Positions 1-64,000 of a stretch of DNA of 64,000 nt are shown piece after piece; within the stretch, counting starts at the first letter, position 1; every line of letters starts with the position of its first letter. The translations under genes were made by a program, and so were the position numbers. This DNA is from an uncultured Myxococcales bacterium. Lineage in GTDB: Bacteria > Myxococcota_A > UBA9042 > DTJE01. A model generated the notes under the pieces. The model made no database searches and had not been told where the DNA came from. It saw nothing but the letters and a program-made list of their open reading frames with translations. The stretch is from NCBI GenBank assembly GCA_903857665.1, contig CAIOFV010000159.1, positions 1,894-65,893 of the forward strand, in the 5' to 3' direction.

Positions 1-1
1 A

Positions 2-181
2 ACGGGCACCTTCCAGGGCTTCACGGGCGTGGCCGGCACCGACCGCATCGACTGGATCCTGCACGATCCGGCGTGGCTGAAGGGCTTGAACGCGGGCACG
101 GTGACGACCCACGAGGGCGATCGCTGGCCCTCGGACCACTTCCCGGTCGCCGCCACGCTGCGCCTGGGCGCGGTGAAGTAG
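2..181 (+). CDS. 3' end of an endonuclease/exonuclease/phosphatase (EEP)-family protein (partial; start lies upstream of the window)
   Basis: Frame 2 reads ...THEGDRWPSDHFPVAATLRLGAVK* and ends at TAG 179-181. SDHFPV is the C-terminal catalytic-His motif of EEP enzymes. The C-terminus resembles the complete EEP gene at 28035-29060 (TSDHFQVVVGLEF). Confidence 0.5.
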   Translation, partial: TGTFQGFTGVAGTDRIDWILHDPAWLKGLNAGTVTTHEGDRWPSDHFPVAATLRLGAVK

Positions 182-360
182 CGAACGCCCCAAGGGCTTG
201 GGGCTGGCCACCCGTCTCGATGCGAGCGGGCGTGACGCGCCCGATCCCGGCAGCCCCGGCCCATTCCACCTGCGAAGCGACGCGCGCGTTGCGATCCCGA
301 TCGATCTGCGGCAGCAGTCCGGCGAGGCCCGCGCCGGGCCGGCAGAAGGGGGAATCCGCA

Positions 361-1953
361 ATGTCGAAGGGATCGGGAACGCTGGACGGATCGGCGGGCG
401 GCCTTGCCGTTCGGTGGCCTGGGCTGCTGGCTGCGGGCGTCCTGGTGCTGTGCGCCGCGGGCTGCTCCTCGTCCTCGACGGGCAGGGACGTGCCTGCGGA
501 CGCGCCGGACGTGGCGGACGCGGTGCCGGAGGCCGCCCCAGACGCCCCGGATGCCTCCGACGCCCCGGATGCCTCCGACGTCGCCGACGTCCCTGAAGCC
601 CCTGACACTCCTGACGTCCCGGACACTCCTGACGTCCCCCTGCCCTTCCACTGGGCCTCCGGTTGCGAGGGTTCCCGCACGTGGGACGCCTGGACCACCG
701 CACCGGACGCCCTTGCGGCCGACGCCCCTGCGACCACCGCACCGGACGCCCCTGCGACCGACGCCCCCGTTCCCGACGATGCCATTGCGACCGACGCACC
801 GGACGACACCCTTGCAGCCGACTCCCCCACGCCCACTGCGCCCTTCCTGCGCGGGCCTTTGGTGCAGATGGCCGACCGGGACGGGGCCACGCTGGTCTGG
901 CGGACGAACACTCCGCAGACCGACCCGGGCTGCGTCGATCTGTCCTGGGGCGGCTCCCCGTCCACCCAGCGCACCGTTTGCGGCACGGCCGACGCGAACG
1001 GCCAGTACCAGGTCCCGGTATCCGGCCTGCCCGTCGCGACGGAAATCACCTACACGGTCCGGGTCGGCGACACCCGGACGCAGCCGACGACCTTCCGAAC
1101 CCTGCCCGACCGGCCCGTCCCGATGAAGTTCGCGGTGTTCGCCGACGCCCACAGCAACGAGGAGAACCTGCGGAAGATGTCGGCTGTCGCGCTGGCGGAA
1201 GGCGTCGACTTCGCCATCGGTGTCGGCGACCTGTCCAACAGCGGCCTGGTCAGCGAGTTCGACACGACCTTCCGCGGGTTCCGGGACCTGGGCGCCCGGG
1301 TCAACATCTGGGCAGTCATCGGGAACCACGACGAAAAGAGCATCCAGGGCTACATGGACGCCTTCGTGCTGCCCGAGGGCAACACCGAGGACGACCCGTC
1401 GGCGGGCCTGGGCGAGGCGTGGTGGTCCCGGCGCATGGGCGACGTGTGGATCGGCGGCGGCTACATCCGGGACTTCTACCTTTCCGCTCCCGACAGCGAC
1501 TGGGGCGAGGTCGGCTGGTTCCTGGGCCAGTTCCAGACGGAGGAATTCAAGACCGCGAAGTGGAAGCTGTTCTTCATCCACGAACCGCCCTGGGTCGCCA
1601 GCGGGGGCGACGACTGCACGTACTACGGCGAACAGAGCCTGCGGTTCGCGCTGATGCCGATGCTGGCCGCCGCCGGCGTCCAGGCGTCGTTCCACGGCCA
1701 CATGCACGGCATCGAGTGGGGCGACGTGGACGGCGTGCGCAGTTACGTGGTCGGCGGGCTGTGCGGCTGCGGCATGGACTCCGACAAGTGCCCGGTCCCG
1801 GAGGGCCTCCCGCAGCCGTGGAACCGGAAATACGGCATCGCGAACCTCGCGATCGTGGAAACCGGTTGCGACCAGCTGACGGTCCGCTACCTGGACCTCG
1901 ACGGCAAGGACATCCCCACGGAAGTGATCCCGGTGACACCGGCCGGACCGTGA
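361..1953 (+). CDS. secreted purple-acid-phosphatase-like metallophosphoesterase (calcineurin-like), lipoprotein
   Basis: ATG at 361 lies 8 nt after GAAGGGGG. N-terminus MSKGSGTLDGSAGGLAVRWPGLLAAGVLVLCAAGCSSS is a signal peptide with lipobox LCAAGC. An acidic APDAPDASD linker follows, then a FN3-like PAP N-domain (GATLVWRT...YTVRVGD). Metallophosphoesterase motifs are present: GDLSNSG, GNHD, HGHMHG. The larger 73..1953 ORF start is a GC-driven upstream extension. Confidence 0.8.
   Translation: MSKGSGTLDGSAGGLAVRWPGLLAAGVLVLCAAGCSSSSTGRDVPADAPDVADAVPEAAPDAPDASDAPDASDVADVPEAPDTPDVPDTPDVPLPFHWASGCEGSRTWDAWTTAPDALAADAPATTAPDAPATDAPVPDDAIATDAPDDTLAADSPTPTAPFLRGPLVQMADRDGATLVWRTNTPQTDPGCVDLSWGGSPSTQRTVCGTADANGQYQVPVSGLPVATEITYTVRVGDTRTQPTTFRTLPDRPVPMKFAVFADAHSNEENLRKMSAVALAEGVDFAIGVGDLSNSGLVSEFDTTFRGFRDLGARVNIWAVIGNHDEKSIQGYMDAFVLPEGNTEDDPSAGLGEAWWSRRMGDVWIGGGYIRDFYLSAPDSDWGEVGWFLGQFQTEEFKTAKWKLFFIHEPPWVASGGDDCTYYGEQSLRFALMPMLAAAGVQASFHGHMHGIEWGDVDGVRSYVVGGLCGCGMDSDKCPVPEGLPQPWNRKYGIANLAIVETGCDQLTVRYLDLDGKDIPTEVIPVTPAGP
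535..790 (+). repeat. in-frame tandem DNA repeats encoding the acidic (A/V)PD(A/T)(P/S)D linker of the phosphatase
   Basis: Perfect 18-bp tandem duplication gacgccccggatgcctcc at 541-558 and 559-576. gacactcctgacgtcc repeats twice around 603-640. accgcaccggacgcccctgcgacc-like units repeat around 690-770. Confidence 0.5.
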
Positions 1954-2054
1954 CGAACGCACGCCACCGCGGAGGCATCGTGGCCGACCGGCAGCAGGGT
2001 TCCCGGGACAATCGGGGCTTCGGGCCGTGGTTCGCGCGGCCGGGCTGACGCGTC

Positions 2055-3483
2055 CTACGGGCACGCGCCAGGGAAGCAGATCTTCTGGGCCTGCCCGAAC
2101 ATCGTGCAGCACTTGTCGCCTTCGGGGCAGTCGCCGTCCAGCGAGCAGGGCTTGCCCATGCACTGGCCGGATGGCATGCAGGACTTCGACGACCCCATGT
2201 CGCAGCAGGTGTTGCCGCCCGAACAGTCCCCGTCGAGGGTGCAGGCCTTGCCGACCTCGCACTGGGCGGCGTCCTGGCAGGACGCGGCGCTGCCGGCCTT
2301 GATGCAGCAGATTCCCGCGCTGCAGTCGGCGTCGGTGAGGCACTGGCTGGGGCACTGGGCGGACGGGGCGCAGACGGTGCCGGTGCCGGGGACGATGCAG
2401 CACACGTCGCCGGCGGTGGTGCAGTCGGCGTGCTTCTGGCAGGGCGGCAGCTGGGGTCCCTGGACCGGGCAGGCGCCCGTCGGGACGCAGGTCAGCCCCG
2501 CCTGCAGCGCGCAGCATTCCCGCCCGGTCGGGCAGTCGGCGCTGGTGGCGCAGGTCTGCCAGGTGTCGCAGCCGCCGCTGCCCACGCACCGGAAGCCCAG
2601 CTCCGGCACCTCGCAGCACGTGTCGCCGTTCGCCTCGCCCTGGCTGTTCTTGCAGACGTCGGTCGGGGCCGTGCACGTCACGGAACCGGGGCACTGGGAC
2701 GAGGCCACGCAGACCAGCAGCCCGTCGCCGGAGTCGCAGCAGGCCTGGCCCAGCGGGCATTCCGTGGTCGAGTGGAAGCACTTCTGCGGGCACTGGCCGA
2801 TGTCCACGCAGACGACGCTCTTGTTCAGGTCGCAGCACTCCTGGGTGCTGGGGCAGTCGTCGCTGGTCAGGCAGTTCTTCGGGCACATCGCGTCGGCCAT
2901 GCAGGTCGGGGCCTTGGCCATGTCGCCGAACTTGCAACACACCTGGCCCGCGGTCTTGCAGTCCACATCCTCGGCGCAGCCGCCCTGGGCCCCGGGGCAG
3001 ATCGTGTCGGGCATGCACATCTTCGCGGCGCCATAGAAGTCGCAGCAGACGTTGCCGTTGCCCCCGCACTCCTCGTCCGTGGTGCAGTTCGTGAAGCCGC
3101 CGCCCGGGCACTGATCGCTGGTCGCGTAACAGGTGCCGCCGCCGAAGGCCGACGTGCAGCAGTGCATGTCCGTGCCGCAGTCGGTGTCCACGGCGCAGGA
3201 CGCCGGCGTCGTCGTTTCGGAGGACGGCGTGTCCCCGGGGGTCTCGTCGGTCGCCACCGGGAGGTCGGTCGCAGGGACGTCCTCGCCGCCGGACAGGTCG
3301 GGCCGCACCGCGTCGGGCGCGTCCTCGGACGTCGCCGTGTCGGGCCCGATGCCGTCGGGAGCCTCGTCGGACGGCGCGATCGCATCGGTCCCCGGATCGG
3401 TGCCCGCGGTTCCGCCGGACCCGCCGGAGCACGCCCACAGCAGCACGAACCCCAGCACCATTCCCCGCTTCAGGTGATTCATG
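2055..3483 (-). CDS. secreted cysteine-rich tandem-repeat lipoprotein
   Basis: Start ATG (MNHLKRG) at 3483 lies 5 nt after GGGAGG. Lipobox LLWACSGG. About 11 copies of a ~38-aa module C-x3-D/E-C-x3-6-CC-x6-10-C-x5-7-C. GC3 bias supports the frame. The ORF-track start at 3521 is an upstream extension. Confidence 0.7.
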
Positions 3484-3611
3484 ACGCCTCCCGGAATGCG
3501 ACGGCGGCCGGATCTGAACACGCCGGGCCACGGGGGTCAAGACGGGCCCGGAAGGCCTTACGGGCCGCCGCCCCTCGTCATCGGGAGGTCAATCGGGAAC
3601 ATCGCAGTCGA

Positions 3612-5846
3612 TCAGGGCACTCCCTGGTAGTGGAACAGCGAACCGCCATGACCCGCGAAGAAGACGTCGTTCGCGCCGAAGCCGATCATCGCGGCGCCGG
3701 TGCCCGTGGCCGCCGCGTCGGGAGTTGCGACCGCCTTGACCGATACCCCGTCCCAGTGCATCAGCAGCACGTGGCCATCGGAGGTCGCGCCGGAGAACCA
3801 GACGTCGTCGGCCGCGGCGCCCCAGATCGCGTTGACGGTCCCGTGGACGCCGGCCGGGAAGGGAACCGCTTCCCATTCCAGCGCGGGCAGGTGCAGCAGC
3901 ACGTCGTCGCCGCCGGCCCACAGGTTGGTCGGGGTCACGCCGAACACCGCGCGCAGCGCCCCCTTCGCGTTGGCGGTATCGAGCACCGACACGTCCTGGA
4001 AGTTGCCGTTGTCCATGTTGCCGACCAGGATCGTGAAGTAGTTCTTGCCGCCCTTTTCGTGGCTGTCGCCGACGGCCCACACCAGCCCGCCGGGGTTGCC
4101 CCACACCGCGTTCAGGTTCTGGTACTTCGTGAATCCGGCCGCCAACGGGTTCGCGACGTAGCTCCAGGCGACGGGGCTGCCCTGCCCGCGCCAGATGACG
4201 CCGTGCTGGCCGACCATCCAGACGTTGTGGTCGCTGTCGGCATGGACGCCGTACATCAGGGGCGACGAGATCCCCGTGACCGGGTCCGCGGGCAGGAAGG
4301 CGTGCGTCCAGGCGCTGCCGTCGAAGTGCACGGGCCCGCCGCTGGCCGCCAGCCAGACGTCGTTGGGACCCGTTCCGGACATCGCGCCAAAGCCGACCTT
4401 GTCCATCTGGGTCACCGGCGCCAGCGAGTTGCCGTTCCAGCGCAGGATGACGGAGTGGGCGCCGGTCGAGTCGGTTCCGCCGACCAGCACGTCGTCCGAC
4501 GCCAGGCCCCAGATCCCCGTGAAATCCAGCACCGCGTTCGCCACGTTGCGGGTCGTCCATGCACCCCCGTCGTAGTGGTCGATCGTGCCGCCGTCGCCGA
4601 ACGCCCACAGGTCGTCGCCCGCGGCCCCCCAGGCCGCGAGGAACTTCTTCTGGTACTGGGACGACACCACCGGGGCGGTGACCGGGGTCCAGGTGCCGCC
4701 CACGTCATGCGCCAGCGCAGGCATGGCTCCGAAGGCCCAGACGTCGTCCGGCTGCGAGCCCCAGACGCCCCACGCTTCGGAGAAGCTGTTCGAGGAAGAC
4801 CACGCCGGCGACCACTGCAGCCCGTCGAAATGCAGCACGAGCGCGTAGGGTATCGACCCGTCCAGCCAGGTGCCCGCCGACCACACGTCCGACGGCCCGG
4901 TGCCCCAGGCGCTGCGAAGGTCCACGCCCCCGGCCGACGCGGTCGGCGAAGGAAGGGTGCCCGCGTAGTCGCCCCCGGTCCACTGGGTGCCGTCGAAGCG
5001 CATCAGGGACGCCCCGCCGACGGCCCAGACGTCGGCCGGTCCCGACCCCCAGATCGCCGAAACCGCGTGGTCGAACGGGACCAGGGACCAGGCGCATCCG
5101 TCGTAGTGGAGGAGGAACCCCTGGCCGCCCGCCCAGATGTCGTCGGAGCCGCTGCCCCAGAGGGCGTCGATGTCGCGGATCCCGCTTTCCAGGCCGGGAT
5201 CGGGAGTGGCAACGGTCGTCCACGCGTGGCCGTCGAAGTGGGTCAGTCGGCCGGAAGGGTCGGTTCCGGCGAACCACAGATTGCTGGACGACGAACCCCA
5301 CAGGGCGCGGAAGGCGGGCGGACCCTGGACCGTCGAACCATCCTGGGCCACGTAGGATCCCAGGCCGCCGAACACCTCGTGCCAGGCCGCGCCGTCCCAG
5401 TGGAGGATCGCGTTGTCGCGGACGGCCCAGACGTCGTTGGAAGCGAATCCCTGCGCCGCCACGAACGCGGTCTGCGGCGCCAGCCTGCACCACCCCACGT
5501 CGTTGCAGTCGCCGGGCGCAGCGAGGTCCACGTAGGGCTCGGGCACCTGGCAGGCGGCGTCTGGGGCGACCTCGACCGCGTCGGTGGGGACGACGTCCAC
5601 GGATGCGTCGGGCGCGTCGTTGGTCGTCGCGTCGGTGGGCGTGACGTCGGTGGGCGTGACGTCCGTCGTGACATCAACGCGGGTATCGCCTTCCGCGACG
5701 TCTGGGCTCGTCGCGTCCGGCGCGTCACCGACCGCGTCGACCGCGAGGTCCGTCGGCGTCGTTGCCCCGGCGCTGCTCCCGCAGGCTTCCAGGAACGGGA
5801 CGACCATCAACGCGATCGCCAGGACTGGGAGGTGGCAACGATGCAT
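3612..5846 (-). CDS. beta-propeller lipoprotein with ~13 degenerate BNR/Ycf48-like repeats
   Basis: ATG at 5846 lies 8 nt after AAGGAG. MHRCHLPVLAIALMVVPFLEACGSS gives a lipobox. An acidic TPTDVTPTD linker follows. Repeating ~45-aa units carry hhH(W/Y/F)DGxxWxxV (ILHWDGAAWHEV, LTHFDGHAWTTV, LLHYDGCAWSLV ...) and WGSGxxDVWAVG. Confidence 0.7.
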   Translation of the reverse strand: MHRCHLPVLAIALMVVPFLEACGSSAGATTPTDLAVDAVGDAPDATSPDVAEGDTRVDVTTDVTPTDVTPTDATTNDAPDASVDVVPTDAVEVAPDAACQVPEPYVDLAAPGDCNDVGWCRLAPQTAFVAAQGFASNDVWAVRDNAILHWDGAAWHEVFGGLGSYVAQDGSTVQGPPAFRALWGSSSSNLWFAGTDPSGRLTHFDGHAWTTVATPDPGLESGIRDIDALWGSGSDDIWAGGQGFLLHYDGCAWSLVPFDHAVSAIWGSGPADVWAVGGASLMRFDGTQWTGGDYAGTLPSPTASAGGVDLRSAWGTGPSDVWSAGTWLDGSIPYALVLHFDGLQWSPAWSSSNSFSEAWGVWGSQPDDVWAFGAMPALAHDVGGTWTPVTAPVVSSQYQKKFLAAWGAAGDDLWAFGDGGTIDHYDGGAWTTRNVANAVLDFTGIWGLASDDVLVGGTDSTGAHSVILRWNGNSLAPVTQMDKVGFGAMSGTGPNDVWLAASGGPVHFDGSAWTHAFLPADPVTGISSPLMYGVHADSDHNVWMVGQHGVIWRGQGSPVAWSYVANPLAAGFTKYQNLNAVWGNPGGLVWAVGDSHEKGGKNYFTILVGNMDNGNFQDVSVLDTANAKGALRAVFGVTPTNLWAGGDDVLLHLPALEWEAVPFPAGVHGTVNAIWGAAADDVWFSGATSDGHVLLMHWDGVSVKAVATPDAAATGTGAAMIGFGANDVFFAGHGGSLFHYQGVP

Positions 5847-5895
5847 GGGGACACTCCTTGTTCGCGCGGAAGGCCGACGGGCGCACCCGCGCCGA

Positions 5896-8559
5896 TCAGC
5901 AGGGCGGCCAGTTGAGGGTCACGTAGGTGAGCTTGCACGTGGTCCCGTTGGGGTCGGTCGCGCAGAGCTGGACCTCCAGCTCGTCGCTGCTGCAGCTGCG
6001 CGTGAAGAACGTCAGCGGCGTCCAGGCCAGGTCGCGCACCGACCCGATCGTCTTGAACGTCCCGGTATCCCAGTAGCGGGCCTTCCAGACGTACGACACG
6101 CAGTCCGGGGTGCCGGCTGGGCAGTCCGCGAAGCCGCCGGGGCTGGTCACGGCGGCCTTCATCTTCAGGGACACCGTCGGGTCCGGGACGGCGAAGGGGT
6201 CCGCCGAGGTGCCCACCGGGGACGTGATCGAAACCGTTGGAGGCGCCTTGGGCGGAGCGTCCGCGACGGTGAAGCCGACGCTCGCCTCTGCGGTCGAACC
6301 GAAGTCGTCCGTTACGGTCAGGATCAGGCGATGCGTGCCGTTGGTCGTGAACTGGGTCTGGACCTCGCAGCCCGTCTGGCCGTTGATCGCGTCCCCGGGA
6401 TCGCTGCTCTTCCAGGCGAGCTTGCTGCACGGGACGCCCAGCGGCTGGTTCGGGTCGGTCCCGGTGCCCTGGACCACGTACGTGGTGTTCCGGTAGACGG
6501 TCTCGCCGTCCTGGGGCGCCACGATCGTCGCGACGGGCGGATCGTCGTCGACGGTGACCGACACGGCGGCCGTGGCCTTCTTGCCCATGCTGTCCGTCAC
6601 GGTCACGGTGATCGTCTGCGCGCCCAGCACGGTCAACGGCTGGTCCACGGCCTTGGAGGTCGAAAAGACGGTGACCGGGTCCGAGGAGTCGGTCCACTTC
6701 ACCGCGCAGCACCCGGGACCGTCCTCGGCGTCGGACATCTTCGCTTCGAAGTGGATGGTGCTGGCCAGGGCCCCGGCCTGGACGTGCGTCCCGTTCGCCG
6801 GGGACAGGATCTGGACCGTCGGGGCGGTGTTGGATGCGACCTGCTTCGGCAGGATCGCCACCGCGCCGTTCATCACTTCCTTCAGGTCGGTGAAGCCCAT
6901 GTAAGCGTAGCCGGCGTCACCCCAGCACTGGCCCCACGAGTTCTTGATGACCAGCCGCCGCCCGAACTCGGGACGATCCTGGACGAAATGGACCACGGCA
7001 CCGCTGGCCTGGACGGCATGGCTGCCCAGGTCGTGCTTTTCGGAAGCGACATCCGACGGATTCCACTGGCCGACCCATCCGCCCCCACCCAGATTGTCGG
7101 TGGAATTGAAGATGTTCCCGAAGCTGGCCACGATGTCGAAACCCATCGCGACGCTGTACCCCTGCGAAATGAACATCAGGGCGTAGTTCGCCGAGGCGTT
7201 GTCGGTGATGTCGAACAGAACGGCCATGCGGTCGACCGCGTACAGGCCCTTCGCCGAAGGGACGGGCGTCCAGTAGTACGCGGAGTGGTCGGACGCGTGG
7301 TACAGCACCTTCGCCTGGTGCGCGGTGTCGCCGCACGCCGGCCCCTGGTAGACGTCGCCGCCGTACCCGCAGGAGCGCTGGAACCAGGGCGGATCGCCGG
7401 CCGCGTATCCTGCGCAGGGCTTCTTGTCCGTGCACTCGATCCGCTCGTAGGCCTGGTTGTAGGCCCAGACGCCCTCCAGCGGCACCGCGAAGCCCGCGAG
7501 GATCATGTCGGCAACGATACTGGTCAGGGGGAGGCCGTCGTTGGCGTCGTCGGGGGACCAGAACAGCTTGGCCGTCGCGTACAGGCTCTGCTCCGACAGG
7601 TTCACCGCCTGCCCGTACCGCCTCAAGATGCTGTTTTCCATCGCGGCGACGATCCCGAAGGACACGCACGAGCCTCGAGCCCCCTGGGACTTGACGTCGG
7701 TGTCGTAGGACTTGCCCGGCCAGGTCGCCGCCATGTACAGCCCCTCGGGCTCGTGGGTGCAGCCGCTGCCGTAGTGGTCGCCCGCGTAGCCGCTGGAGGG
7801 TTCCGGTACGGCGCCTTCGAACTGCGAAGGATCGGTGATGACCGGGGCCCCGTCGCCGCTGTCGCCCAGGTCCTGCGACACGCCCTCCCAGCAGGTGGCG
7901 ACCTGCTTGTTCAAGGCCTCCAACGCAGCCAGGTCCATCGAACCGACCGTCGACGGGTCCGGGAGCCCGACCGCGCAGTCGTCGGGGATCAGCGGGAACA
8001 CCGTCGTGTAGATCGCGACCTGGTTGTCGATGGTGTGGAAGCGCCGGTAGGAGTCGACGATGTCGTGGATACGGGTCTGGCCGCCCTGGGTGACGACGGC
8101 CTGCTTCCCACCCTTCCCGTCGGCGACCAGGATCTGGTAGTTGCCGTCGGCCAGCACCGTCACGTCGGGGGAGGGAGGCGCCTCCAGGCGGGCCTGGAGC
8201 TCCGGCCGCTTCGCGTAGATTTCCTTCAGCGTCGCGGCATCCTCGACGGCCTGCTGCGCGCGGGCGGCATCGGCCAGGGCCTGGCGATCGGGGCCGAACG
8301 CCAGGAGGGTCCCGCTGGCCCGGAAGGCCTCCAGCTCCGAATCGGACACCTCGATGGCGCCCACGGGGGCCTGGGCCCAGGGCCCCTGGACCACGGCATC
8401 CGGCGGGGCGTCGGCCGCAGGGACATCCGGCGTGACATCCGCCAGGGGCACGTCCGGCGTTGCATCCGGAACCGCGTCCGGGGAACCGGCGGAGCCTGAC
8501 GCACAGCCGGCACATGCCAGGACGACCCAGAGCGCCGCGAAGGACCGGGTAGACCGCAT
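5896..8559 (-). CDS. secreted papain-like (C1 family) cysteine peptidase lipoprotein with C-terminal Ig/PKD-like domains
   Basis: ATG (MRSTRSFAALWVVLACAGCASGS) at 8559 lies 6 nt after AGGAG; lipobox LACAGC. Catalytic-Cys motif QGARGSCVSFG. His region SHAVQASGA. Signature KNSWGQCWGDAGYAYMGF (papain NSWGxxWGxxGY). Two or three ~90-aa beta-sandwich repeats in the C-terminal third. The 5896..8613 track ORF carries an 18-codon extension. Confidence 0.8.
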   Translation of the reverse strand: MRSTRSFAALWVVLACAGCASGSAGSPDAVPDATPDVPLADVTPDVPAADAPPDAVVQGPWAQAPVGAIEVSDSELEAFRASGTLLAFGPDRQALADAARAQQAVEDAATLKEIYAKRPELQARLEAPPSPDVTVLADGNYQILVADGKGGKQAVVTQGGQTRIHDIVDSYRRFHTIDNQVAIYTTVFPLIPDDCAVGLPDPSTVGSMDLAALEALNKQVATCWEGVSQDLGDSGDGAPVITDPSQFEGAVPEPSSGYAGDHYGSGCTHEPEGLYMAATWPGKSYDTDVKSQGARGSCVSFGIVAAMENSILRRYGQAVNLSEQSLYATAKLFWSPDDANDGLPLTSIVADMILAGFAVPLEGVWAYNQAYERIECTDKKPCAGYAAGDPPWFQRSCGYGGDVYQGPACGDTAHQAKVLYHASDHSAYYWTPVPSAKGLYAVDRMAVLFDITDNASANYALMFISQGYSVAMGFDIVASFGNIFNSTDNLGGGGWVGQWNPSDVASEKHDLGSHAVQASGAVVHFVQDRPEFGRRLVIKNSWGQCWGDAGYAYMGFTDLKEVMNGAVAILPKQVASNTAPTVQILSPANGTHVQAGALASTIHFEAKMSDAEDGPGCCAVKWTDSSDPVTVFSTSKAVDQPLTVLGAQTITVTVTDSMGKKATAAVSVTVDDDPPVATIVAPQDGETVYRNTTYVVQGTGTDPNQPLGVPCSKLAWKSSDPGDAINGQTGCEVQTQFTTNGTHRLILTVTDDFGSTAEASVGFTVADAPPKAPPTVSITSPVGTSADPFAVPDPTVSLKMKAAVTSPGGFADCPAGTPDCVSYVWKARYWDTGTFKTIGSVRDLAWTPLTFFTRSCSSDELEVQLCATDPNGTTCKLTYVTLNWPPC

Positions 8560-8825
8560 TGGAGGCTCCTGTGGACAAGATTTGTGGGCGGCTTCAGGGT
8601 ACGGCAGGGGCACCCGAAGTCAAATCCCGGGTGCCTGGCGGCGGGGGGTATGCGAGCGCTGCGGCGCAGTCTGGTCGGGCACTATGTGGCTGTTTGCGTG
8701 GACGCCCGGCACCTGCGATACACGCGGGGGTACCGGACGCGGATCCGCATGCGCGACCGCACAGGTCCGATAACAGGCTGTAGAATCGAGTTGCGGCCTG
8801 CGGACCCCTGCGGAGACCTGTCGTC

Positions 8826-9293
8826 ATGCCGGCCCCGGACCCGAACTCGGGCCTCTACGTGCTGCTCCTCGAGGTGGTCGCGCCGACCTCCGTTCGGGTC
8901 GGCGCGCTGGGGACGCTGGACTTCCCGGCCGGCACCTGCCTGTACGTGGGCAGCGCCCGGAGGAACCTGCGGCAGCGGGTGGAACGCCACCTGGCGGCCA
9001 CCAAGAAGGTTCGATGGCACGTGGACTACCTGACGACGCATCCGGGCGTCCGGGTCGTCGGGGCCGTGCTGGTGACCGGGTCGAAGGCGACCGAGTGCGG
9101 GCTGAACCGGAAGGTGGGAAGGGGCGTGGCGGGCGCCGTGCCCCTGCCGCGGTTCGGGGCATCCGACTGCCGGGCGAAGTGCCCGGCGCACCTGTGGTGG
9201 CGGGAGGAGGCGGTGTCGCTGGAGGAGGTCGCGGCGATGGTGGGCGGCACGACCCTTGGGCCGCCCATTGGCCCGGACCGGCCCCCGTGGTAG
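8826..9293 (+). CDS. GIY-YIG nuclease-family protein (DUF123-type), standalone
   Basis: 155 aa. N-terminal SGLYVLLLEV...LYVGSARRNLRQRVERHL matches the GIY-YIG/DUF123 pattern (G-hYhh ... YVGSA ... R..RH). Confidence 0.65.
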   Translation: MPAPDPNSGLYVLLLEVVAPTSVRVGALGTLDFPAGTCLYVGSARRNLRQRVERHLAATKKVRWHVDYLTTHPGVRVVGAVLVTGSKATECGLNRKVGRGVAGAVPLPRFGASDCRAKCPAHLWWREEAVSLEEVAAMVGGTTLGPPIGPDRPPW

Positions 9294-9328
9294 GTTTCCC
9301 CGGGATCGATGGCCCGGGGAGGGGAACC

Positions 9329-10696
9329 GTGGGGCTGCGGCAGGTGGTCGAGTTCTTCCGGACCGGCCCGGACCGCGCCCTGCGCAGCGACGACCCGGCC
9401 GTCATCGACCGCGAGTACAAACGTCGCCGCCGCAGCGTGTTCTGGTCGGTCACGCTGGGGTACGCGTTCTTCTACGTGGCCCGCATCAACTTTTCGGTCG
9501 TCAAGAAGCCACTGCTGGACGAGGGGATCCTGTCCGCGACCCAGATGGGCGTGATCGGGTCCACGATGCTGACGGTGTACGCGTTCGGGAAGCTGTCCAA
9601 CGGGTTCCTGTCGGACCGGGCGAACATCCGGCGCTTCATGTCCATCGCGTTGCTGTGCGCCGCTGTCATCAACCTGGCGCTGGGGTTCGTCACCTGGTTC
9701 TGGGCCTTCGCGATCCTGTGGGGACTGAACGGCTGGTTCCAGTCGGTCGGATCGGCGCCCAGCGTGGTGTCGCTGTCCCAATGGTTTTCGCCGCGCGAGC
9801 TGGGGACCCGGTACGGCCTGTGGTCGGTCAGCCACAGCATCGGGGAAGGCGCGACCTTCGCCATCACGGCAGCGCTCGTGTCCTGGCTGGGATGGCGATG
9901 GGGCTTCTGGGGCCCCGGCCTGCTGTGCGCCGGTGCGGCGCTGGCCCTGTACAAGACGCTGGCCGATCGACCCGCGACCTATGGCCTGCCGTCGGTGATG
10001 GACTACCGCGACGACCATCCGGCGCCCAGGCCCGAGGGCGAAACGCCCCGCGAGGCGGTGTCGGTGGGGCGCCTGCAGGTGGAGGTCCTGAAGAACCCGG
10101 CGATCTGGGTGCTGGGGCTGGCAGGGGCCACGATGTCCGCCGCCCGGTACGGGGTCAACAACTGGGGGATGCTGTACCTCCAGGAGGGAAAGGGCTACTC
10201 GATGACCGAGGCCGGGTCGATCCTGGCCGTGTACCCGATCGCCGCGCTGGCCGGCGCCGCGCTGTCCGGGTTCGTGTCGGACCGGCTGTTCGGGTCCCGC
10301 CGTAACATCCCCGCGCTGCTGATGGGCGTGATGGTCACGGCGACGCTGACGGCGCTGGCGCTGACGCCCGCGGGCGAGCCCTGGCTGGACTCGGCCATCC
10401 TGGCGGTGTTCGGCTTCAACATGGGCGGGCTGCTGACCTACCTGGGCGGGCTGATGGCGGTGGACCTGTCACCCAAGCGGGCCGCCGGGGCCGCGATGGG
10501 GATCATCGGCGTGTTCGCCTACCTGGGGGCGGCGATCCAGGACACCGTATCGGGGCTGCTGGTGGACCAGGGGCGGACCGTGACGGACGGCGTTTCTACC
10601 TATGATTTCGACCACATGCTGGCGTTCTGGATCGGCTGTTCGCTGGTGTCCATCCTGCTGACCCTGGGGGTCTGGAACGCCCGTCCCCGGGAATAG
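9329..10696 (+). CDS. MFS organophosphate:Pi antiporter (GlpT/UhpT/PgtP family) transporter
   Basis: YKRRRRSVFWSVTLGYAFFYVARINFSV is the OPA-family N-terminus (cf. GlpT ...GYAAYYLVRKNF). About 12 TM helices; length ~455 aa from GTG 9329, which is in frame and 4 nt after GGGGAGGGGAACC. No ATG exists in frame between the GIY-YIG stop and the conserved core, so the exact start is uncertain. Confidence 0.75.
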   Translation: MGLRQVVEFFRTGPDRALRSDDPAVIDREYKRRRRSVFWSVTLGYAFFYVARINFSVVKKPLLDEGILSATQMGVIGSTMLTVYAFGKLSNGFLSDRANIRRFMSIALLCAAVINLALGFVTWFWAFAILWGLNGWFQSVGSAPSVVSLSQWFSPRELGTRYGLWSVSHSIGEGATFAITAALVSWLGWRWGFWGPGLLCAGAALALYKTLADRPATYGLPSVMDYRDDHPAPRPEGETPREAVSVGRLQVEVLKNPAIWVLGLAGATMSAARYGVNNWGMLYLQEGKGYSMTEAGSILAVYPIAALAGAALSGFVSDRLFGSRRNIPALLMGVMVTATLTALALTPAGEPWLDSAILAVFGFNMGGLLTYLGGLMAVDLSPKRAAGAAMGIIGVFAYLGAAIQDTVSGLLVDQGRTVTDGVSTYDFDHMLAFWIGCSLVSILLTLGVWNARPRE

Positions 10697-10738
10697 GCTT
10701 TCGACTTCAAGACAGCCCATCTTCAGACCGACTTCTCC

Positions 10739-10767
10739 TTGACAGGAAAGGCCCGGCGGTGTACGTA
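10739..10767 (+). promoter_or_regulatory. putative sigma-70-type promoter for the LacI/iol genes (TTGACA - 17 bp - TACGTA)
   Basis: TTGACA at 10739-10744 and TACGTA at 10762-10767 with 17-bp spacing, about 70 bp upstream of the LacI ATG. Sequence inspection only. Confidence 0.3.
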
Positions 10768-10794
10768 AGCGTTTGCGCAGCGTAATCGTTTGCG
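10765..10794 (+). promoter_or_regulatory. two tandem LacI-family-operator-like half-palindromic sites (GTAAGCGTTTGCG / GTAATCGTTTGCG)
   Basis: Near-identical 13-mers at 10765-10777 and 10782-10794. Each resembles a LacI-type operator half (TGTAAGCG..). They overlap the putative -10 element. Confidence 0.3.
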
Positions 10795-10838
10795 GTGCGC
10801 GACGCCCCCGTTGTCGGTGGACGCCGGAGAGGAACGAC

Positions 10839-11909
10839 ATGGCAGCAACGCTGGTCGAAATCGCGCGCCTGGCCCGGGTTTCCGTGGCGACCGTGTCGAG
10901 GGCGCTGAACGGCCAACCCGGCGTCGGCCCCAAGATGCGCAAGCGGATCCAGGCCCTTGCGGCCCAGGTGGACTACACGCCCCACGCGAACGCCCGGGCG
11001 CTGGTCACCGGCCGCATCCCCTTCCTGGGCCTGGTGGTTCCAGACATCACGAACCCCTTCTTCCCGTCCCTGGCCCGGGGCGCCGAAGAGGCGGCCTTCG
11101 CCCGCGGATACAGCCTGCTGCTGCTGAACACCAACTGGAGCCCGACCCGGCTGCGCCAGGCGTTCGACCTGCTGACGTCGCGGCGCGTGGCGGGACTGAT
11201 GATATCGGTGCCCCTCGAAGGGCTGGGCGACGACCACCGCGAATGGGCCGGCCTGGCCCGCACGGTGGTGATGGCCGGGGTCCCCGCTCCGGCCGGCTCC
11301 GGGATCGGAACCGTGGACGTGGACGACCTGGAGGGCGGGCGACTGGTCGGGCGGCACCTGCTGGAGCGATCCTGGCGGCGGATCGGGTTCGTCGCCGGCT
11401 CGGCGGTGGATCGCTCGGCACGGGATCGACTGGCCGGCCTGCAGCAGGCCCTGGCCGAGGCGGGGCGGCCCGGGGCCCTGGGCGCGACCTCCGCCGGCGA
11501 GTGGTCCGAGGCCAGCGGGTACGAGCAGGCGCGTCGATTGCTGGCCCGTCGCAGCCGCCCGGACGCCATCTTCGCCGCCAACGACCTGCTGGCGCTGGGC
11601 GTGGCCCGCGCCTCGGCCGAGGCGGGACTGGCCCTGGGGACCGACCTGGGCCTGGTCGGGTATGACGACATCGACAGCGTGCGCTGGACCGCGGTGCCCA
11701 TCACCTCGGTCAGCCAGCCGGAGTTCGACGTGGGGCGCGAGGCCGCACGACGCCTGGTGGCGCTGGCCGAAGGCGCCGGCGCCGAACCGGATGTCCGCCT
11801 GGAGCCCCACCTGGTCATACGGGCCAGCAGCGGCGCTGCACGCGAGACTCGCGCTGCCACGGCGAACGGCGCCCTGGCCTCCCGGACTTCCACGGAGACG
11901 ATCGGATGA
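10839..11909 (+). CDS. LacI-family transcriptional regulator (likely iol operon repressor)
   Basis: ATG 10839 lies after GGAGAGGAA. N-terminal HTH MAATLVEIARLARVSVATVSRALNG is a LacI signature, followed by a periplasmic-binding-fold sugar-binding domain. The stop overlaps the next start (ATGA at 11906-11909). Confidence 0.85.
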   Translation: MAATLVEIARLARVSVATVSRALNGQPGVGPKMRKRIQALAAQVDYTPHANARALVTGRIPFLGLVVPDITNPFFPSLARGAEEAAFARGYSLLLLNTNWSPTRLRQAFDLLTSRRVAGLMISVPLEGLGDDHREWAGLARTVVMAGVPAPAGSGIGTVDVDDLEGGRLVGRHLLERSWRRIGFVAGSAVDRSARDRLAGLQQALAEAGRPGALGATSAGEWSEASGYEQARRLLARRSRPDAIFAANDLLALGVARASAEAGLALGTDLGLVGYDDIDSVRWTAVPITSVSQPEFDVGREAARRLVALAEGAGAEPDVRLEPHLVIRASSGAARETRAATANGALASRTSTETIG

Positions 11910-13387
11910 GCACACCCATCCTGAAGAACTACGTGAACAGCGCGTTCGTGGACGCGGGCTGCCGTGGGCTGCTGGACGTCGAGAACCCGTCGACCGGCGC
12001 CGTGATCGCGCAGGTCCCGCTGTCTACCGCCGAGGAAGTAGATCGGGTCGTCCGAACTGCAGCCGCAGCGTTCCCCGGCTGGGCAGCCACTCCCGTGGCC
12101 CGCCGGGTCAAGCCCCTGTTCGAGCTTGCGGAACGCATGCGCCGCGACGAGGAGGGGCTGTGCCGCGTGCTGGTCGAGGAGATGGGCAAGTCCCTGCCCG
12201 ACGCCCGCGCGGAAATGAAGCGGGCCATCGAGAACCTCGAGGTCGCCTGCGGAATGCCGATGCTGCAGCAGGGCGAGCGGCTGGTGGGGTGCTCCTTCGA
12301 GATGGATGGCGAGGTGCTGCGCATGCCCGTGGGCGTGTTCGGCATGATCGCCCCGTACAACTTCCCGGCGATGGTGCCGTTCTGGTTCCTGCCGTATGCC
12401 ATTGCCACCGGCAACACCTTCGTGGTGAAGGCCAGCGAGCAGGTCCCGAACACGATGCAGCGGATCTTCGAGCACCTGGACGCCGTGGGCCTGCCGCCCG
12501 GCGTGGTGTCACTGGTCCACGGGGACCGGGTCGCGGCCGAGGCGCTGGTCGAGCACCCCGACGTGGCGGGGATCTCGTTCGTGGGCTCCACGAAGGTCGC
12601 CCGGCAGGTGGCCGCCCGCTGCGCGGCGACGGGCAAGCGCTTCCAGGCCCTGGGCAGCGCCAAGAACCACCTGGTCGTGATGCCCGACGCCCGCATGGAC
12701 GAGGTGGTGCGCAACATGATCTCGTCGTGCTTCGGGTGCGCCGGGCAGCGGTGCATGGCGTCGTCGGCCATCGTGGCCGTAGGCGACGCGACCTATCGCG
12801 AAACGATCGACCGCTTCGTCGCCGCGTCCCGCGACGTCGTGGTCGCCGACCCGCTGGACCCGCGGTTCGCCGACGAGCAGATGCTGATGGGCCCGGTCAT
12901 CTCGGCGAGGCACAAGGACTACGTGCTGAACATGATCGACGTGGGCGTCCGCGAGGGCGCGACGCTGGCGCTGGACGGCCGAGGCCTGACGATCCCGGGG
13001 AGGGAGGGAGGCCACTTCATCGGCCCGACGGTGCTGACGGACGTGCGCCCCGGCATGGCGGTGCACCAGACGGAAATCTTCGGCCCGGTGGTGGTGATCC
13101 TGAAGGCCGATTCGTTCGAGGAGGCGGTCGGGATCCTCAACGACCATCCCTACGGGAACGGCGCGTCGCTGTATACCCAGAGCGGGTACTGGGCCCGCCG
13201 CTTCAAGATGGAGGCGCGCGCCGGGATGCTGGGCATCAACGTCGGGATCCCTGCGCCGGTCGCGTACCTGCCCTTCGGGGGCACCAAGGCGTCGGCGTTC
13301 ACGGACATCAAGGCGCAGGGCCGCGAGGTGGTGTCCTTCTTCACCGAGTCCCGGATCGTCACCGAACGCTTCTGGCCGGAGGCATGA
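11906..13387 (+). CDS. iolA: CoA-acylating methylmalonate-semialdehyde / malonate-semialdehyde dehydrogenase
   Basis: 493-aa aldehyde dehydrogenase with FVGSTKVARQV and catalytic CMASS-type motifs (GQRCMA). It has the MmsA/IolA length and is the first gene of an iol operon. Confidence 0.85.
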   Translation: MSTPILKNYVNSAFVDAGCRGLLDVENPSTGAVIAQVPLSTAEEVDRVVRTAAAAFPGWAATPVARRVKPLFELAERMRRDEEGLCRVLVEEMGKSLPDARAEMKRAIENLEVACGMPMLQQGERLVGCSFEMDGEVLRMPVGVFGMIAPYNFPAMVPFWFLPYAIATGNTFVVKASEQVPNTMQRIFEHLDAVGLPPGVVSLVHGDRVAAEALVEHPDVAGISFVGSTKVARQVAARCAATGKRFQALGSAKNHLVVMPDARMDEVVRNMISSCFGCAGQRCMASSAIVAVGDATYRETIDRFVAASRDVVVADPLDPRFADEQMLMGPVISARHKDYVLNMIDVGVREGATLALDGRGLTIPGREGGHFIGPTVLTDVRPGMAVHQTEIFGPVVVILKADSFEEAVGILNDHPYGNGASLYTQSGYWARRFKMEARAGMLGINVGIPAPVAYLPFGGTKASAFTDIKAQGREVVSFFTESRIVTERFWPEA

Positions 13388-14484
13388 CCATGGGCGAAAC
13401 GAACGGCGGGTACCTGGGCCCGCTGCACCAGACCGTCGCGACGACGGCCACCGACTTCTGGAACGACAGCTGCGCGTCGGACGAACTGGCCGACGCGATG
13501 GTGCACGGTGCGGTGGGCGCCACCACGAACCCGACCATCGTGCTGGAGGTGCTGCGGAAGGAACTGCCGCGGTGGCGGGACCGGATCCTCGCGATGGGCC
13601 GGGAGATGCCGACCGGGTCGGAGGTCGATGTCGCGTGGCGCCTCATCGAGGAGATGGCCGTCGCCGGCGCGCGGCAGTTGATGCCCGTGTTCGAACGCGA
13701 AGGCGGCCGGAAGGGGCGCCTGTCGATCCAGACCAACCCCGAGTGGTACCGGAACGCGCCGGCGCTGGTGGCGCAGGCCGAGCACTTCGCGGGCCTCGCC
13801 CCGAACATGCAGGTGAAGATCCCCGCGACCCGGGCCGGCATCGAGGCGATCGAGGAGGCCACGTTCCGGGGCGTCAACATCAACGCGACGGTCAGCTTCA
13901 CGGTGCCCCAGGCGCTGGCGGTGGGCGAGGCGGTCGAGCGGGGGCTGCGGCGGCGGGAGGCGGAGGGCCGCGAGGTCGCGTCGATGGCGCCGGTCTGCAC
14001 GCTGATGGTGGGCCGGCTGGACGACTGGCTGAAGGTCGTCGCGAAACGGGACGGGATCGTCTGCACGCCCGGCGACCTGGACTGGGCCGGGATCGCGTGC
14101 ATGAAGCGAGCGTATGGGATCTACCGGGAGCGGGGCCTGCGGACGCGCCTGCTGGCTGCGGCGTACCGCCACCATATGCACTGGTCGGAACTGATCGGCG
14201 GCGACGTGATCCTGACGATCCCGCACGCCTGGCAGCGCCTGTTCCACGCGTCGGACATCGAGTGCCGGCCGCGCTTCGACGACCCGGTGGACCCCGCGAT
14301 CCTGGAAGGGCTGTTGCGCCGCTTCCCCGATTTCCGGCGCGCCTACGCGCCCGACGGGCTGTCGGCGGACGAATTCGACGGGTTCGGCGCGACGGCGCGG
14401 ACGCTGCGGGCGTTCCTGGAATCGTACCACCAGTTGCTGGCGCTGGTCCGGGACGTGCTGCTGCCGAACCCGGACCTGGGGTGA
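13384..14484 (+). CDS. transaldolase-family protein (transaldolase / fructose-6-phosphate-aldolase superfamily)
   Basis: ATG overlaps the iolA stop (gcATGAccATG). TATDFWNDSCASDEL...GATTNPTIV and the Schiff-base Lys region QVKIPAT are present. 367 aa. Confidence 0.8.
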   Translation: MTMGETNGGYLGPLHQTVATTATDFWNDSCASDELADAMVHGAVGATTNPTIVLEVLRKELPRWRDRILAMGREMPTGSEVDVAWRLIEEMAVAGARQLMPVFEREGGRKGRLSIQTNPEWYRNAPALVAQAEHFAGLAPNMQVKIPATRAGIEAIEEATFRGVNINATVSFTVPQALAVGEAVERGLRRREAEGREVASMAPVCTLMVGRLDDWLKVVAKRDGIVCTPGDLDWAGIACMKRAYGIYRERGLRTRLLAAAYRHHMHWSELIGGDVILTIPHAWQRLFHASDIECRPRFDDPVDPAILEGLLRRFPDFRRAYAPDGLSADEFDGFGATARTLRAFLESYHQLLALVRDVLLPNPDLG

Positions 14485-14569
14485 CAGGCCTGGGGCAAGC
14501 GGTTCGCAAAGGAACGACAGGTTCGGAGCAGGCCCGGAGAACGAACGCAGGAAAGGAGCAAAAAGCGGA

Positions 14570-15403
14570 ATGGACGAGCACCCGCGACGCATCCGGCACC
14601 CGGAAGGATTCGCGCCCGGCGTGACCCCGATCACGCGCATCGGCGCGGCCCGAGACGACACCGGCATGGACTTCGACATGGTGGTGATGCGGCCGGGCGA
14701 GGTCATCGAGGAAACCTGCGCCCTGGAAACCGCGTGGCTGCTGCTGTCCGGGGAAGCGGCGCTGGCCTGGACGGCTTCCGGGCTTCCAGGAAGTGCGGCG
14801 ACGGTGCGGCGGGACTCGATCTTCGACGAGGATCCGATCGCGCTGCACCTGCCCGTGGGGACGCATGCCCGCGTCGAGGCCCGGTCGGACGTCGAGTGGG
14901 CCCGGTTCCGCACGGCAAACGACGCGGCCTTCCCGGCCACGCTGTTCACCCACGACAACCTGCTGGAGTCCGAGGACCGGGACAAGGGGCTGTGGGGGGA
15001 CGCGGCCTGGCGGATCGTCCGGACGATCTTCGACACGCGCAACCGGCCGACGGCCCGCCTGGTGCTGGGCGAGGTGATCAACTTCCCGGGGCGCTGGTCG
15101 TCCTATCCCCCCCACCACCACCCGCACCCGGAAATCTACCACTACCGGTTCACGGCCCCACAGGGCTATGGCCACGGCGAGCTGGGCGACGAGGTGCTGA
15201 AGGTCCGTGCCCACGACACGGTGCTGATCCTGGACGGCGACGACCACAGCCAGGTCGCCGCTCCCGGATACGGCATGTACTACATCTGGGCCATCCGGCA
15301 CCTCGACGGAAACCCCTACGTCGCCCCGGAATTCACGGCCGAGCACCGGTGGATGAAGGTCCCCGGCGCGACGATGCCCCGCATCGGCAGGAGGAACGGA
15401 TGA
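14570..15403 (+). CDS. iolB: 5-deoxy-glucuronate isomerase
   Basis: 277 aa, KduI/IolB cupin family. RBS AAAGGAG. Preceded by an 85-bp gap; the stop overlaps the iolD start. Confidence 0.8.
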   Translation: MDEHPRRIRHPEGFAPGVTPITRIGAARDDTGMDFDMVVMRPGEVIEETCALETAWLLLSGEAALAWTASGLPGSAATVRRDSIFDEDPIALHLPVGTHARVEARSDVEWARFRTANDAAFPATLFTHDNLLESEDRDKGLWGDAAWRIVRTIFDTRNRPTARLVLGEVINFPGRWSSYPPHHHPHPEIYHYRFTAPQGYGHGELGDEVLKVRAHDTVLILDGDDHSQVAAPGYGMYYIWAIRHLDGNPYVAPEFTAEHRWMKVPGATMPRIGRRNG

Positions 15404-17271
15404 CGACCCGCTTGACCATGGCACAGGCCCTGGTGCGGTTCCTGACGCAGCAGTACGTGGAACGGGACGGGGTCCAGCGCCGCTTCTTCGGCGGCTGCTT
15501 CGGCATCTTCGGCCACGGCAACGTCGCCGGGATCGGGCAGGCGCTGCAGGAGCACCCGGACTTCCCGTTCATCCCCGTCCGCAACGAGCAGGCGCAGGTG
15601 AACGCCGCGGCCGGGTACGCGAGGATGAACAACCGGCTGGGCGCGATGGCCTGCACGTCGTCGATCGGCCCGGGCGCCACGAACATGGTGACCGGGGCCG
15701 CGATGGCGACGATCAACCGCCTGCCGGTGCTGCTGCTGCCCGGCGACATCTTCGCACGGCGTAACGTGGCGCCGGTGCTGCAGCAGTTGGAATCCGAGTC
15801 CGGGCAGGACGTGTCGGTCAACGACTGCTTCCGCCCGGTGTCCCGGTACTGGGATCGGATCGGGCGCCCCGAACAATTGCTGACGGCCCTTCCGGAGGCG
15901 ATGCGGGTGCTGACGTCGCCGGCCCAGACCGGCGCAGTGACGCTGTGCCTGCCCCAGGACGTCCAGGCGGAGGCGCACGACTTCCCGACGGCCTGCTTCC
16001 AGAAGAGGGTCTGGCACATCGCGCGGGCCCGTCCCGACACGGCGGCGCTGGACAAGGCCGCGGCGTGGATCCGCAAGGCCCGGCGGCCGATGATCGTGGC
16101 CGGCGGGGGGGTCATCTATAGCGACGCGACGGATGCGTTGGCCCGGTTGTGCGCCGCGACCGGGATTCCCGTGGGCGAGTCCCAGGCGGGAAAAGGCGCC
16201 CTGTCGTTCGACCACCCGTCGAACCTCGGTGGCGTGGGAGCGACCGGGACCCTGGCGGCCAACCGGGTGGCCCTGGACGCGGACCTCGTCATCGGGATCG
16301 GGACGCGCTACTCCGATTTCACGACCGCGTCCAAGACCCAGTTCCAGGGCCCGGGCGTCCGGTTCATCAACCTGAACGTGGCGGAATTCGACGCATTCAA
16401 GCACGACGGGCTGGCGCTGGTGGGCGACGCCCGGGCGGCGCTGGAAGAACTGGCGACGCGGCTGGCGGGCTGGAAGGTCGATGACGCGTACGCGGCGCTC
16501 TGTGCGGACCTGCGCCGCGAATGGGACACCGAGGCCGCGCGGCTGGTGGCGCCGACCGGAGACGGGCGGATCGGGCAGGCCGAGGTCATCGGGATCATCA
16601 ACGACACGATCCGGCCCGACGGCGTCGTGATCAACGCCGCCGGCAGCGCGCCCGGAGACCTGCACAAGTTGTGGCGGGCACGCCATCCCAAGCAGTACCA
16701 CGTGGAATACGGCTACTCGACGATGGGCTACGAGATCCCTGCGGGGCTCGGCGTCAAACTGGCGGCGCCCGAGAGGGAGGTCGTCGCGCTGGTCGGCGAC
16801 GGGACCTTCCTGATGATGCCGTCCGAGCTGGTCACGGCGGCGCAGGAAGGCCTGCGGATGACCGTCGTGCTGGTGGACAACCACGGCTACGCCAGCATCG
16901 GCAGCCTGTCGGAGTCGCTGGGCAGCGGCGGGTTCGGCTGCCGGTACAGATACCGCGCGGGGGACGGGACCCTGTCGGGCGACGACCTGCGGCTGGACTT
17001 CGTGTCGATCGCGCGCGGGATGGGCGTTCACGCGGTGCGGGCCGAGGACGGCGAGGCGCTGCGGCGCGAGATGGTTGCGGCGCGCGATCGGGAAGGCACC
17101 ACGGTCATCGTGGTGGAGTGCGATCGGGACAAGCACGTCGGCGGCTACGACTCCTGGTGGGACGTCGCGGTCGCCGAGGTATCGACGATGGACGAGGTCC
17201 GGCGCGTCCGGGCCGGGTACGAGCAGGCGGTGCGCAAGGAACGAAACTTCTTCGGGGAGAAGCGAACATGA
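15400..17271 (+). CDS. iolD: 3D-(3,5/4)-trihydroxycyclohexane-1,2-dione hydrolase (TPP-dependent)
   Basis: ATG 15400 lies after GGAGGAACGG. 623 aa with an acetolactate-synthase-like TPP fold (GDGTFLM, GxxGxG). ATGA overlaps on both sides. Confidence 0.85.
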   Translation: MTTRLTMAQALVRFLTQQYVERDGVQRRFFGGCFGIFGHGNVAGIGQALQEHPDFPFIPVRNEQAQVNAAAGYARMNNRLGAMACTSSIGPGATNMVTGAAMATINRLPVLLLPGDIFARRNVAPVLQQLESESGQDVSVNDCFRPVSRYWDRIGRPEQLLTALPEAMRVLTSPAQTGAVTLCLPQDVQAEAHDFPTACFQKRVWHIARARPDTAALDKAAAWIRKARRPMIVAGGGVIYSDATDALARLCAATGIPVGESQAGKGALSFDHPSNLGGVGATGTLAANRVALDADLVIGIGTRYSDFTTASKTQFQGPGVRFINLNVAEFDAFKHDGLALVGDARAALEELATRLAGWKVDDAYAALCADLRREWDTEAARLVAPTGDGRIGQAEVIGIINDTIRPDGVVINAAGSAPGDLHKLWRARHPKQYHVEYGYSTMGYEIPAGLGVKLAAPEREVVALVGDGTFLMMPSELVTAAQEGLRMTVVLVDNHGYASIGSLSESLGSGGFGCRYRYRAGDGTLSGDDLRLDFVSIARGMGVHAVRAEDGEALRREMVAARDREGTTVIVVECDRDKHVGGYDSWWDVAVAEVSTMDEVRRVRAGYEQAVRKERNFFGEKRT

Positions 17272-18170
17272 GCCGGATCCGTGTCGCGAACGCGCCGTGT
17301 TCCTGGGGTGTGCTGGAATTCGATCTGGATGGGCAGGCAAGCGGCGGCGAGCGGGTGCTGTCCGAGATGGCCGCCACGGGATTCGTCGGGACCGAGCTGG
17401 GCGACTGGGGCTTCCTGCCCACCGAGCCTCCGGCGCTGAAGACGATGCTGGACCGCCACGGCCTGGGCATGGTCGGAGCGTTCGTGCCCGTCGCCCTGCG
17501 GGATCCGGCTGCCCACGAGCCGGGCGCGGAAGCCGCCGTGAAGGTGGCTCGCCTGCTGGCCGCCGTGGCCGAGGCGCCGTTCGTCGTGCTGGCCGACGAC
17601 AACGGCAAGGTCCCGGAACGGACCGCCAACGCCGGGCGGATCAAGCCGGCCCAGGGCCTGAGCGACGCCGAATGGACGGTGTTCGCGGCCGGCGCGAACC
17701 GGGTCGCGGCCGCAGTGCGCAAGGAAACCGGCCTGCGGACCGTGTTCCACCACCACTGCGCCGGGTTCGTCGAAACACCCGCCGAGGTGGCGACGTTGCT
17801 GGACCGGACCGACCCGGACCTGGTGGGACTGTGCCTGGACATGGGCCACTACGCATTCGGCGGCGGCAACCCGATGGAGGCGCTGGAACGCTACGGCGAC
17901 CGCATCCGGCACATCCACTTCAAGGACTGCGAGCCTACCGTGGCCGCGCGTTCGCGGGCCGAGAACTGGGACTACTTCACGTCGGTCGGAAAGGGCGTGT
18001 TCTGCGAACTGGGCCTGGGTTCGGTGCCGTTCCCGGCGATCCTGAAGACGCTGCAGCAGCGCGGGTTCGACGGCTGGGTCGTGGTCGAGCAGGACGTGCT
18101 GCCGGGCATGGGCACGCCGCTGGAAAGCGCCCGGCGGAACCGGGAGTACCTGGCGCGGATCGGCCTGTAG
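17268..18170 (+). CDS. iolE: inosose dehydratase (xylose-isomerase-like TIM barrel)
   Basis: ATG 17268 overlaps the iolD stop. 300-aa sugar-phosphate isomerase/epimerase fold, at the IolE position of the operon. Confidence 0.75.
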   Translation: MSRIRVANAPCSWGVLEFDLDGQASGGERVLSEMAATGFVGTELGDWGFLPTEPPALKTMLDRHGLGMVGAFVPVALRDPAAHEPGAEAAVKVARLLAAVAEAPFVVLADDNGKVPERTANAGRIKPAQGLSDAEWTVFAAGANRVAAAVRKETGLRTVFHHHCAGFVETPAEVATLLDRTDPDLVGLCLDMGHYAFGGGNPMEALERYGDRIRHIHFKDCEPTVAARSRAENWDYFTSVGKGVFCELGLGSVPFPAILKTLQQRGFDGWVVVEQDVLPGMGTPLESARRNREYLARIGL

Positions 18171-18245
18171 GACGCGGGCGACGGGCGCCGATCGACGGGG
18201 ATGAAGGATCGTCGCGGCACGGTGCCGCGACTGAAGGAGCAGCGA

Positions 18246-19277
18246 ATGAACATGGCGAACAAGTTCCGGGTCGGCGTAATCGGTGCGGGACGGATCGGCG
18301 TGGTGCATGCCCGGACGATGGCCCGGATCCCGGGCTTCGAGGTGCGGGCGGTGGCGGACCCCGTGGTTGCGGCGGCGGGTCGGCTTGCCGCGGAGCTGGG
18401 CATCCCGACGGCGACGTCGGACTACCGGGAGATCCTGGCGGACCCGGCGATCGACGCGGTGCTGGTCTGCAGCAGCACCGACACGCACGCGGACATCGTC
18501 ATCGCGGCCAGCGCGGCGGGCAAGCACATCTTCTGCGAAAAGCCGGTCGATCTGTCGCTGGAAAAGGTCGATCGGGCCCTGGCCGCCGTGAAGGCAGCCG
18601 GCGTCACCTTCCAGGTGGGGTTCAACCGCCGCTTCGACCCCGACTTCAAGCGGATCCACGACCTGCTGGCCGACGGTGCGCTGGGCACCCCGCACCTGCT
18701 GCGCATCGCCAGCCGGGACCCGAACCCGCCGTCGCCCGAGTACGCGGCCGTGTCCGGGGGCATGTTCCTGGACATGACGATCCACGACTTCGACATGGCC
18801 CGCTACCTGATGGGCTGCGAGGTCGAGGAGATCTACGTCGCGGCGGCCGTGCTGGTGGACCCGGCGATCGGCGCGGCGGGCGACGTCGATACGGCCCTGA
18901 TCACGCTGCGGTTCGAAAACGGGGCGCTGGGCACCATCGACAACTGCCGACGGGCGGTGTTCGGGTACGACCAGCGGGTCGAAGTGCTGGGTTCGAAGGG
19001 CATGGCGGCCAACCGCAACCACGGTCCGGACACCGTGGTCGTGTCCGGCGCGACCCACATCGAGGAATCCCTTCCGCTGAACTTCTTCATGGAGCGCTAC
19101 GTCCCGTCGTTCAAGGCCGAGATCCAGGCCTTCGCGGACGCCGTGTCGTCCAGCACGACGCCTCCGGTGGGCGGCGAGGACGGGCGGCAGGCGCTGCTAC
19201 TGGGTCTGGCGGCGAAGCGGTCCTGGAAGGAGCATCGCCCGGTGCGACTGGCCGAGGTGGACCCGCGGCGCGCGTGA
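18246..19277 (+). CDS. iolG: myo-inositol 2-dehydrogenase (Gfo/Idh/MocA family)
   Basis: ATG 18246 lies 6 nt after AAGGAG. Rossmann motif VGVIGAGRIG plus EKP motif (FCEKP). An earlier in-frame ATG at 18201 has no RBS. Confidence 0.85.
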   Translation: MNMANKFRVGVIGAGRIGVVHARTMARIPGFEVRAVADPVVAAAGRLAAELGIPTATSDYREILADPAIDAVLVCSSTDTHADIVIAASAAGKHIFCEKPVDLSLEKVDRALAAVKAAGVTFQVGFNRRFDPDFKRIHDLLADGALGTPHLLRIASRDPNPPSPEYAAVSGGMFLDMTIHDFDMARYLMGCEVEEIYVAAAVLVDPAIGAAGDVDTALITLRFENGALGTIDNCRRAVFGYDQRVEVLGSKGMAANRNHGPDTVVVSGATHIEESLPLNFFMERYVPSFKAEIQAFADAVSSSTTPPVGGEDGRQALLLGLAAKRSWKEHRPVRLAEVDPRRA

Positions 19278-19338
19278 CGCGACCCGGTCCGCCCCCGCCC
19301 GAGCACGGAGGCTGAACAAGAACACAGGACTCGAACCC

Positions 19339-20178
19339 ATGAAGATCACGTTCATCGGTCACCTGTGCCGGGACATCAACATCATCGACGGCGCTTCCCA
19401 CGCCATGTTCGGGGGGGGCGTCTTCCACAACGGCATGACCGCGAAAGGCCTCGGGGCGAGGCCCACGATCCTGACTCGCTGCGCCGATGCCGATGCCGTG
19501 CCCATGACCCGGGACCTGGTCGCGGCCGGGGTGGAGGTCCGCGTGCGGCCCTCCGTGGCCACGACGTCCATCGAGAACCTGTACCCCGACAGCCACCCGG
19601 ACCACCGCGTCTCAACGCTGCTGGCCCGGGGCGGGCCCTTCGAAACCACCGACGTGGACGCGATCCAGGCGGACGCGGTGCACGTGAACCCGCTGTGGTA
19701 CGGCGAGTTCCCGGTCGATCTGCTGCCGGCGCTGCGGGCCCGCGTGTCGCTGTTGGGTGCCGACGCGCAAGGGTTCCTGCGAACCGCCGACACCAACGGA
19801 CGGCTGGTCCTGAGGGACTGGGCGGACAAGGGTCGGTGGATGCCCCTCTTCGACGTGTTCAAGGCGGACATCACGGAAGCCGAGATCCTCACCGGCACCC
19901 GCGAGATCCAGCCGGCGGCCCGCGCCCTGTACGCGCTGGGGGCCCGGGAGATCGTGCTGACCCACGGGGAGGGTGTCTGCGTGTTCGACGGGGGCACGTT
20001 CTTCGACGAGCCCTTCGGGACCTATTCCCTGTCCGGTCGCACGGGCCGCGGGGACACCTGCTCGGCCGCGTATCTGGTCGGACGCTCGAGGATGGGGGTC
20101 GGGGATGCGGCAACGTTCGCCGCCAAGATCACGTCGCTGAAACTGCAGTACCCGGGACCGTTCCGCGGATTCGGCTGA
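19339..20178 (+). CDS. PfkB-family carbohydrate kinase (candidate 5-dehydro-2-deoxygluconokinase)
   Basis: 279-aa ribokinase-like fold with the C-terminal GAGD-type motif (GRGDTCSAAYL). It is shorter than typical IolC, so the symbol is withheld. Confidence 0.7.
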   Translation: MKITFIGHLCRDINIIDGASHAMFGGGVFHNGMTAKGLGARPTILTRCADADAVPMTRDLVAAGVEVRVRPSVATTSIENLYPDSHPDHRVSTLLARGGPFETTDVDAIQADAVHVNPLWYGEFPVDLLPALRARVSLLGADAQGFLRTADTNGRLVLRDWADKGRWMPLFDVFKADITEAEILTGTREIQPAARALYALGAREIVLTHGEGVCVFDGGTFFDEPFGTYSLSGRTGRGDTCSAAYLVGRSRMGVGDAATFAAKITSLKLQYPGPFRGFG

Positions 20179-20258
20179 CCCGCGCACCGGCATCGACTTG
20201 CCCCGTCCTCGATCTGGTGTCAACCTTGTCGCACGTCGGGTTCGCAACCGTCCCTCGA

Positions 20259-21044
20259 ATGAAGGTTCGAATGCAACATCAATGGAGTGGCAGGGGGATC
20301 CCGGGCGCCGGGTTCGTCGTGACGGCATTTCTGTTCGCTGCGTGCGGCGGCGGGCAGCAGCACGCGTCGCCGGGCAGCGTCCTGTGCGAACCCTGCACGG
20401 ATTCGTACCAGTGCGCAGCCGGCCTGAGGTGCATCGACTGGCAGTGCGTGGTCGATCGGGGCACGTCCTGCCCGGACCTGAACCCTCCGGACGTCCTCGA
20501 TACCGGCGCGGTGGCCAGGGATCCAGGCGTGGACCCGGGAAACGCCGGACCTCCCGACGTCCCCGAGCGCGACCTGGCGGCCTTCGAGCCCACCTGGACC
20601 GACCCGACGTCGGGCCTGATGTGGGAGAATCCCCCCAGTCCATACGCCCTGTTGTGGCAGCCCGCGATCGACTACTGCCAGGCCCTGGGCCTGGCGGGGT
20701 TCACCGACTGGCGCCTTCCGACCATCAGCGAGCTGCGCACCCTGATCCGGGGCTGCCCGATCGAGGAGACCGGGGGCGGTTGCGCGGTCACCGACCAGTG
20801 CGCGTCGTGGCCCGGCTGCTGGAGCCAGGACTGCCAGGCCTGCAATCCAGGCCAGGTGCCGGCCAACGGCGGGTTCTGGCCCGAAGAAATGGCGGGCGAT
20901 CCCGGGATGTACTGGTCGTCCACGAACCGCTCCGACGACACTACGCAGGCGTGGGCGGTCGCCTTCAACGGCAGCTACATCCTGGCCCCGACCAAGGAAT
21001 GGGGGCTCTGGGAGCGTCGCTGCCTTCGGACCGTGGGACCGTGA
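20259..21044 (+). CDS. DUF1566 (Lcl C-terminal domain) lipoprotein
   Basis: Signal peptide/lipobox FLFAACGGG. MWENPPS...GFTDWRLPTISEL...YWSSTN...AWAVAFNGSY are the DUF1566 signatures. An alternative start at 20271 (MQHQ) is equally possible. Confidence 0.7.
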   Translation: MKVRMQHQWSGRGIPGAGFVVTAFLFAACGGGQQHASPGSVLCEPCTDSYQCAAGLRCIDWQCVVDRGTSCPDLNPPDVLDTGAVARDPGVDPGNAGPPDVPERDLAAFEPTWTDPTSGLMWENPPSPYALLWQPAIDYCQALGLAGFTDWRLPTISELRTLIRGCPIEETGGGCAVTDQCASWPGCWSQDCQACNPGQVPANGGFWPEEMAGDPGMYWSSTNRSDDTTQAWAVAFNGSYILAPTKEWGLWERRCLRTVGP

Positions 21045-21045
21045 C

Positions 21046-22602
21046 CTACCGGTGCGCGGACCCGCGCCCCCCGACCACCACGACGTGGTTCGTGATCGCC
21101 AGCAACTCGCCGTCCGCGGCCCACAACTCGACCCGGTAGCGACCCGGGGACCGGACCGTCCATTCGTGGCGGCATTCGAGCCGACGGGGCGGCTCCCACT
21201 GCGCTTCCAGGCGGCCGTCGCGAACCAGGCAGGCCAGCGCGGGCGTCGCATGGGGCCTCGCCAGATCCACGCGAATGGCGGCGGTCCCGCGCGGGGGCAG
21301 CACGACCGTGTCCCCGACATCGCCTTCGCCAACGTCGGTCCGGATCGACAGTTCCAGCGCGGCCCCCCGGGTCAGGAAGACGCGGCCCGCCCGGACCGCG
21401 GCCAGGATCCCCGCCTCGCTGCGGTCGTCGGTCCGCACCGCCGTGACCGGGAACACGACGTCCGCCGTGTCCTCGTGGGCCACGCCGTGCCAGTCCCTGG
21501 CCGCGATCGCAACAGGCTGCAACCCCGCATCCCACAAGCGATCCCACAGTCCCAGCGTCTTGACGATTTCCGCCCGGCGCTGCGCCCAGGCGCCGTACCA
21601 GACCTCGACCAGGTCGAAGCGGTCATACGGCACGCTGCCTTCCCGGAAACGGCACCCCACGCATACCGGTGCGCCGAAGTTGTTCGGGTGAGCCAAACTG
21701 ACCAGAGCCCCTGCCGCCCGCGCCGCGTCGATGGCGTCCACCGTCCGGACCCGCCGGCCCCGGTCTTGCCACGGGTGGCAGCGGTCGATGCCGTACAGGC
21801 AGAAATGGCCGTGGAACGTGGTCAGTTCCTCGCCCCGGATGCGGGTGACCGGCCCGTCCCGGAACTCCGCATGGCCGGACGTGACGTTGTGGTCGGTCAG
21901 CGCCACGAAGTCCAGGCCCATCGCCGAAGCCCGGCGGCCCTGCTCGTCCACCGTGTAATGCCCATCCGAGTGCACGGTGTGGCTGTGCATTTCCCCGTAC
22001 AGCACGCCGGGCAGTCGGGCGCGCTCGACCCGACGGGGCCGGGGCGCCGCGAGCCCGGGGCTCTTCGGACGCGCCGAGCGGGCCTCGGTGGGAGGCACGT
22101 CGTAGGCATCGATCTCCAGCCACGCCTCGGCCTCGTCGGTGAACACCTCCCAGACCTCGACCGCGGCCGTCCAGCGGCCCGCATCCAGCGCGTGGGGCGC
22201 GAAGCCGGGGCTGGCGAAATCGGCGCCCATCCACGCCGGCGGCGGGTCCTCGCGAGTGCCCAGGTCCCAGCGTCCCACCGAGGCGCCTCCGGGCTCGATC
22301 ACCAGCACGTTGAACAGGTTGCGGACGAAGCGCACGGTGCGGTCCAGGTCCCGCGCTTGGAAGAGCCGTTCCTCCTCGCCGGGGACGTCGAAGGGGGTGC
22401 CCCGAAGGTAGTCCTGCGCGGCCGCTTGCACGGCGATACGGTTGCGTTCGCGGTCGCGACTGCCCAGCGGCGAATACCGGAACCGAACCGCGAGGGCGGT
22501 GGTGCCCGGGGGGATGTCGAAGTCCAGGGGTACCAGAGTTCCGGAGTCGCCGGGGTGGAACCGGCCGTGCCAGGAAAGGATCACGCTGCCGCCTTCGCCC
22601 AC
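21046..22602 (-). CDS. PHP-domain metal-dependent phosphoesterase (CehA/McbA-like)
   Basis: PHP motifs GEMHSHTVHSDGHYT, ALTDHN, SLAHPN. GTG start at 22602 lies 6 nt after GGAGGG and coincides with the onset of GC3 bias. The upstream 74 codons of the 22824 ORF are Arg/Pro-rich with poor GC3. Confidence 0.65.
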   Translation of the reverse strand: MGEGGSVILSWHGRFHPGDSGTLVPLDFDIPPGTTALAVRFRYSPLGSRDRERNRIAVQAAAQDYLRGTPFDVPGEEERLFQARDLDRTVRFVRNLFNVLVIEPGGASVGRWDLGTREDPPPAWMGADFASPGFAPHALDAGRWTAAVEVWEVFTDEAEAWLEIDAYDVPPTEARSARPKSPGLAAPRPRRVERARLPGVLYGEMHSHTVHSDGHYTVDEQGRRASAMGLDFVALTDHNVTSGHAEFRDGPVTRIRGEELTTFHGHFCLYGIDRCHPWQDRGRRVRTVDAIDAARAAGALVSLAHPNNFGAPVCVGCRFREGSVPYDRFDLVEVWYGAWAQRRAEIVKTLGLWDRLWDAGLQPVAIAARDWHGVAHEDTADVVFPVTAVRTDDRSEAGILAAVRAGRVFLTRGAALELSIRTDVGEGDVGDTVVLPPRGTAAIRVDLARPHATPALACLVRDGRLEAQWEPPRRLECRHEWTVRSPGRYRVELWAADGELLAITNHVVVVGGRGSAHR

Positions 22603-22708
22603 GCCTTCCCTCCGCGCGTCAGCAGGCACGTCCAGATGCGCGCCAACCGGATTCAGCGCCCACGCCGATGCCGGCGGGCTTCGGCGCGGAACGCCCGCCC
22701 CCCCCGCC

Positions 22709-25700
22709 TCACCGGCAGATGCACGGCATCCGTTCGGCCGGGTAGCCCGGCGGGTAGTTGCAGGCCCAGGCCGGCGCCGGGCCGGCGATGGGCGTGATGC
22801 GGCAGCCCTTCGCGTCCACGCCATCGACGTCCAGGAACACCGGGTTCGTCACGGCGAACGGGAACTGCGGGTAGTACACGGGCACCCGCGGCGACACGAT
22901 GTAGGCCGGCAGCGCCAGCGGCAGCGAGCCGAGCATGCTGCTGAACAGGTCGCCCAGGTATACCGGCGGCAATTCCGACGACCCGTAGACCGGGTTCATG
23001 GCCTTGCCCTTCACGCCCATCGCGAAGACCACGAACCAGGAATCCTGGCCCGGCGAAACGTCCACCGTCGCGTCCAGCGCGACCACGCCGTGGCTGGGGA
23101 CCGCGATGCGGAACTTCGGGTCGGCGGCGTCCACGTCCCATACGTACTCCAGCACGCCGTTGCGGAGCACCTCGACACGGCTCACGTCGAACCAGGACGG
23201 CTTCTGCACGCGGACCCGCAGTGGCACCGACGTCCGGCCGTCCAGCACTGCGGTCTCGCCGGGTCCCTTGCCATCGACGCTCACATCGACGAACGGCCCC
23301 CAGGTCGCGAAGGAATTGCCCCGGCGGTAGGCATGGATCAGGTCGTGTGCGTCGATGGCCGCCGGGTCGTCGGTGGGCACGCGGACGTAGTTCCGCAGGC
23401 AGCCGATTTCGTAATTGGCGATCCCGTGGACGTCGCTGCCACCCACGCCGGGCTTGAAGATGCCGTAGTCCAGCATCCGAAGCCAGTCTTCCGTCATGCC
23501 CTTCACCGAATCGCACGGCATGCCCGGAGGCAGCGAACAGTAGGCATCCAGGCAGTCGTACCCGGCATCGCAGTCGCCGACGGTCGCGCACGGCTTCTTG
23601 CACAGGTTCAGGCCGGGGCTGCACTTCTTCCCGTCCTTGCAGTCCGCGTCGGCGGCGCAACTGGAGGGCATCGAGCAGCTCGCCGTCGGCACGAAGGAAT
23701 GCAGGGCTTCCTGCTCGGCCGGCGTCCGGGTCAGCATCTCCCGCAGGATCTCGCGGCTGGGGGGGGCCATCCGGGCCAGCAGCTTTTCGCGGGGCAGTTC
23801 CTGCACCGAAGCCAGGACCTTCCGCTCCAACACGTTGTAGCGCTCGACCTCGTCGTAGGTGGGCATGCGCGTGATGTCCAGGCGCTTCGAGTTCAGCACC
23901 TCGACGAGGTCGTATTCCTGGGCGAAGTTGGCAGGAACCAGCAGGGGCGTCGACTTCTGGATGCTGCCCGGGTTCAGGGTCAGGTCGAAGGGGCTCTGGC
24001 TGTAGACGTCGTAGTAGCTGGACATGCCGCCGCGCGGGTGCGGGATCGTGACCAGCGTGTCGTCCGCCCCGAACAGCCCCCTCGACCGCATCCAGGCGAA
24101 GATCTCGCGCGGGGTCTTGCCGGTCCAGTTCAGCGCGCCGCCGGCGGACTGGTCGGCGGCCCATTTCAGGGGCCAGCCGATCAGGTGCGAGATGTCGAGG
24201 GTCGTCACCTCTTCGCCGGGCAGCGTCAGCACCCGGTTCTCGAGGTGCATCTGGCGCGCCAGGGGCACCGGGTTGGTGATGAAGTCGTGGTCGGTGATGG
24301 CCATGACATCCAGCCCGTCGGCGACGGCGGTAGTGAGGCGATCGCCCAGCTTCGTCGCAGCGTCCGAGGATCCGGCGGTGTGGACGTGCTGGTCCACGGA
24401 CGCCCAGCCCCGGGTGTCCACGACGCGGGGCACGTACGCCCCAATGTATTCGGTCCGGCCCGGCGACAGGACCACTTCGCGACTGTCGATTTCGCTCTCG
24501 AAGCCGTGGCTGAAGACGACGTCGTACCGTCCCGGCGGCAGGATGATTTCGCCTGTGCCGTCCGCGGACATCGCCATCGCGGCCTTGCGGTCGCTCATGT
24601 AGCCGTCCCCCAGTTCCTCCCGGGGCTCGCCGGCCATCAGCCGGGAGGCGCAGGCGCAGTGCCCGTCGGTGCAGGTCTCGTCGGCGTCACACTCCCCGTC
24701 CGACGCGCACGTCGGCGGGCGGCACTGGAACTCGGCGTCGCACGGCTGACCCTCGGGGCAGTCCGCGGAGGTGTGGCATTCGGGGAAGCAGTGGCCCACC
24801 GTGACGCGCACCCCGACGGGCCGCCCCGCCTCGTCCAGCGCGCGGTAGGTCAGGCGGCCCGCCTCGGGCAGCGACAGCGCAACCCGCGTGGTCCGCCCCT
24901 CGGAAACAACCACGCGCGCCGGCGCAGACAACGGTCCCTTGCCGATTCGCGCCACCAGCCAGTAGGCCCCGGGGATCAGGGACCCGTTGAACCGGCCTTC
25001 CGGGCGGGACTCGGCTGCCGCGTCGGTGCGGAACTGGGTGGCCATCAGGCTCCGGCCATCGGGATTGCCCGGTTCCCGGGTGCACTCGCGGGCGGCCGCC
25101 ACGAGGTCCTCGTAGGTCGGGAAACTGCCGCAGACCGCGGGCACCTGGATGCAGTTCGCGGGGTCGCAGGGATCGGCGATGGCGTAGACGTCGGCCCGGG
25201 TGACCGGGTGGGCGGTCTTGCCGTCCATCACCAGTCCGGACAACTCGCCCGTCTTCGTCCCGCGCAGCTCGTGGATGGCGCGGCTGGCCGACGCGATGTC
25301 CCCCTCGCCAACGGACAGGTACCGGGTGAACTGCACGAACGGCACGTCGTCGCAGGTCGCGTCGTCGGAGGAGTCCTGCAGGCAGTTCAGCCCGTGCGTC
25401 ACGGACCCCGTCAGCGACTCGGTCGCGAACGGGAACAGCACCGCGCCTTCCTTCGAGAAGTAGCCGTAGCTGACCCCGTCGCCGGTGCCGCACAGGAAGT
25501 CGAAGGACAGCGGCGACTTGAGGGCGTTGCGTCCCCGCAGGAAGCCCAGGCGGTACTGCGCGTCGATTTCGAACCCGATCCCGGGGGCGAACGACATCAG
25601 GCTGGACCCGAACAGAGCCATGTCGCCCGCCACGTACCCCGGCTTTCGGTCCAGCGGGACGTCCTCGCCGGCCAGCGCGTTCAGGAGGCCTCCGGACAGG

Positions 25701-26539
25701 ACGTCCAGCAGATCGGTGCCGGGCGCCAGGGCGTTCATCTGGACCGCGCGCGCCAGGCACAGCCCGGACGGCGGGTCGCAGATCGCCGCGCCCGCGCACT
25801 GGCCCGCGGCGTCGCACCGGGGCAGGCAGCCGCCGTAGAAGGCGTCACAGGCAGAACCGTCCGGGCAGGGATGCCGGTCGCACCAGCCGGTGCAGGCGGG
25901 GTCCAGGGCGCAGTCGTCGTCGTCGCAATCGACGGCCCCGTCGCCGTCGTCGTCGGCCTGGTCGGTGCAGTTCGTTTCGGAAACGGCCTTGAAGGTGGTC
26001 GTCATGCGGATGTACGACGCGTCCTTCGGCAGTTCGTAGTCGGTCCGCAGCACGACGTGCGTGACGACGCCCAGCATGTTGGCCTGGTCCATCAGGTTCA
26101 GCAGGGACAGCACCCGGTCGCCGCGCCCGGTCACGCGCACGACCGCCGTGGACCCGTCCGGCGCGGTGAACGCCTCGACCTGCCCCTGTTCGGGATGGGG
26201 GACCTGCAGGTTCGCGAACGGCAGCAGCAGGTAGAACTGGTCCAGGCCGTGACCGGCCCGGTACTGCTCCCAGGGCCGCACCAGGTCCGCATCGACCAGC
26301 GCGCCGCCCCAGAGGGCCGGGCTGGCAGCGTGGCCCGCGTCCAGGATCACGGCGCGAATATGCGAATTCTGCAGCACCCAGTCGCCGACGTCGCCGTACT
26401 GCTTGATGCCGCCGGGCAGTTCGGACCGGGACTCGATGCGCCGAGCCGTCGAGGGCGGATTGACGTCGGCGCACCCGGAAGCCAGGAACCCGGCGATCGC
26501 CAGCAGTAGCACCCTCGGAACCCAGGCAGACGCACGCAT
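22709..26539 (-). CDS. giant (1277 aa) PHP-domain lipoprotein with Cys-rich and MopE-like inserts
   Basis: ATG at 26539 (MRASAWVPRVLLLAIAGFLASGCAD; lipobox) overlaps the upstream porin stop (cTGATGc). PHP motifs VDQHVHTAGSSD, AITDHDF, GGSDVHG. Cys-rich modules CTDQADDDGDGAVDCDDDDC and CAADADCKDGKKC. The 1740-aa track ORF extends upstream through the porin gene in another frame and is an artefact. Confidence 0.75.
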   Translation of the reverse strand: MRASAWVPRVLLLAIAGFLASGCADVNPPSTARRIESRSELPGGIKQYGDVGDWVLQNSHIRAVILDAGHAASPALWGGALVDADLVRPWEQYRAGHGLDQFYLLLPFANLQVPHPEQGQVEAFTAPDGSTAVVRVTGRGDRVLSLLNLMDQANMLGVVTHVVLRTDYELPKDASYIRMTTTFKAVSETNCTDQADDDGDGAVDCDDDDCALDPACTGWCDRHPCPDGSACDAFYGGCLPRCDAAGQCAGAAICDPPSGLCLARAVQMNALAPGTDLLDVLSGGLLNALAGEDVPLDRKPGYVAGDMALFGSSLMSFAPGIGFEIDAQYRLGFLRGRNALKSPLSFDFLCGTGDGVSYGYFSKEGAVLFPFATESLTGSVTHGLNCLQDSSDDATCDDVPFVQFTRYLSVGEGDIASASRAIHELRGTKTGELSGLVMDGKTAHPVTRADVYAIADPCDPANCIQVPAVCGSFPTYEDLVAAARECTREPGNPDGRSLMATQFRTDAAAESRPEGRFNGSLIPGAYWLVARIGKGPLSAPARVVVSEGRTTRVALSLPEAGRLTYRALDEAGRPVGVRVTVGHCFPECHTSADCPEGQPCDAEFQCRPPTCASDGECDADETCTDGHCACASRLMAGEPREELGDGYMSDRKAAMAMSADGTGEIILPPGRYDVVFSHGFESEIDSREVVLSPGRTEYIGAYVPRVVDTRGWASVDQHVHTAGSSDAATKLGDRLTTAVADGLDVMAITDHDFITNPVPLARQMHLENRVLTLPGEEVTTLDISHLIGWPLKWAADQSAGGALNWTGKTPREIFAWMRSRGLFGADDTLVTIPHPRGGMSSYYDVYSQSPFDLTLNPGSIQKSTPLLVPANFAQEYDLVEVLNSKRLDITRMPTYDEVERYNVLERKVLASVQELPREKLLARMAPPSREILREMLTRTPAEQEALHSFVPTASCSMPSSCAADADCKDGKKCSPGLNLCKKPCATVGDCDAGYDCLDAYCSLPPGMPCDSVKGMTEDWLRMLDYGIFKPGVGGSDVHGIANYEIGCLRNYVRVPTDDPAAIDAHDLIHAYRRGNSFATWGPFVDVSVDGKGPGETAVLDGRTSVPLRVRVQKPSWFDVSRVEVLRNGVLEYVWDVDAADPKFRIAVPSHGVVALDATVDVSPGQDSWFVVFAMGVKGKAMNPVYGSSELPPVYLGDLFSSMLGSLPLALPAYIVSPRVPVYYPQFPFAVTNPVFLDVDGVDAKGCRITPIAGPAPAWACNYPPGYPAERMPCICR

Positions 26540-27864
26540 CACAGGTTCACCTGGAACTGGAGGAAGAGCACGTCGTTCTTCAGTTCGGGGACCTTCCGTT
26601 CGCCCCGATGCTGGTAGTTCAGCTGCGCCTTCAGGTAGCCGTCCAGCAGGTACACGTTGATGCCGCCGGTGGCCAGCCACATGTCGCCCGCGTCGGACAC
26701 GTGGCGGTGGTCGTCGTACCACTCGTAGCGGGCCGCCAGTTCCAGCAGGCGCGGCACGACGAAGTAGCCGGCCTGGGCATAGAAGGCCAGGCGGTCCGTC
26801 GTGGACGGCAGCGACGTCGGCGCCACCGGCGCGTTCATCGGTTCGCGGCGATCCCAGATCACCTCGCCCATCAGGCTCAGTCCGCGCCACTTCAGGGCCA
26901 CGTCGGCGCTGGCCGCGTGGGTCCGGATCGACGCGTCCTCGCTGTAGTAGTAGTCGCCGCCGACCGCGAACCGGATCGGGGACTGCTCGTAGTCGGATTC
27001 GCCCGGGGCCATGCGGCCCAGCGGCGCGACCTGAAGGCGCGCGGCGTACAGGAACCCGCGATCCAGCGGCCCCAGGCCGTAGCGCCCCGGCTGGCCGTTG
27101 TAGATGCCCGTCGCGTACTCGAGGATGCCGCCCGCCAGGGTCCCCAGCGCCGCGAAGCCCAGCTGGGAGCCCGGCACGATGCGCTGGATCGACATCGGGC
27201 GCTCGATCATCTGCAGGCGCGACGAGGACGTGTAGGCGCCGCGCGAGAAGGGCAACGGGGCCGTGCCGAGCGCCAGGTTCAGGAAGCTGAACGGCTTGTA
27301 CAGCAGCGTGGCCGTGGACAGCGTGGTCCCGCCGGACTCCTGGTCCTTCACGTCGATGACCAGGCTGATGCCCAACTGGTCCCGGTACGAACCATAGAAG
27401 CCGACGCGGGCGCGCCGCAGCCGGAACCCCTCGGCGCTGGCCGGGTCGCCGTTGTCCACCAGCGCGTCCTTCTGGACGTAAGTCGCCACCTGGGCCTGGA
27501 CCAGCAGGTTCACCGCGAGGGAGGTCCGGTTGTCCCAGTCCAGACGGAACGCCTCGTGCCCCTTGTTCGGGTGCTCGTAGATTTCGCGGACTGCGTCTGA
27601 TTCGGGCTTCGGGGAAGCGGCCGGCGACGGCGCGGCGGCGGCCAATTGCGCAGGCTGCGCGACGGGGGCAGACTGTGCGACCGGGGCGGGAAGCGCGACC
27701 GGGGCGGGAAGCGCTGCGGCGGTCGCGGGCGACTCGGGCGCCGCCCGGGCCGGAGTCGGGATCGCGGACGGCGTGGCCTCGGCGGAAGGCGGAGGCACCT
27801 GGGCCAGCGCCCCGCCGGCGTACAGCAGGATGAGCCCCGCGATGAATGGCCGTGTCCCGAGCAT
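26539..27864 (-). CDS. outer-membrane beta-barrel porin, phosphate-selective porin O/P-like
   Basis: ATG at 27864 lies 5 nt after GGGGAGG. Signal peptide MLGTRPFIAGLILLYAGGALA-QV. Ala/Pro-rich linker. Amphipathic beta-strands including FRLRRARVGFYGSY and a C-terminal aromatic-rich strand (LFLQFQVNL). Family assignment is by motif resemblance only. Confidence 0.55.
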   Translation of the reverse strand: MLGTRPFIAGLILLYAGGALAQVPPPSAEATPSAIPTPARAAPESPATAAALPAPVALPAPVAQSAPVAQPAQLAAAAPSPAASPKPESDAVREIYEHPNKGHEAFRLDWDNRTSLAVNLLVQAQVATYVQKDALVDNGDPASAEGFRLRRARVGFYGSYRDQLGISLVIDVKDQESGGTTLSTATLLYKPFSFLNLALGTAPLPFSRGAYTSSSRLQMIERPMSIQRIVPGSQLGFAALGTLAGGILEYATGIYNGQPGRYGLGPLDRGFLYAARLQVAPLGRMAPGESDYEQSPIRFAVGGDYYYSEDASIRTHAASADVALKWRGLSLMGEVIWDRREPMNAPVAPTSLPSTTDRLAFYAQAGYFVVPRLLELAARYEWYDDHRHVSDAGDMWLATGGINVYLLDGYLKAQLNYQHRGERKVPELKNDVLFLQFQVNL

Positions 27865-28034
27865 GATGCCTCCCCGCCCTTGCGGCCGCTTTGCCGCCGC
27901 GATGATAGCCGATCGAAATGGGCGATTCCACGATTTCCGAAAACGTTTGCTAAACGATTTCACCGCCTGGGATGGGCTTGATCGGGTGGCGGGCATCTGC
28001 CACCATCACCCGGTCTGGCGAAGGTGCCGAAGCG

Positions 28035-29060
28035 ATGACCATCCGCGGGGCCGGGCTGATGCGAACGATGCTGTTCGTGGCCTTTTCGGGAACCCTGTCG
28101 TTGGCAGCGTGCGGGACTTCGACCGGTGCGCTGGACGCGGCCCCGGACCTCCACCAGGACGTGGCGCCCGACGCGATCGCCGACCCGGACGTCGCCTCCG
28201 ACGCACTCCCGGACGTCGCGCCCGATGCCGCTCCCGACACGTTCGCGGACCCGGACGTCGTGACGGGCCCGATGCAGCTGGTCGTGATGACCTTCAACCT
28301 CCGCAACACCTGGGGGCAGGACGGCGTCAACATCTGGGACAACCGCCTTCCGCTGGCCCTGAAGGTGATCCACGACGCCGCGCCGGACGTCCTGGGGACG
28401 CAGGAGGCGATCTTCAACCAGGTCGACGACCTCGCGGCGGGCATGCCGGGCTACGACCACGTGGGCCGGATCCGCACGGAAAGCCCGCTGGACGAGGCCA
28501 ATACGATCTTCTATCGGGCCGACCGGTTCGAGCACATCGCAGACGATTCGTTCCAGTTGAGCGACACGCCGGACGAGATCGGTTCGATGTTCTCCGCCAA
28601 CCAGAACTGCGCCCGGATCGTCACGTGGGTCCACCTGCGGGAGCAGTCCAGCGGCCGCGAGTTCGTCGCCTTCAACACCCACTTCGACACCGAATCCGTC
28701 GATGACATCCAGGTGCGCAGCGCGGCGCTGACGATCACCCAGATGGCGACGATCCGGGCGGGGCTGCCCGCCTTCCTGTCCGGCGACTTCAATTCCACGC
28801 CGGGCTCGGATCCCTGGAAGGTGCTGACGGGCGAAAAAACCTGGAACGGCGTGACCGGCGACCTGATCGATCCCTGGGCCGAGCTGCACTTGCTGGAGCA
28901 GGGTACATCCAGCGGGTTCACCGACACGGCGACACGGCGGATCGACAACGTCTTCCACGTCCCCGGCGTGCGGGCGACCCGCGGGACCGTGATCCAGTAC
29001 CACGAGGGCGACGTCTTCACGTCGGACCACTTCCAGGTGGTGGTCGGCCTGGAATTCTGA
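28035..29060 (+). CDS. endonuclease/exonuclease/phosphatase (EEP)-family lipoprotein
   Basis: MTIRGAGLMRTMLFVAFSGTLSLAACG gives a lipobox, followed by an acidic PD-rich linker. EEP motifs NTWGQDG, GTQEA, FNTHFD, GDFNS, TSDHFQV. Confidence 0.75.
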   Translation: MTIRGAGLMRTMLFVAFSGTLSLAACGTSTGALDAAPDLHQDVAPDAIADPDVASDALPDVAPDAAPDTFADPDVVTGPMQLVVMTFNLRNTWGQDGVNIWDNRLPLALKVIHDAAPDVLGTQEAIFNQVDDLAAGMPGYDHVGRIRTESPLDEANTIFYRADRFEHIADDSFQLSDTPDEIGSMFSANQNCARIVTWVHLREQSSGREFVAFNTHFDTESVDDIQVRSAALTITQMATIRAGLPAFLSGDFNSTPGSDPWKVLTGEKTWNGVTGDLIDPWAELHLLEQGTSSGFTDTATRRIDNVFHVPGVRATRGTVIQYHEGDVFTSDHFQVVVGLEF

Positions 29061-29076
29061 TCGGGGAGGCGGCTTC

Positions 29077-30921
29077 ATGGATGCGACCGGCTGGATCGTC
29101 ATCGGCGTCTACCTGCTGGGAATCCTGGGCCTGGGCCTGTGGACGTCCCGGCGCCGGAAGACCCGGTCCATGGACGGCTTCTTCACCGCCGGCCGCAGCC
29201 TCCCCTGGTGGCTGGCGGGCACCGCGATGCTGGCCACCAGCTTTTCCAGCGACACACCGCTGCACACGACCCGGATGATCCGCGAGCACGGCCTGTCCGG
29301 CGCCTGGTTCTACTGGGGCGGCATCCTGGGCGGCGGGGTCATCGCGTTCTTCTTCGCCCGCCTGTGGCGCAAGTCGTCCGTCGTGACGGACGCGGAGCTG
29401 ATCGAGCAACGCTACAGCGGCAAGCCGGCGGCGGTGCTTCGCGGTGCCACCGCGCTGTTCCGCGGCACGGTGCTGGAGTTGATCACGCTGTCGTGGGTCA
29501 CGCTGGGGATGACCAAGATCGTGCGCACCCTGATCGAGCTGCCCGACGCGATCGAGATCGCGGGGATCGCGGTGCCGGCCGACGCGCTGGTGGTGGCCGC
29601 GCTGATCGTCGTCGGGCTGGCGTACAGCGTCACGTCCGGGCTGCTGGCCGTGGTGTTCACCGAGATGGTCGAGTTCACCGTCGCGATGCTGGGCGCCATC
29701 CTGCTGGCCGGCGTCGCGTTGTACAAGGTGGGCGGGGCCAGCGGGCTGCGCGAAAAGCTGGATGCACTGGCGGCGTCGGGGGCCAACGAGCACCTGGCCA
29801 CGGGGTCCTCGGCGCTCGACTTCTTCCCGTCCATGGCCGGCGAGACCTTTTCGGCGCTGACGGTGGGCGTGTACCTGGGCGTGATGTGGTGGTCGTCGCC
29901 GTACGTCGATGGCAGCGGCCAGCGGGCCCAGCGCTTCCTGTCCTGCAAGAACGAGGGGCACGCGCTGATCGCCGGCATCTGGAACATGGCCGTGCAGTGG
30001 ATCATCCGATCATGGCCCTGGTACATCGCGGCGCTGGTGTCGATGGTGCTGTACCCGACGCTGGCTGACGGCGAAACCGCGTACCCGAGGATGGTGGTGG
30101 ACCTGCTGCCCAGCATCCCCCGGGCGATCATGGTGGCATCGTTCTTCGCCGCGTTCATGGCCACCTTCACGGGCCTGCTGAACCTGTGCGCGTCGTACCT
30201 GTCCAACGACGTGTACCGGCGGTTCCTGGTGAAGAAGGGAAGCGAACGGCACTACCTGGCCGCCTCCCGGGGCCTGACCATCGGGGTGGCCGTCGTCGCG
30301 GGCTCGCTGGCCCTGGTGCTGCCGTCGGTGCTGGGCGCCTTCCGCTTCAAGATGGAGCTGATGTCGGGGCTGGGCCTGGTCGCGGTGCTGCGCTGGTTCT
30401 GGTGGCGCGTCAACGCGACGACCGAGTTGGCGGCGCTGGTCACGTCGGTGGCCGTCGCCCTGACGGCGCGGTTCATCCCGGGCCTGGAAGCCGACACGGC
30501 GGACGCCTCGGCGTTGCGGCTTCTGACGGTGGTGGCGGTCACCGCGCTGGTGACGATCGTCACGGCGCTGGCCACCCCGCCGGAACCGCGGGAGAAACTG
30601 GTGGCGTTCTTCGAGCGGGTGCGGCCGCCCCGGGCGCTCTGGGGGCCGATCGCGGCGCTGGCCCGCCCCGGCGACCGCAGCACGATCACGCTGGGCACCT
30701 GGGGGCAGTTCGGGCTGGCCGTGGCGTTCGTGTTCTGCGCCATGTTCGGCCTGGGCAAGGTCATCCTGGGCGAACCGCTGCTGGGAGTGGGGCTGCTGGC
30801 GGTTTCGGCGGCCTGCTTCTACGTCCTGTGGCGCTGGGTCATCCAGGGCGCGCTGGGCGACAATACCGTGAACGCGCCTCCCGCCGACACGGCCGCGCAG
30901 GATGCGACGAGCGCCGGCTGA
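29077..30921 (+). CDS. sodium:solute symporter family (SSF) transporter
   Basis: ATG lies 7 nt after GGGGAGG. 614 aa with ~13-14 TM. The N-terminal region (GRSLPWWLAGTAMLATSFSSDT) is SSF-like. Confidence 0.75.
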   Translation: MDATGWIVIGVYLLGILGLGLWTSRRRKTRSMDGFFTAGRSLPWWLAGTAMLATSFSSDTPLHTTRMIREHGLSGAWFYWGGILGGGVIAFFFARLWRKSSVVTDAELIEQRYSGKPAAVLRGATALFRGTVLELITLSWVTLGMTKIVRTLIELPDAIEIAGIAVPADALVVAALIVVGLAYSVTSGLLAVVFTEMVEFTVAMLGAILLAGVALYKVGGASGLREKLDALAASGANEHLATGSSALDFFPSMAGETFSALTVGVYLGVMWWSSPYVDGSGQRAQRFLSCKNEGHALIAGIWNMAVQWIIRSWPWYIAALVSMVLYPTLADGETAYPRMVVDLLPSIPRAIMVASFFAAFMATFTGLLNLCASYLSNDVYRRFLVKKGSERHYLAASRGLTIGVAVVAGSLALVLPSVLGAFRFKMELMSGLGLVAVLRWFWWRVNATTELAALVTSVAVALTARFIPGLEADTADASALRLLTVVAVTALVTIVTALATPPEPREKLVAFFERVRPPRALWGPIAALARPGDRSTITLGTWGQFGLAVAFVFCAMFGLGKVILGEPLLGVGLLAVSAACFYVLWRWVIQGALGDNTVNAPPADTAAQDATSAG

Positions 30922-30963
30922 GACGCTCCGGTTCCGGCGACCCTTCTTGCAGCGAGGCCCCGC

Positions 30964-33960
30964 ATGGAACGGTATCCCGAGTACACGCGCGAACGCCTTC
31001 GGCAACTGGGCGCGACGCTGCAGTCGCTGGTGTACCCCGAACGGATCCGGTGCGACGAGATCCTCGCCACCGGCCCGACCGGGCGCATCCCGTTCGCGCG
31101 TGCGCAGTCCCTGGAGGGCTTCGCACCCGCACGCTTCGGCGAGGTGCTGGGGCCGGCGTGGGCCACCTGGTGGTTCCGCGTCCATGCCCGCGTGCCGGAA
31201 GCCTGGGACGGCCATCGCGTGGACCTGCTGTGGGAATCGGGCAGCGAAGCGACCCTCTGGATCGACGGCCGCAGCGTGCAGGGCCTCAATCCCCCCCCCA
31301 TCAACGCCCCGCTGTGCGGCCGCCCGGATGCCCCGCTGCGGCCCTGTGCCCGGGGCGGCGAGGACCTGTCCTTCCAGGTGGAAATGGCGTGCAACCAGGT
31401 GTTCGGCGAGCAGGACCTGCTGTACGGCCCGCAGCGGTTCGCGCTGGTCCAGTGCGACATCGCCCGCTTCGACCCGGAGGCCTGGGCGCTGGCCGGCGAC
31501 TTCCTGGTGCTGGTTGGGCTGGAAGCCGAGCACGCACGCGGGCTGGACCCGACCTGGGCCGGCGAATTGCTGTCCGGCCTGAACCGGTTCGCGAACCTCT
31601 ACAACGCGGAGGATCGCGCGACCTGGGGTCCGGCGCGCGCGGTGCTGGCCGGGTTGCTGGCGCACACGAACGGCGCCGGTTCGTCGATCCACCAGTTGAG
31701 CGCGTGCGGCCACGCGCACATGGACACCGCGTGGGTCTGGCCGATGGCCGAAACGAAGCGCAAGTGCGTCCGCACGTTCAGCAATGCGCTGCGGCTGATG
31801 GACGACTACCCGGAGTACCGCTTCGCCTGCTCGCAGGCGCAGCAGTACGCGTGGATCAAGGACGGCGACCCCGACCTGTACGAGCGCATCCGCGCGCAGG
31901 TCGCCGAGGGGCGCTTCATCCCGGTCGGGGGCATGTGGGTCGAGCCCGACTGCAACCTGATTTCGGGCGAGTCGCTGGTGCGGCAATTGCTGTTCGGGCA
32001 GCGCTTCTTCCAGCGCGAGTTCGGCATCACCTGCCGCGAGGGCTGGCTGCCCGACATCTTCGGGTACAACGGCCAGATGCCCCAACTGCTGTCGCTGGCC
32101 GGGATGGACCGGTTCGTGACGCAGAAGCTGTCGTGGAACCGGTTCAACCAGCCGCTGCACCACACCTTCGTCTGGGAGGGCATCGACGGGTCCGAGCTGC
32201 TGACGCACTTCCCGCCGGCCAACACCTACGGCGCCACCGCGACGGTCGAGGAGCTGCGCTTCAACGTGACCAACTTCAAGGACCACGACCGGTCGCGCGA
32301 AAGCCTGATGCTGTTCGGGCTGGGCGACGGGGGCGGAGGACCGACCCGGCGCATGCTGGAAAACCTGCGGCGCGTGCGCGACCTGCAGGGGCTGCCGCGC
32401 ACCGAAATCCGCTCGATCGACGCGTTCTTCGATCGCCTGGAGGCGGACTACCAGGACCGCACCCGCGTGGTCGGCGAGCTGTACCTGGAGTACCACCGCG
32501 GCACCTACACGTCCCAGGCGTTCATCAAGCGCGGCAACCGGGCCGGCGAGTTCCTGCTGCACGACATCGAACTGCTGGGTGCGGCCGCGCACCGGCTGGC
32601 CGGGGCGGCGTACCCGCATGCGGGGCTCGACAGCCTGTGGCAGCGCCTGCTGACGCTGCAGTTCCACGACATCCTGCCCGGCTCGTCATCGACGGAGGTC
32701 TACGACGACGCCCGCCGGGACCTTGCGATCATCGCCACGGAAGGCGCGTCCCTGCGCGAAGCCGCGATCGCCGCGCTGCCCCGCGGAGGCCCCGCCGGTC
32801 CGAGCGTGATCAACACGACCTCGTTCGCGCACGCCGCGGTGGTCGAAGGCGGCGACGGCGCTCTGGCGTGGGCCCAGGCGCCGGCCTGCGGGATCGGTCG
32901 CCTGGCAACCGCACCGGACGCGGTCGCGATGACCGTGCAGCCCGGGCGCATCGTGCTGGAAAACGCGCACCTGCGCGCCGAATTGGACGAGGACGGAGGG
33001 CTGGTCAGCCTGGTCGATCGCCCGACGGGGCGCGAGGCGCTGGCGGGCCCGGGCAACCGGCTGGTGCTGCACCCCGACCAGCCGACCCAGTACGACGCCT
33101 GGGAACTGGACCCCATCCACCTGGAGGTCGAACACAATTGCCCGCCCGCCGAGTCCTGCGAGCCCTTCGGACAAGGCTCCCTGAGGGCCGGCGTCCGCTA
33201 TCGCCGCGCGATCGGCGCACACAGCCGCATGGTCCAGACGGTTCGCCTGGACGCGGGGGCGCGCCGGCTGGAGTTCGTCACGGAAATCGACTGGCACGAG
33301 GACCACCAGGTGCTGAAGGTCGCCTTCCCGCTGGCGGTCCGGGCGATGCACGCGACCTACGAAATGCAGTTCGGCGCCGTCGAACGGCCCACGCACTTCA
33401 ACACGACCTTCGACCTGGCGCGCTTCGAGGTGCCGGGCCACCGGTGGGCCGACCTGTCCGAGCACGGCTTCGGCGTCGCGCTGCTGTCGGACAGCAAGTA
33501 CGGGTACTCCTGCCACCGGAACGTGCTGCGGATGACGCTGCTGCGAGCGCCGACCTTCCCGGACCCGACGGCCGACCGGGGCCCGCACCGGTTCGCGTAT
33601 GCGCTGATGCCGCACGCGGGCGGCTGGCAGGACGCGGGCGTGGTGGCGGAGGGGTTCCGGTTCAACGTGCCGCTGCGCATCAGCGACGCGAACCTGCAGC
33701 CGGGCAGCCTGTTCACGGTGGCCGACTGGAACCTGGTGATCGACACCGTGAAGAAGGCCGAGGACGACGACGGCCTGATCGTGCGCCTGTACGAGGCGCA
33801 CGGGGCGCGTGGCCGCGGCCGGCTGGTGCCCGGCATCCCGTTCACCACTGCGACGTTGGTCGACCTGCTGGAGCGCGATCTGGGTCCCGCCCTGGTGGTG
33901 GACGGGCGGATCGACATCGACTACCGCCCGTTCCAGGTGATCAGCGTGAAGCTGGTGTGA
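30964..33960 (+). CDS. glycoside hydrolase family 38 alpha-mannosidase (cytoplasmic)
   Basis: 998 aa. GH38 N-domain motifs HAHMDTAWVW, GGMWVEPDCNL, DIFGY and a central/C-terminal beta-sandwich. No signal peptide. Confidence 0.85.
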   Translation: MERYPEYTRERLRQLGATLQSLVYPERIRCDEILATGPTGRIPFARAQSLEGFAPARFGEVLGPAWATWWFRVHARVPEAWDGHRVDLLWESGSEATLWIDGRSVQGLNPPPINAPLCGRPDAPLRPCARGGEDLSFQVEMACNQVFGEQDLLYGPQRFALVQCDIARFDPEAWALAGDFLVLVGLEAEHARGLDPTWAGELLSGLNRFANLYNAEDRATWGPARAVLAGLLAHTNGAGSSIHQLSACGHAHMDTAWVWPMAETKRKCVRTFSNALRLMDDYPEYRFACSQAQQYAWIKDGDPDLYERIRAQVAEGRFIPVGGMWVEPDCNLISGESLVRQLLFGQRFFQREFGITCREGWLPDIFGYNGQMPQLLSLAGMDRFVTQKLSWNRFNQPLHHTFVWEGIDGSELLTHFPPANTYGATATVEELRFNVTNFKDHDRSRESLMLFGLGDGGGGPTRRMLENLRRVRDLQGLPRTEIRSIDAFFDRLEADYQDRTRVVGELYLEYHRGTYTSQAFIKRGNRAGEFLLHDIELLGAAAHRLAGAAYPHAGLDSLWQRLLTLQFHDILPGSSSTEVYDDARRDLAIIATEGASLREAAIAALPRGGPAGPSVINTTSFAHAAVVEGGDGALAWAQAPACGIGRLATAPDAVAMTVQPGRIVLENAHLRAELDEDGGLVSLVDRPTGREALAGPGNRLVLHPDQPTQYDAWELDPIHLEVEHNCPPAESCEPFGQGSLRAGVRYRRAIGAHSRMVQTVRLDAGARRLEFVTEIDWHEDHQVLKVAFPLAVRAMHATYEMQFGAVERPTHFNTTFDLARFEVPGHRWADLSEHGFGVALLSDSKYGYSCHRNVLRMTLLRAPTFPDPTADRGPHRFAYALMPHAGGWQDAGVVAEGFRFNVPLRISDANLQPGSLFTVADWNLVIDTVKKAEDDDGLIVRLYEAHGARGRGRLVPGIPFTTATLVDLLERDLGPALVVDGRIDIDYRPFQVISVKLV

Positions 33961-33990
33961 CGCCCCAGCCGATGCCGTTCAGCGCCGGGC

Positions 33991-36216
33991 CTATCGGACT
34001 CCCGCCTGCAGCGCCCCCAGGTCCGGCGGCACGTGCGCGGTGGCGAGTGCGGCGGCCCACTTCACGTCCAGGTTGCCGAGGTCCAGCCCCGAGCCGTCGC
34101 GGACGAAGATCGGGATCTTCTGCATCGGCACATCGACCGTCACCACCGTCGGGCCGGTCACCGACTGGCCCGTCCAGGCGTCGCGCCACGTCCCTTCCGG
34201 CACGTGCACGTCGCGGGTGGTGGTACCGGGCTGCCACACGGGCGCGACCAGCAGGTCCGGCCCGTACAGGTACTGGTCCCAGAGGTCGCGGTATTCGGCG
34301 TGGCCCGGGAACGCGAAGGCCATCGGGCGGACCAGCATCGTGCCGTCCTGGTGGGACTTCACGGCCTGTGCGTACGAGTAGTCCCGCAGCGAATCGTGGA
34401 GGTTCGCATACAGGATCCACGCGGCGATCAGAGGCTCGTCGTAGGGCGTCCAGTCATCGACGCTGCCGTCGGGCAGGCGCGCCCAGAACCCCGTGTCGGA
34501 GGTCGGCCCTACCTCCATCAAGGGCGAAAACGCCGAAAACGCCAGCCACCGCATGCAGACCTCCCGCGGCGCCTGGTAGCCCAGGTACCCGCAGGTGTCC
34601 GAGCCCCAGAACGGGAAGTGCATCGCGGCTGCCCGCTGCATCCCGATGATCGCCGAGCGGAGGCCCCACTCGGACGCGTCGGTGTCCCCGGCCCAGATCA
34701 TCGCGTGCTGCTGGCTGCCCACCCAGGCCGCCCGGAAGAAGGCGATGGCGTCGTCGATGCCGGCCCGCTGGAACGCCCCGTGCACCGCGGCCGCGTACCG
34801 GCGCGGGCTGCCGTTGTGGCCTTCGCGGAACGACGTCCCGTCGTGGTAGGTGCCCGTCACGACGATCCCGTCGGGCTCCTTTTCTTCGCCTCGGTCGCAC
34901 TTGAACCCCGCCACGCCTTCCTTCAGCCGGGCGCCCAGCGCGTCCTGCCACCAGGCCACGGCGTCCGGATTCGTCAGGTCCAGCAGGTCCGCGCCGTCCT
35001 GCGACCCGGGCATCTCGCCGGTCGTCACGTAACCCTTCGCCTCGGCCTCCGGGCGCATCGTCGGCCCCACGGCCCAGTCGACGATCCACAGCAGCAACTT
35101 CGTGCCCCGCGTCCCCAGCCACGCCAGCATCTGCTGCGCATGTGGCACGCGCGTTTCGTCCCACTGGAGGTCGTCGTACCCGAAGGAGCCGGGCCCCCAG
35201 GGCCGGTCGATCCAGTACGCGGCGCACGGGATCCCGAACGCCCCCATCATCAGCACGTCCTCGACCAGGCTGGTGTTGTAGGGCGTCCGGTTCGTCGTGC
35301 CGTCGTAGAAAGTCGAACTGTTGTAGTTCACGTCGCGCCAGCGCCATGGGCCGAACGCCCACTTCGGCGGCAGGATCGTCGTGCCCACGGCGCGGGCGTA
35401 ACGCGCGGTCACGTCCATCGGCGAGGGCCCGGGCAGGATCCGGAGGACCAGCGCCGGCCCCTCGTATCGCAGATCGACCGCGTGCGGATCGGCCTTGCCG
35501 AAGTCGTACCCCCCGGGCCAATCGCTTTCGATCCAGGCGCCCCACCCTGCCGACGACACGAAGAACGGCGAATAGGCGGCCAGCGACGGCTGGACGAACA
35601 GGTCGAAGGCCAGGCCCCTCAGGTCCAGGCCCTGGGTCAGCCCGACCGCCCACGAGCCCGACTGGTCCCCGGGGACGACGCGCTCCATCGCGCCGTAGAA
35701 CGCCTCGTCGGCCGACACCGCGAAGTCCGCGCCCAGGCGTTCCGTCGCGGTCCTGCCATCCACGCGGAAGGTGACGCGCACCGCGCCTTCGGCAGCGGGT
35801 TCGATCCGCACCGTGGCGGCGCGCTGGTCGGAGGTCGACAGGGACAGCGTCGTGGCGTCGCCGTCGGTCGCGGCCACGGCCGGGCCGACGAGGTCGGTCC
35901 GGGTGCCGGTGGAGGTGTCGAACAGGTAGAACGCGGGCTTCCCGGAGCCTCCGGCCAGCGAGGCCACGGGCGTCTCGCCCCAGGTCAGGCGCACCGCCAC
36001 GGCCTCGCGGTCGATGGTCCAGCCGAGGGCGGTCGGCGCAGTCACGTCTGCCGAGACGTCCCTCTGCACGTCCGCAGGCACGTCGCCGCCATCGCCATCG
36101 GGAACGTCCGCGAACGCATCGCCCGGCCCCGGGCCCGCAGGCGCCCCGGCACCCCGTCCGCACGCCGCAACCAGGGCCAGCACCAGCAATCGGGCGATCC
36201 GGAACCGCGCGGCCAT
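33991..36216 (-). CDS. glycoside hydrolase family 31 lipoprotein (alpha-glucosidase/xylosidase-like)
   Basis: ATG 36216 (MAARFRIARLLVLALVAACGRG; lipobox) lies after a G-rich RBS. GH31 catalytic region WIDRPWG..., KCDRGE, WAGDTDASEWGL. The upstream 31 codons of the track ORF are rejected. Confidence 0.8.
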   Translation of the reverse strand: MAARFRIARLLVLALVAACGRGAGAPAGPGPGDAFADVPDGDGGDVPADVQRDVSADVTAPTALGWTIDREAVAVRLTWGETPVASLAGGSGKPAFYLFDTSTGTRTDLVGPAVAATDGDATTLSLSTSDQRAATVRIEPAAEGAVRVTFRVDGRTATERLGADFAVSADEAFYGAMERVVPGDQSGSWAVGLTQGLDLRGLAFDLFVQPSLAAYSPFFVSSAGWGAWIESDWPGGYDFGKADPHAVDLRYEGPALVLRILPGPSPMDVTARYARAVGTTILPPKWAFGPWRWRDVNYNSSTFYDGTTNRTPYNTSLVEDVLMMGAFGIPCAAYWIDRPWGPGSFGYDDLQWDETRVPHAQQMLAWLGTRGTKLLLWIVDWAVGPTMRPEAEAKGYVTTGEMPGSQDGADLLDLTNPDAVAWWQDALGARLKEGVAGFKCDRGEEKEPDGIVVTGTYHDGTSFREGHNGSPRRYAAAVHGAFQRAGIDDAIAFFRAAWVGSQQHAMIWAGDTDASEWGLRSAIIGMQRAAAMHFPFWGSDTCGYLGYQAPREVCMRWLAFSAFSPLMEVGPTSDTGFWARLPDGSVDDWTPYDEPLIAAWILYANLHDSLRDYSYAQAVKSHQDGTMLVRPMAFAFPGHAEYRDLWDQYLYGPDLLVAPVWQPGTTTRDVHVPEGTWRDAWTGQSVTGPTVVTVDVPMQKIPIFVRDGSGLDLGNLDVKWAAALATAHVPPDLGALQAGVR

Positions 36217-36328
36217 TCCAACCCCCCGGCACGAAAGGCCGCCATGCGCGGCCCGGGGCGATCCTAGGCCAGGTGACAACGAACCGGAAGCCGGGCCTTC
36301 GGGCGGCAAGACGCGGGCATCGACAGGT

Positions 36329-37456
36329 TCAGCGCCCCGCCACGGACCTCGTGCGAAGCCCCTCCATGTACCCGCGGCCCTTTTCCATCAACGCCACGAA
36401 TCCCTCTTCGTCGCCTTCGGCAACGCGGCCGACGACGTCCTCGATCGCCTGGCGCAGCGCGTCGAGCGGCGCACGACCGTGGGCGTTCAGCGCCTGGATT
36501 TCGAAGTACAGGCGTGGATTTTCGCTGGCCACCCGCGATGCCACGTCCAACTGGGCGTCGAAGGTGGTGCTGGAAATGCGATCCAGCAACGCGGCCGGAA
36601 GGTCGCTGCGGGCCAGCGCCGTGAAGAAGGCGATGTTCAGCGCGTGGGACATGCCGAGCACGAATCCCATCAACCGATCGTGATCGTCCAGGCTCATGTC
36701 CACCAGGTCCGCCATCGTCGGGGCGAAGAGGGCCTTGGCCTCGGCGGTGGCCGCCGGCGCGCCCACGTCCACGAAGACCACGTGGCGCCCGGACAACAGC
36801 GCCACGTCCGGACCGAACATCGGATGGACCGAGGTAGCCCGGACGCCCGCGGCCACCAGCGCCTGGAAGGCGTCCCGCAGGGGGCTTTTCAGGGAACCCA
36901 CGTCGAAGACCAGGCCCCGGGGACGGGAATCCGCCAGTTCCGCGAGGATGACTCCGGTCGCGGCCAGCGGCGCCGCCACCACGATGACATCGCGGTCCGA
37001 CTCCAGGCCATGCCAGTCCGCCACGTGGTCCACCCACTCGCGGGGGTCGGCCGGGCCCGCCGGGTCGGCCGAAATCACCCGGAAGCCCTGGGACCGAAGG
37101 AAGCGCCCGAACCAGCGCCCCATGCGCCCCTCGCCGCCGATGACCAGGGCGGTCCGGCCCGCGCCGGAACCCTGCGCCATCACGCGGTCCTGCTCCTGCA
37201 CCTGCAGCGACGCCCGGACCAGCGACTGCAGCAGGTTCACGGCCAGGTCGGGAGGCACTCCGGCTCGAAGGGCCGCCTTCCGGGCCCGGGCCATCACCTC
37301 GCCCTCGCGCCCCGAGTCCCGATCGGGGCGGCCCCCGGCCCGCTTCATGCGGCCGATTTCGGCCACCAGTTCCATGCGCCGGGCCACCAGCGATACCATG
37401 TCGTCGTCCAGCGCATCCAGGCGGGCGCGCAGTTCCCCTAGATCGTTGTCCGGCAT
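36329..37456 (-). CDS. tyrA: bifunctional chorismate mutase / prephenate dehydrogenase
   Basis: ATG 37456 lies 4 nt after GGAGG. N-terminal AroQ chorismate-mutase helix LGELRARLDALDDDMVSLVARRMELVAEIGRMK, then a prephenate-dehydrogenase Rossmann fold (ALVIGGEGRMG). The track ORF carries a 140-codon upstream artefact. Confidence 0.85.
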   Translation of the reverse strand: MPDNDLGELRARLDALDDDMVSLVARRMELVAEIGRMKRAGGRPDRDSGREGEVMARARKAALRAGVPPDLAVNLLQSLVRASLQVQEQDRVMAQGSGAGRTALVIGGEGRMGRWFGRFLRSQGFRVISADPAGPADPREWVDHVADWHGLESDRDVIVVAAPLAATGVILAELADSRPRGLVFDVGSLKSPLRDAFQALVAAGVRATSVHPMFGPDVALLSGRHVVFVDVGAPAATAEAKALFAPTMADLVDMSLDDHDRLMGFVLGMSHALNIAFFTALARSDLPAALLDRISSTTFDAQLDVASRVASENPRLYFEIQALNAHGRAPLDALRQAIEDVVGRVAEGDEEGFVALMEKGRGYMEGLRTRSVAGR

Positions 37457-37616
37457 GGTTCCTCCGCGGGACCTCGGTCCGTTCAAGTATGACAGGGTGC
37501 GACCAAGCCCCATGCGCTTCGCGAGGGCGCCTGATCCCCCCTGCATTCTCGGACCATTATACTCATCCAATGGCGCGGTGCGTGACATGGGGTTTCGGGA
37601 CCCGCCGGAGAACGGG

Positions 37617-38684
37617 ATGGACAGGAATCCGCTCTGTGACGTCAATGTCGTTTCAAAGACCCTGCTGCCCACCCCGAAAGAGGTCGAGGCACGCCGGCCC
37701 CTGACGCCCGAGGCGTTGGCGACGGTGTCCCGCGGGCGTCGGACGGTGGTGGACATCCTGGAGCACCAGGATCCGCGGTGGTTCGCGGTGGTGGGACCGT
37801 GCTCCATCCACGACCTGGCGGCGGCCCGGGAGTATGCCGGGCGGCTGCGGGCGCTGGCCGACGAGGTGGCGGACACACTGTTCCTGGTGATGCGGGTCTA
37901 CTTCGAAAAGCCGAGGACCTCGATCGGGTGGAAGGGGTTCGTCAACGATCCCTACCTGGACGACTCGTTCCGCATCGCCGAGGGGCTGGTGATGGCCCGG
38001 GGACTGCTGCTGGACCTGGCGACGCTGGGCCTGCCCGTCGCCACCGAGGCGCTGGATCCCATCACGCCCCAGTACCTCGGCGACCTGGTGTCCGTGTCGG
38101 CCATCGGTGCGCGCACCACCGAATCCCAGCCCCACCGCGAAATGGCCAGCGGCCTGTCCACGCCGGTGGGCTTCAAGAACGCCACCGACGGCAGCCTGGA
38201 ATCGGCGGTGAACGCGATGCAGTCCGCGTCGCGGCCCCACTCGTTCCTGGGCATCGACCAGCGCGGGCAATGCGCCGTCTTCCGGACCCGCGGCAACCGG
38301 CACGGCTACCTGATCCTGAGGGGCGGCGACCGGCCGAACCACGACGCGGCCACGGTGGCCCGGGTCGAGGGAATCCTGGCGGACGCCGGCATGCCCGCCC
38401 GCCTCGTGGTGGACTGCAGCCACGGTAATTCGGGGAAGGATTGCGAGCGGCAGCCCGCGGTGCTCGACGACTGCGTGCAACAGCGCCTTGCCGGAAACCG
38501 ATCGATCGTGGGCGTGATGCTGGAAAGCCACCTGCATGGTGGCAACCAGCCCCTGGGCCCGGACCCGTCGATGCTGCAGTACGGCGTGTCCATCACCGAC
38601 GCCTGCCTGGATTGGGACACGACCGCCCGGGTGCTGCGGGACACGCGGGATCGCCTGCGGCCCACCGTGGAGGCAACTCGATGA
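37617..38684 (+). CDS. aroG: class I (AroF/G/H-type) 3-deoxy-7-phosphoheptulonate (DAHP) synthase
   Basis: VVGPCSIHD, KPRTS, GxKN motifs. ATG 37617 lies 7 nt after GGAGAA. An alternative ATG at 37587 adds 10 aa. Confidence 0.85.
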   Translation: MDRNPLCDVNVVSKTLLPTPKEVEARRPLTPEALATVSRGRRTVVDILEHQDPRWFAVVGPCSIHDLAAAREYAGRLRALADEVADTLFLVMRVYFEKPRTSIGWKGFVNDPYLDDSFRIAEGLVMARGLLLDLATLGLPVATEALDPITPQYLGDLVSVSAIGARTTESQPHREMASGLSTPVGFKNATDGSLESAVNAMQSASRPHSFLGIDQRGQCAVFRTRGNRHGYLILRGGDRPNHDAATVARVEGILADAGMPARLVVDCSHGNSGKDCERQPAVLDDCVQQRLAGNRSIVGVMLESHLHGGNQPLGPDPSMLQYGVSITDACLDWDTTARVLRDTRDRLRPTVEATR

Positions 38685-39721
38685 ACGCCCCGCCGGACTG
38701 GGACACCCTGGGGTTCGCCTTCCTGGCGACGGACTGGATGTACCGTGCCGAGGCCGACACGGACCGCGATCCGCCGTGGGAGGCCGGCCGCTTCGTGCCG
38801 TTCGGGAACCTGTCGCTGTCGCCCGCGGCGGCGGTGCTGTCCTACGGGTGCGGATGCTTCGAGGGGCTGAAGGCCCGGCGGGGCGTGGACGGCCGGGTGC
38901 GACTGTTCCGGCCCGACGCCCATGGCGCCCGCTTCGCACGGTCCGCCGAGCGGCTGGCGCTGCCGCCCTTCGCGGTGGCGCGCTTCGTCGAGATGGCTGC
39001 CGGGCTGGCCTGGCGCAATGGCCGCTTCGTGCCTCCGGCCGGCAAGGGGACCCTGTACCTGCGCCCGATGATGCACGGCACCGAGGCCCTGCTGGGCGCC
39101 CGGCGGTCCCGGTACGCCGGCCTCACCGCCTACGCATCGCCGGTCGGGGACGTCTTCGGCCGCGACCAGGGGCTGCGCTTGAAGGTGATGGGAACCGCCC
39201 GGGCGGCGACGGGGGGCACGGGCGGCGCCAAGGCCATGGGAAACTACGCGGGCGTGCTGCTGCATAAGGAAGCCGCAGTCCGCGAAGGCTTCGACGACCT
39301 GCTGTTCCTGGACGGCTCGGGACGGGCGCAACTGGGCGAGGCTTCCGGCGCGAACCTGTTCTGCGTGCTGGACGACGGCACGCTGGCGACCCCGCCGCTG
39401 GACGACACGATCCTCGCGGGCGTCACCCGGGATTCCGCGGTGCGCGTGGCCGAGGAGGTGCTGGGCCTTCGCGTGGAACAGCGGCCTCTGTCGCTGGTCG
39501 AGGTGCGGGCACGGGCGCGGGAGGCCTTCTGCACCGGGACGGGCTGGTCCGTGCGGCCCGTGGCGATGCTGGGCGGCGACGGCTGGGAGTGCCGGCTGGG
39601 TCCCCCGGACGTCGCGACCCGGATGGGGGACGTGCTGGAGGGCATCCGGTCGGGCGCCCACCCGGATCCGTTCGGCTGGACCGTGGACGTGGCCGACAGG
39701 GCGGAACTCGAGGAGGCCTGA
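38681..39721 (+). CDS. class IV (BCAT/D-aa fold) PLP-dependent aminotransferase
   Basis: ATG overlaps the aroG stop (ATGA). 346 aa. BCAT-like motifs (GTLYLRP, the Lys region AKAMGNYA, EASGANLF). Lies between aroG and pheA. Confidence 0.8.
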   Translation: MNAPPDWDTLGFAFLATDWMYRAEADTDRDPPWEAGRFVPFGNLSLSPAAAVLSYGCGCFEGLKARRGVDGRVRLFRPDAHGARFARSAERLALPPFAVARFVEMAAGLAWRNGRFVPPAGKGTLYLRPMMHGTEALLGARRSRYAGLTAYASPVGDVFGRDQGLRLKVMGTARAATGGTGGAKAMGNYAGVLLHKEAAVREGFDDLLFLDGSGRAQLGEASGANLFCVLDDGTLATPPLDDTILAGVTRDSAVRVAEEVLGLRVEQRPLSLVEVRARAREAFCTGTGWSVRPVAMLGGDGWECRLGPPDVATRMGDVLEGIRSGAHPDPFGWTVDVADRAELEEA

Positions 39722-40983
39722 TGAAGGAACTGGACACGTTGCGGCGCCGCGTGGGCATCGTCGATCGGCACATCGTCGAAGGCCTGGCCCGACGGCAGCA
39801 CCTGGTGACGCGCATCGTGGCCATCAAGATCGCCGCGGGCCTGGACCTGCGGGACCGGCCTCAGGAGGGCGCCGTGCTGGCCGAAGTGATCCGCCTGGGG
39901 CGCGAGCACGGGCTGGACGCGGGCTACCTGACGCGCCTGTACCACCCGATCATCGACCACGCGCTGGACATCCAGCGGGAACTGCTGCTGCGCGGGGACG
40001 CGGACGGGTCGGCCAGCAGGCGTGCCGTGCGGGTGGCGTACCAGGGCACCGAGGGCGCCTACAGCCACCTGGCGGCCCGGAAGCATTTCGCACCGGTGCT
40101 GTCGCGGGTCGTGTTCGCGGGGCTGCGCACCTTCCCGGAGGTCACCGACGCCGTCGAGTCCGGCGAGGCCGACTACGGGGTGCTTCCCATCGAGAACACC
40201 ACGGCGGGGAGCATCAACGAGGTCTACGACCTGCTGCGGCGCGCCAACGTGTCGATCGTGGCGGAGGCCGTCCAGGAAGTGGACCACTGCCTGCTGGCGC
40301 TGGAGGACGTGCCCCTGGCGAGCCTCCGGCGCGTGTACTCGCATCCCCAGGCCCTGGCCCAGTGCAGCGAGTTCCTGGCGACGCTGGCCGAGTGCCGCGT
40401 CGAAAGCTACGCCGACACCGCGATGGCGGTCGAAAAGGTGCGCGACGACGGCGATCCCGCGCAGGCGGCCATCGCCAGCGAGGCGGCGGCCGAGCACTTC
40501 GGCTTGCGGGTGCTGCGGCGCGGCCTGGCGAACCAGCCCGAAAACTTCACGCGGTTCGTGGTGGTGGCCCGGGAGCCCCGCACGGTGGATCCCCGGACCC
40601 CCTGCAAGACGTCCCTGCTGCTGGCGACCGACCACCGCGAAGGCGCGCTGGCGCGGTGCCTGGACCTGCTGGCCACCCACCACCTGAACCTGACCAAGCT
40701 GGAAAGCCGCCCCGTGCCCCGGACGCCCTGGGAGTACCACTTCTACATCGACGTCGAGGGGAACGTGGCGGACCCGGACACCCGCGATGCGCTGGAGGCC
40801 CTGCGGGACCAGACCCGCTTCCTGAAGGTGCTGGGCTGCTACCCGGCGCTGGCCGGCCTGTCGGCGCCGCAGAAGGCAGGCCCGGGCAAGGTGGAACGGC
40901 ATTCCCCGGCATGCTCCAGGGCGTTGAAGGCCACGGCCCGCAAGAAGCCGGCCGCCCGTCAGGGCGCCAGGAAGAGCCGGTAG
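39721..40983 (+). CDS. pheA: bifunctional chorismate mutase / prephenate dehydratase (P-protein)
   Basis: Start is coupled to the aminotransferase stop (TGATG). AroQ helix, then PDT domain (VAYQGTEGAYSH, TRF), then a C-terminal ACT domain (ESRP). Confidence 0.9.
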   Translation: MKELDTLRRRVGIVDRHIVEGLARRQHLVTRIVAIKIAAGLDLRDRPQEGAVLAEVIRLGREHGLDAGYLTRLYHPIIDHALDIQRELLLRGDADGSASRRAVRVAYQGTEGAYSHLAARKHFAPVLSRVVFAGLRTFPEVTDAVESGEADYGVLPIENTTAGSINEVYDLLRRANVSIVAEAVQEVDHCLLALEDVPLASLRRVYSHPQALAQCSEFLATLAECRVESYADTAMAVEKVRDDGDPAQAAIASEAAAEHFGLRVLRRGLANQPENFTRFVVVAREPRTVDPRTPCKTSLLLATDHREGALARCLDLLATHHLNLTKLESRPVPRTPWEYHFYIDVEGNVADPDTRDALEALRDQTRFLKVLGCYPALAGLSAPQKAGPGKVERHSPACSRALKATARKKPAARQGARKSR

Positions 40984-42476
40984 GCGGGGTTGTCGGTCTC
41001 CTCGGCCCAGGCGAAGTGCAGCGCTTCCAGGTGCGCCCGGAAGGCCGCGTCGTCGTCGGGCGGGACCTGGATCCCCACCAGCACTCGTCCGTGATCGGCG
41101 CCGTGGTTCCGGTAGTGGAACAACGAAATGTTCCACGCGGACCCGACCGACGTCAGGAAGCCCAGCAGCGCGCCCGGCCGCTCGGGAAACTCGAACCGGA
41201 AGAGGCGCTCGTTTTCGAGGCCGGCCACCCTGCCGCCCACCATGTGCCGCACGTGCAGCTTGGCCATCTCGTCGCCGCTCATGTCCACCACGGGCAGGCC
41301 CGCGGCCTGAAGGCTGTCCACCACCCGGACTTTTTCGTCCCGCCCGCCGGACAGGGCGAGGCCCACGAACACCCGGGCGCGCGCCGGGTCGCCGTACCGG
41401 TAGTTGAACTCGGTCACGAAGTGCGATCCGATCACGTTGCAGAAGGCCAGGAAGGACCCGGGCTTTTCCGGGATCTCGACGGCCAGCAGGGCCTCGCGTT
41501 CGGCGCCCAGGTCGGCGCGCTCGGCCACGTGGCGCAGACGGTCGAAGTTCATGTTGGCGCCGCTGACCAGCGTCACGACGGTCAGGCCGGCCACGGGGTT
41601 CGCGGCGGCCCAGCGCTTCAGGCCGGCCACCGCCAGCGCGCCCGCGGGCTCGGCGATGGACCGGGTGTCCTCGAAGATGTCCTGCACCGCGGCGCAGATC
41701 TCGTCGTTGGACACCAGCACGATCTCGTCCACGCACTGCCGGGCCAGCCGAAAGGTTTCGTCCCCGACCCGGCGCACCGCCACGCCGTCCGCGAACAGGC
41801 CGACCCGCGGCAGCGTCACCGGCTCGCCGGCCGCCAGCGCGGCGTGCATCGTGGGCGCGTCCTCGGGCTCGACGCCGATGACGCGGATTTCCGGGTGCAG
41901 GGCCTTCAGGCAGGTGCCGACCCCGGCGATCAGGCCGCCGCCGCCGATGGGCACGAACACCGCGTCGAAGCCCTCGGGACGCTGGCGCAGCAGTTCCAGC
42001 GCGATCGTGCCCTGGCCCGCGATGACCTCCGGATCGTCGAAGGGGTGCACGAAGATCATCCCGTCACGGTCCGCCAGTTCCAGCGCCCGCTGGCAGGCCG
42101 CATCGTAGTCGTCCCCGTGCAACACCACTTCGCCGCCCAGGTCCCGCACGGCGTCCACCTTGATCGAGGGCGTGGTCAGCGGCATCACGATGACGGCCCG
42201 CAGGCCGCGGCGCCGGGCGGCCAGCGCGACCCCCTGGGCGTGGTTGCCGGCGGACGCGCAGATCACGCCGCGCGACGCCTGGTCCGCCGGGATGTGCGCG
42301 ATCCGGTTGGCGGCCCCCCGGATCTTGAACGAGAACACCGGCTGCAGGTCCTCGCGCTTCAGCAGCACCTCGGCGCCCAGTCGGCGCGACAGGCGCGGCG
42401 CGCGCTCGAGCGGGGACTCGATCGCGACGTCGTGGACCCGGGCCTTCAGGATGCGTTGCAGGTATCCGTTCGGCAC
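40959..42476 (-). CDS. ilvA: biosynthetic threonine dehydratase (threonine ammonia-lyase)
   Basis: PLP-Lys motif SFKIRGA, GNHAQGVA, and two C-terminal ACT-like regulatory domains. GTG 42476 is chosen because GC3 bias starts there and GGACGAGG lies 7 nt upstream. An alternative ATG at 42566 would add 30 low-GC3 codons. The 3' end overlaps the pheA 3' end by 25 nt. Confidence 0.8.
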   Translation of the reverse strand: MPNGYLQRILKARVHDVAIESPLERAPRLSRRLGAEVLLKREDLQPVFSFKIRGAANRIAHIPADQASRGVICASAGNHAQGVALAARRRGLRAVIVMPLTTPSIKVDAVRDLGGEVVLHGDDYDAACQRALELADRDGMIFVHPFDDPEVIAGQGTIALELLRQRPEGFDAVFVPIGGGGLIAGVGTCLKALHPEIRVIGVEPEDAPTMHAALAAGEPVTLPRVGLFADGVAVRRVGDETFRLARQCVDEIVLVSNDEICAAVQDIFEDTRSIAEPAGALAVAGLKRWAAANPVAGLTVVTLVSGANMNFDRLRHVAERADLGAEREALLAVEIPEKPGSFLAFCNVIGSHFVTEFNYRYGDPARARVFVGLALSGGRDEKVRVVDSLQAAGLPVVDMSGDEMAKLHVRHMVGGRVAGLENERLFRFEFPERPGALLGFLTSVGSAWNISLFHYRNHGADHGRVLVGIQVPPDDDAAFRAHLEALHFAWAEETDNPAYRLFLAP

Positions 42477-42618
42477 GGGGGACCTCGTCCGGGATCCTTG
42501 CAGTGTACAGGCCCACGCGGCGTTGCGCTCTCTTAGCGCTGGAAATCCATGGGGTTCCGGCGACATGGAGCGGTGTTGCCGGCGCGGGGCGATCGCGTTC
42601 CGGGAAACCCGGGGGCGT

Positions 42619-44358
42619 TCACGATCCCGGGATGGGGGGCACGGGCTGGCACCGGGTCCCATCGCAGTATCCGCAGCAATCGTTGCCGCCGGACGCGCCC
42701 GCGTGCCCGTCCGCCCAGCAGCAGGTCGCCGGCGCGCCGGCGCTGCGCACCACGCAGGCGGCGGTGCTGTCGCAGCAGTCGCCTGCGGACATGCAGAAAT
42801 TCTGGTTCGGGATGCAGGGCTTCGCGCAGAACCCCTTGTCGCACAGCCCCTGGCAGCATGCGTTGTTGCCCTGGCAGGGCGCGCCGATCCCGCCGCACCC
42901 CGTGCAGGTGCCGTTCACGCAGGCCGCGCCGTCGCCGCAGCACTGGAAGCTGTCCCAGCACCCGGACCCGGCGGGGCCGCAGTCGTCGATGCAGACCCCA
43001 CCCAGGCACCTCGACGACTCGCAGCAGTCGCCGTCCGACGAGCATCGGGGCGCCCACCGGTTCCGGGCGCCGTAGCCCGAGCAGGCCCGCTGGCAGACAC
43101 CCCGGTCGCACCGGCCCGAGTCGCCGTACCACCCGCGCGTGCACTCCAGGTCCGCCTTGCACTCGAACTGGGCCACGTCGGGGCGCTCCGACAGGCATTT
43201 CCCGGCGACGCAGAGGTGCCAGGCGCAGCAGTCCGCGTCGGCCTGGCAATCGGTCGGGCAGTCCGCCGCGCACGCGCCGGCCACGCACCGGCCCATGCAG
43301 CACTCCTCGGCGCGCGTGCACGGGCTGCCGACGCCCTGGCAACCGCACGTCCCCCCGCTGCACGGCGGCGAGCAGCATTCGGCGTCCGAGCCACACGCCA
43401 GGCCGCGGCCCGTGCAGGCGTGTCCCGCGCATTTCCCGAGTTCGCAGTGCCCCTCGCAGCAGTCCAGGTCCCGGGCGCAGTCCTCGGCGGTCACCATGCA
43501 GGCCCCGCACGCCCCGCCAACGCACGGCCCGATCCACGGGCAGCACTGGTCGTCGGTCGTGCAGTCGGGAGGCACCAGCGTGGCGCCGTTCCAGACCAGG
43601 TCCTCACATCCCGGCGCGTGCCCGCCCAGCCAGTTGTCGGGCCACGTGCAGGTGTACTGGCAGACGGTTCGGCCGGCCAGCCCGCAGCACGGGTGGTCGG
43701 CGTCGCAGGAAGCGTCCCCTCCCAGCACGCACGTCCCGCCGCAGTGGCCGTCCACGCAGGGGCCCTCGAACGCGCAGCAGTCCGAATCGACCTGGCAGGC
43801 GCCGCTGGCGTGGGCGCAGGCGCAGACGCCGTCCACGCACCCGCCGGAAAGCCAACCACAGGGCCGCGATGCCGAGCACGTGTCTCCCGGGCGGCCCACG
43901 TCCGGTGCGCAGATCCCCCCGAAGCAGACGGTGCCGTCGCAGCACCGCTTTCCGGACGCGCAGGCGGCGCCGGCCGGCGCGCAGTCAGCGAGGTCGGCAG
44001 GGAGGTCGACCGGGGCGGGGTCGGCGACGGGATCGCCGGCAGGATCGAACGGCGGATCGCGAACCGGGTCCATCACCGGGATGTCGGGGTAGTCGCACGA
44101 GTCCCCGGCCGTGCAGTTCCACCGGCCCGCGATGCAGCGGCAGATCTCGACGCGGATGGGTTCGCCCATGCAGGTCCCAAGCGAGTCGCACACGGCCCCT
44201 TCGCTGCAGGTCGCCGGGAGCGGGACGACGCACCGGGCGACGTCGCTTCCGTCCGCACCCGGATCGGTTCCCGCATCGACGACATCCGATACGTCGCGGG
44301 ATCCTGAGGCGCAGGCGATCAGGGCCAGGAGGGGCACGAGGGAAAGCGCGCTGCGCAT
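42619..44358 (-). CDS. secreted cysteine-rich repeat lipoprotein (C-x3-D-CC-x3-C-x3-C modules)
   Basis: ATG 44358 (MRSALSLVPLLALIACASGS; lipobox) lies 7 nt after GGAGAA. At least 10 modules such as CQVDSDCCAFEGPCVDGHCGGTC and CARDLDCCEGHCELGKCAGHAC. The antisense 657-aa and 317-aa track ORFs are rejected. Confidence 0.7.
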   Translation of the reverse strand: MRSALSLVPLLALIACASGSRDVSDVVDAGTDPGADGSDVARCVVPLPATCSEGAVCDSLGTCMGEPIRVEICRCIAGRWNCTAGDSCDYPDIPVMDPVRDPPFDPAGDPVADPAPVDLPADLADCAPAGAACASGKRCCDGTVCFGGICAPDVGRPGDTCSASRPCGWLSGGCVDGVCACAHASGACQVDSDCCAFEGPCVDGHCGGTCVLGGDASCDADHPCCGLAGRTVCQYTCTWPDNWLGGHAPGCEDLVWNGATLVPPDCTTDDQCCPWIGPCVGGACGACMVTAEDCARDLDCCEGHCELGKCAGHACTGRGLACGSDAECCSPPCSGGTCGCQGVGSPCTRAEECCMGRCVAGACAADCPTDCQADADCCAWHLCVAGKCLSERPDVAQFECKADLECTRGWYGDSGRCDRGVCQRACSGYGARNRWAPRCSSDGDCCESSRCLGGVCIDDCGPAGSGCWDSFQCCGDGAACVNGTCTGCGGIGAPCQGNNACCQGLCDKGFCAKPCIPNQNFCMSAGDCCDSTAACVVRSAGAPATCCWADGHAGASGGNDCCGYCDGTRCQPVPPIPGS

Positions 44359-44433
44359 CGTGGTTCTCCGGCTGGGGCGTCCATCGTACGGAAATGAGGG
44401 GGGCAATCGCAACCGGGACGATGGACGAAAACG

Positions 44434-45846
44434 TCACTGCATCAGGAAATCCCACTCGACCGTCGCGGCCAAACCGGCGGCCTGGGGGCAGTTCGCCCCG
44501 CCGCGGGTGTACGAGCCCTTGATGTCCTTCGGGTCGGCAATCGGGATGAAGTTCTGGTCGACCGTGTTCGGCATGCAGCCGGTCAGCCAGGTGAGGATCG
44601 CGGCGGTCTTCGTCGGAGTGCCGTTGATGTCGCAGGTGAGGTCCCACTGGATCCCCAGGCCCCAGAGCACCGACAGGGGCACCTTCTTCAGGTTGAGGGA
44701 CGTGTTCTTGACCGCCTGGGACGGGCTGTCCGCGGTGCAGGGAAACCCGGAGTACGTGATGGCGTCCGAGATCTTGATCGACCCGGTGACGTCGAACAGG
44801 GTCATGTCGATCCCGTCATCGAGCTGGCCATTCAACAGCTTGCCGGGGGTGACCGTCAGGTTGCCGCTGGCCGTGTAGGCGAACAACCCGGTGGCGGTGA
44901 CCGTGACCTTGCCCTGGTACGTCCCGGGCGTGCCGACCGACAGGTTGGACGCAACGAACGTGTCGCCGCGCCTGCCCTTCGCCCCCAGCCAGACCCCGGC
45001 CAGCACCACCGACGGGTTGGGCTGGGTGCCGGGCGCCGTGTAGGTCCCGGTCAGGGAGGAGGTGCTCCCCTGGATCGTGCCGACGGTGCCGTTGCCGCCC
45101 GTGACGCCGTTCACCGACCAGTCGCGCACGGGATCCAGCGGGGCCAGGCCGGCATCGCAGTTGTAGACCAGCCCGGCCAGTTGCCCGTCGGCGGTTTCCT
45201 CCTGCACGCAGTAGGCGATTTCCAGCGACTGGGTCGAACCCAGGGGGACCGTTGCGACCAGGGGCCGCAACTGGACCCCCTCGATGATGGAGGTTTCGCA
45301 GAAGTGCGTGGTGGTGGCGCTGACCGTCTTGCCGGTGGCGTCCCGCACCTGGTCCGCCAGCCAGTTCCAGTGACCCGACGCGTCCTCCCGCAACACCACG
45401 CCAAGGCCCTCGACGCCGGTGCGCGAGACGCCTGCCTCGGGCACCGCGTAGGTCAGCGTGACCGGCTGGGCGAACGTCACGCCCGACGGCTCCAGTTGGT
45501 AGCCAATGCCGATGGTGCCGGGGACCAGCGTGCCGACCGGCTGGATCGAGAAGGTCGTCGCATCGCCGACCGCGTTGGCAGGCACCGTCACGGTCAGGCG
45601 CCCGTCGGCCGACGCCAGCGTGCCGCCGGCGGCGTCGATGCTGGCCGTCACGGCGTCCCCAAGAGGCTGGCCAGCCAGCGTGACCGCCACGGTCGGACCC
45701 TGCGCGGGGGTGTCCGTCCCGCCGTTGTCCAGGCCCGGACCGACGCCGGGATCCCAGCCGGACAAATCGGAGCCGCCGCTGCTCGACCCCGCGCACGCGG
45801 CCAGCAGCACGATCGCCAGCACGCCCGTCCATCGCATCGTCGTCAT
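44434..45846 (-). CDS. hypothetical lipoprotein (beta-rich, Thr/Gly-rich)
   Basis: ATG at 45846 lies after GGAGGAAA. MTTMRWTGVLAIVLLAACAGSS gives a lipobox. No recognisable catalytic motifs. GC3 bias is strong. Confidence 0.6.
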   Translation of the reverse strand: MTTMRWTGVLAIVLLAACAGSSSGGSDLSGWDPGVGPGLDNGGTDTPAQGPTVAVTLAGQPLGDAVTASIDAAGGTLASADGRLTVTVPANAVGDATTFSIQPVGTLVPGTIGIGYQLEPSGVTFAQPVTLTYAVPEAGVSRTGVEGLGVVLREDASGHWNWLADQVRDATGKTVSATTTHFCETSIIEGVQLRPLVATVPLGSTQSLEIAYCVQEETADGQLAGLVYNCDAGLAPLDPVRDWSVNGVTGGNGTVGTIQGSTSSLTGTYTAPGTQPNPSVVLAGVWLGAKGRRGDTFVASNLSVGTPGTYQGKVTVTATGLFAYTASGNLTVTPGKLLNGQLDDGIDMTLFDVTGSIKISDAITYSGFPCTADSPSQAVKNTSLNLKKVPLSVLWGLGIQWDLTCDINGTPTKTAAILTWLTGCMPNTVDQNFIPIADPKDIKGSYTRGGANCPQAAGLAATVEWDFLMQ

Positions 45847-46059
45847 CGCGGTTTCCTCCATCGGGGTCCATCCCGGGTATAGCGGGGGCCGCCGAAGGCG
45901 TCAAGGAAAGCCGTCCGCGCCCGGCGGTCCCGGGGATGGAGGCCCGCTCGAAACAAATCCCGGCACGCCTCGATAACCGGTCCATGCGCCGGGTTCGAAA
46001 CACCACCGGCGCACCCGGCGGAACGGAGGTCCGGGAGGTCCCGGACCAGGGGGGCGGAC

Positions 46060-49000
46060 ATGACACGGGGCACGCGGTGCGGGTTCGTGGGGGCGGCGCT
46101 GGTCGCGGCGTGGATCGGGGCCGGATGCGTGAAGGTCATCGGGGGCGAGGGCGACGGGCGCGACGTCGGCACGGGGGACGCCACGCTCGATGGCGGCCGC
46201 CAGGACGCCAACGGCCCGGAAGTGCTGGTGTTCGACTGGGGACCGCGGGACGGGCTGGGCGAGGGAATCGCCGCAGACGCGATCCCGGATCCGATCGCGG
46301 ACGGCCTGATCGACGCCCACCCGGACGGCGCGACGCTCGACACCGGATGGCCCGGCGACTGGGAGTGCCCGGGAGGGCCCGGCTGCCCGTGCGAACGCAA
46401 CGAGGAGTGCATCGCCGGGTTCTGCGTGGAGGCCGGCGATCGGTACCGGTGCACCCGCAACTGCCAGACCGAGGACGCGTGCCCGAGGGGCTGGAGGTGC
46501 GGGATGGTCGGGGTCGCGGGCGGTGTGGACGTTCTGTATGTGTGCGTCGATCCGTTCGCCAGGCTCTGCCAGCCGTGCGAGCAGGACTCGGACTGCGTGC
46601 CCGGCATCGGTGCGGGCGACCGGCGGCACGCGTGCATCCCCCAGGGGCGGGAGGGCAGTTTCTGCGGCGTCGAATGCACGTCGGATTCGGACTGCCCCGA
46701 CGACTTCAAGTGCGCCCAGGCGCCCGGGGTCGTGCCGGCCACGCGCCAGTGCCTGCCTCTGAGCGCAAAGTGCGAGTGCACGCCGAAGTTCCGCATCCAG
46801 GGGAACCGGACGCGCTGCTCGGTGACCAACGCGTACGGCACCTGCCGGGCCGAGCGCACCTGCGACCAGGCGTGCCCGGCGGCGAAGCCCGAACCCGAAA
46901 CGTGCAACGGCATGGACGACAACTGCAACGGCACCATCGACGAGGGCACCGACGGCCTGCCCTGCAAGCTGGTCAACGTGTACGGGACCTGCACGGGGGC
47001 GAGCCGCTGCGTAGGAGGCCACGCGTTGTGCGAGGGCACGCCGGCCAGCCAGGAACTGTGCAACGGCATCGACGACGACTGCGACGGCCAGACCGACGAG
47101 CGGGACGCCATCGGCTGCAAGGTCTGGTACCGCGACACCGATGGCGACGGTTTCGGCGCGACCGGCAGCGGCCAGTGCAACTGCCGCGCGACCCCGCCAT
47201 ATGTCGCCACGCAGGAGGGGGACTGTGACGACGCGCGGGCCGCGGTGCACCCCGGGGCAATCGAAACCTGCAACGGCCTGGACGACGACTGCGACGGCCA
47301 GACCGATGAGGACACGCTAGCCGAATGCTTCCCGACCGTATGCGACCCGGCGCGCGGCGGCTGCAAGACGTGGTGCGACGGCCAGCAGGACTGCCAGTCC
47401 GGGACCGAGTGCGTGAACTTCGCGTGCCGCACGATCCCCGGCGTCCCGTGCAAGCGCGACGACCAGTGCGCGGGCGGGTTCTGCACCGATGGCGTGTGCT
47501 GCAGCGCCCGTTGCAACGGCGTGTGCGAGTCCTGCGCCCTGCCCGGCCGGGTCGGCCAGTGCACGCCGATCCCGCCGCTCCAGGACCCGGACGACGAATG
47601 CACGGCGCAGGCGACATCGACCTGCGGGGCCACCGGCTTCTGCTCGGGCAACCGGTCGTGCGCGCTGCACCCCGCCGGCACGCCGTGCGCCGCGCCTTCC
47701 TGCATCGACGGCGCCACGCTGGCCCGGGCCGACCTGTGCGACGGGGCCGGATCGTGCCGTGACGGCGGCATGACGACGTGCGCCCCGGCCACCTGCGACG
47801 CCGCCGCGGGCGCCTGCCGTCAGTCGTGCGTGCTGGATCCGGACTGCCTGGCGGGATACCTGTGCGTCGCCGGGCGATGCGCCCGCGACATGGGTCGGTC
47901 GTGCGTCGCGGATGGCGAGTGCGCCAGCGGCCTGTGCACCGACGGCGTGTGCTGCCGCACCCGCTGCGGCGGTACGTGCGAGGCCTGCAACCTGCCGGGC
48001 CGCGCCGGCTTCTGCGACCCGGTGCCCGACGGGCTGGACCCGGACGATGAATGCCCCCAGGAATCCGCGTCGGGCTGCCGGTACACGGGCGCCTGCTCGG
48101 GCGCACGGACCTGCCGCCTGCACCCCGCGGGCACGGTCTGCATCGACGCCTCCTGCGCTTCGGCGTCCACGTCGAACGTGCCGGACACCTGCAACGGCGC
48201 CGGCCTTTGCGTGGACAACGGGACGCGAAGTTGCCTGCCCTTCGCCTGCAACCCCGCCACCGGCCGCTGCGGCACGTCCTGCGCGGTCGCGGCGGACTGC
48301 GCGGCGGGCTACGTGTGCCAGCCGTCCACCGGCCAGTGCCTGAAGTCCGAGGGCCAGGCGTGCAGCACCAGCGCCGAATGCCAGGGCGGCACCTGCTGCA
48401 GCGGGTTCTGCCGGGACCTGCAGACCGACCGCAACCACTGCGGGTCCTGCGGGACCGTGTGCCGCAACGAGCACGGCGCGACGTCCTGCGTGGCAGGGGT
48501 CTGCCGGCCCACCTGCGACACGGGCTGGGGCGACTGCGACGCCAGCCGCAGCGACGGGTGCGAAACGTCACTGCGGACCGTCACCGACTGCGGCAAGTGC
48601 AAGGCGGCCTGCGTCCGCACCGGCGGGGTGCCGACCTGCGAGACGGGCACCTGCGGGCTGGCGCAGTGCGACACGGGCTTCGCCAGTTGCGACGCCAACG
48701 ACGCGAACGGCTGCGAACTGGACCTGGCCCGGACCCCGAACACCTGCGCCACCGCCGAGTGGATCGGCTCCAACTGCGGGGACACGGCCAGCGGCGTGCT
48801 GTGCCCGACGGCCTCCTGGCGATCCTTCGCGGTGCGGTCCGGCCGGTCGGGCCACTGGTTCCGGGCGCGGGTGGAGGAGTGCTCGGACTGCTGCGCGGAC
48901 GTGGCCACGCGGATCACGCTGACGGTCCCGACGGGCGTGGACTACGACCTGTATGTGTACAGCGCCTGCGGGAGCCTCGTCGCGTCGTCCACCGGGGGTC

Positions 49001-49149
49001 CCGGCGCGACCGAACAGGTCACCGTGCGACGCTCGGACGACTGCCTCAGCGGGGACACGGGCTTCGACTACGAGGTGGAAGTGCGGTTCAATGGCGGCTC
49101 ATCCTGCGAACCGTGGATCCTGGGCTTCGACGGCACCACGGCTTCGTGA
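46060..49149 (+). CDS. large secreted Cys-rich lipoprotein with MopE-like putative metal-binding motifs
   Basis: 1029 aa. LVAAWIGAGC lipobox. Three CNG(M/I/L)DD(N/D)C(N/D)G(T/Q)(I/T)DE motifs. Three copies of a ~45-aa module G(F/L)CTDGVCCxxRCxGxCE(S/A)CxLPGRxGxC...DPDDEC. A C-terminal beta-rich domain. Confidence 0.75.
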   Translation: MTRGTRCGFVGAALVAAWIGAGCVKVIGGEGDGRDVGTGDATLDGGRQDANGPEVLVFDWGPRDGLGEGIAADAIPDPIADGLIDAHPDGATLDTGWPGDWECPGGPGCPCERNEECIAGFCVEAGDRYRCTRNCQTEDACPRGWRCGMVGVAGGVDVLYVCVDPFARLCQPCEQDSDCVPGIGAGDRRHACIPQGREGSFCGVECTSDSDCPDDFKCAQAPGVVPATRQCLPLSAKCECTPKFRIQGNRTRCSVTNAYGTCRAERTCDQACPAAKPEPETCNGMDDNCNGTIDEGTDGLPCKLVNVYGTCTGASRCVGGHALCEGTPASQELCNGIDDDCDGQTDERDAIGCKVWYRDTDGDGFGATGSGQCNCRATPPYVATQEGDCDDARAAVHPGAIETCNGLDDDCDGQTDEDTLAECFPTVCDPARGGCKTWCDGQQDCQSGTECVNFACRTIPGVPCKRDDQCAGGFCTDGVCCSARCNGVCESCALPGRVGQCTPIPPLQDPDDECTAQATSTCGATGFCSGNRSCALHPAGTPCAAPSCIDGATLARADLCDGAGSCRDGGMTTCAPATCDAAAGACRQSCVLDPDCLAGYLCVAGRCARDMGRSCVADGECASGLCTDGVCCRTRCGGTCEACNLPGRAGFCDPVPDGLDPDDECPQESASGCRYTGACSGARTCRLHPAGTVCIDASCASASTSNVPDTCNGAGLCVDNGTRSCLPFACNPATGRCGTSCAVAADCAAGYVCQPSTGQCLKSEGQACSTSAECQGGTCCSGFCRDLQTDRNHCGSCGTVCRNEHGATSCVAGVCRPTCDTGWGDCDASRSDGCETSLRTVTDCGKCKAACVRTGGVPTCETGTCGLAQCDTGFASCDANDANGCELDLARTPNTCATAEWIGSNCGDTASGVLCPTASWRSFAVRSGRSGHWFRARVEECSDCCADVATRITLTVPTGVDYDLYVYSACGSLVASSTGGPGATEQVTVRRSDDCLSGDTGFDYEVEVRFNGGSSCEPWILGFDGTTAS

Positions 49150-49197
49150 CGGGTCGGCGAGGGACGAGCCTCCTTCCGGGCCTGCCCGCCGCGAACC

Positions 49198-50961
49198 TCA
49201 CGCCCCGGCGAACGGCCGATCCCCCGTTGCAGGCACGGACGCCGCGACACCCGCCGCCTTGTCCGGCCAGTGCAACTGGAACCCCACGCCCGTGATGATC
49301 GAGGCGTCCAGCACATCGACCTTCCCGTCTTCCGGCAGCACGATGTGGGCGCCGGGCGCCGCGTCCAGGATGTCGCGCTGGATGTCGATGCCGGGGGCGA
49401 CCTGGTACAGTTCGACGCCGCGCTCGGTCAGTCGGAAGTTGCCGACGTTGGTGCAGTAGAAGACGTGCTGGCCCTTCTTCAACGCCTCGTGGGCGCTGAA
49501 GGTGATCTCCTCGACATGCTCGACGAACTTCGGGATGCCGGGCTTCTGGATCACCAGCTTGCCATCGACCAGCGCCATCTGCGCCCGGGCCATCCACTGC
49601 CCGATGAAGATGATGTTGCGCGCGTACGTGACCAGGTTGATGAAGCCGCCCGGGCCGACGTACTCCTTCACCTTGGACGACTTCTTGGACACGTTGACGT
49701 TGCCGGCGGCGTCGGCCTGCAGCAGGCCCAGGATCGTCACGTCCAGGTGCTCCTCGATGTAGTGGAACATCTGGGCCGACGTGATCAGTTTTTCGGGGTT
49801 GATGGCCATCCCGAAGAAGAACCCCGGGGCCGGCGTTCCGCCGATGACGCCCGTTTCGATCATGAACGTGATGTCCGGGCCCAGGCCGCCCTCGGTGGCC
49901 AGCCGGCCGACCTCCTGGGGCAGGCCGTAGCCGATGACCGTGCGCACGCCGGGATGGCCCGCCGCCGCGAACACCGCAGCAGCCTGGCGAGCCAGCGCGT
50001 GGTCGACGGGACCGCGCACCGGGTCCAGCTTGATGACCTTGTTGAACACGGCCAGCCGCTCCATCGTCGGCTTGATCGGGGCGCTCTGGCCCAGCGTGAA
50101 CTCCTTCAGGCACGTGCGCTGGGGGATCATCAGGGTCTGCTCGTTCCGCGGGTTCACGACGATCGCGTCCACCTGGTCGGCACGCAGGAAGATGGCCGCG
50201 TCGTCGCGCGGGATGACGCCGGTCACGGAAATGATCACCACGCCGCCGTTGGCGCGAGCCGCAAGCGCGCCTTCGAGGACCTCGGTGTAGATCGCCGATT
50301 CCTTCATGTAGACGTTGCCATCGGGGTCGGCATAGGTCGCCATCAGCGCTGTCGCGGTGATCTTCGGGATCCGGTAGCGCAGCTTGTCGCCTTCCACCTC
50401 GACCAACTGGGGCCCCTTGCCCGGCTCCACCTGCGTGCCCGCGCCTACACGCGGGTCCATGAACGTCCCGACACCCACGTCGGTGAGGACCGAGTCCTCG
50501 CCCCGCCCCTGGGCCTCGATCAGGTGCGTGATGGTGCCCTGCGGCAGCACCGACAACTGGACTTCGCCCCGATCGGCCATGGCCAGCACGGCCGTGACCG
50601 TTTCGTGGTGTCCGCTGATGAACCATTTCATCAGGCCCTTCTTGCAGCACTCCTCGACGCTGCCGGGGGCCTTCCCGCGGGCGCCCGCGCCGCCGGCGCT
50701 GATCCACGTGACGTTCGCCGGGTGGCCGGTGCGCTGGAACGAGTCGCGCACCAGGTGGTAGCACGTCGATGGACGCATGCTGGCGGTCATGCCGCAGCCC
50801 ACGATCACGGCCTCGTCGGGGATCAGCGACGCGGCCTCGCGGCCCGTCATGAACTTCTTGCTGTTGACGTTGGAGGGCTTGTAGTCGAGGTCGATCTTGC
50901 CCTTGTTGATGACCCACGTCACGACCTGCTTCATCACCGACAGTTTCATCCAAAGGCCCAT
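49198..50961 (-). CDS. family-I acyl-CoA:carboxylate CoA-transferase (fused alpha/beta; propionate-CoA-transferase/YdiF-like)
   Basis: 587 aa. ATG 50961 lies 6 nt after GGAGGA. The N-terminal extension has strong GC3, so it is coding. SAGGAG...TDVGVGTFMDPR matches the Pct/YdiF architecture. Catalytic Glu region near GGFINL. Confidence 0.7.
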   Translation of the reverse strand: MGLWMKLSVMKQVVTWVINKGKIDLDYKPSNVNSKKFMTGREAASLIPDEAVIVGCGMTASMRPSTCYHLVRDSFQRTGHPANVTWISAGGAGARGKAPGSVEECCKKGLMKWFISGHHETVTAVLAMADRGEVQLSVLPQGTITHLIEAQGRGEDSVLTDVGVGTFMDPRVGAGTQVEPGKGPQLVEVEGDKLRYRIPKITATALMATYADPDGNVYMKESAIYTEVLEGALAARANGGVVIISVTGVIPRDDAAIFLRADQVDAIVVNPRNEQTLMIPQRTCLKEFTLGQSAPIKPTMERLAVFNKVIKLDPVRGPVDHALARQAAAVFAAAGHPGVRTVIGYGLPQEVGRLATEGGLGPDITFMIETGVIGGTPAPGFFFGMAINPEKLITSAQMFHYIEEHLDVTILGLLQADAAGNVNVSKKSSKVKEYVGPGGFINLVTYARNIIFIGQWMARAQMALVDGKLVIQKPGIPKFVEHVEEITFSAHEALKKGQHVFYCTNVGNFRLTERGVELYQVAPGIDIQRDILDAAPGAHIVLPEDGKVDVLDASIITGVGFQLHWPDKAAGVAASVPATGDRPFAGA

Positions 50962-51300
50962 CTTGTCCTCCGAGTGCGTCTTCGACAGGGTTCCGATCGC
51001 GGCGGCATTGTCCTACAGAACGGGTCCATGAAGAAAGCGGGATTCTGCACGGGCGGAAGTCACGGTCCGCCGCTCGCTCCGGACGAAGACGGCCAGGCAC
51101 ACGAGGCCACCCGGCACGAACGCGACGCCCGCGGTCCCCGGCGGCATCGACAGGCCGCCCCTCAGCGACGCCGGTCCCGCGGCATGGATGACGGCCCGTC
51201 CCGTCAGGGAATCCCCTACCCGCCTTCCGGTAGCATCCCCAATGCGCAGCGACTCGCGAAATGACACGATGCGCCATGCTTCGCCAGGGTCGGAGGATCC

Positions 51301-52650
51301 GTGATCCCGCAGGGAAGCCCCCCATTCGCCGACGTCGTGCTCTTCGACAAGGCCGCCGATCCTTCGCCACGAAGCCTCCTGGAGGCCGGCAGCCCGGAGG
51401 ACAGCGAAGCCCGCTACTCTGCGCTGGCCGAGACGCTCGAGCGGCGGGTGGCCGACCGCACCGCCGAACTGGAATTCCGGGCGACGCAGTTGCAGACCCT
51501 GGCCGCCGAGCTGACCAAGGCCGAACAACGCGAACGGGCCCGCCTGGCGAAGGAGCTTCACGACCACCTCCAGCAACTGCTCGTGGCGGCCAAGTTGAGG
51601 GTCGGGCTGCTTCCACGGATGACGGTCGATCCCGATCTGCCTACGGCCGCGCGGGAGATCGAAAGGCTGCTGGCGGAATCGATCCAGGCGGTCCGGGCGT
51701 TGACGGCCGACCTCAGCCCGCTGGTGCTCCATGACCGGGGCCTGGTCGCCGCGCTGGAATGGCTGGCCCGCTGGATGCGGGAAAAGCACCGGTTCGAAAT
51801 CGAGCTGGACCTGGACGAAGGCGCCGAGCCGGCCGACGACGCCGTTCGCATCCTGCTGTTTGCATCGGTTCGCGAACTGCTGCTGAACGCGGTGAAGCAT
51901 TCGGGCTTGGACCGGGCGCGGGTGACGCTGCATCGGGACGAACGGAACCAGGTCCGGCTGGTGGTCGAGGACCGCGGGGCGGGATTCGACCTGTCTTCGC
52001 TGCGCTCCGACGAACGGCTCACCGGGGGCTACGGCCTGTTCAGCATCCGCGAGCGACTGGACAACCTGGGCGGACGGATGAGCGTGGACAGCGCCCCCGG
52101 GCGCGGCGCCCGTATCACGCTGGTCGCACCGGTGTCCCTCCGGACGCAGGCGCCCGCCGACGGGAGCGCCACTGACCCGGCAACGACGACGCCACTTGCC
52201 GAACCGCGGAAGGACGCCCGGATCCGCCTGTTGCTGGCGGACGACCACGAGGCCCTCCGGCAGGGACTGGCCAGCCTGCTGGCCCTGGAGCCGGACTTCG
52301 ACGTGGCCGGCCAGGCGTCCGACGGGCGGGAAGCGGTGCAACTGGCGGCCAGCCTGCATCCCGACGTCGTGATCATGGATGTGACCATGCCGGTCATGGA
52401 CGGCGTCGAAGCCACGCGACGCATCACCCGTGATCTTCCGGGCGTACGAGTCATCGGCCTGTCCCTTCACGAGACCCTGGACATGGCCCGGGCCATGAAG
52501 GAGGCCGGAGCCACGGCCTACCTCAGCAAGGGCGGGTCCGCCGACCTCCTGATCGCGGCCATCCGGAACCCGGGCGATGCCGCGCAGACGGAACCGGGAG
52601 GTCGTCTTCCGACGGCCGTCGGCACGATCCAGAAGCCGCTGGCGTCCTGA
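51301..52650 (+). CDS. cytoplasmic hybrid histidine kinase (HisKA_3 + HATPase_c) fused to a receiver domain, no sensor or output domain
   Basis: GTG 51301 lies 4 nt after GGAGGA. H-box ELHDHLQQLL (NarX/DesK type). N-box LLLNAVKHS. DRGAGF. GGYGLFSIRERL. Then REC (IRLLLADDHE...DVVIMDVTMPVMDG...K). No TM helices. Confidence 0.75.
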   Translation: MIPQGSPPFADVVLFDKAADPSPRSLLEAGSPEDSEARYSALAETLERRVADRTAELEFRATQLQTLAAELTKAEQRERARLAKELHDHLQQLLVAAKLRVGLLPRMTVDPDLPTAAREIERLLAESIQAVRALTADLSPLVLHDRGLVAALEWLARWMREKHRFEIELDLDEGAEPADDAVRILLFASVRELLLNAVKHSGLDRARVTLHRDERNQVRLVVEDRGAGFDLSSLRSDERLTGGYGLFSIRERLDNLGGRMSVDSAPGRGARITLVAPVSLRTQAPADGSATDPATTTPLAEPRKDARIRLLLADDHEALRQGLASLLALEPDFDVAGQASDGREAVQLAASLHPDVVIMDVTMPVMDGVEATRRITRDLPGVRVIGLSLHETLDMARAMKEAGATAYLSKGGSADLLIAAIRNPGDAAQTEPGGRLPTAVGTIQKPLAS

Positions 52651-52731
52651 CCCCGCCCGCAATTCTGCCGGCCACAAGTTTCACGCCTGACATATGATCC
52701 GTTTGGAACATCAACGCGGAGGAGCGCAACC

Positions 52732-53073
52732 ATGGCCTCGATCCGAAGGAAGGAACAGGCGACGGCGCTGGCGTCCATCTTGTCGAACCCGTTGAGGCTC
52801 GCGATCGTGGACCGGCTCCGAGGTGGTCCGTCGATCGTGGGCGTTCTGGTCGATGACGTCGGCGAAAGCCAGGCCACGGTGTCCAAGCAGCTCGGCATCT
52901 TGAGGGACGCGGGCCTTCTGCAATGCCGGCCCGAGGGCCGCTGCCGCGAGTACGCGCTTGCCGATCCTCCGCTGGTCGATGCGGTGATGGAGGCCCTGTT
53001 CGCCCTGGCGGCGCAGGCGGCAGCCACGGGAGCGAAGTGCCGGTCGCGGCGCGCGGCCCGGGCCGCGGGGTAG
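52732..53073 (+). CDS. ArsR/SmtB-family winged-helix transcriptional regulator
   Basis: ATG lies after GGAGGAG. LASILSNPLRLAIVDRL...SQATVSKQLGILRDAGLL is the ArsR HTH. Cys pair CRPEGRC near the C-terminus; no ELCVCD metal site. Confidence 0.75.
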   Translation: MASIRRKEQATALASILSNPLRLAIVDRLRGGPSIVGVLVDDVGESQATVSKQLGILRDAGLLQCRPEGRCREYALADPPLVDAVMEALFALAAQAAATGAKCRSRRAARAAG

Positions 53074-53106
53074 CACGAGCCCTTCGAACACGCGAGGACA
53101 CGGACG

Positions 53107-53541
53107 ATGGACCGGGCATCGCGATTCTGCCGCCGGACCTTCCTGGGGGACGCCTGGCGCACCGTCGCATGGGGCGCCGCCGGGGTGGTCACGCTGGGGC
53201 TCGCGGGCATGCTTCGCCACGTGGTCGGACGGACGATCGACATTCCCCTCCCCGCGGACCTGCTGGAACGCGCGGGCCGCCAGGACGGGGTGCAGGTGGA
53301 CGGGATCTTCGTGCGGTGGAGCGGGGATACGCCGACGGCCTTCAGCCTGCGGTGCACGCACCTGGGCTGCCGGACCCGCCCCGACCCGGCGTCGGGCGGG
53401 TTCGCGTGCCCCTGCCATGGCAGTCGGTTCGACCGCGAGGGGGCGGTGATCCGGGGCCCGGCGGAAGCCCCCCTGGCCCGGGTGCCCGTGCGGCTCGAGG
53501 GGGCGCGGTGGATCGCCACGGTGGAGGCGGACCATGGGTGA
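53107..53541 (+). CDS. Tat-exported Rieske [2Fe-2S] protein
   Basis: Twin-arginine motif CRRTFLG plus a hydrophobic stretch. Rieske boxes CTHLGC and CPCHGS. Confidence 0.8.
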   Translation: MDRASRFCRRTFLGDAWRTVAWGAAGVVTLGLAGMLRHVVGRTIDIPLPADLLERAGRQDGVQVDGIFVRWSGDTPTAFSLRCTHLGCRTRPDPASGGFACPCHGSRFDREGAVIRGPAEAPLARVPVRLEGARWIATVEADHG

Positions 53542-54379
53542 ACGGCCTGCGGACGGCCATCGCTTCGGGGCGCTGTCGCTGGGGTTCCTGGCCGTCACGG
53601 TCCTGTCGGGCGTGGCCCTTGTGCCCATGTATCGGCCGGAGGACGCCCTGGCGTCCGTCGAGGCCATCCACGGCGCCATTCCAGGCGCGTGGCTGATCCG
53701 GGCGGTACACGCCTTCGCGGCGCTGGGATTCCTGCTGTCCACGGTCATCCACCTGGCGCAGGTAGTCGTGCGGGGCGACGTCGGGCGGGTGCCGGCCGGC
53801 ATCTGGTGGCGCAGCACGCTGCTGCTGCCGATCGCCGTCGCGGGCATGCTGACCGGCTTCCTGCTGCGCGGGGATGCGGAGGCGATCGCTGCGATGGCGG
53901 TGGGACGGGGCGTGCTGGGGTCGGTACCCTGGATCGGCGAGGGCCTCGCGACGCTGCTGCTGGGTCCGCCGGGGGCCGGGTTGGGCCCGGTGGCGCTTCA
54001 CCATGCGGGCACGCTGACGGTGCTGCCGTGGCTGCTGTCGTTCGAGCACGGTCGCCGCGCGTGGCCGGACCTCCGGTCGTTGGTGACGGCCCTGCTGGCT
54101 TCGATCGCGATCGCCGGCATCGTGCCCGTGGCGCCCGGGCCCGCCGAAGGGGCCGCCGGCCGCCTGCTGGGGCCGTGGTACCTGCTGGGCCTTCAGGGAA
54201 TGCTGCTGGACCTGCCCGTCGTCACCGCGTGGATCGTCCCCGCGGCCGCCGTGCTGGGCGTCGGGATGCTGGCGCACGTCCGGGGGCGGGCGCGGACCGC
54301 TGTGATGGCAGGCCTGGGGGGCGTCGCGGTGGCGTGGGTCGGCTGGACCGTGCGACTGCTGGTCGCGGGGGCGGGATGA
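53534..54379 (+). CDS. cytochrome b/b6-like membrane protein (short, ~7 TM)
   Basis: ATG overlaps the Rieske gene 3' end. His pairs in TM B (AVHAFAAL...VIHLAQ) and TM D (ALHHAG...) as in the cyt b N-terminal domain. Only 281 aa. Confidence 0.65.
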   Translation: MGERPADGHRFGALSLGFLAVTVLSGVALVPMYRPEDALASVEAIHGAIPGAWLIRAVHAFAALGFLLSTVIHLAQVVVRGDVGRVPAGIWWRSTLLLPIAVAGMLTGFLLRGDAEAIAAMAVGRGVLGSVPWIGEGLATLLLGPPGAGLGPVALHHAGTLTVLPWLLSFEHGRRAWPDLRSLVTALLASIAIAGIVPVAPGPAEGAAGRLLGPWYLLGLQGMLLDLPVVTAWIVPAAAVLGVGMLAHVRGRARTAVMAGLGGVAVAWVGWTVRLLVAGAG

Positions 54380-56241
54380 CGCGGTTCCCACGCACGCTGG
54401 CGGTGCTGATCGTCGCGGCCGCCGTGGGCCTCGGGACGGCCTTCGTCAGGGAGGCCCGGCGCGACGACGCCACCGGTCGCGGCCCGGACCGCGCGGGAGG
54501 GCGGACCGAGCGGTGCCTGACCTGCCATGACCGCCCCGACGAAAGCCCCGGCGGGGCCCACGCGGCCGAGGCGATCGGCTGCGAGGCGTGCCACCTGGGA
54601 AACCCCTGGGCCTTCGACAGGGAACGGGCCCACGCCGGGCTCGAACGGGAACCCGGCGCGCTGGACACCGTGGGACGCACCTGCGGCCGCGAGGGGTGCC
54701 ACGCCCGGGAGGCGGGTCGGGTCGCGACCTCGCTGATGGCCACGGGGCGCGGGTTGATCGCGGTGGATCGGTGGGTGCTGGGCGAAACACCCGGACCCGA
54801 CGGAACGGAGGGCTTCGCCGCGCTGCTGGCCACTCCCCGACCTACGCCGGCGCAGGATCACCTGCGGCGCAATTGCGCGGGATGCCACCTGCGGACCCGG
54901 GGGGACAACCGCGACGACGCGGTCCGGGGGATCGGATCGGGATGCGGCTCGTGCCACGCCACGCGCAAGGCCGCGCTGACGATGCGCGCCCACGTGCCGG
55001 TGGATGCGAAGGTGCCCGACGATCGCTGCCTGGGCTGCCACAGCCGCAGCGGCCGGATCAGCCTGTCGTACGCCGGGCTGGCGGAAACAAAGCCGGACCA
55101 GCCTGCGCTCGAGGGGAACGTCCGGTTGTTCGACGGACGACCTGCGACGCGGGCGGCGACAGACGTCCATCACGAAAAGGGCCTGGGTTGCACGGACTGC
55201 CACCTGCACACGGACGTGATGGGCGACGGGAACGCGCATGCCCACCAGGAGCAGCAGGTCGCGATCACCTGCGAGGCCTGCCACGGGCCCGTCCAGGAGC
55301 AGGACGAGCGGCCCTGGGCGACGGTCGATGACCCGATCACCCGGGACCTGCTGCGAATGCGGACGACGGAACGGACGCCCCTGGAACCGGCCCGCCTGGG
55401 ACGCCGGGGAGTCCCTGTGTGGAACGCGCGACCGATGGCCGCGCTGCCGGTCGAGGCGCGCCCCGCAGCCGGCGCGGACGGCCGGTCGGCGCCTTGGACA
55501 CTGCAAGGCAAGACCGACGGCCGGGAACACCCGGTGCGGCAGACCCCGGCCGACCCCGATCATCGCCTGGCCGGACACCGCCGCCTGTCCTGCCAGTCCT
55601 GCCACTCGGCCTGGGCTCCCTCCTGCACGACCTGCCACACCCGCTACGCTCCCGAAGGCCGCCAGTGGGACTTCGGTCGGGGCGCCGTTGCAGGCGGGGA
55701 ATGGGTCGAGGAGTCGGAGCGGTTCGGCTGGGGAGCGTCCGCCCTCGCCGTTCAGGGCGACCGGATCGTGCCGGCGATCCCGGGCATGGTGCTGACGGCC
55801 GACCTGGGCGCGTCCGAAGGCGCGCACGTTTCGCGACGCCTGTACGCGGCAATCGACCCGCACACGACCCGGAAGGAGTCGCGGTCGTGCGCGTCCTGCC
55901 ACGCCTCGTCGATCGCGCTGGGCCTGGGCACGGGGACGCTGGACCTGGGCATCGACGGGCCGCGCTTCGTGCCGGCCGAGCCGCGGTCCGACCAGCCCGC
56001 CGACGCCCGCGACGGGTGGGTGTCGCTGTTCCCGGAGGCGCCGGCCCCGGGCACCCGGACGGACGTCCGTTCCCTGGACGCCCCCGAGCAGCGCCGCACG
56101 CTGCGCGTGGCCCCGTGCCTGCCCTGCCACGCGAAATCGGCGGACGCGATCTACCGGGATTTCGATCGGTCGGTGAAGACGCTTCTGGACGGGGGAAGCC
56201 GGTGCACGTTCGAGGCCCCGCGATGGATCGGAGTTCGGTAG
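54376..56241 (+). CDS. multihaem c-type cytochrome (11 CxxCH + 1 CxxxxCH)
   Basis: ATG 54376 overlaps the cyt b stop (ATGA). N-terminal signal/anchor MTRFPRTLAVLIVAAAVGLGTAF. Haem motifs CLTCH, CEACH, CGREGCH, CAGCH, CGSCH, CLGCH, CTDCH, CEACH, CQSCH, CTTCH, CASCH, CLPCH. Confidence 0.85.
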   Translation: MTRFPRTLAVLIVAAAVGLGTAFVREARRDDATGRGPDRAGGRTERCLTCHDRPDESPGGAHAAEAIGCEACHLGNPWAFDRERAHAGLEREPGALDTVGRTCGREGCHAREAGRVATSLMATGRGLIAVDRWVLGETPGPDGTEGFAALLATPRPTPAQDHLRRNCAGCHLRTRGDNRDDAVRGIGSGCGSCHATRKAALTMRAHVPVDAKVPDDRCLGCHSRSGRISLSYAGLAETKPDQPALEGNVRLFDGRPATRAATDVHHEKGLGCTDCHLHTDVMGDGNAHAHQEQQVAITCEACHGPVQEQDERPWATVDDPITRDLLRMRTTERTPLEPARLGRRGVPVWNARPMAALPVEARPAAGADGRSAPWTLQGKTDGREHPVRQTPADPDHRLAGHRRLSCQSCHSAWAPSCTTCHTRYAPEGRQWDFGRGAVAGGEWVEESERFGWGASALAVQGDRIVPAIPGMVLTADLGASEGAHVSRRLYAAIDPHTTRKESRSCASCHASSIALGLGTGTLDLGIDGPRFVPAEPRSDQPADARDGWVSLFPEAPAPGTRTDVRSLDAPEQRRTLRVAPCLPCHAKSADAIYRDFDRSVKTLLDGGSRCTFEAPRWIGVR

Positions 56242-56249
56242 GGGAATCG

Positions 56250-57437
56250 CTAGCAGCCGCCGCCCTTCTTGGCGGGGGCGGGGGCGTCGTCGCGAACCGG
56301 CGCCACGACCGGGCGAACGGCGGGGGGCGGAGCCTGGACCTTCGCGCCGCTGAAGTATGCGACCAGGGCCGACCGCAGGCGCCAGTCGGCCAGCACCGCA
56401 GGGGATGCGTCCGCCGGCGCCGCGGCCACCGACAGGATGCCGGACTCGAACGCGGGGAAGCCGCCGGCCAGCACCGCGACGTCGCCCTTGAACCGGCGCG
56501 CGCCCTCGGGCGGGACCATGTCGCCCGCGCCGACCAGCACCAGCGTGCGCGACGACGGCAGGGACGCCAGGAACGCGCCGTCGGTGTCGTCCGCGGGCCG
56601 GCACAGCGAGCCCGGGATCCGCTTCACCGCGCACTCGGCCGCCGGGCGCAGGTCCGCGACCTGCACGGCGCCCGGGCGTTCGATCAGCGCCTTCGCCAGC
56701 GTCACCGCGTCCCACGAGGCCACGGTCCGTTCCGGAACCACCGGGACGGGCGCCGCGGGCAGCGCCATCGTCGCCAGGCCCAGCACTGCCGCCACGCCGA
56801 AACCCGCGAACACCTTGTTGCGCGTCGGGGCCGACGCCGCCGGCGGTTCCTCGCCGCGGCTCTTGCCCAGGGTGCGCTCGACCCACTCGGCGAACAGGAA
56901 CGCCCCCACCGCCATCGCGGCGACGCCCGCGGCGATCACCGACTGCGGCACGCCCAGTTGGTCCGGCAGCCGCACGACGCCCATCGCGCCGCTGGTGTAG
57001 AAATCCGCCACCAGCGGGTACGCCAGGCCGAAGACCAGCGAGCCCGCAATCACACCGACAATCGTCATCAGGCCATCCCACTTGCCCGACGCCATGGACA
57101 CCCAGGACGTCCCGGGGCAGTAGCCCGACACGATGAAGCCGACGCCCAGCAGCAGCCCGCCGAAGATCTGCGGCCCCAGGAACGTTTCGGGCACCGTCAG
57201 CTGCGACATGTCCAGCAGGCCCACGCCCGACAGCACCGTCATGCCCAGCAGGGCCGTCACGATGGCCGAAAACATCACCTTCAGCACGCGCATGTCGGAC
57301 CCGTAGAACTGCGCGGCCAGGATCGGGGCCTGCCCGAAGCCCGAGCCCTCCAGCGTGAAGCCGAAGGCGATCCCGATCACCGTGCCCAGCACCAGGCTCG
57401 CCTCGTGACCGAAGTGCACCGAGAGGGGGAACATCAT
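56250..57437 (-). CDS. YeeE/YedE-family (DUF395) half-transporter fused to a C-terminal rhodanese-like sulfurtransferase domain
   Basis: ATG 57437 lies 9 nt after GGAGG and overlaps the upstream stop (ATGATG). GYCPGTS motif of the second YeeE repeat. The C-terminal ~150 aa (VQVADLRPAAECAVKRIPGSLCRPADD...) is rhodanese-like with a candidate active Cys. Confidence 0.7.
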   Translation of the reverse strand: MMFPLSVHFGHEASLVLGTVIGIAFGFTLEGSGFGQAPILAAQFYGSDMRVLKVMFSAIVTALLGMTVLSGVGLLDMSQLTVPETFLGPQIFGGLLLGVGFIVSGYCPGTSWVSMASGKWDGLMTIVGVIAGSLVFGLAYPLVADFYTSGAMGVVRLPDQLGVPQSVIAAGVAAMAVGAFLFAEWVERTLGKSRGEEPPAASAPTRNKVFAGFGVAAVLGLATMALPAAPVPVVPERTVASWDAVTLAKALIERPGAVQVADLRPAAECAVKRIPGSLCRPADDTDGAFLASLPSSRTLVLVGAGDMVPPEGARRFKGDVAVLAGGFPAFESGILSVAAAPADASPAVLADWRLRSALVAYFSGAKVQAPPPAVRPVVAPVRDDAPAPAKKGGGC

Positions 57438-57952
57438 CGCCACTGCCTCCGCACGAGGGGCGCGAACAGGTAGCCGCCGGCGAACACGCACATCATGAAC
57501 ACCCACGAACCCAGCGACAGCGCCGAGCCGCCCGTCAGCGCCTGGCCCGACGTGCAGCCGCGGCCGAACCGCGCCGCCACGCCCATCAGCAATCCGCCGA
57601 CGAACGCCAGGGCCAGCCGCGTCCACGGGGACACCGGCCGCTTGCCCATCGAGATGCCGCGGCGCATGCGCCCGGCCGAGTACGCGCCGAGGGCGCCGCC
57701 CAGCACGACACCCAGCACCTCGAACACCAGCCAGTCGTCCAGCACGTTCTTGCCGGGGCCGACGTACTCGGCGAAGTACGCGTTGGACTCGACGGCCTGC
57801 GGCGCGATCATGTCCGCGGCGCCGATCCCCAGGCGGTTCGCCGCGCCCGACGCGCCCAGACCGTTGCCCACGACCAGGAACGACCCCAGCAGCACCAGGC
57901 CGAGGACGACCCCGGCCACGTAGGGGTTCCAGAGCGGACGGGGAGACTGCAT
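57434..57952 (-). CDS. YeeE/YedE-family (DUF395) half-transporter (first repeat)
   Basis: ATG 57952 lies 7 nt after GGAGGTG. Conserved GRGCTSG motif. 172 aa, ~4 TM. Confidence 0.75.
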   Translation of the reverse strand: MQSPRPLWNPYVAGVVLGLVLLGSFLVVGNGLGASGAANRLGIGAADMIAPQAVESNAYFAEYVGPGKNVLDDWLVFEVLGVVLGGALGAYSAGRMRRGISMGKRPVSPWTRLALAFVGGLLMGVAARFGRGCTSGQALTGGSALSLGSWVFMMCVFAGGYLFAPLVRRQWR

Positions 57953-57962
57953 CACGCACCTC

Positions 57963-58937
57963 CTACGGGAATTCCCGGAAACTGGACGCCTGTCCCGACA
58001 GCATCAGCACGACCCGCAACGACAGCCCGCCGATCAGCACCAGCACCGGGGTCAGCATCGCCAGCGGCAGGCGCCGCCGGATCTCGACGGCCTCCAGGGC
58101 CAGCGGCACGCCCAGGCCCGTCACCACCACCAGCGACCAGAACGGCGCGGCCCACGGTCCCGAGGTCAGGTGCCAGAACGCGTGCTGCGACGTCCGGTCC
58201 CCGGTGGCGAACCCGACCAGCAGCACCCCGATCAGCACCAGCTCCGCGACGATCGCCCCGACGTCCCAGCGCACCACCGCGTGGCGCTCGTGCTCGTCCA
58301 GCCCCAGCAGCAGCAGCAGCGCCGCGCCGGTGGACATCCCCGACGTCAGGAACAGCGGGCCCAGGATCGCCGAGTTCCACTGCGGCCGCGCCGCCATGGC
58401 ACCCAGCAGGATGCCGGTGTAGATGCCCAGCCCGGCGCCCACCACCACGCCCGCCCACAGCAGCGGCCGCCGCAGGGCATCCGCACGCCCCAGCAGGCAC
58501 ATCAAGAGCGAGGTGAGGCGAACCCGACCCGCCGACGCGAGCAGCCGCGCCCTCTCACCCTCGGTCAGCCCGCCCAGGCCCAGCAGGATCGCCACCGGGT
58601 ACACCAGCAGCAGGATCCACGACCCCCACGACATCGGCGAGGTCGCCTCGAAGGCCAGGTAGAACCGGTACACGTGCAGCTTGAACGACAGGTCCAGGAA
58701 CAGCGCGCACATGCCCAGCGACAGCAGCGCGGCCGATAGCCACGGCGCCAGCCGCAGCGCCATCGACCGCGCCTTCGCGCCCGACAGCAGTTCCATCAGC
58801 GCCGGCAGGATCAGCACGCCGGCCGCCAGCCCGCCCAGGAACAGGTACACGGGGATTTCCCAGCCCCAGACCTGCAGCGACGGGTCGATCAGGGCGTTGT
58901 GCCGTCCGTGGACGACCTCCAGCATCGCGTCGTTCAT
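57963..58937 (-). CDS. psrC: NrfD/PsrC-family membrane anchor of a molybdopterin oxidoreductase
   Basis: 324 aa, 8-9 TM. N-terminus LEVVHGRHNALIDPSLQVWGWEIPVYLFLGGLAAG is typical of PsrC/NrfD. G7 tract as RBS. Confidence 0.8.
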   Translation of the reverse strand: MNDAMLEVVHGRHNALIDPSLQVWGWEIPVYLFLGGLAAGVLILPALMELLSGAKARSMALRLAPWLSAALLSLGMCALFLDLSFKLHVYRFYLAFEATSPMSWGSWILLLVYPVAILLGLGGLTEGERARLLASAGRVRLTSLLMCLLGRADALRRPLLWAGVVVGAGLGIYTGILLGAMAARPQWNSAILGPLFLTSGMSTGAALLLLLGLDEHERHAVVRWDVGAIVAELVLIGVLLVGFATGDRTSQHAFWHLTSGPWAAPFWSLVVVTGLGVPLALEAVEIRRRLPLAMLTPVLVLIGGLSLRVVLMLSGQASSFREFP

Positions 58938-58947
58938 CGCCCCCCCA

Positions 58948-59577
58948 TCACGTCAGGAAGAACACGTTCGGCTCGCACCCGGTTTCGGGATGCAGCACCT
59001 TCGACTTCCGCCCGCGCAGCAGCCGCGACACCTCCGACTCGGGGTCGTTCAGGTTGCCGAAGTGCAGGCAGAACGTCGGGCAGACCTCCACGCACGCGGG
59101 CTGCTTGCCGGCCTGGACCCGGTGCAGGCAGAACGTGCACTTGTCCACGTACCCGTCCGGGTGCGGGTAGCGCGAATCGTACGGGCAAGACGCGATGCAG
59201 GCCTTGCAGCCCGTGCACTTGTCGTGCGTGACCAGCACCGCGCCGCCGTCCTCGACGTGGCTGGCGCCGGTGGGGCACGCCGCGACGCACGGAGGCTTGG
59301 CGCAGTGGTTGCAGCGTTCGGACCGGTTTTCCGCCGACAGGTGCGGGAACCAGCCGCGGACCTCCTCGACCAGCCAGTCCCGGGAGTACCCGTCGGGCAC
59401 CGCGTTTTCGCCCTTGCAGGCCAGCACGCAGGCCTTGCAGGCGACGCACAGCCGGGTGTCCACGACCATCGCGTACCGTTTCTCCCTCCCGAGCGCGGAG
59501 GCGTAGGCGACGGGTTTGAGCAGGAAACTCTCGCCGGAGCGGGAGCCGCCTCGGGACGGTTCAATCTGTCCACTCAT
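58948..59577 (-). CDS. psrB: 4Fe-4S ferredoxin-type electron-transfer subunit (PsrB/DmsB-like)
   Basis: Four Cys clusters (CVACKAC, CNHCAKPPCVAAC, CTGCKACIASCP, CTFC). The ATG at 59577 overlaps the psrA stop, but a ~33-aa N-terminal extension before KRYAMVVD makes the exact start uncertain. Confidence 0.8.
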   Translation of the reverse strand: MSGQIEPSRGGSRSGESFLLKPVAYASALGREKRYAMVVDTRLCVACKACVLACKGENAVPDGYSRDWLVEEVRGWFPHLSAENRSERCNHCAKPPCVAACPTGASHVEDGGAVLVTHDKCTGCKACIASCPYDSRYPHPDGYVDKCTFCLHRVQAGKQPACVEVCPTFCLHFGNLNDPESEVSRLLRGRKSKVLHPETGCEPNVFFLT

Positions 59578-61781
59578 GCCCTCTCCACCCGCACGAAGTT
59601 CACGCTCATGCCGGTCCCCCCCATGATCGGGTCGGTCTTGATGCGCGTCACCAGGCGCGAATCGTCGGCACCACGGTTCCGTGCGTACCGCAGCCCCTTC
59701 GCGTCATGCCCGAAGCCGTGGACCATGAACACGCAGTCGGTCCGGATGCGCTGGGTCGCCTTCAGCCGGATCGGCTGGGACCGCACTCCGTCCTGGTTTA
59801 CCGCGACGACCGTCTCGCCATCCTTCAGGCCCAACTCCGCCGCCATCTGCGCGTTCAGCCACAGTTCGTTCTGGTTGAAGACCTCGGACAGGAACCGGTT
59901 GTTGGTGGTCCGCCCGAACGTGTGGGTCGGCGCGCGGCCGAACAGCAGCCGGAAGTGCCCCGTCGGCGGCTCCTCGGGCGGCGTGAACTGCGGGATCGGG
60001 TCGAACCCCGCATCCTTCAGCCTCTGCGAAAACAGTTCGATCTTCCCGGACGGCGTCGCGAACTTCGGCACCAGGCCGTCCTCGATCGTGGTGGGTCGGG
60101 GCTTCCCGATCACCACGCCGGTGGTCCGCAGCACGTCGCAGTCGTACCCCGCCGCGTGCACCCGCTGCATCGCGTATTCCATGCTGTCCTTCCACGGGAA
60201 GTAGTCGGACAGGCCCAGGCGCAGCGCGATTTCGCGGGCGATCCACCATCCGGGCTTGCTGTCGTACATCGGGGGAACCACTTCCTGCCGCACCGCCGCG
60301 AACGGCACCTTCCAGGGCGGGTTGTCGATGTCGTCGCACCGCTCCAGGTACGTCGCCTCGGGCAGCACGACGTCGGCCCAGCCCACGATTTCCGCGGGCA
60401 GCACGTCCACCACCGCGATGAAGTCCAGCGCCTGGATCGCCTCCTTGGTCCGTTCCGGCTGCGGCAGCGCCATCAGCAGGTTCGTGCCGTAGACCAGCCA
60501 CCCCTTGATGTCGTAGGAGGCCGTGCCCGGGATCGACGCCATGCACAGGCCGCTGGCCAGCACCTCGTCCGCCAGCGGGTACCCCTGGTCCTTCGGCCGG
60601 TCCGGCGGCGCCTTCGGGTGGCCCTGGTAGGCGGTGTACGGGTACGCCGGCAGCGCCATCTGCGACGGCACGAAGATCCCGCCGCGGCGCGCGTAGGAAC
60701 CCAGCAGCGCGTTGAGGATCGCGACCGCCCGGCTGCGCTGGGTGTCGTCGCCGTACCAGACCACGTGGCGCCCCGGGTGCACCAGCGACGCGGGCCGCCC
60801 GCCCGCCATCACCCGCGCCGTCTCCACGATCGTTTCCGGCGCGATGGTCGTCTGCGTGTACGCCCACTCGGGCGTCTTGTCCCGGACGTGCTCCTTCAAT
60901 TGGTCGAAACCGATGGCGTACTGGTCGATGTAGTCCTTGTCGTACAGCCCCTCGGCGATGATCACGTGCATCCACGCCAGCAGCAGCGCCAGGTCGGTGC
61001 CCGGCTTGATGGGCAGCCAGTATTTCGCCTTGCCCGCAGCGGTCGAGAAGCGCGGGTCCACCACGATCAGCGTCGCGCCGCGGTCGATGGCGGTGGCGAA
61101 CTCCTGCACCTGGGTGTTGTGCATGTTCTCGCCCAGGTGCGACCCGATCAGCGTGATCACGCGCGAGTTTTCCAGGTCCAGCACCTCCGGCGAACCCAGC
61201 GTCGAGCCGTACGTCAACTGGAAGCCGACCTCCCGGGGCCCGCGGCACTGGGCGTACGAGGGCGCCGCGATGTTCTTGGACCCGTAGGCCTTCAGCAGGT
61301 GCTTGAACCACGAGCCGCCGTACCCGTGCGAATACAGGGCCAGCGACTCGGGGCCGTACCGGTCCTTCAGGTTCAGCAGGCGCTGCGCGGTGAAGTCCAG
61401 CGCCTCCTCCCACGACACCTCCTCGAACACCTGCTCGCCGCGCTTCTCGCGACGCAGCATCGGGCGCTTGAGGCGATCCGGGTCGTACAGCAGGCCGGTG
61501 CCGCCGGTGCCGCGCGGGCACAGCCGGCCGCGGGACAGCGGGTGCGCGGGGTTGCCGGTGATCTTGGTCACGCGGCCGTCCTTCACGTGGGCCAGCACGC
61601 CGCACTTCCAGAAGCACAGTTCGCAGAACGTCGGCACCACGCGGTCGCCGTCGGTGCCCGGGTTCGCGACCGGGTCGTCGTCCAGGCCCCACCACCGCGT
61701 GGTGAGCCCCGACCCGACTGCCGCGGCGCCCGCCGTCGCGGCCCCGATCTTGATGAACTGCCTGCGCGTCACGCCGGACAT
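59574..61781 (-). CDS. psrA: Tat-exported molybdopterin (bis-MGD) oxidoreductase catalytic subunit, polysulfide/thiosulfate/tetrathionate-reductase (PsrA/PhsA)-like
   Basis: ATG 61781 lies 6 nt after AAGGAGG. Tat motif TRRQFIKIGAATAGAAAVGSG. N-terminal FeS motif CELCFWKCG...C. MopB superfamily. The 868-aa track ORF includes upstream non-coding codons. Confidence 0.85.
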   Translation of the reverse strand: MSGVTRRQFIKIGAATAGAAAVGSGLTTRWWGLDDDPVANPGTDGDRVVPTFCELCFWKCGVLAHVKDGRVTKITGNPAHPLSRGRLCPRGTGGTGLLYDPDRLKRPMLRREKRGEQVFEEVSWEEALDFTAQRLLNLKDRYGPESLALYSHGYGGSWFKHLLKAYGSKNIAAPSYAQCRGPREVGFQLTYGSTLGSPEVLDLENSRVITLIGSHLGENMHNTQVQEFATAIDRGATLIVVDPRFSTAAGKAKYWLPIKPGTDLALLLAWMHVIIAEGLYDKDYIDQYAIGFDQLKEHVRDKTPEWAYTQTTIAPETIVETARVMAGGRPASLVHPGRHVVWYGDDTQRSRAVAILNALLGSYARRGGIFVPSQMALPAYPYTAYQGHPKAPPDRPKDQGYPLADEVLASGLCMASIPGTASYDIKGWLVYGTNLLMALPQPERTKEAIQALDFIAVVDVLPAEIVGWADVVLPEATYLERCDDIDNPPWKVPFAAVRQEVVPPMYDSKPGWWIAREIALRLGLSDYFPWKDSMEYAMQRVHAAGYDCDVLRTTGVVIGKPRPTTIEDGLVPKFATPSGKIELFSQRLKDAGFDPIPQFTPPEEPPTGHFRLLFGRAPTHTFGRTTNNRFLSEVFNQNELWLNAQMAAELGLKDGETVVAVNQDGVRSQPIRLKATQRIRTDCVFMVHGFGHDAKGLRYARNRGADDSRLVTRIKTDPIMGGTGMSVNFVRVERA

Positions 61782-61798
61782 GAACGCCTCCTTGCCGG

Positions 61799-62122
61799 TC
61801 AGGCCCCCGTGACGAGGGCACAGGTCGATATGCAGTGCAGCAACTGCGTCGTCTGGGGCACCGCCAGCGAGTAGAACCGGAACCCCTGGGCGCGCCGCAC
61901 CGACACCAGGCCGTTCATCCGCAGGATCCCCAACTGCTGGGACAGCGCCGCCTGGGGCAGGTCCAGTTCCCGACCCAGGTCCCCGACCGACCGCTCGCCG
62001 TGGCAGCACAGGTGGGCGACGATCCTCAGCCTGGCGGGATGGCCCAGCGCCTTCAGCAGCCCGGCCGCCTTCTCCACCTTGCGTTCGTCGATCATCACGT
62101 GCCTGATCTTCGCGATGTCCAT
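61799..62122 (-). CDS. ArsR-family regulator with Cys pairs (BigR/SqrR-like candidate sulfane-sulfur sensor)
   Basis: ATG 62122 is directly preceded by a G9 tract. HTH LLKALGHPARLRIVAHLCCHGERSVGDLGRELDLPQAALSQQLGILRMNGLV. Cys pairs at HLCCHG and C-terminal HCISTC. It is the first gene of the psr/yeeE operon. Confidence 0.7.
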   Translation of the reverse strand: MDIAKIRHVMIDERKVEKAAGLLKALGHPARLRIVAHLCCHGERSVGDLGRELDLPQAALSQQLGILRMNGLVSVRRAQGFRFYSLAVPQTTQLLHCISTCALVTGA

Positions 62123-62165
62123 TGCCCCCCCCCGAACCGGCCGTTCCCGGCCGTCGGGTTGGACC

Positions 62166-62177
62166 ATATCCAGATAT
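62166..62177 (+). promoter_or_regulatory. AT-rich inverted repeat ATATCcaGATAT in the arsR/tauE divergent intergenic region (candidate operator)
   Basis: The only AT-rich palindrome in a GC-rich 130-bp divergent promoter region. HlyU/BigR-type ArsR regulators bind AT-rich palindromes. Confidence 0.3.
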
Positions 62178-62253
62178 CATGCTTTCTGCAAGTCTATTTC
62201 GAGGGCCAAAAATGGCTGGATCCCTCGCGCCCCTTTCCGCCTAGAATCCACCC

Positions 62254-63090
62254 ATGAGCCCGCTGGATTTCACGCTGGTCACGTTCGGCGTCGCGATGGT
62301 CGCCGGCTTCTTCGGGTCGCTGCTGGGCCTGGGCGGCGGGATGATCGTGACGCCGGTCCTGACCCTGGCCCTTGGGGTCGATATCCGCTACGCCATCGGC
62401 GCGTCGCTGGTGTCGGTGATCGCCACGTCCAGCGGCGCGGCGGCCGCGTATGTCCGCGAGCACAAGACCAACATGCGCGTGGCCATGTTCCTGGAGGTCG
62501 GCACGACGCTGGGGGCGATCAGCGGCGCCTGGCTTTCCACCCGCATCGACGCTCAATGGCTGTACCTGATCTTCGGCCTGGCGCTGGCGGGATCGGCCAT
62601 CGCGATGTTCCGCAAACGCCACGCCGCGGGCGGACCGGTCCCCGCGGATCCGACGGCCGACCGCCTGCGCCTGCACGGCGAATTCTACGACGAGTCGCTG
62701 CACCGCACGGTGGCCTACCGCGTGTCCGGCAGCCGGCCCGCGCTGGGACTGATGTACGTGGCGGGCGTGCTGAGCGGCCTGCTGGGCATCGGGTCGGGCG
62801 CGCTGAAGGTCCCCGCGATGGACCTCGCGATGCGTCTGCCGCTGAAGGTGTCGTCCGCGACCAGCAACTTCATGATCGGCGTCACCGCGGCGGCCAGCGC
62901 CTGCGTGTATTTCATGCGCGGCGACATCGTCCCGTTCATCGCGGGCCCGGTGGCCGCCGGTGTGCTGGTGGGCGCCACGATGGGCTCGCGCGTGATGGGG
63001 CGGCTGGACAACCGGCTGCTGCGCACCGTGTTCGTGATCGTGCTGATGATCGTTTCGGCGCAGATGATCCTGAAGGGGGCCCGGGGATGA
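62254..63090 (+). CDS. tauE: TSUP-family sulfite/organosulfonate exporter (TauE/SafE, DUF81)
   Basis: 278 aa, 8 TM with two GxxGxGGG-type repeats (SLLGLGGGMIV; GLLGIGSGAL). Confidence 0.8.
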   Translation: MSPLDFTLVTFGVAMVAGFFGSLLGLGGGMIVTPVLTLALGVDIRYAIGASLVSVIATSSGAAAAYVREHKTNMRVAMFLEVGTTLGAISGAWLSTRIDAQWLYLIFGLALAGSAIAMFRKRHAAGGPVPADPTADRLRLHGEFYDESLHRTVAYRVSGSRPALGLMYVAGVLSGLLGIGSGALKVPAMDLAMRLPLKVSSATSNFMIGVTAAASACVYFMRGDIVPFIAGPVAAGVLVGATMGSRVMGRLDNRLLRTVFVIVLMIVSAQMILKGARG

Positions 63091-63536
63091 GCGACGACCT
63101 TCAGACACTCCGCGTGGACGCGCCGGTCATCGACGCCCCGGTCATCGATCCCCGGGTGCGACGCCTGGAACTCGTGGTCAGCTGGGTGCTGCGCCTGGGC
63201 GTGGCGGCCAGCCTGACCCTCGTGGTCGCCGGCATGCTGATGACGTTCGCCCAGGCGCCCGCTCCCGGGTCGCCGGGTTCGGAGGCCGTCAACGCGAACG
63301 GCACGATCCTGACGCCCCCGCCCTCCCTGTCGAACCTGCCTCGCGACCTCGTCGCCGCCAGCGGGCCCGCCTGGGTGGCCCTGGGACTCATCATCCTGAT
63401 CCTGACGCCCGTGATGCGCGTGGCGGTTTCGGCGGTCGGGTTCGCGTTCCAGAAGGATCGCGTGTTCGTCGGGATCACCCTGGCCGTGCTGGCCGTGCTG
63501 ATCGCGTCGTTCCTGATGGGCCTGGCGGGCGGCTGA
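63087..63536 (+). CDS. DUF1634-like small membrane protein
   Basis: ATGA overlap with the tauE stop. 149 aa, 3 TM. Strong GC3 bias. Confidence 0.55.
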   Translation: MSDDLQTLRVDAPVIDAPVIDPRVRRLELVVSWVLRLGVAASLTLVVAGMLMTFAQAPAPGSPGSEAVNANGTILTPPPSLSNLPRDLVAASGPAWVALGLIILILTPVMRVAVSAVGFAFQKDRVFVGITLAVLAVLIASFLMGLAGG

Positions 63537-63579
63537 GGGTCGGATCGAGGCTGCAGGCGTCGATGGAAATCCCGTCCCG

Positions 63580-64000
63580 TCAGTGCGTGCGGCACACCAA
63601 CCCGGTGAACTCCGTAGGAACGTGCAGGTTCGTCAGGGTCCACAGGGCCGTACCTGTCCGCACGTCGAAGACCGTGATGCGCTTCTCGGGCCACCAGGCG
63701 CTGACGACCAGCAGATCGTCGTCGGTGACGGACAGACCCTGCACCCACGTGTCGTAGTCCTGCAGGTGGATCAGGGCGCCCTCGGTCCCATCGGGCATCC
63801 CGTACTGCTGGATCGTGTCGGTCGAATGCCAGGCCGCGAACACGGTGTCGCCCCGGACGTTCACCCGGGACGCGTTCACCGCGAAGTCCAGGGGCAGCGC
63901 GTTGCCGGCCACCGCGTCCTCGAAGCTGGCGTAGGCGCGCACGTGGAACCCACTGTCCTGAACCAGTACCACGAGGCCGCCGTTCCAGGACGCCACGCCG
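63580..64000 (-). CDS. hypothetical protein, C-terminal part (gene continues beyond window end)
   Basis: ORF is open to the window edge. GC3 bias. WxxV/FDxxTGxxW-like beta-propeller-type motifs. No start is visible. Confidence 0.4.
   Translation of the reverse strand, partial: GVASWNGGLVVLVQDSGFHVRAYASFEDAVAGNALPLDFAVNASRVNVRGDTVFAAWHSTDTIQQYGMPDGTEGALIHLQDYDTWVQGLSVTDDDLLVVSAWWPEKRITVFDVRTGTALWTLTNLHVPTEFTGLVCRTH

Follow-up and report, generated by a model that had tools for sequence, protein, structure and literature searches.

What does an organophosphate:phosphate antiporter (OPA) carry when its gene stands immediately next to the regulator of an inositol (iol) operon? This question is raised by the gene at 9329-10696 of the 64-kb stretch of DNA analysed here (hereafter the window; Table 1), which the first-pass annotation had described as an OPA-family antiporter gene present instead of an inositol permease and, as a hypothesis, serving the uptake of inositol phosphates or glycerophosphoinositol. 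From its sequence and gene context we lean slightly towards an inner-membrane antiporter whose cargo would be a myo-inositol monophosphate, probably 1D-Ins(1)P, with the kinase encoded at the end of the iol operon working in reverse. What is carried, which way the kinase works, how the genes are regulated and where in the environment the substrate comes from are all inferences from the evidence set out below.

Table 1. Genes and regulatory elements considered in the window, with their predicted functions.
Feature	Position	Strand	Basis
Predicted own promoter of the transporter gene	9268..9296	+	TTGGCC, 17-nt spacer, TGgTAGGTT
OPA-family MFS transporter, 455 aa, predicted myo-inositol-phosphate:Pi antiporter	9329..10696	+	family models, residues, tree, gene context
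iol operon promoter	10739..10794	+	TTGACA 10739-10744, 17-nt spacer, TACGTA 10762-10767
Two LacI-type operators at the iol promoter	10764-10777, 10781-10794	+	CGTAAGCGTTTGCG, CGTAATCGTTTGCG
LacI-family iol regulator	10840..11909	+	LacI HTH and Peripla_BP domains (Pfam)
IolA, CoA-acylating methylmalonate/malonate-semialdehyde dehydrogenase	11906..13387	+	TIGR01722 491.9 bits, above the 448.5 cut-off
Transaldolase/FSA-family protein	13390..14484	+	PF00923 E 6.5e-38
IolB-like (KduI/IolB family)	14570..15403	+	PF04962 E 9e-48; TIGR04378 80 bits, below cut-off
IolD (start approximate)	15400..17271	+	TIGR04377 897 bits, above the 715 cut-off
IolE-like (start approximate)	17280..18170	+	TIGR04379 199.5 bits, below the 290 cut-off; AP_endonuc_2 (Pfam)
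IolG, inositol 2-dehydrogenase	18201..19277	+	TIGR04380 448.7 bits, above the 355 cut-off
TM0415-type PPi-dependent myo-inositol 1-kinase homologue	19339..20178	+	PDB 1vk4/5ysp E 8e-77, 48% identity
OprO/OprP-type Porin_O_P outer-membrane porin, signal peptide	26539..27864	-	PF07396 E 3.4e-12
Third LacI-type operator, CGAAAACGTTTGCT	27938..27951		19.1 bits
EEP-family lipoprotein, lipobox LSLAAC	28035..29060	+	PF03372
SSF (SGLT-like) Na+/solute symporter	29077..30921	+	PF00474 E 4.7e-33; PDB vSGLT, SGLT1/2
GH38 alpha-mannosidase, no signal peptide, cytoplasmic	30964..33960	+	GH38 N, middle and C domains (Pfam)

A GC3 frame plot resolves a single + strand coding frame across the transporter gene, which starts with GTG at 9329 behind a GGAGG motif (9318-9322), and the nearest homologue, P0001 at 93% identity, is equally long. 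The protein contains MFS_1 (PF07690, E 1.3e-46), its top NCBIfam models are OPA-family throughout, and among solved structures it matches E. coli GlpT best (1pw4, E 1e-55) and SLC37A4 as well (E 4e-30). By fold and by similarity to models and structures it is a member of the OPA family (TC 2.A.1.4), so that the frame plot, Pfam, NCBIfam and 1pw4 confirm what the first-pass annotation had said of an OPA-family gene beside the LacI regulator. It is nevertheless a divergent OPA branch beyond the reach of the curated TIGR00881 model, scoring 270.6 bits (E 2e-80) against a cut-off of 407.75 bits. The GlpT, UhpC, PgtP and UhpT models match at E 1e-48 to 1e-73, with scores of 246.5 bits (TIGR00712, cut-off 632.55) and 226.6 bits (NF008433, cut-off 748) for GlpT, 246.6 bits (cut-off 564) for UhpC, 182.3 bits (cut-off 750) for PgtP and 164.9 bits (cut-off 497) for UhpT. 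Identity is 29.8% to E. coli GlpT, 27% to UhpT and 32% to UhpC, three proteins that are mutually as distant as the window transporter is from each of them. The earlier expectation that the protein is no tight relative of GlpT thus held (30% identity; 246 bits against the 632-bit equivalog cut-off). Orthology with GlpT, UhpT, UhpC or PgtP was rejected, as all scores lie under the cut-offs and residues differ. In the source annotation, homologues of the transporter are labelled 'UhpC-like'.

The phosphate-binding residues R45, K80, H165 and R269 (GlpT numbering) are kept in the window transporter and in 22-23 of the 23 inositol-linked homologues, and Y38, Y42, Y76 and Y393 are kept in the window transporter as well. 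On the other hand, the GlpT pocket and salt-bridge residues K46/W138/N162/N166/D274/E299/Y362 are replaced by I/S/S/S/N/P/G, and the clade as a whole carries small for bulky residues in the pocket (W138S, Y362G and often Y266S). Members linked to inositol genes or to the kinase have S162 and S166 around H165 in common, whereas the sister subclades, linked to glycerophosphodiesterases (GDPD) or to a beta-propeller protein, have either A162/N166 or S162 with mostly N/G166 and A138. In a neighbour-joining tree, built without support values, all 92 relatives cluster apart from GlpT, UhpT and UhpC, and the phylogeny proposed in the first-pass annotation accordingly yields a distinct clade away from these three. 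The window transporter belongs to a distinct OPA subfamily, separate from GlpT, UhpT, UhpC and PgtP.

Compared with the known systems, the window transporter resembles E. coli GlpT (TC 2.A.1.4.3) in its MFS/OPA fold and phosphate-binding residues, but the partner of GlpT is GlpQ, while here the partners are an inositol kinase homologue and iol genes. The likeness to the E. coli glpT-glpQ arrangement is found in the sister subclades: a GDPD+DUF4996 glycerophosphodiesterase is the commonest immediate neighbour in the wider clade (23 loci, often 16-20 nt away), and the tree and the alignment place the GDPD-linked members in separate subclades with different pocket residues. Since these sister subclades stand beside glycerophosphodiesterases, it is plausible that some of the clade at least carries glycerol-3-phosphate. 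With UhpT, UhpC and Salmonella PgtP the window transporter shares the family and both essential arginines, and with UhpT and UhpC also a small residue at position 138, but it scores far below their cut-offs and has no UhpAB partners. A neighbour of about 282 aa in one sister subclade matched no Pfam or NCBIfam model and, in the PDB, only WD40-like repeats.

In the window the transporter gene is followed on the + strand by genes for LacI, IolA, the transaldolase (TAL)-like protein, IolB, IolD, IolE, IolG and the kinase. The order OPA-LacI-iolA-TAL-iolB-iolD recurs behind varied upstream genes (L001/L012, L004/L010/L011, L015, L017-L019, L116), with a TPR gene inserted in L089, and other arrangements are OPA-TAL-IolB (L025), IolE-IolG-OPA (L042) and, within one operon, IolG-OPA-kinase (L099, with a 22-nt gap and a 4-nt overlap). 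In total the transporter is associated with iol genes in more than 20 independent loci, a recurrence that argues against chance. The same association is seen from the side of the kinase. Among metagenome loci with a kinase of at least 47% identity and readable upstream DNA, 13 of 23 have an OPA gene of the present type, directly adjacent in 12, and among the 45 loci with more distant kinases none has one. In Acidobacteriota (L026, L032, L052) and in many metagenome contigs the kinase gene lies immediately 3' of the transporter gene and is sometimes translationally coupled to it. Three different inositol modules accompany this pair: the iol operon, myo-inositol oxygenase (L098) or IolG by itself. 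Some loci also have a further gene next to the pair, encoding a separate sugar permease in L109 and L117 and an ABC binding protein in L099, which fits a second, phosphorylated substrate for the pair. The link between the transporter and inositol catabolism is therefore conserved across rearranged loci and across at least two phyla. Close homologues at 71-75% identity (L009, L090) adjoin CorA, with no iol genes within reach.

The last gene of the iol operon, a 'PfkB' gene, encodes a TM0415-type enzyme and not IolC. TM0415 is a PPi-dependent myo-inositol 1-kinase (PDB 1vk4, 5ysp; Nagata et al. 2018, PMC5931981), and that article defines five PPi-signature residues (K171, F221, R229, R232, M266); the acceptor-site residues, which determine Ins(1)P as the product, are I76, N78, S89 and L116. 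Four of the five signature residues are identical in the window kinase, M266 being replaced by Leu, and I76, N78, S89, L116 and the catalytic D234 are identical both here and in L001, L004, L011, L015, L026, L052 and L089. Judged by these signature residues, the window kinase is of the TM0415 type. Leu at position 266 is, like Met, a large hydrophobic residue, and the Acidobacteriota copies keep Met.

For TM0415, PMC5931981 gives a Km of 12 mM for inositol, reports the forward reaction alone, cites earlier work in which the enzyme had no ATP-dependent activity, and leaves the physiological role open. The high Km and the open role are compatible with inositol being the product; by our estimate, the reverse reaction is thermodynamically uphill under standard conditions. 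Like the window kinase, TM0415 is encoded in an inositol catabolic cluster, but its operon, TM0411-TM0416, is reported there for the Thermotoga route, whereas the window kinase stands amid the classical IolG/E/D/B/A route; the partnership with an OPA transporter, seen for the window kinase and many relatives, is not mentioned for TM0415 in the accessible text (PMC5931981). The first-pass annotation had advised a search for an inositol monophosphatase, and the iol operon indeed encodes what would be a functional equivalent, the TM0415-type kinase, which elsewhere is coupled to the transporter.

The classical set IolG/IolE/IolD/IolB/IolA is present, IolE and IolB being under the model cut-offs yet best matches. 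As in classical iol clusters, with IolT/IolF or an IbpA-IatAP-type ABC system, the regulator and this set are combined in one operon; unlike them, the window has no adjacent sugar-porter or ABC gene, the inositol carrier candidate being the SSF symporter of a separate operon. A further difference from clusters of the B. subtilis type is that IolC (DKG kinase) and IolJ (class II DKGP aldolase) had no match among the scanned genes of the window, and that the operon has a transaldolase/FSA-like gene instead. Gene absence is stated here for the 64-kb window, and an inositol monophosphatase, IolC, IolJ or GlpT may be encoded elsewhere in the genome. The transaldolase-like protein keeps the Schiff-base Lys, D17, N35, T156, R181 and R228, with E96 replaced by Q as in FSA and F178 by M, and its gene is kept in all iol-linked loci. 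The gene occupies the slot where the aldolase of the IolC/IolJ step would be expected. A literature search for a transaldolase in inositol catabolism gave nothing relevant.

The -10 element of the predicted transporter promoter includes the stop codon with which the DUF123 ORF ahead of it ends. Matching elements, equally far from the start codon, occur in L001, L004 and L011, whose upstream genes differ; we infer the promoter function from this sequence pattern. A generic sigma-70 and terminator scan of 8400-11000 returned nothing useful. The LacI gene is taken to start at ATG 10840, behind GGAGAGGAA, rather than at 10773, and the promoter/operator layout in front of it is found also 5' of LacI in L001, L004, L011, L015, L017, L018, L019, L089 and L116. 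No LacI-type operator above 11 bits was found upstream of the window transporter, and the transporter genes of L001, L015, L017-L019 and L089 are likewise preceded by a promoter of their own without a LacI operator; only L004, L010 and L011 have such an operator, between the divergent OPA and iolE genes. As the operator is missing from the window and from most relatives, we do not claim co-regulation of the transporter with the iol genes.

The only further strong LacI-type site in the 64-kb window (27938-27951) lies within the 170 nt that separate the porin gene from the divergent operon of EEP, SSF and GH38 genes; shuffled sequences lead one to expect 0.02 sites of at least 19 bits per 64 kb. 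The operator is kept as CGAAAACGTTTGCG 5' of the EEP gene in L091. The SSF gene starts 16 nt past the EEP gene, and its product is a candidate carrier of free inositol or mannosyl-inositol, while the porin may provide a possible outer-membrane passage for anionic phosphoesters. The best PDB relatives of the full EEP protein are 3g6s, 3mpr and 4c1r; the deposited name of 4c1r is 'mannosyl-6-phosphatase'. As the first-pass annotation stated, no other transporter gene adjoins the regulator, but the SSF symporter, which it had missed, is also a relevant transporter of the window. The wording "instead of an inositol permease" has to be abandoned: the SSF operon has an iol LacI-type operator and the relatives carry permease or ABC genes too, which makes the OPA protein an additional route and not a replacement.

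Cleavage of the phospholipase C type releases Ins(1)P from phosphatidylinositol and from inositol-phospho-ceramides. In the route that we favour, Ins(1)P would reach the periplasm, the OPA transporter would exchange it for cytoplasmic Pi, and the kinase at 19339-20178 would convert Ins(1)P and Pi into inositol and PPi. The free myo-inositol would then be degraded by IolG, IolE, IolD, IolB, the transaldolase/FSA-like enzyme and IolA, while free inositol or mannosyl-inositol would have an entry of its own, the SSF symporter encoded in the EEP-SSF-GH38 operon, which would be regulated together with the iol genes. Between the two substrates named in the first-pass annotation, inositol monophosphate is the more likely, as the inositol-linked subclade has no accompanying GDPD gene. 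Degradation of Ins(1)P without prior dephosphorylation was also considered and rejected, since a phosphate at C1 would be expected to block the chemistry of IolE or IolB; the carbon mapping behind this is that the oxygen phosphorylated by IolC derives from inositol C2, which is oxidised by IolG.

Other explanations of the locus have to be weighed against this route, and two of them concern the cargo. The protein could be a functional GlpT, with glycerophosphoinositol split outside the cell, glycerol-3-phosphate entering through this protein and inositol through another carrier. The conserved phosphate-binding residues and the 23 GDPD+DUF4996 loci of the wider clade, which mirror E. coli glpT-glpQ, agree with such a role, but the GDPD-linked members fall into those separate subclades with other pocket residues, the GlpT equivalog score stays at 246 against 632, and there is no GDPD gene in the window or with any iol- or kinase-linked member; as a GlpT function would also not account for translational coupling between the transporter and a homologue of an inositol kinase, we regard it as unlikely. 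It appears similarly improbable that the cargo is larger, that is, glycerophosphoinositol or a mannosyl-inositol-phosphate from the inositol-phospho-ceramides of fungi or plants, which GH38 or other enzymes would trim in the cytoplasm ahead of the kinase step. The enlarged pocket (W138S, Y362G, Y266S) would suit such a substrate, as would several glycosidase-type neighbours: the window's cytoplasmic GH38 in an operon with an iol-type operator, another GH38 gene 33 nt 3' of a 66%-identical OPA homologue (L014/L007), the order OPA-kinase-GH3/deacetylase-ceramidase in L026, and a Raffinose_syn-like gene and PfkB ahead of OPA at the P0030 locus. These glycosidase neighbours, however, are single cases that differ by locus, the acceptor residues of the kinase match plain myo-inositol, and the characterised OPA cargoes known to us are all phosphomonoesters.

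The other two explanations concern the partnership itself. If synteny had been inherited without function, the protein might be a UhpC-like sensor or a carrier of sugar phosphates in general, with no relation to inositol, as the 'UhpC-like' label of homologues, the lack of an operator 5' of the window transporter and the close homologues without iol neighbours could suggest. This is very unlikely in our judgement, given that the association occurs in varied gene orders and at least two phyla and was independently regained from the kinase search, that the gene has no neighbours of the UhpA/UhpB type in the window, and that the UhpC model gives 246.6 against 564. We also give little credence to a kinase working forward, which would make Ins(1)P as the LacI effector, the transporter then taking part in signalling or phosphate balance. 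Known iol regulator inducers are phosphorylated intermediates, for example DKGP for B. subtilis IolR, and the present iol operon lacks IolC; moreover, for TM0415 the forward reaction alone is reported in PMC5931981. Against this, OPA-kinase pairs occur without LacI or iol genes nearby (L026, L052, L093), and inositol would be spent on a phosphate ester in a catabolic operon with no obvious benefit.

Returning to Ins(1)P uptake with a reversed kinase, literature searches for an OPA-family inositol-phosphate carrier and for a characterised bacterial inositol monophosphate transporter gave nothing relevant. To our knowledge, no bacterial inositol monophosphate transporter has been characterised. 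Soils and sediments contain a large pool of organic phosphorus and carbon in the form of inositol phosphates and inositol lipids. If the proposal is right, inositol phosphate would be a new substrate class for the OPA family, soil bacteria would have a newly predicted way to use inositol-lipid head groups, and a widespread, easily recognised gene pair would be available for annotating Myxococcota, Acidobacteriota and other MAGs. It would also give TM0415-type enzymes their missing physiological role and explain the PPi-dependent inositol kinases of catabolic clusters, a matter left open in PMC5931981.

A wider reading, which we put forward tentatively and consider rather doubtful as a whole, joins three proposals. 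The transporter and kinase genes would make up a two-gene cassette that salvages 1D-Ins(1)P while conserving energy; the iol pathway would be ATP-independent, the transaldolase/FSA-like enzyme cleaving unphosphorylated 2-deoxy-5-keto-gluconate and so replacing IolC and IolJ; and the LacI regulon would add the EEP lipoprotein, the SSF symporter, GH38 and possibly the phosphate-type porin. Fungi, plants or prey would supply the (mannosyl-)inositol-phospho-lipids whose head groups such a system consumes. Whatever the cargo, an operon with a transaldolase-like gene and without IolC and IolJ points to a second candidate variation of the textbook pathway.

The phosphoesterase and porin genes that the first-pass annotation had drawn into its proposal are real. 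The full EEP protein is a genuine lipoprotein, but it is closest to a mannose-6-phosphatase-type protein and belongs to a mannoside-type operon, and for the metallophosphoesterase (purple-acid-phosphatase-like) lipoprotein at 361-1953 and the EEP fragment no link to inositol has been demonstrated. This fragment, at 2-181, is the C-terminus of an EEP protein that is 41% identical to the second EEP.

Given the high GC content of the window (about 70%), genes were placed by a third-position GC frame plot, which revealed a single plus-strand coding frame for the transporter, beginning with a GTG start preceded by GGAGG at 9318-9322. Its product matches Pfam MFS_1 (E 1.3e-46), and its best NCBIfam matches are exclusively models of the organophosphate:Pi antiporter (OPA) family: TIGR00881 (270.6 bits), UhpC (246.6), GlpT (246.5), PgtP (182) and UhpT (165), the curated cut-offs of all five being missed. 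Among solved structures, E. coli GlpT ranks first (1pw4, E 1e-55) and the human glucose-6-phosphate exchanger SLC37A4 second. By homology and key residues, the protein is thus an OPA-family member lying beside LacI and iol genes, in agreement with the first-pass annotation, whose phosphoesterase lipoproteins, EEP fragment and porin were also found (see the table).

Features of the window discussed in the text (window positions)
Feature	Coordinates	Strand	Remark
EEP protein, C-terminal end	2-181		
Metallophosphoesterase lipoprotein	361-1953		
DUF123 ORF	8826-9293		upstream of the transporter
Predicted transporter promoter	9268-9296		
OPA-family transporter	9329-10696	+	455 aa
Predicted operators	10764; 10781; 27938-27951		
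LacI regulator	true start ATG 10840	+	first downstream gene
Transaldolase/FSA-family gene	13390-14484	+	
"Weak PfkB" gene	19339-20178	+	279 aa
Large protein	21046-22824	-	592 aa
Large protein	22709-26500	-	about 1260 aa
Porin_O_P protein	26539-27864	-	signal peptide
EEP lipoprotein	28035-29060	+	first gene of operon
SGLT-like Na+/solute symporter (SSF)	29077-30921	+	EEP operon
GH38 alpha-mannosidase	30964-33960	+	EEP operon; cytoplasmic

The closest database homologue (P0001) is 93% identical and of equal length. In an alignment with the E. coli proteins, the transporter showed 29.8% identity to GlpT, 26.9% to UhpT and 31.7% to UhpC, which are 30-36% identical among themselves. Source annotations name its homologues "UhpC-like". 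An assignment to GlpT, UhpT, UhpC or PgtP was rejected, all scores being below the cut-offs and, for GlpT, pocket residues being replaced as well. Rather than grouping with GlpT, a placement that the first-pass annotation had named as counting against it, all 92 relatives formed one clade far from E. coli GlpT, UhpT and UhpC in a neighbour-joining tree without support values. Because the residues binding the substrate phosphate in GlpT (R45, R269, K80 and H165) are kept, together with Y38, Y42, Y76 and Y393, organophosphate/Pi exchange can be taken as a reasonable default mechanism. Conversely, K46, W138, N162, N166, D274, E299 and Y362 of GlpT correspond to I, S, S, S, N, P and G, respectively; Ser often takes the place of Y266 among the relatives. 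With several bulky side chains replaced by small ones, the pocket is probably roomier.

Gene contexts sort into subclades of this tree. In the first, Bacteroidota members adjoin a GDPD+DUF4996 glycerophosphodiesterase within SusC/SusD loci, the transporter gene starting 16-20 nt after it in Bacteroides, Phocaeicola and Flavobacteriia (loci L069-L087). This pairing resembles E. coli glpT-glpQ, and these loci, which also carry PQQ-like beta-propeller proteins, amount to polysaccharide-utilisation-type loci with a glpT-glpQ-like module inside. Members of the second adjoin an unannotated protein of about 282 aa with similarity to WD40-like repeats only and no Pfam or NCBIfam match (e.g. 11369-12217 of locus L066). 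It was found directly beside the transporter in about 20 loci (L027-L068) of Verrucomicrobiota, Gammaproteobacteria, Ignavibacteria and others, often near TonB-dependent receptors, purple acid phosphatases and sigma-54 regulators. The third subclade is adjacent to a kinase (see below) and the fourth is the iol-linked set of Myxococcota, including the window. Every iol- or kinase-linked member has S162 and S166, on either side of H165, while the second group, linked to the WD40-like protein, has A162/N166 and the GDPD-linked group A138 together with, in most cases, N or G at 166. The cargo may therefore differ between subclades, glycerol-3-phosphate being plausible for the GDPD-linked one.

Eight genes follow the transporter on the same strand: LacI, IolA, the transaldolase/FSA-family gene (TAL-like), IolB, IolD, IolE, IolG and "weak PfkB". 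From more than 1000 transporter homologues in the database, 80 loci from species-representative genomes and several metagenome contigs were fetched, and homologues of the window genes were located by tblastn. The order OPA-LacI-IolA-TAL-like-IolB-IolD was conserved in Myxococcota at transporter identities of 93%, 74%, 64% and 56-59%, in places with insertions of a TPR gene (L089) or of 1 to 3.4 kb (L017, L018); the orders OPA-TAL-IolB (L025) and IolE-IolG-OPA (L042) were also observed. Two close homologues (L009, 75%; L090, 71%) adjoin CorA, with iol genes absent within reach. Upstream of the transporter the loci differ: the window has DUF123, L001 a holB-like gene, and L004, L010 and L011 share a divergent iolE-GFO pair. 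Since relatives carry other genes there, DUF123 looks like a local insertion; its stop codon falls within the -10 element of the predicted transporter promoter, which is itself conserved (8826-9296). The metagenome contig L091 (2961-4721, 11887-14721) harbors kinase and SSF genes 99% identical to those of the window, along with IolB, IolD and IolE at only 93% and EEP at only 74%. No IolG match was obtained by tblastn between its IolE and kinase genes, and it represents a mosaic or deletion variant of this locus.

For the "weak PfkB" gene, an identity as IolC was ruled out, as its best solved relatives (1vk4 and 5ysp, E 8e-77) are Thermotoga maritima TM0415. TM0415 has been shown to be a PPi-dependent kinase, inactive with ATP, that forms 1D-myo-inositol 1-phosphate, its PPi dependence being marked by K171, F221, R229, R232 and M266 and its acceptor site shaped by I76, N78, S89 and L116 (Nagata et al. 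2018, PMC5931981). The window protein shares 48% identity with TM0415 and all of these residues plus the catalytic D234, with the sole exception of M266 (Leu), which identifies it as a homologue of this PPi-dependent myo-inositol 1-kinase. In three Acidobacteriota genomes (L026, L032, L052), the transporter gene is directly followed by a kinase homologue, and in one 247-kb contig it is preceded by one (Raffinose_syn-like, PfkB, OPA). In a reciprocal test, metagenome contigs were scanned with the kinase alignment and co-occurring window genes were recorded. Among loci whose kinase is at least 47% identical to that of the window and preceded by 300 nt or more of DNA, the transporter was present in 13 of 23, in 12 of them directly upstream with 5-77 nt between matched segments; the 45 loci with less similar kinases all lacked it. 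The OPA-kinase pair is a widespread two-gene cassette. In L099, it closes the series IolB-like, TAL, IolD, IolA, IolE, IolG, OPA, kinase (22 nt between IolG and OPA; 4-nt overlap of OPA and kinase), with a periplasmic sugar-binding protein upstream. In L109 (7287-8645) and L117 (6471-7784), a PF06800-type sugar permease gene separates IolG from the transporter, and in L098 (7291-8169) the pair lies beside a myo-inositol oxygenase gene. The pair thus accompanies three different routes consuming free inositol and coexists with separate candidate inositol carriers, which is what one expects if it handles a second, phosphorylated form of inositol.

Based on comparative genomics and residue conservation, on which all functional statements here rest, we give slightly better than even chances to the transporter being an inositol-phosphate:Pi antiporter. 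[quoted passage not shown] The monophosphate might cross the outer membrane through the OprO/P-like porin and would be exchanged for Pi by the OPA protein, antiport as such following from family membership and the kept residues. The TM0415-type enzyme would then run as Ins(1)P + Pi to inositol + PPi, a direction estimated to be uphill by about 5-15 kJ/mol under standard conditions, which a high Pi/PPi ratio and inositol removal through IolG could pull before IolE, IolD and IolB act. The Km of TM0415 for inositol (12 mM) and the doubt of its authors about its true role (PMC5931981) fit inositol being the product. Literature searches retrieved no inositol-monophosphate carrier of the OPA family or other bacterial type. 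To our knowledge, none has been reported in bacteria, and the novelty lies in a predicted cargo for a known transporter family and in its repeated pairing with a PPi-dependent inositol kinase.

In front of the LacI gene, TTGACA, 17 nt and TACGTA occur at every iol-linked locus, followed by one or two palindromes (consensus CG[TC]AA[ATG]CGTTT[AG]CG). A weight matrix built from 14 sites identified only three sites above 11 bits in the whole window; across the fetched loci (2.17 Mb), those exceeding 15 bits were almost confined to iol loci, and the shuffled-sequence expectation for a site of at least 19 bits is 0.02 per 64 kb. The third predicted operator of the window (CGAAAACGTTTGCT) is located in the 170 nt that separate the porin from the divergently oriented EEP-SSF-GH38 operon, and it is retained as CGAAAACGTTTGCG upstream of the diverged EEP gene of L091. 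Accordingly, this operon probably belongs to the LacI/iol regulon, and perhaps the porin does too, which points to a single regulon for the use of both mannosides and inositol. The transporter has its own predicted promoter (TTGGCC, 17 nt, TGgTAGGTT), an element shared by L001, L004 and L011. An operator upstream of the transporter was found only in L004, L010 and L011, where it lies between this gene and the divergent iolE, and not in the window, so that co-expression with the iol genes is unsupported here. The proposal of the first-pass annotation that the antiporter stands in place of an inositol permease also has to be given up, as it missed the SGLT-like symporter that, together with the GH38 gene, follows EEP behind the iol-type operator; inositol-phosphate uptake itself is retained as the best reading, with little more than even confidence.

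A wider substrate pool, glycosylated inositol(-phosphate) head groups, would both compete with and extend uptake of inositol monophosphate. Four single observations point towards it: the iol-type operator before the EEP-SSF-GH38 operon, the GH38 gene that directly follows the 66%-identical transporter of L014, the GH3/deacetylase and ceramidase genes that follow the OPA-kinase pair of L026, and the Raffinose_syn-like gene in another OPA context. We rank it below the inositol-monophosphate reading. One of the solved structures most closely related to the EEP lipoprotein is 4c1r, deposited under the name "mannosyl-6-phosphatase", which we take to be Bacteroides BT3783 from a yeast-mannan locus. 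The GH38 enzyme of L014 (11387-14959) and L007 (4628-8200) has 1190 aa, starts 33 nt past the transporter homologue and is only 33% identical to that of the window. In L026 (11362-17040), the genes beside the pair encode a GH3 with a polysaccharide-deacetylase domain and a neutral ceramidase.

The iol operon lacks IolC and IolJ, and every iol-linked locus has the TAL-like gene instead. Its product retains the Schiff-base lysine, D17, N35, T156, R181 and R228 (TalB numbering), with E96 replaced by Gln, as in the aldolase FSA, and F178 by Met. As 2-deoxy-5-keto-gluconate mimics fructose-6-phosphate, with CH2-COO- replacing the phosphorylated end, the enzyme could cleave this compound, or pass on its dihydroxyacetone unit, without its first being phosphorylated, which would give malonate semialdehyde for IolA. 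Literature on such transaldolase-like cleavage of this compound was not found in our searches.

Among the scanned genes of the 64-kb window, IMPase, GDPD, IolC and IolJ were absent; the other scanned genes, which bear no relation to this system, cover aromatic amino-acid synthesis, threonine dehydratase, a two-component hybrid protein, cytochromes and an operon for a molybdopterin oxidoreductase. The two large proteins between the iol operon and the porin showed weak PHP-domain matches only. Region 1954-3521 contains long ORFs with high third-position GC on both strands (1954-3036, plus; 2055-3521, minus), of which only the minus-strand one has a Pfam match, a weak WAP-type cysteine motif. Finally, 57963-62180 (minus) comprises a Psr/Phs-type operon, namely a molybdopterin oxidoreductase with TAT signal, a 4Fe-4S subunit and an NrfD membrane subunit, beside a sulphur-transport-family protein and multihaem cytochromes (54400-56241).

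Follow-up and report, generated by a model that had tools for sequence, protein, structure and literature searches.

In Bacillus subtilis, two enzymes of myo-inositol catabolism act between IolB and IolA: IolC, the kinase for 5-dehydro-2-deoxy-D-gluconate (DKG), and IolJ, a metal-dependent class II aldolase for DKG-6-phosphate (DKGP). IolJ breaks the C3-C4 bond to give dihydroxyacetone phosphate (DHAP) and malonate semialdehyde, which goes to IolA. Thermotoga maritima has an IolG-IolM-IolN-IolO route, whose tagaturonate reportedly continues via UxaB/UxaA/KdgK/KdgA. For IolJ, a non-orthologous substitute in iol clusters is already known from Paracoccus and rhizobia, where a DUF2090 aldolase domain is fused to IolC (NCBIfam NF047869), and this bifunctional kinase/aldolase still depends on phosphorylation. 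A transaldolase (Tal)-family enzyme acting on a non-phosphorylated ketohexose with a distal anionic group is known from the sulfo-TAL pathway (SftT/SqvA, BmSF-TAL), in which 6-deoxy-6-sulfofructose transaldolase (SF-TAL) passes a dihydroxyacetone unit to glyceraldehyde-3-phosphate (GAP) and the anionic C3 aldehyde goes to a dehydrogenase or reductase of the cluster (PMC11489063, PMC9594981).

The present locus has a protein of the transaldolase/fructose-6-phosphate aldolase (FSA) family in the slot that IolC and IolJ fill in B. subtilis. This Tal-like protein is homologous neither to IolJ nor to the DUF2090 aldolase domain, which belongs to another family. One enzyme is proposed here for two, without ATP-dependent phosphorylation; the bond broken, the carbon skeleton and the malonate semialdehyde passed to IolA would be the same as in B. 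subtilis, whereas the C3 product would be fructose-6-phosphate (or dihydroxyacetone) instead of DHAP.

Nine co-oriented genes occupy 9329-20178 (+) of the window, the whole 64-kb stretch of DNA that was analysed (Table 1); they were called from a GC3 frame plot, the sequence at the gene junctions and scans with Pfam and NCBIfam. An earlier note on this DNA had placed the operon at 11906-20178. Its gene set holds, as IolA, IolB, IolD, IolE, IolG and a short PfkB protein are present and coupled, but its left boundary does not, because the LacI and MFS genes extend the unit upstream. The four ATGA overlaps that it counted are there, the one at 11906 joining lacI to iolA and the others iolA to tal (13384), iolB to iolD (15400) and iolD to iolE (17268), while the Tal-like protein has 366 residues rather than 367.

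Table 1 Co-oriented genes of the inositol operon, in order along the window
Gene product	Position	Strand	Basis
MFS transporter, organophosphate:phosphate antiporter family (GlpT/UhpC/PgtP-like)	9329..10696	+	PF07690 2.5e-46; GC3 frame plot
LacI-family regulator	10773..11909	+	PF00356 and Peripla_BP domains; junction sequence
IolA, CoA-acylating (methyl)malonate-semialdehyde dehydrogenase (MMSDH)	11906..13387	+	TIGR01722 491.9 bits vs cut-off 448.5
Transaldolase/FSA-family protein, 366 aa, proposed keto-uronate (DKG) transaldolase/aldolase	13384..14484	+	PF00923 131 bits
IolB, 5-deoxy-glucuronate isomerase (to the ketose DKG)	14570..15403	+	PF04962 163 bits
IolD, ThDP-dependent ring-opening hydrolase	15400..17271	+	TIGR04377 897 bits vs cut-off 715
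IolE, inosose dehydratase	17268..18170	+	TIGR04379 201 bits (best family, under cut-off 290); PF01261
IolG, inositol 2-dehydrogenase	18201..19277	+	TIGR04380 449 bits vs cut-off 355
TM0415-type (PPi-dependent) myo-inositol kinase homologue, 279 aa, PfkB-type	19339..20178	+	full-length E 8e-77 to PDB 1vk4/5ysp

Two gene starts are uncertain, that of the MFS gene (ATG 9014 or GTG 9329) and that of the LacI gene (TTG 10773 or GTG 10884). The MFS protein scores 270 bits with TIGR00881, 247 with UhpC and 245 with GlpT, each under its cut-off; only loci of Myxococcota (L001, L005, L011, L065 and L080) keep its gene 5′ of the Tal-type cluster, and a LacI gene is also found in 37 related loci. The IolB-like protein reaches 80 bits with TIGR04378, under the cut-off of 205, and is 38% identical (E 9e-47) to annotated Bacillus IolB. 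A promoter/terminator scan of 8500-21200 gave no signal above shuffled expectation. Further downstream, the Exo_endo_phos gene at 28035-29060 was considered as an inositol-phosphosphingolipid phospholipase feeding the operon and was dropped; its solved relatives include mannosyl-6-phosphatase, so the downstream block looks like phosphomannan degradation.

The only kinase of the operon is the PfkB protein, which is 47% identical over its full length to TM0415 of T. maritima. It keeps all four acceptor-site residues of TM0415 (I76, N78, S89 and L116) and the donor-site residues K171, F221, R229 and R232, the one change being M266 to L. TIGR04382 does not match it, and IolC references from Bacillus and Paracoccus gave no tblastn match to its gene. 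By its sequence, then, it is a homologue of the TM0415-type PPi-dependent myo-inositol kinase and not IolC or a DKG kinase, and its gene is confined to the Myxococcota versions of the Tal-type cluster. Since the PfkB protein is not IolC, the operon is without both IolC and IolJ. With Bacillus IolJ as the tblastn query, nothing was found at E ≤ 1e-3 in the whole window, bearing out the earlier note on the missing class II aldolase, or in 84 related loci; the DUF2090 aldolase likewise had no match in the window or any of the 84 loci.

The Tal-like protein belongs to the TAL_FSA superfamily (PF00923, 131.1 bits against a gathering threshold of 27), and lies far under every cut-off of the curated NCBIfam Tal and FSA models: 109.4 against 367 for PRK03343, the best of the transaldolase models, 46.9 against 396 for talAB, 71.4 against 234 for tal_mycobact and 42.5 against 245.95 for the FSA model TIGR00875. 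Nearest to it are the long-form transaldolases of Neisseria gonorrhoeae (3clm) and Corynebacterium glutamicum (3r5e), at E 1e-18 and 22-24% identity. Its AF2 model (pLDDT 94.4, pTM 0.92) has the TIM-barrel transaldolase fold, with Foldseek TM scores of 0.79-0.82 to 3clm and 7bbx. The family differs from the long-form enzymes in having Gln for the catalytic Glu, in a motif of its own, YRHHxHW, after the last phosphate-binding Arg, and in its catabolic rather than pentose-phosphate context.

The predicted catalytic residues, mapped against TalB and FSA sequences by MAFFT and hhalign, are D28, N49, Q116, K145, N167, T169, M208, R211 and R262. K145, the Schiff-base lysine on β-strand 4, aligns to TalB K132 and FSA K85 and does not vary among 35 homologues. 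Also invariant in the family are the residues equivalent to Asp17, Asn35 (N49), Asn154 (N167), Thr156, Arg181 and Arg228; of the three anion-binding residues, two remain. Q116 stands where TalB has its catalytic Glu (E96) and aligns to FSA Gln59. It is invariant across the family, and Gln is retained in relatives down to ~31% identity. T169 is the counterpart of FSA Thr109, and M208, at the FSA Tyr131 position, is hydrophobic and resembles the Phe of transaldolases. The catalytic-water triad Gln59/Thr109/Tyr131 of FSA (PMC13259622) is thus incomplete. With Gln for the transaldolase Glu and Met for Tyr, the protein lacks both known acid-base catalysts, and its sequence does not reveal the mechanism. 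PDB 7oey, titled ‘E93Q’, was considered as a catalytic-Glu mutant of the Neisseria enzyme and set aside, as the residue count puts the aligned Glu elsewhere.

Two shorter enzymes resemble the protein in part. Escherichia coli FsaA shares the Gln, the Schiff-base lysine and the dihydroxyacetone donor proposed here, although FSA is a 220-aa, decamer-type enzyme with catalytic Tyr131. SF-TAL belongs to a short (~220 aa) Tal/FSA branch and acts on a sulfonate, as opposed to the carboxylate proposed here; its structures 8bc2/8bc3 match only residues 107-179 (E 1e-4, 25 bits), and the likeness appears to be one of mechanism, not family membership. Scores, residues and the conserved iol context described below mark the Tal-like protein off as a subfamily of its own, linked to iol genes, and not as a housekeeping transaldolase. 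That disposes of one half of the refuting case set out in the earlier note, a Tal of housekeeping type.

An exact-sequence look-up of the protein returned no record, so genomic context was taken from homologues. Relatives occur in 376 of ~185,000 species genomes; sources label them ‘transaldolase (family protein)’. Neighbourhoods of ±10 kb around the Tal gene were covered at 84 loci, 44 of them well flanked (≥5 kb on either side), and neighbour ORFs were clustered by coverage of the shorter sequence. The family lies within inositol clusters in 39 of the 44 well-flanked loci (35 of iolB/D/E type and 4 of Thermotoga-type iolN/M/O), which argues that the arrangement is not chance juxtaposition; three show it without inositol context. 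Direct neighbours are IolB (33 loci), IolD (26) and aldehyde dehydrogenase (26). Among 45 loci that contain IolD, IolC is missing from 42 and IolJ from all 45. True IolC occurs in three of the 84 loci, L013, L055 and L056 of Anaerolineae, at 392-395 bits with TIGR04382 (cut-off 300), within the Tal cluster and without IolJ. Iol-linked Tal genes are found in Myxococcota, Acidobacteriota, Chloroflexota, Actinomycetota (Thermoleophilia/Gaiellaceae), Verrucomicrobiota, Spirochaetota and Bacillota, and inositol operons of at least seven phyla thus share the apparent exchange of kinase and aldolase for Tal. Sequence and comparative genomics thus support the earlier placement of a Tal/FSA-family gene in the aldolase slot.

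A second Tal subfamily, 43% identical, is found in iolB-iolD-iolE-Tal-ALDH clusters and in one TRAP(carboxylate)-SDR-ALDH-Tal cluster, and fusion proteins of the AP_endonuc_2+TAL and TAL+IolB kinds occur. Anaerolineae have a second context, IolN-IolM-ABC-IolO-Tal-(acylating ALDH), in which IolN, IolM-like and IolO-like genes as in T. maritima flank the Tal family. Instead of continuing by the Thermotoga route, these clusters have the Tal-like enzyme, the aldehyde dehydrogenase and a tartronate-semialdehyde reductase, which follows in all three iolN/M/O loci that extend far enough (TIGR01505 357 bits, above the cut-off). C3-C4 cleavage of 5-keto-L-gluconate or D-tagaturonate gives tartronate semialdehyde as the aldehyde, so that this independent second context fits the predicted chemistry.

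From the gene content, residue pattern, fold and conserved genomic linkage, we infer the substrate, products and transfer-versus-release mode of the Tal-family enzyme as follows. IolG, IolE, IolD and IolB would convert inositol to DKG. This ketose acid is in effect 5-deoxy-D-fructuronate, with the D-threo C3/C4 configuration of fructose. The Tal-family enzyme would act on DKG directly, in place of IolC phosphorylation and IolJ cleavage: K145 would form a Schiff base with the C5 keto group, the C3-C4 bond would break, and IolA would turn the malonate semialdehyde released into acetyl-CoA and CO2. The dihydroxyacetone unit left on the enzyme would most likely be passed to GAP to give fructose-6-phosphate, by the same logic as in the sulfofructose transaldolase of sulfoglycolysis; release as free dihydroxyacetone is the less likely fate. 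The donors of Tal and FSA are non-phosphorylated dihydroxyacetone (PMC13259622 and established knowledge). We think it probable that the enzyme, in one mode or the other, splits a keto-uronate that carries no phosphate and, given such cleavage, lean modestly to transfer over release. That the operon as a whole is a kinase-free variant of the Bacillus-type pathway, with the Tal-family enzyme acting on DKG, we hold somewhat better than even.

The closest rival to transfer is an FSA-like retro-aldolase that would split unphosphorylated DKG into malonate semialdehyde and free dihydroxyacetone, with a dihydroxyacetone kinase encoded elsewhere. All that the genomic context says for an unphosphorylated substrate counts equally for it, and so does the invariant Q116, aligned with FSA Gln59 and not the transaldolase Glu; swapping these residues interconverts Tal and FSA activities, according to a passage of PMC13259622 that cites Stellmacher 2015 and to the titles of PDB entries 4rz6 and 3cwn. 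On the other hand, the acid-base Tyr131 of FSA is Met208 here, the TIGR00875 score is a small part of the cut-off, the window and the 84 loci have no DhaK/DhaL (dihydroxyacetone kinase) homologue, and no dihydroxyacetone-handling gene is among the recurrent neighbours of the Tal family. We rate such release as rather unlikely. An ordinary pentose-phosphate transaldolase, in the operon by chance and with the true kinase and aldolase for DKGP encoded elsewhere, is far less probable still: the Pfam assignment and the names in the sources would suit it, but it is opposed by the missed cut-off of the best transaldolase model, the replaced catalytic Glu, the linkage to inositol genes in at least seven phyla and two subfamilies, and the fusions with IolB-type and isomerase-type domains.

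The earlier note had posed two alternatives, cleavage of the unphosphorylated ketodeoxygluconate, which is now favoured, and replacement of IolJ on the phosphorylated compound, which loses ground as the PfkB protein is not a DKG kinase. In the latter case, a class I DKGP aldolase would yield DHAP and malonate semialdehyde, and IolC would be encoded elsewhere in most genomes. The three Anaerolineae loci, with genuine IolC adjoining Tal and no IolJ, would fit a DKGP substrate and speak against the kinase-free proposal, and the DUF2090 fusion is a precedent for substitution of IolJ. Nevertheless, IolC is missing from nearly all IolD-containing loci, although canonically a core cluster gene (PMC9430895). 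The iolN/M/O-type Tal clusters have no kinase genes either. N49 and N167, which presumably contact the donor in TalB structures as Asn35 and Asn154, are invariant, and we know of no Tal/FSA member with a DHAP-type donor, which also counts against a mere replacement of IolJ. We regard it as improbable.

Returning to the cleavage of non-phosphorylated keto-uronates, an unnamed, widespread ‘keto-uronate transaldolase’ family may close both iolGEDB- and iolGMNO-type routes without a dedicated kinase, the C3 unit passing to GAP to give fructose-6-phosphate; we put this slightly short of even. The C3 donor would then be 5-dehydro-2-deoxygluconate or 5-keto-L-gluconate/tagaturonate. Classical transaldolases are not known to accept the C4 configuration of D-tagaturonate, which counts against the proposal.

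No literature link between transaldolase and inositol catabolism was found in a search that had most subscription journals outside it and is therefore no proof of novelty; the result points to a Tal-type, kinase-free ending of the textbook inositol pathway that is undescribed in the literature searched. In soils and guts, much carbon and phosphorus passes through the turnover of inositol and phytate. The core set iolB/C/D/E is what genome surveys use to score inositol utilisation (PMC9430895); should the Tal-type ending prove real, they record the trait too seldom in Acidobacteriota, Chloroflexota, Myxococcota and Verrucomicrobiota, among others. The idea can be tested directly in Pelolinea submarina MO-CFX1 (NZ_AP018437.1), a cultured carrier whose genome is complete. 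As a catalyst that forms C-C bonds and accepts acidic aldehydes, the enzyme may be of use in biocatalysis. If the proposal is true, there would be a new transaldolase reaction, and the inositol pathway would be revised for several phyla of soil and sediment that have few cultured members; the transaldolase family would gain a new substrate class, carboxylate-bearing ketoses, along with a natural variant of the active site, Gln/Met, that is relevant to the difference between transaldolases and aldolases.

Because the window has ~70% G+C, genes were placed by a third-position G+C frame plot together with junction reading, and then scanned with Pfam and NCBIfam models. The operon described in an earlier note was confirmed, with ATGA start/stop overlaps at lacI/iolA, iolA/tal, iolB/iolD and iolD/iolE, except that the transaldolase-family (TAL_FSA) product, hereafter Tal, has 366 rather than 367 residues, and that the unit reaches further upstream than the proposed left boundary at 11906.

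Genes of the inositol operon and its flanks in the window
Feature	Position	Strand	Evidence
MFS transporter, organophosphate:phosphate antiporter family	about 9329-10696	+	NCBIfam scan
LacI regulator (two candidate starts)	10773/10884-11909	+	Pfam
IolA	11906-13387	+	TIGR01722, exceeds cut-off
TAL_FSA protein (Tal), 366 aa	13384-14484	+	PF00923, 131 bits
IolB-like isomerase	14570-15403	+	PF04962, 163 bits
IolD	15400-17271	+	897 bits
IolE	17268-18170	+	TIGR04379, 201 bits
IolG	18201-19277	+	449 bits
PfkB-type protein, 279 aa	19339-20178	+	Pfam + match to solved structure

The operon is without IolC as well as without IolJ. The tblastn queries came from plasmid annotations and comprised IolJ and IolC of Bacillus and, from Paracoccus, a fusion of IolC with DUF2090; they had zero matches anywhere in the 64-kb window, bearing out the earlier claim that IolJ is missing. 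Pfam scans of most other called genes revealed no kinase or aldolase elsewhere in the window. The gene noted before as a short PfkB kinase does encode a short PfkB-type protein, but its identity is refined to a homologue of Thermotoga maritima TM0415. It matches the PfkB profile only marginally in the Pfam scan and does not match the IolC model TIGR04382 in the NCBIfam scan, while a search of solved structures aligns it full-length with TM0415 (E 8e-77, 47% identity). For TM0415, pyrophosphate-dependent myo-inositol kinase activity has been demonstrated, with five donor-site residues as its signature (PMC5931981). In the window protein, K171, F221, R229 and R232 are kept and M266 is replaced by Leu, and all four acceptor-site residues named in that study are kept. 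Judged by these matches, the 279-aa protein is not IolC.

The TM0415-type kinase gene and the antiporter-type MFS gene were found only in Myxococcota versions of the cluster, so the kinase is accessory and outside the conserved core. The two genes flank the operon both in the window and at L001, L011, L018 and L065, and an ordinary inositol transporter is absent from the Myxococcota cluster. As pure speculation, inositol phosphate could be imported and the kinase could run in reverse (Ins1P + Pi -> inositol + PPi), saving a phosphate bond.

Other parts of the window hold further groups of genes. A block resembling phosphomannan or mannan degradation (26539-36069) contains a phosphate-selective porin (- strand), a sodium:solute symporter, a GH38 alpha-mannosidase, a GH31 enzyme and an Exo_endo_phos relative of the solved mannosyl-6-phosphatase (PDB 4c1r). 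An aromatic amino-acid cluster (36329-42476) encodes two chorismate-mutase (CM) fusions, CM-prephenate dehydrogenase and CM-prephenate dehydratase-ACT, along with DAHP synthase and an aminotransferase of class IV, and is adjoined by threonine dehydratase. A Psr/Phs-like molybdopterin oxidoreductase (56250-63090), with a Tat-signal catalytic subunit, a 4Fe-4S subunit and an NrfD membrane subunit, adjoins a sulphur-transport protein and a TauE/SafE exporter. At 2055-3482 (-) and 5896-8394 (-), one predicted protein carries a WAP four-disulfide-core domain at its C-terminus, a module found mainly in eukaryotes, and its large neighbour shows a partial papain-family match.

Tal scores far under the cut-offs of all curated transaldolase and FSA models (top score 109 bits vs 367 in the NCBIfam scan). 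Its closest solved relatives are long-form transaldolases of Neisseria and Corynebacterium (22-24% identity), on which its AlphaFold model (35 homologues as input, pLDDT 94.4) superimposes with a TM of 0.79-0.82. Active-site residues were mapped by MAFFT and hhalign onto the reference enzymes TalB and FSA, verified as identical with PDB 1ucw and 1l6w. TalB D17, N35, K132 (Schiff base), N154/T156, R181 and R228 are kept as D28, N49, K145, N167/T169, R211 and R262. On the other hand, the catalytic Glu (E96) is now Gln (Q116), like FSA Gln59; F178 (FSA Tyr131) is now Met (M208), and S226 is now Ala (A260). The mapped residues are invariant among 35 homologues of 64-82% identity, and the Gln is still present in relatives as distant as ~31% identity; a YRHHxHW motif after R262 is family-specific. 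With the Glu-to-Gln and Tyr/Phe-to-Met changes, Tal is thus neither a canonical transaldolase nor FSA by the residues defining each (PMC13259622), and forms a distinct family.

Thousands of relatives exist in public protein collections, solely under the name 'transaldolase (family protein)'. A scan in which each species was represented by a single genome turned up relatives in 376 genomes, from which 80 loci were fetched for context. Their hosts are Myxococcota, Acidobacteriota, Chloroflexota (including the cultured Pelolinea submarina MO-CFX1), Thermoleophilia and Gaiellaceae, Verrucomicrobiota, Spirochaetota, Calditrichales and Clostridia, the nearest fetched locus being in a Myxococcales MAG (94% identity), which makes a myxobacterial origin of the window probable. 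A second subfamily, 43% identical to the window protein, occurs in Verrucomicrobiota and Hyalangium, in iolB-iolD-iolE-Tal-ALDH (aldehyde dehydrogenase) clusters and also in a TRAP-transporter-SDR-ALDH-Tal cluster. Tal domains were also found fused with an isomerase-type TIM barrel (P0127, 655 aa, xylose-isomerase-like) and with IolB (P0145, 566 aa, TAL_FSA + KduI/IolB), although the latter comes from a metagenomic contig and may result from faulty gene calling. Two inverted copies of Tal and its neighbours at L066/L067 (contig DASRZL010000140.1) reflect a large inverted duplication or else an error of assembly.

Genomic context was examined by tblastn with window and reference proteins, plus unbiased clustering of all neighbouring ORFs. 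Among 44 genome loci having at least 5 kb on either side, 35 lie in an iolB/iolD/iolE cluster and four in an iolN/iolM/iolO cluster; two have only an ALDH neighbour, and three lack recognisable inositol context. The direct neighbour of Tal, counted over 79 genome loci, is IolB in 33, IolD in 26, IolA in 16 and a CoA-acylating ALDH in 10. Metagenomic contigs show the same layout. No homologue of IolJ, DUF2090 or DhaK/DhaL occurs at any of 84 related loci. The PfkB gene that recurs in Acidobacteriota is not IolC (111 bits vs a cut-off of 300); the clusters bearing it (L017, L022, L032, L035, L041-L044, L047, L050, L052 and L083; e.g. L032 5663-6586) also have an APC-family permease, a GH4 glycosidase and a large outer-membrane barrel. 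One iol-Tal cluster, at L003, is adjoined by a gene for phosphatidylinositol-specific phospholipase C (PF16670, 6894-7958), which hints at inositol lipids as a substrate source. In Thermoleophilia (L037, L051, L066, L070 and L072; e.g. L072 5037-13195), Tal is without iol neighbours and is flanked on one side by an AhtL/pyrogallol-hydroxytransferase-like molybdoenzyme, its Fe-S subunit and MobA/MobB, and on the opposite side by a molybdate-type ABC transporter.

The iolN/iolM/iolO context is the most telling one. The IolN/M/O route of Thermotoga (NCBIfam naming) leads to 5-keto-L-gluconate and D-tagaturonate, which are non-phosphorylated 2-keto-hexuronates. Four Anaerolineae loci (L033, L034, L078 and L079) read GntR - IolN - IolM-like dehydrogenase - sugar ABC transporter - IolO-like epimerase - Tal - (acylating ALDH) - 2-hydroxy-3-oxopropionate (tartronate semialdehyde) reductase. 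IolN (520 bits) and the reductase (TIGR01505, 357 bits) exceed their cut-offs, the latter being present in 3/3 loci long enough to reach it. If such a 2-keto-hexuronate were cleaved between C3 and C4 in the manner of a transaldolase, tartronate semialdehyde would be left. In the iolB/D-type clusters, the substrate would be the 5-deoxy analogue 5-dehydro-2-deoxy-D-gluconate (DKG, the IolB product) and the aldehyde left would be malonate semialdehyde, with IolA at hand. With a matching aldehyde-handling enzyme in either cluster type, two different upstream routes thus seem to feed one enzyme family, neither with a kinase. Calditrichales L045 was grouped with L078 (1371-13536), L033, L034 and L079 as clusters of Thermotoga-type IolN, IolM and IolO with Tal; their ALDH is SauS-like and CoA-acylating, alongside the reductase, and they look like a second undescribed ending of an inositol route.

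We derived from structures that DKG, written from C6, reads HOCH2-CO-CHOH-CHOH-CH2-COO- with the D-threo configuration of fructose, its carboxylate located roughly at the phosphate position of fructose-6-phosphate (F6P). In the proposed mechanism, K145 would form a Schiff base with the keto group of DKG, the C3-C4 bond would be cleaved with malonate semialdehyde departing to IolA, and the enzyme-bound dihydroxyacetone unit would pass to glyceraldehyde-3-phosphate (GAP) to give F6P, the GAP acceptor being regenerated via glycolysis. Candidate residues for the carboxylate site are R211, R262, H264 and H266. Among known enzymes, sulfofructose transaldolase offers the nearest parallel (sulfoglycolysis pathway: PMC11489063, PMC9594981), with a sulfonate in the role of the carboxylate of DKG.

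Release of the unit as free dihydroxyacetone is a serious rival, as the active site has Gln like FSA. Nevertheless, transfer to GAP is favoured over release, because the Tyr that confers aldolase activity is replaced by a hydrophobic Met and because no dihydroxyacetone kinase gene accompanies Tal at any locus. Less likely, Tal is an aldolase for DKG-6-phosphate, the form made by IolC and cleaved by IolJ, with IolC encoded elsewhere; what chiefly keeps this reading in play are three loci that do carry genuine IolC (TIGR04382, 392-395 bits), all in Anaerolineae and the only such cases. The cultured Pelolinea submarina would be suited to experimental tests: its complete genome (L040, NZ_AP018437.1, 1383665-1404732) carries iolB-iolD-ABC-iolE-iolG-(TIM-barrel isomerase)-Tal-acylating ALDH, with Tal at about 1393665-1394732; the acylating ALDH would yield malonyl-CoA, versus acetyl-CoA from IolA. 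The cluster is also present in the complete genome OY969910.1 and on the 4.85-Mb contig ERZ18545485:ptg000015l.

A non-orthologous replacement of IolJ is already known in the IolC-DUF2090 fusion (NCBIfam NF047869), but such replacements still need phosphorylation. IolN, IolM and IolO each have an equivalog model in NCBIfam release 20, but Tal has none, and no description of a transaldolase-family enzyme in inositol catabolism was found in the literature within the limits of the searched library. The proposal builds on a known enzyme superfamily, of which Tal represents an uncharacterised branch, and strong comparative genomics supports it. Within the same library, the putative Tal-type ending would be an undescribed, kinase-free variant of a known pathway.

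Follow-up and report, generated by a model that had tools for sequence, protein, structure and literature searches.

Phosphate scavenging under the Pho regulon, in which channels of the OprP/OprO type are combined with the phosphatases PhoA, PhoX and PhoD, is one of the described systems closest to the locus analysed here. The likeness lies in a channel of the OprP family, in a putative extracytoplasmic, metal-dependent phosphoesterase and, in some relatives, in a phosphate importer (PHO4 with PhoU_div) encoded in the same string of genes. CehA and McbA, carbaryl hydrolases of ~80 kDa from pesticide-degradation contexts, provide a second point of reference, and we know of no function for the two-domain PHP proteins PDB 3e38 and 2anu. 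A third comes from the use of yeast alpha-mannan by Bacteroides thetaiotaomicron, whose loci encode the mannose-6-phosphatase BT3783 together with the GH38 enzyme BT3774 and GH92 enzymes (Cuskin et al. 2015, PMC4978465).

Here we describe, in the window (the whole stretch of 64,000 nucleotides that was analysed), a locus whose invariant core consists of two proteins, an OprP-family channel and a disulfide-stabilised lipoprotein of 1276 aa. We tentatively read it, with somewhat less than even confidence, as an envelope module that scavenges phosphorylated glycosides. From alkaline phosphatase, PhoX and PhoD the enzyme here differs in its PHP fold, in being four to five times their size, and in having a supersandwich of the sugar-enzyme type as well as three Cys-rich modules. 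Unlike in the Pho-regulon systems, the porin and enzyme genes are coupled, occur together in every one of 48 loci, and are linked to a sugar symporter and cytosolic glycosidases. CehA and McbA, in turn, lack the split barrel, the extra N-terminal region of 700 aa, the lipid anchor and the obligatory porin partner of the big protein.

The initial annotation had described three minus-strand genes, and all three open reading frames are present at the positions it gave, encoding the porin, the giant lipoprotein and a CehA-type PHP enzyme (Table 1). Given their third-position GC content of 0.86-0.94, the existence of homologues and the conserved gene order, these frames go beyond what chance would produce. 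The porin and lipoprotein genes are, as had been proposed, translationally coupled in the window to judge from their stop-start overlap (CTG-TGATG), in which the A is common to TGA and ATG; a GTG one codon 5' of the ATG overlaps the porin stop as well.

Table 1. Features of the locus, in window coordinates
Feature	Coordinates	Strand	Basis
OprP-family (Porin_O_P) outer-membrane channel, 441 aa	26539..27864	-	Pfam PF07396, RBS
Giant lipoprotein, 1276 aa from ATG, core enzyme	22709..26539	-	domain matches, lipobox, metal ligands
Galactose-mutarotase-like beta-supersandwich, residues ~24-470, with Cys-rich acidic insert	25130..26470	-	fold match
Cys module 1, residues 191-261 (12 Cys, 23% Asp+Glu)	25757..25969	-	TSP3-like or acidic double-disulfide-like
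Cys module 2, residues 584-630 (10 Cys), between two beta-sandwich domains	24650..24790	-	
PHP barrel, N-terminal part, residues ~710-840 (HxH, D, DHD, E, H, H ligands)	24020..24412	-	
Cys module 3, residues 955-1009 (10 Cys), in PHP barrel after helical insert	23513..23677	-	
PHP barrel, C-terminal part (D1036, H1038), and Ig-like domain	22985..23497	-	CehA/McbA C-terminal half
Cytosolic CehA/McbA-type PHP hydrolase, 518 aa	21046..22602	-	NF038032, RBS, homologue N-termini
Divergent regulatory region, porin operon versus EEP-SSF-GH38 operon	27865..28034	.	operator-like site
EEP-family lipoprotein	28035..29060	+	Pfam Exo_endo_phos; PDB 4c1r, 3g6s
SGLT-type sodium:solute symporter, 614 aa	29077..30921	+	Pfam SSF; vSGLT
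Cytosolic Ams1/Man2C1-type GH38 alpha-mannosidase, 998 aa	30964..33960	+	Pfam GH38, PDB Ams1
myo-Inositol catabolic (iol) operon, convergent on PHP operon	10840..20178	+	TIGR04377, TIGR04380, Pfam

The N-terminus of the giant lipoprotein ends LLAIAGFLASG-C23, with a lipobox (LASGC) whose Cys23 is kept in 19 of 21 homologues; judged by its sequence, the protein is extracytoplasmic. From Cys23 onward it comprises the supersandwich, transthyretin-like and Ig-like domains, a split PHP domain of the trinuclear-metal phosphoesterase type, a further Ig-like domain and a tail ending in an invariant CxC. The supersandwich, ~450 aa long and conserved with many invariant residues, belongs to the kind that is found appended to glycosidases, lyases and mutarotases. 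Besides the lipobox cysteine there are 44 others, 45 in total, and the three Cys-rich modules show regular spacing. Module 1 resembles the NCBIfam acidic double-disulfide repeat NF033662 below threshold (25.1 bits, cut-off 41) and weakly matches the teneurin Cys-rich domain (E 1.4e-4); the label MopE-like used in the initial annotation finds no support, as Pfam Cu-binding_MopE (PF11617) was undetected in this protein at E<=0.1.

That the PHP domain is split, with Cys-rich modules inside and flanking it, was correctly recognised from the start. Its HxH/DHD half is matched at residues 716-756 and its CehA/McbA C-terminal half at residues 1015-1185 (NF038032, 111.3 bits over two stretches, cut-off 80), the two being parted by a helical segment and Cys module 3. 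Together they adopt the distorted (beta-alpha)7 barrel of PHP proteins, and all 21 sequences compared retain, without exception, the nine ligands of the trinuclear site (H718, H720, D726, H751, E777, H785, H834, D1036 and H1038). Pfam PHP (PF02811) stays below its cut-off of 26.4 bits for both the big (23.0) and the small (24.8) protein, with matches that span only the first 42-46 model positions. From these motifs, both proteins would be phosphoesterases. With 469 cluster representatives at E<=1e-30, the family of the giant lipoprotein is a large one, and the database names of its members are all 'hypothetical' or the generic CehA/McbA label; the porin and giant lipoprotein form a conserved yet uncharacterised pair.

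The porin, whose ATG has the ribosome-binding site GGGGAGG 4 nt before it, consists of a signal peptide, an Ala/Pro-rich linker of ~75 aa and a beta-barrel. Its likeness to phosphate porins, on which the initial annotation had partly built, is confirmed by a Porin_O_P match of 47.2 bits (cut-off 20.9) over model positions 17-365 of 370. The single sequence used as query showed no detectable homology to OprP; when the profile of the family (28 members) is used instead, OprP (2o4v) is the top match in the PDB (E 1.4e-5), with only ~115 residues aligned. The conserved RR of the family motif GFRLRRARxG aligns with OprP R59/R60, and in the family R33 is invariant and R31 near-invariant, the other positions of the arginine ladder falling outside the alignable region. 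The porin is a small barrel of the general-diffusion type, with small anionic fragments or phosphate as likelier cargo than a polymer. The idea that the channel cooperates in scavenging with a huge metal-dependent phosphoesterase holds up in general, as the two do appear to cooperate; its extension to the import of a polymer is less likely.

The third gene had been described as encoding a cytoplasmic-looking PHP enzyme, and this stands: no signal peptide is present in the protein or its homologues. Its start, however, is most likely not at 22824 but at the GTG at 22602, which is preceded by a GGAGGGAAGG site and gives a product identical to the database gene call P0028; this leaves a gap of 106 nt after the lipoprotein stop. 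The small enzyme matches NF038032 with 187.5 bits (cut-off 80) over model positions 5-310 of 315 and shows the metal-ligand motifs as well, while no Pfam family was matched by its N-terminal domain of ~200 aa. A distant homologue belongs to a sugar operon that also encodes an ABC sugar importer, a GH2 enzyme, an acetyl-xylan/glucuronoyl esterase and sulfatases, the pattern expected of an enzyme that strips sugars of their decorations after import.

The functional unit exceeds the three genes, as a symporter and a GH38 enzyme, encoded in the window by the divergent operon (28035-33960), belong to it too. The first product of this operon is an EEP lipoprotein with the lipobox LSLAAC and an Asp/Pro-rich linker, whose start agrees with a database gene call. 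It matches the 'mannosyl-6-phosphatase' 4c1r (E 2e-25) and 3g6s (E 3.8e-32) and is, by these comparisons, a homologue of BT3783. The symporter has its best PDB matches in vSGLT (8.5e-23) and SGLT1/2. Two genes 3' of the EEP gene, the GH38 protein has the N, middle and C domains of Pfam GH38 and an Ams1-like_1st domain; over its full length it aligns with Ams1 of yeast (E 1e-177 to 3e-194) and Bl_Man38A/B of Bifidobacterium longum (E 1e-163 to 1e-170) and, like these, lacks a signal peptide. By analogy with the Bifidobacterium enzymes it would act on imported mannosides; its partners here are an SGLT-type symporter and PHP phosphoesterases and not ABC importers of N-glycan fragments.

In having a BT3783-homologous EEP lipoprotein encoded near a GH38 alpha-mannosidase, the locus recalls the Bacteroides mannan loci, and the logic may be the same, with phosphate removed in the envelope from mannose-phosphate glycans before the mannoside is cleaved. 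In contrast to those loci, a Pfam scan of the neighbouring genes turned up no SusC/SusD, GH76, GH92, GH99 or GH125; the GH38 enzyme is of the cytosolic Ams1 type rather than periplasmic, uptake would proceed through the porin and the symporter, and the dominant phosphoesterases are PHP enzymes, which have no counterpart in Bacteroides.

Co-occurrence of the genes was one of the checks that the initial annotation had suggested. Among related loci, 48 were testable (a big PHP match scoring >=300 bits), and in all 48 the start of the big PHP gene has a porin gene within 600 nt, which precedes it immediately in the same orientation in 41 loci and is divergent in seven. Thus the channel is related to phosphate porins and its gene is kept with that of the lipoprotein, the two points whose failure would have told against the initial annotation. 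The pair is retained in Sorangium at 34% identity. Within the clade of >=44% identity, the SGLT-type symporter and the small PHP enzyme accompany it in most loci: the symporter orthologue lies directly 3' of the big PHP gene in L001, L003, L005, L006, L010, L011 and L015, and the small PHP gene is co-located in the window, L001, L004-L006, L010, L011, L014 and L015. In relatives, the symporter gene sits between the two PHP genes, with GH38 adjoining; the loci that have such a GH38 neighbour are L001, L006, L009, L010, L011 and L015. At least five arrangements bring a glycosidase to the module, drawing on two non-orthologous GH38 lineages, which share only 25-30% identity, and on GH37 in L005, and this variety implies that alpha-glycosidases were recruited independently. 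In L011, L015 and the P0011 contig, PhoU_div and the PHO4 importer are encoded directly upstream of the porin.

The sugar genes are not found throughout. The more distant clade, which includes Sorangium and many contigs from soil and water, has the porin and big PHP genes only, so the sugar-salvage part is lineage-specific, and the ancestral role of the pair may have been phosphate acquisition alone. In L004, which at 80% identity is the nearest relative whose flanks are long, the three-gene operon stands in an unrelated neighbourhood, with SSF, GH38, EEP and iol genes absent within 10 kb, and this counts against a role in glycoside use.

The initial annotation had left the pathway unassigned, but the domain content and partner genes allow one for phosphorylated glycosides to be proposed. 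The mutarotase-like domain, the glycosidase and symporter partners, the BT3783 homologue and the iol operon together point to such compounds, probably of an alpha-mannoside or inositol type, rather than to nucleic acid or polyphosphate. In this scheme, the porin would admit small anionic sugar-phosphates to the periplasm, or import the phosphate that the enzyme sets free. From its anchor in the periplasm or at the surface, the lipoprotein would take off the phosphate, its galactose-mutarotase-like domain holding the sugar moiety while the trinuclear-metal PHP centre hydrolyses the ester. In this lineage the symporter would then import what remains, a neutral compound that is most likely an alpha-mannoside, perhaps mannosyl-inositol, from which the cytosolic CehA-type enzyme would remove any leftover ester group before the Ams1-type mannosidase cuts the glycoside. 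In the window and in L014, the BT3783-like lipoprotein would serve as a second envelope phosphatase, and the adjoining iol operon would consume any freed inositol. A cytosolic phosphoesterase beyond an SGLT-type transporter is an awkward element here, since such transporters are known for neutral solutes.

An unlikely alternative, which nevertheless carries some weight, is that the locus serves phosphate acquisition only, the lipoprotein being an envelope or surface phosphatase of broad specificity that takes the place of PhoA, PhoX or PhoD, while the OprP-like porin merely imports the freed phosphate and the sugar genes are secondary additions that say nothing about the substrate. This would suit the fact that the porin and the big PHP protein are the sole invariant unit and occur alone in the distant clade, as well as the homology of the porin to OprP and the PhoU_div and PHO4 genes upstream of it in some loci. 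However, the conserved sugar-enzyme-type supersandwich argues for a defined, glycan-like ligand, and the symporter inserted between the PHP genes and the repeated, independent recruitment of glycosidases are hard to reconcile with an organic product that does not matter. Nucleic acid and polyphosphate were two of the candidates named at the outset; on that reading they would be imported and degraded, with the PHP enzymes as nucleases or nucleotidases. The structural neighbours of the barrel do include EndoQ, RNase AM, pAp phosphatase and the PHP exonuclease domains of polymerases, and porins of the OprO type let pyrophosphate and polyphosphate through. Nevertheless, there is neither a nucleoside or nucleotide transporter nor a nucleic-acid-binding domain, the accessory domain is one of the kind seen in glycosidases and the recurrent partners are all sugar-handling genes; nucleic acid is therefore disfavoured as substrate, and we regard this explanation as highly improbable.

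Similarly remote is the idea that the PHP proteins are no phosphoesterases at all, the bonds they hydrolyse being those of carbamate, carboxyl-ester or amide decorations that imported glycosides or xenobiotics carry. The name-giving members CehA and McbA are carbamate hydrolases rather than phosphatases, which counts against our reading as well; both proteins exceed the CehA/McbA NCBIfam cut-off, the Pfam PHP scores fall just under the gathering threshold, and the distant homologue of the small enzyme is encoded beside an acetyl-xylan or glucuronoyl esterase and sulfatases. Yet the trinuclear site, of a type usual for phosphoesterases, is invariant in all nine ligands, the enzymes are paired with an OprP-family channel and PhoU/PHO4, and the same divergent unit encodes a bona fide sugar-phosphatase homologue. 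Genes for the catabolism of carbamate or naphthol were not found among the neighbours. Use of inositol phosphates or phytate is improbable too, if less so. Here the substrate would enter through an OprP/OprO-like channel, anion-selective and hence suited to a polyanion, the big PHP protein would act as a phytase-like multi-phosphatase, and the SGLT/SMIT-like symporter would import myo-inositol for iol catabolism. The complete iol operon next to the module, its synteny in L014 and the operator-like motif in common agree with this, as do the PHO4 linkage in other loci and the placement of the symporter in the SGLT branch, which also holds inositol transporters. The proposal leaves no role for the recurrent GH38 and GH37 partners, it depends on an iol linkage seen in one lineage (the window and L014), and no likeness in sequence or fold to any class of phytase was seen.

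The iol operon encodes, in order, a LacI-family regulator, an IolA-like Aldedh, a TAL_FSA aldolase, IolB, IolD, IolE, IolG and a PfkB/IolC-like protein. IolD (TIGR04377, 896 bits, cut-off 715) and IolG (TIGR04380, 449 bits, cut-off 355) are clear matches, IolE scores 198 bits, under its cut-off of 290, and KduI/IolB, Aldedh and PfkB domains are present. Linkage of both the EEP gene and iol genes to the module is confined to the window and L014 (84% identity), in which iolC, iolE and iolD occupy the same position; it is absent from L001, L004-L011 and L015 in the case of iol. No Pho box or promoter could be identified for the module. A LacI-type operator-like near-palindrome, GAAAACGTTTGC, lies at 27939-27950 within the divergent region, and two tandem operator-like sites are found on the iol side at 10762-10795. 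Three copies of the motif AANCGTTTGC are present in the 64 kb, where 0.2 would be expected, and all three are within the promoter regions of the iol operon and the module, so that the two possibly belong to the same regulon. The divergent region of L014 is 93% identical to that of the window, with the operator-like site intact.

An OprP-family channel forms an inseparable pair with a giant extracytoplasmic protein, which combines a sugar-enzyme-type domain with an intact PHP metal centre. Gene context was taken from 13 loci by exact look-up and from 80 metagenome loci; a single-sequence scan of genome contigs gave two loci, an alignment-based metagenome scan gave 80, and the look-up of contigs encoding the window's own protein gave no match. 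Wherever the match to the giant (big) PHP protein reached at least 300 bits and the upstream flank was readable, a Porin_O_P-like gene lay within 600 nt of the 5' end of the big-PHP gene (48/48 loci). It was directly 5' and on the same strand in 41 of these loci, usually with a gap of -19 to +80 nt, and divergent in the remaining 7. Among matches below 300 bits a porin was detected in 11/30 loci, and clustering of the flanking ORFs of the distant clade gave no further conserved partner, only generic kinases, SDRs and unannotated ORFs. A word-indexed search returned only 27 relatives of the big PHP protein, mostly from Myxococcota and including Sorangium, a culturable carrier of the pair, and an exhaustive HMMER search returned 3165 cluster representatives at E<=1e-3 and 469 at E<=1e-30, thus defining a large family that has no characterised member and in which all database names are absent or generic. 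We found no description of a PHP enzyme paired with a phosphate-selective porin in the literature, including that on CehA/McbA, phytase and polysaccharide utilisation.

In the window, where G+C is about 70% and real genes are marked by a GC3 of 0.86-0.95, a check of the ORFs bore out the initial annotation in placing three minus-strand genes at 21046-27864. The porin is laid out as a signal peptide, a linker of about 75 residues rich in Ala and Pro, and a barrel that scores above the Pfam Porin_O_P threshold (47.2 bits, cut-off 20.9). A sequence search of solved structures with the single porin did not recover OprP; a 28-member profile of the porin family recovered it (2o4v, E 1.4e-5) and aligned OprP Arg59/Arg60 with the conserved RR of the family motif GFRLRRARxG. 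The start of the giant lipoprotein gene overlaps the porin stop (CTG-TGATG). For the third gene, encoding the small PHP protein, a start at 22824 was rejected, as the reading frame would then extend 116 nt into the lipoprotein gene and the homologues give such a start no support; neither this protein nor its homologues have a signal peptide. The scan for promoters and terminators was uninformative.

Features of the PHP module and the inositol operon in the window
Feature	Position	Strand	Remarks
Operator-like motif, two tandem copies	10762-10795		just 5' of the LacI-family gene heading the iol operon
myo-Inositol catabolic (iol) operon, complete	10840-20178	+	convergent on the PHP operon
Small PHP (third gene)	21046-22602	-	518 aa; most likely start GTG 22602, behind GGAGGGAAGG; identical to an existing gene call
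Giant lipoprotein (big PHP)	22709-26539	-	1276 aa
Cys modules of the giant lipoprotein	residues 191-261, 584-630, 955-1009		
Porin	26539-27864	-	441 aa; start backed by a GGGGAGG site 4 nt 5' of ATG
Operator-like motif, third copy	27937-27952		inside the near-palindrome GAAAACGTTTGC, porin/EEP divergent region
EEP-family lipoprotein	28035-29060		divergent from the porin
SGLT-type sodium:solute symporter	29077-30921		best solved relatives vSGLT and SGLT1/2
Cytosolic Ams1-type GH38 alpha-mannosidase	30964-33960		Ams1 and Bifidobacterium Bl_Man38, E 1e-163 to 3e-194

The giant lipoprotein was aligned with its family (21 homologues, 31-100% identity), and Cys23 is kept in 19 of the 21. Nine residues are invariant throughout (H718, H720, D726, H751, E777, H785, H834, D1036 and H1038), and these we take to match one-to-one the ligands of the trinuclear PHP site found in histidinol-phosphate phosphatase and related structures. 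Both PHP proteins exceed the cut-off of 80 bits for the NCBIfam CehA/McbA metallohydrolase domain (111 bits for the big and 187 bits for the small one); both match only the first ~45 positions of the Pfam PHP model, at a score just under threshold, and sequence searches of solved structures gave marginal matches only. AlphaFold2, run on the same alignment, produced confident models of residues 24-700 (pLDDT 85.4, pTM 0.86) and 640-1276 (pLDDT 79.6, pTM 0.86). The protein contains a galactose-mutarotase-like supersandwich (~450 aa, 25130-26470 (-)), a domain type characteristic of carbohydrate-active enzymes, in which many polar residues are invariant across the alignment. No Pfam family matches this domain, or the N-terminal domain of the small PHP protein (~200 aa, 22003-22602 (-)), even at E<=1; both are candidates for new domain families. 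When the N-domain was used by itself as a query, all matches were fragments of its own family. Of the 45 cysteines of the lipoprotein, 32 lie in three modules at a spacing of 5-6 residues. The label 'MopE-like' given to acidic Cys modules in the initial annotation found no support in Pfam and was dropped; the acidic Cys module is nearer to acidic double-disulfide or teneurin C-rich repeats, to which its matches are weak. The C-terminal tail (residues 1246-1276, 22709-22800) ends in a Cys-x-Cys (C1273, C1275) preceded by C1260, these cysteines being invariant in 21/21 homologues; metal binding, a disulfide and a role as sorting tag are all conceivable.

In the window genome, a mannose-6-phosphatase homologue and an inositol operon adjoin the module. 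Divergent from the porin runs a three-gene operon for the EEP lipoprotein, the symporter and the GH38 enzyme. The EEP protein matches the Bacteroides thetaiotaomicron mannose-6-phosphatase BT3783 (PDB 4c1r, E 2e-25), which acts on yeast phosphorylated high-mannose glycans together with a GH92 and the GH38 BT3774 (PMC4978465). The GH38 protein was also considered as a mannosylglycerate hydrolase (MngB) and rejected, at 112 bits against a cut-off of 1138.

One clade shows a repeated, partly independent association of the pair with an SGLT-type importer, cytosolic alpha-glycosidases and a cytosolic PHP enzyme. The symporter gene is directly 3' of the big-PHP gene in L001, L003, L005, L006, L010, L011 and L015; in the closer clade (loci at >=44% identity) the small PHP comes after the symporter, whereas its place in the window, L004 and L014 is after the big PHP. 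L014 (84% identity) has the full arrangement of the window, with SSF-EEP divergent, porin-bigPHP-smallPHP, and iolC-iolE-iolD convergent, and in L004 (80% identity) the three-gene operon stands by itself amid unrelated genes. A GH38 gene lies next to the module in L001, L006, L009, L010, L011 and L015. Since the GH38 proteins of L009, L010 and L011 share only 25-31% identity with that of the window, against 37-56% for the other module proteins, they belong to a different lineage. In L005 (17126-18313) the same operon position is held by a GH37 trehalase homologue, for which assignments as GH63 or mannosylglycerate hydrolase were rejected. Judged from these sequences, the glycosidase partner has been replaced non-orthologously, with two GH38 lineages in use that show a mutual identity of only 25-30% and, in L005, GH37. 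Genes for PhoU_div and a PHO4-family phosphate transporter stand directly 5' of the porin gene and share its strand in L011 (497-2184), L015 (5728-7622) and the P0011 contig, a linkage seen in one sub-lineage. A distant homologue of the small PHP protein (31% identity) shares its operon with genes for an ABC sugar importer, a GH2 enzyme, an esterase and two sulfatases.

The iol operon encodes a LacI-family regulator (10840-11909), an IolA-like dehydrogenase, an aldolase, IolB, IolD, IolE, IolG and a PfkB kinase, with IolD and IolG exceeding their equivalog cut-offs. A LacI-type operator-like motif, AANCGTTTGC (CG[TA]AA[GTA]CGTTTGC), occurs in three copies in the 64 kb, where 0.2 are expected and 0/100 shuffles reached three; its presence at both the iol operon and the porin/EEP divergent region suggests that the iol operon and the module may belong to one regulon. 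L014 (3067-3080) keeps the copy in the divergent region; L001-L011, the further related loci that were searched, lack it. Between the window (27850-28050) and L014 (2960-3180) this intergenic region is 93% identical, compared with 84% amino acid identity for the flanking proteins, so that unusually strong constraint seems to act on the control region as a whole. A gene for a 257-aa Cys-rich lipoprotein with an Lcl_C domain (PF07603; 20271-21044 (+)) separates the iol operon from the end of the small-PHP gene, and this region too is kept in L014; a 98-aa ORF at 20672-20968 (-) is the antisense shadow of the lipoprotein gene and was not accepted as a gene.

We tentatively favor a general mechanism, to which we would grant slightly less than an even chance, in which the pair strips phosphate from phosphorylated glycosides and the product is imported and cleaved. 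Small phosphorylated glycosides, or the phosphate released from them, would enter via the anion channel, with the pair removing the phosphate; the neutral glycoside would then be imported and cleaved in the cytosol, and a residual ester would be taken off there by the small PHP enzyme. In this lineage the likeliest substrate class would be alpha-mannoside phosphate, with fungal phosphomannan or phosphorylated N-glycans as candidates; mannosyl-inositol-phosphate head-groups of inositol-phospholipids are further candidates because the iol operon is linked. Any single substrate is much less probable than the mechanism itself. The main rival is that the pair is a pure phosphate-acquisition device to which the sugar genes were added later, and the distant clade, which carries only the pair, speaks for it; we regard it as unlikely, if deserving of serious weight. 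A specificity for phytate or inositol phosphates is decidedly improbable, and very improbable are both nucleic acid or polyphosphate as substrate, two of the phosphorylated polymers proposed at the outset, and the hydrolysis of a non-phosphate ester.

The module works in a manner like Pho-type organophosphate scavenging, in which OprP is combined with an envelope phosphatase and a Pi importer. However, its enzyme differs in fold from the Pho-regulon phosphatases, and the module is thus no member of that system as defined. Its likeness to a glycan-utilisation system lies in the BT3783-type phosphatase and GH38 that this lineage has in common with the yeast-mannan loci of Bacteroides, although it has no SusC/SusD, GH76, GH92, GH99 or GH125 and its GH38 is of the cytosolic Ams1 type; it is no member of those loci as defined either. 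It would represent a non-Bacteroidota sugar-utilisation locus in which these two enzymes are reused but uptake follows another logic.

Soils and lakes contain most of their organic phosphorus locked up as sugar, inositol and polymer phosphates, and to our knowledge only a handful of phosphatase classes free it. The obligatory pairing of a giant sugar-domain PHP protein with an OprP-like channel is a testable candidate for a new phosphorus-cycling enzyme class, and for the means by which Myxococcota, as predators or saprophytes, use phosphorylated glycans of cell surfaces as food; the generic annotation 'CehA/McbA family metallohydrolase' and the two Pfam-less domains thereby gain a first functional context. 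The most far-reaching combination, which we consider quite unlikely as a whole, is that the pair is an unrecognised, widespread mineraliser of organic phosphorus in soil and freshwater Myxococcota, that the porin-docked PHP enzyme is a new structural class of glycan- or inositol-phosphate phosphatase, and that this lineage has extended it into a full pathway by which mannosyl-inositol-phosphate head-groups from glycolipids of fungi or actinobacteria are consumed. A phytase-like enzyme would exemplify such a class, as would a phosphodiesterase acting on phosphomannan or inositol-phosphoglycan; if true, this porin-docked PHP-fold phosphatase would be a new player in phosphorus cycling.

Elsewhere in the window, the GH38 gene faces a convergent gene for a GH31 glycosidase (33991-36387 (-)), whose closest solved relatives are the YicI alpha-xylosidase and Lmo2446. 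Two further clusters appear unconnected with the PHP module: an aromatic amino-acid biosynthesis cluster at 36329-42914 (chorismate mutase/prephenate dehydrogenase, DAHP synthase, aminotransferase and chorismate mutase/prephenate dehydratase, accompanied by a threonine dehydratase gene), and a polysulfide/thiosulfate-reductase-like cluster at 56250-62240 (-) with a TAT-signal molybdopterin oxidoreductase, an NrfD-type membrane subunit and a sulphur transport protein. In L006 (9814-10403, 12173-12828) and L011 (9259-9675) the module genes are interrupted by inserted toxin-antitoxin pairs (HicA/HTH_31 and PIN/PhdYeFM). In L012 (8001-16407) the giant PHP protein occurs as a 1976-aa variant; the porin is still 5' of it, and a NicO/DsbD_2-type membrane protein and a HAD hydrolase come after it, an arrangement that hints at a dedicated metal supply or disulfide handling.
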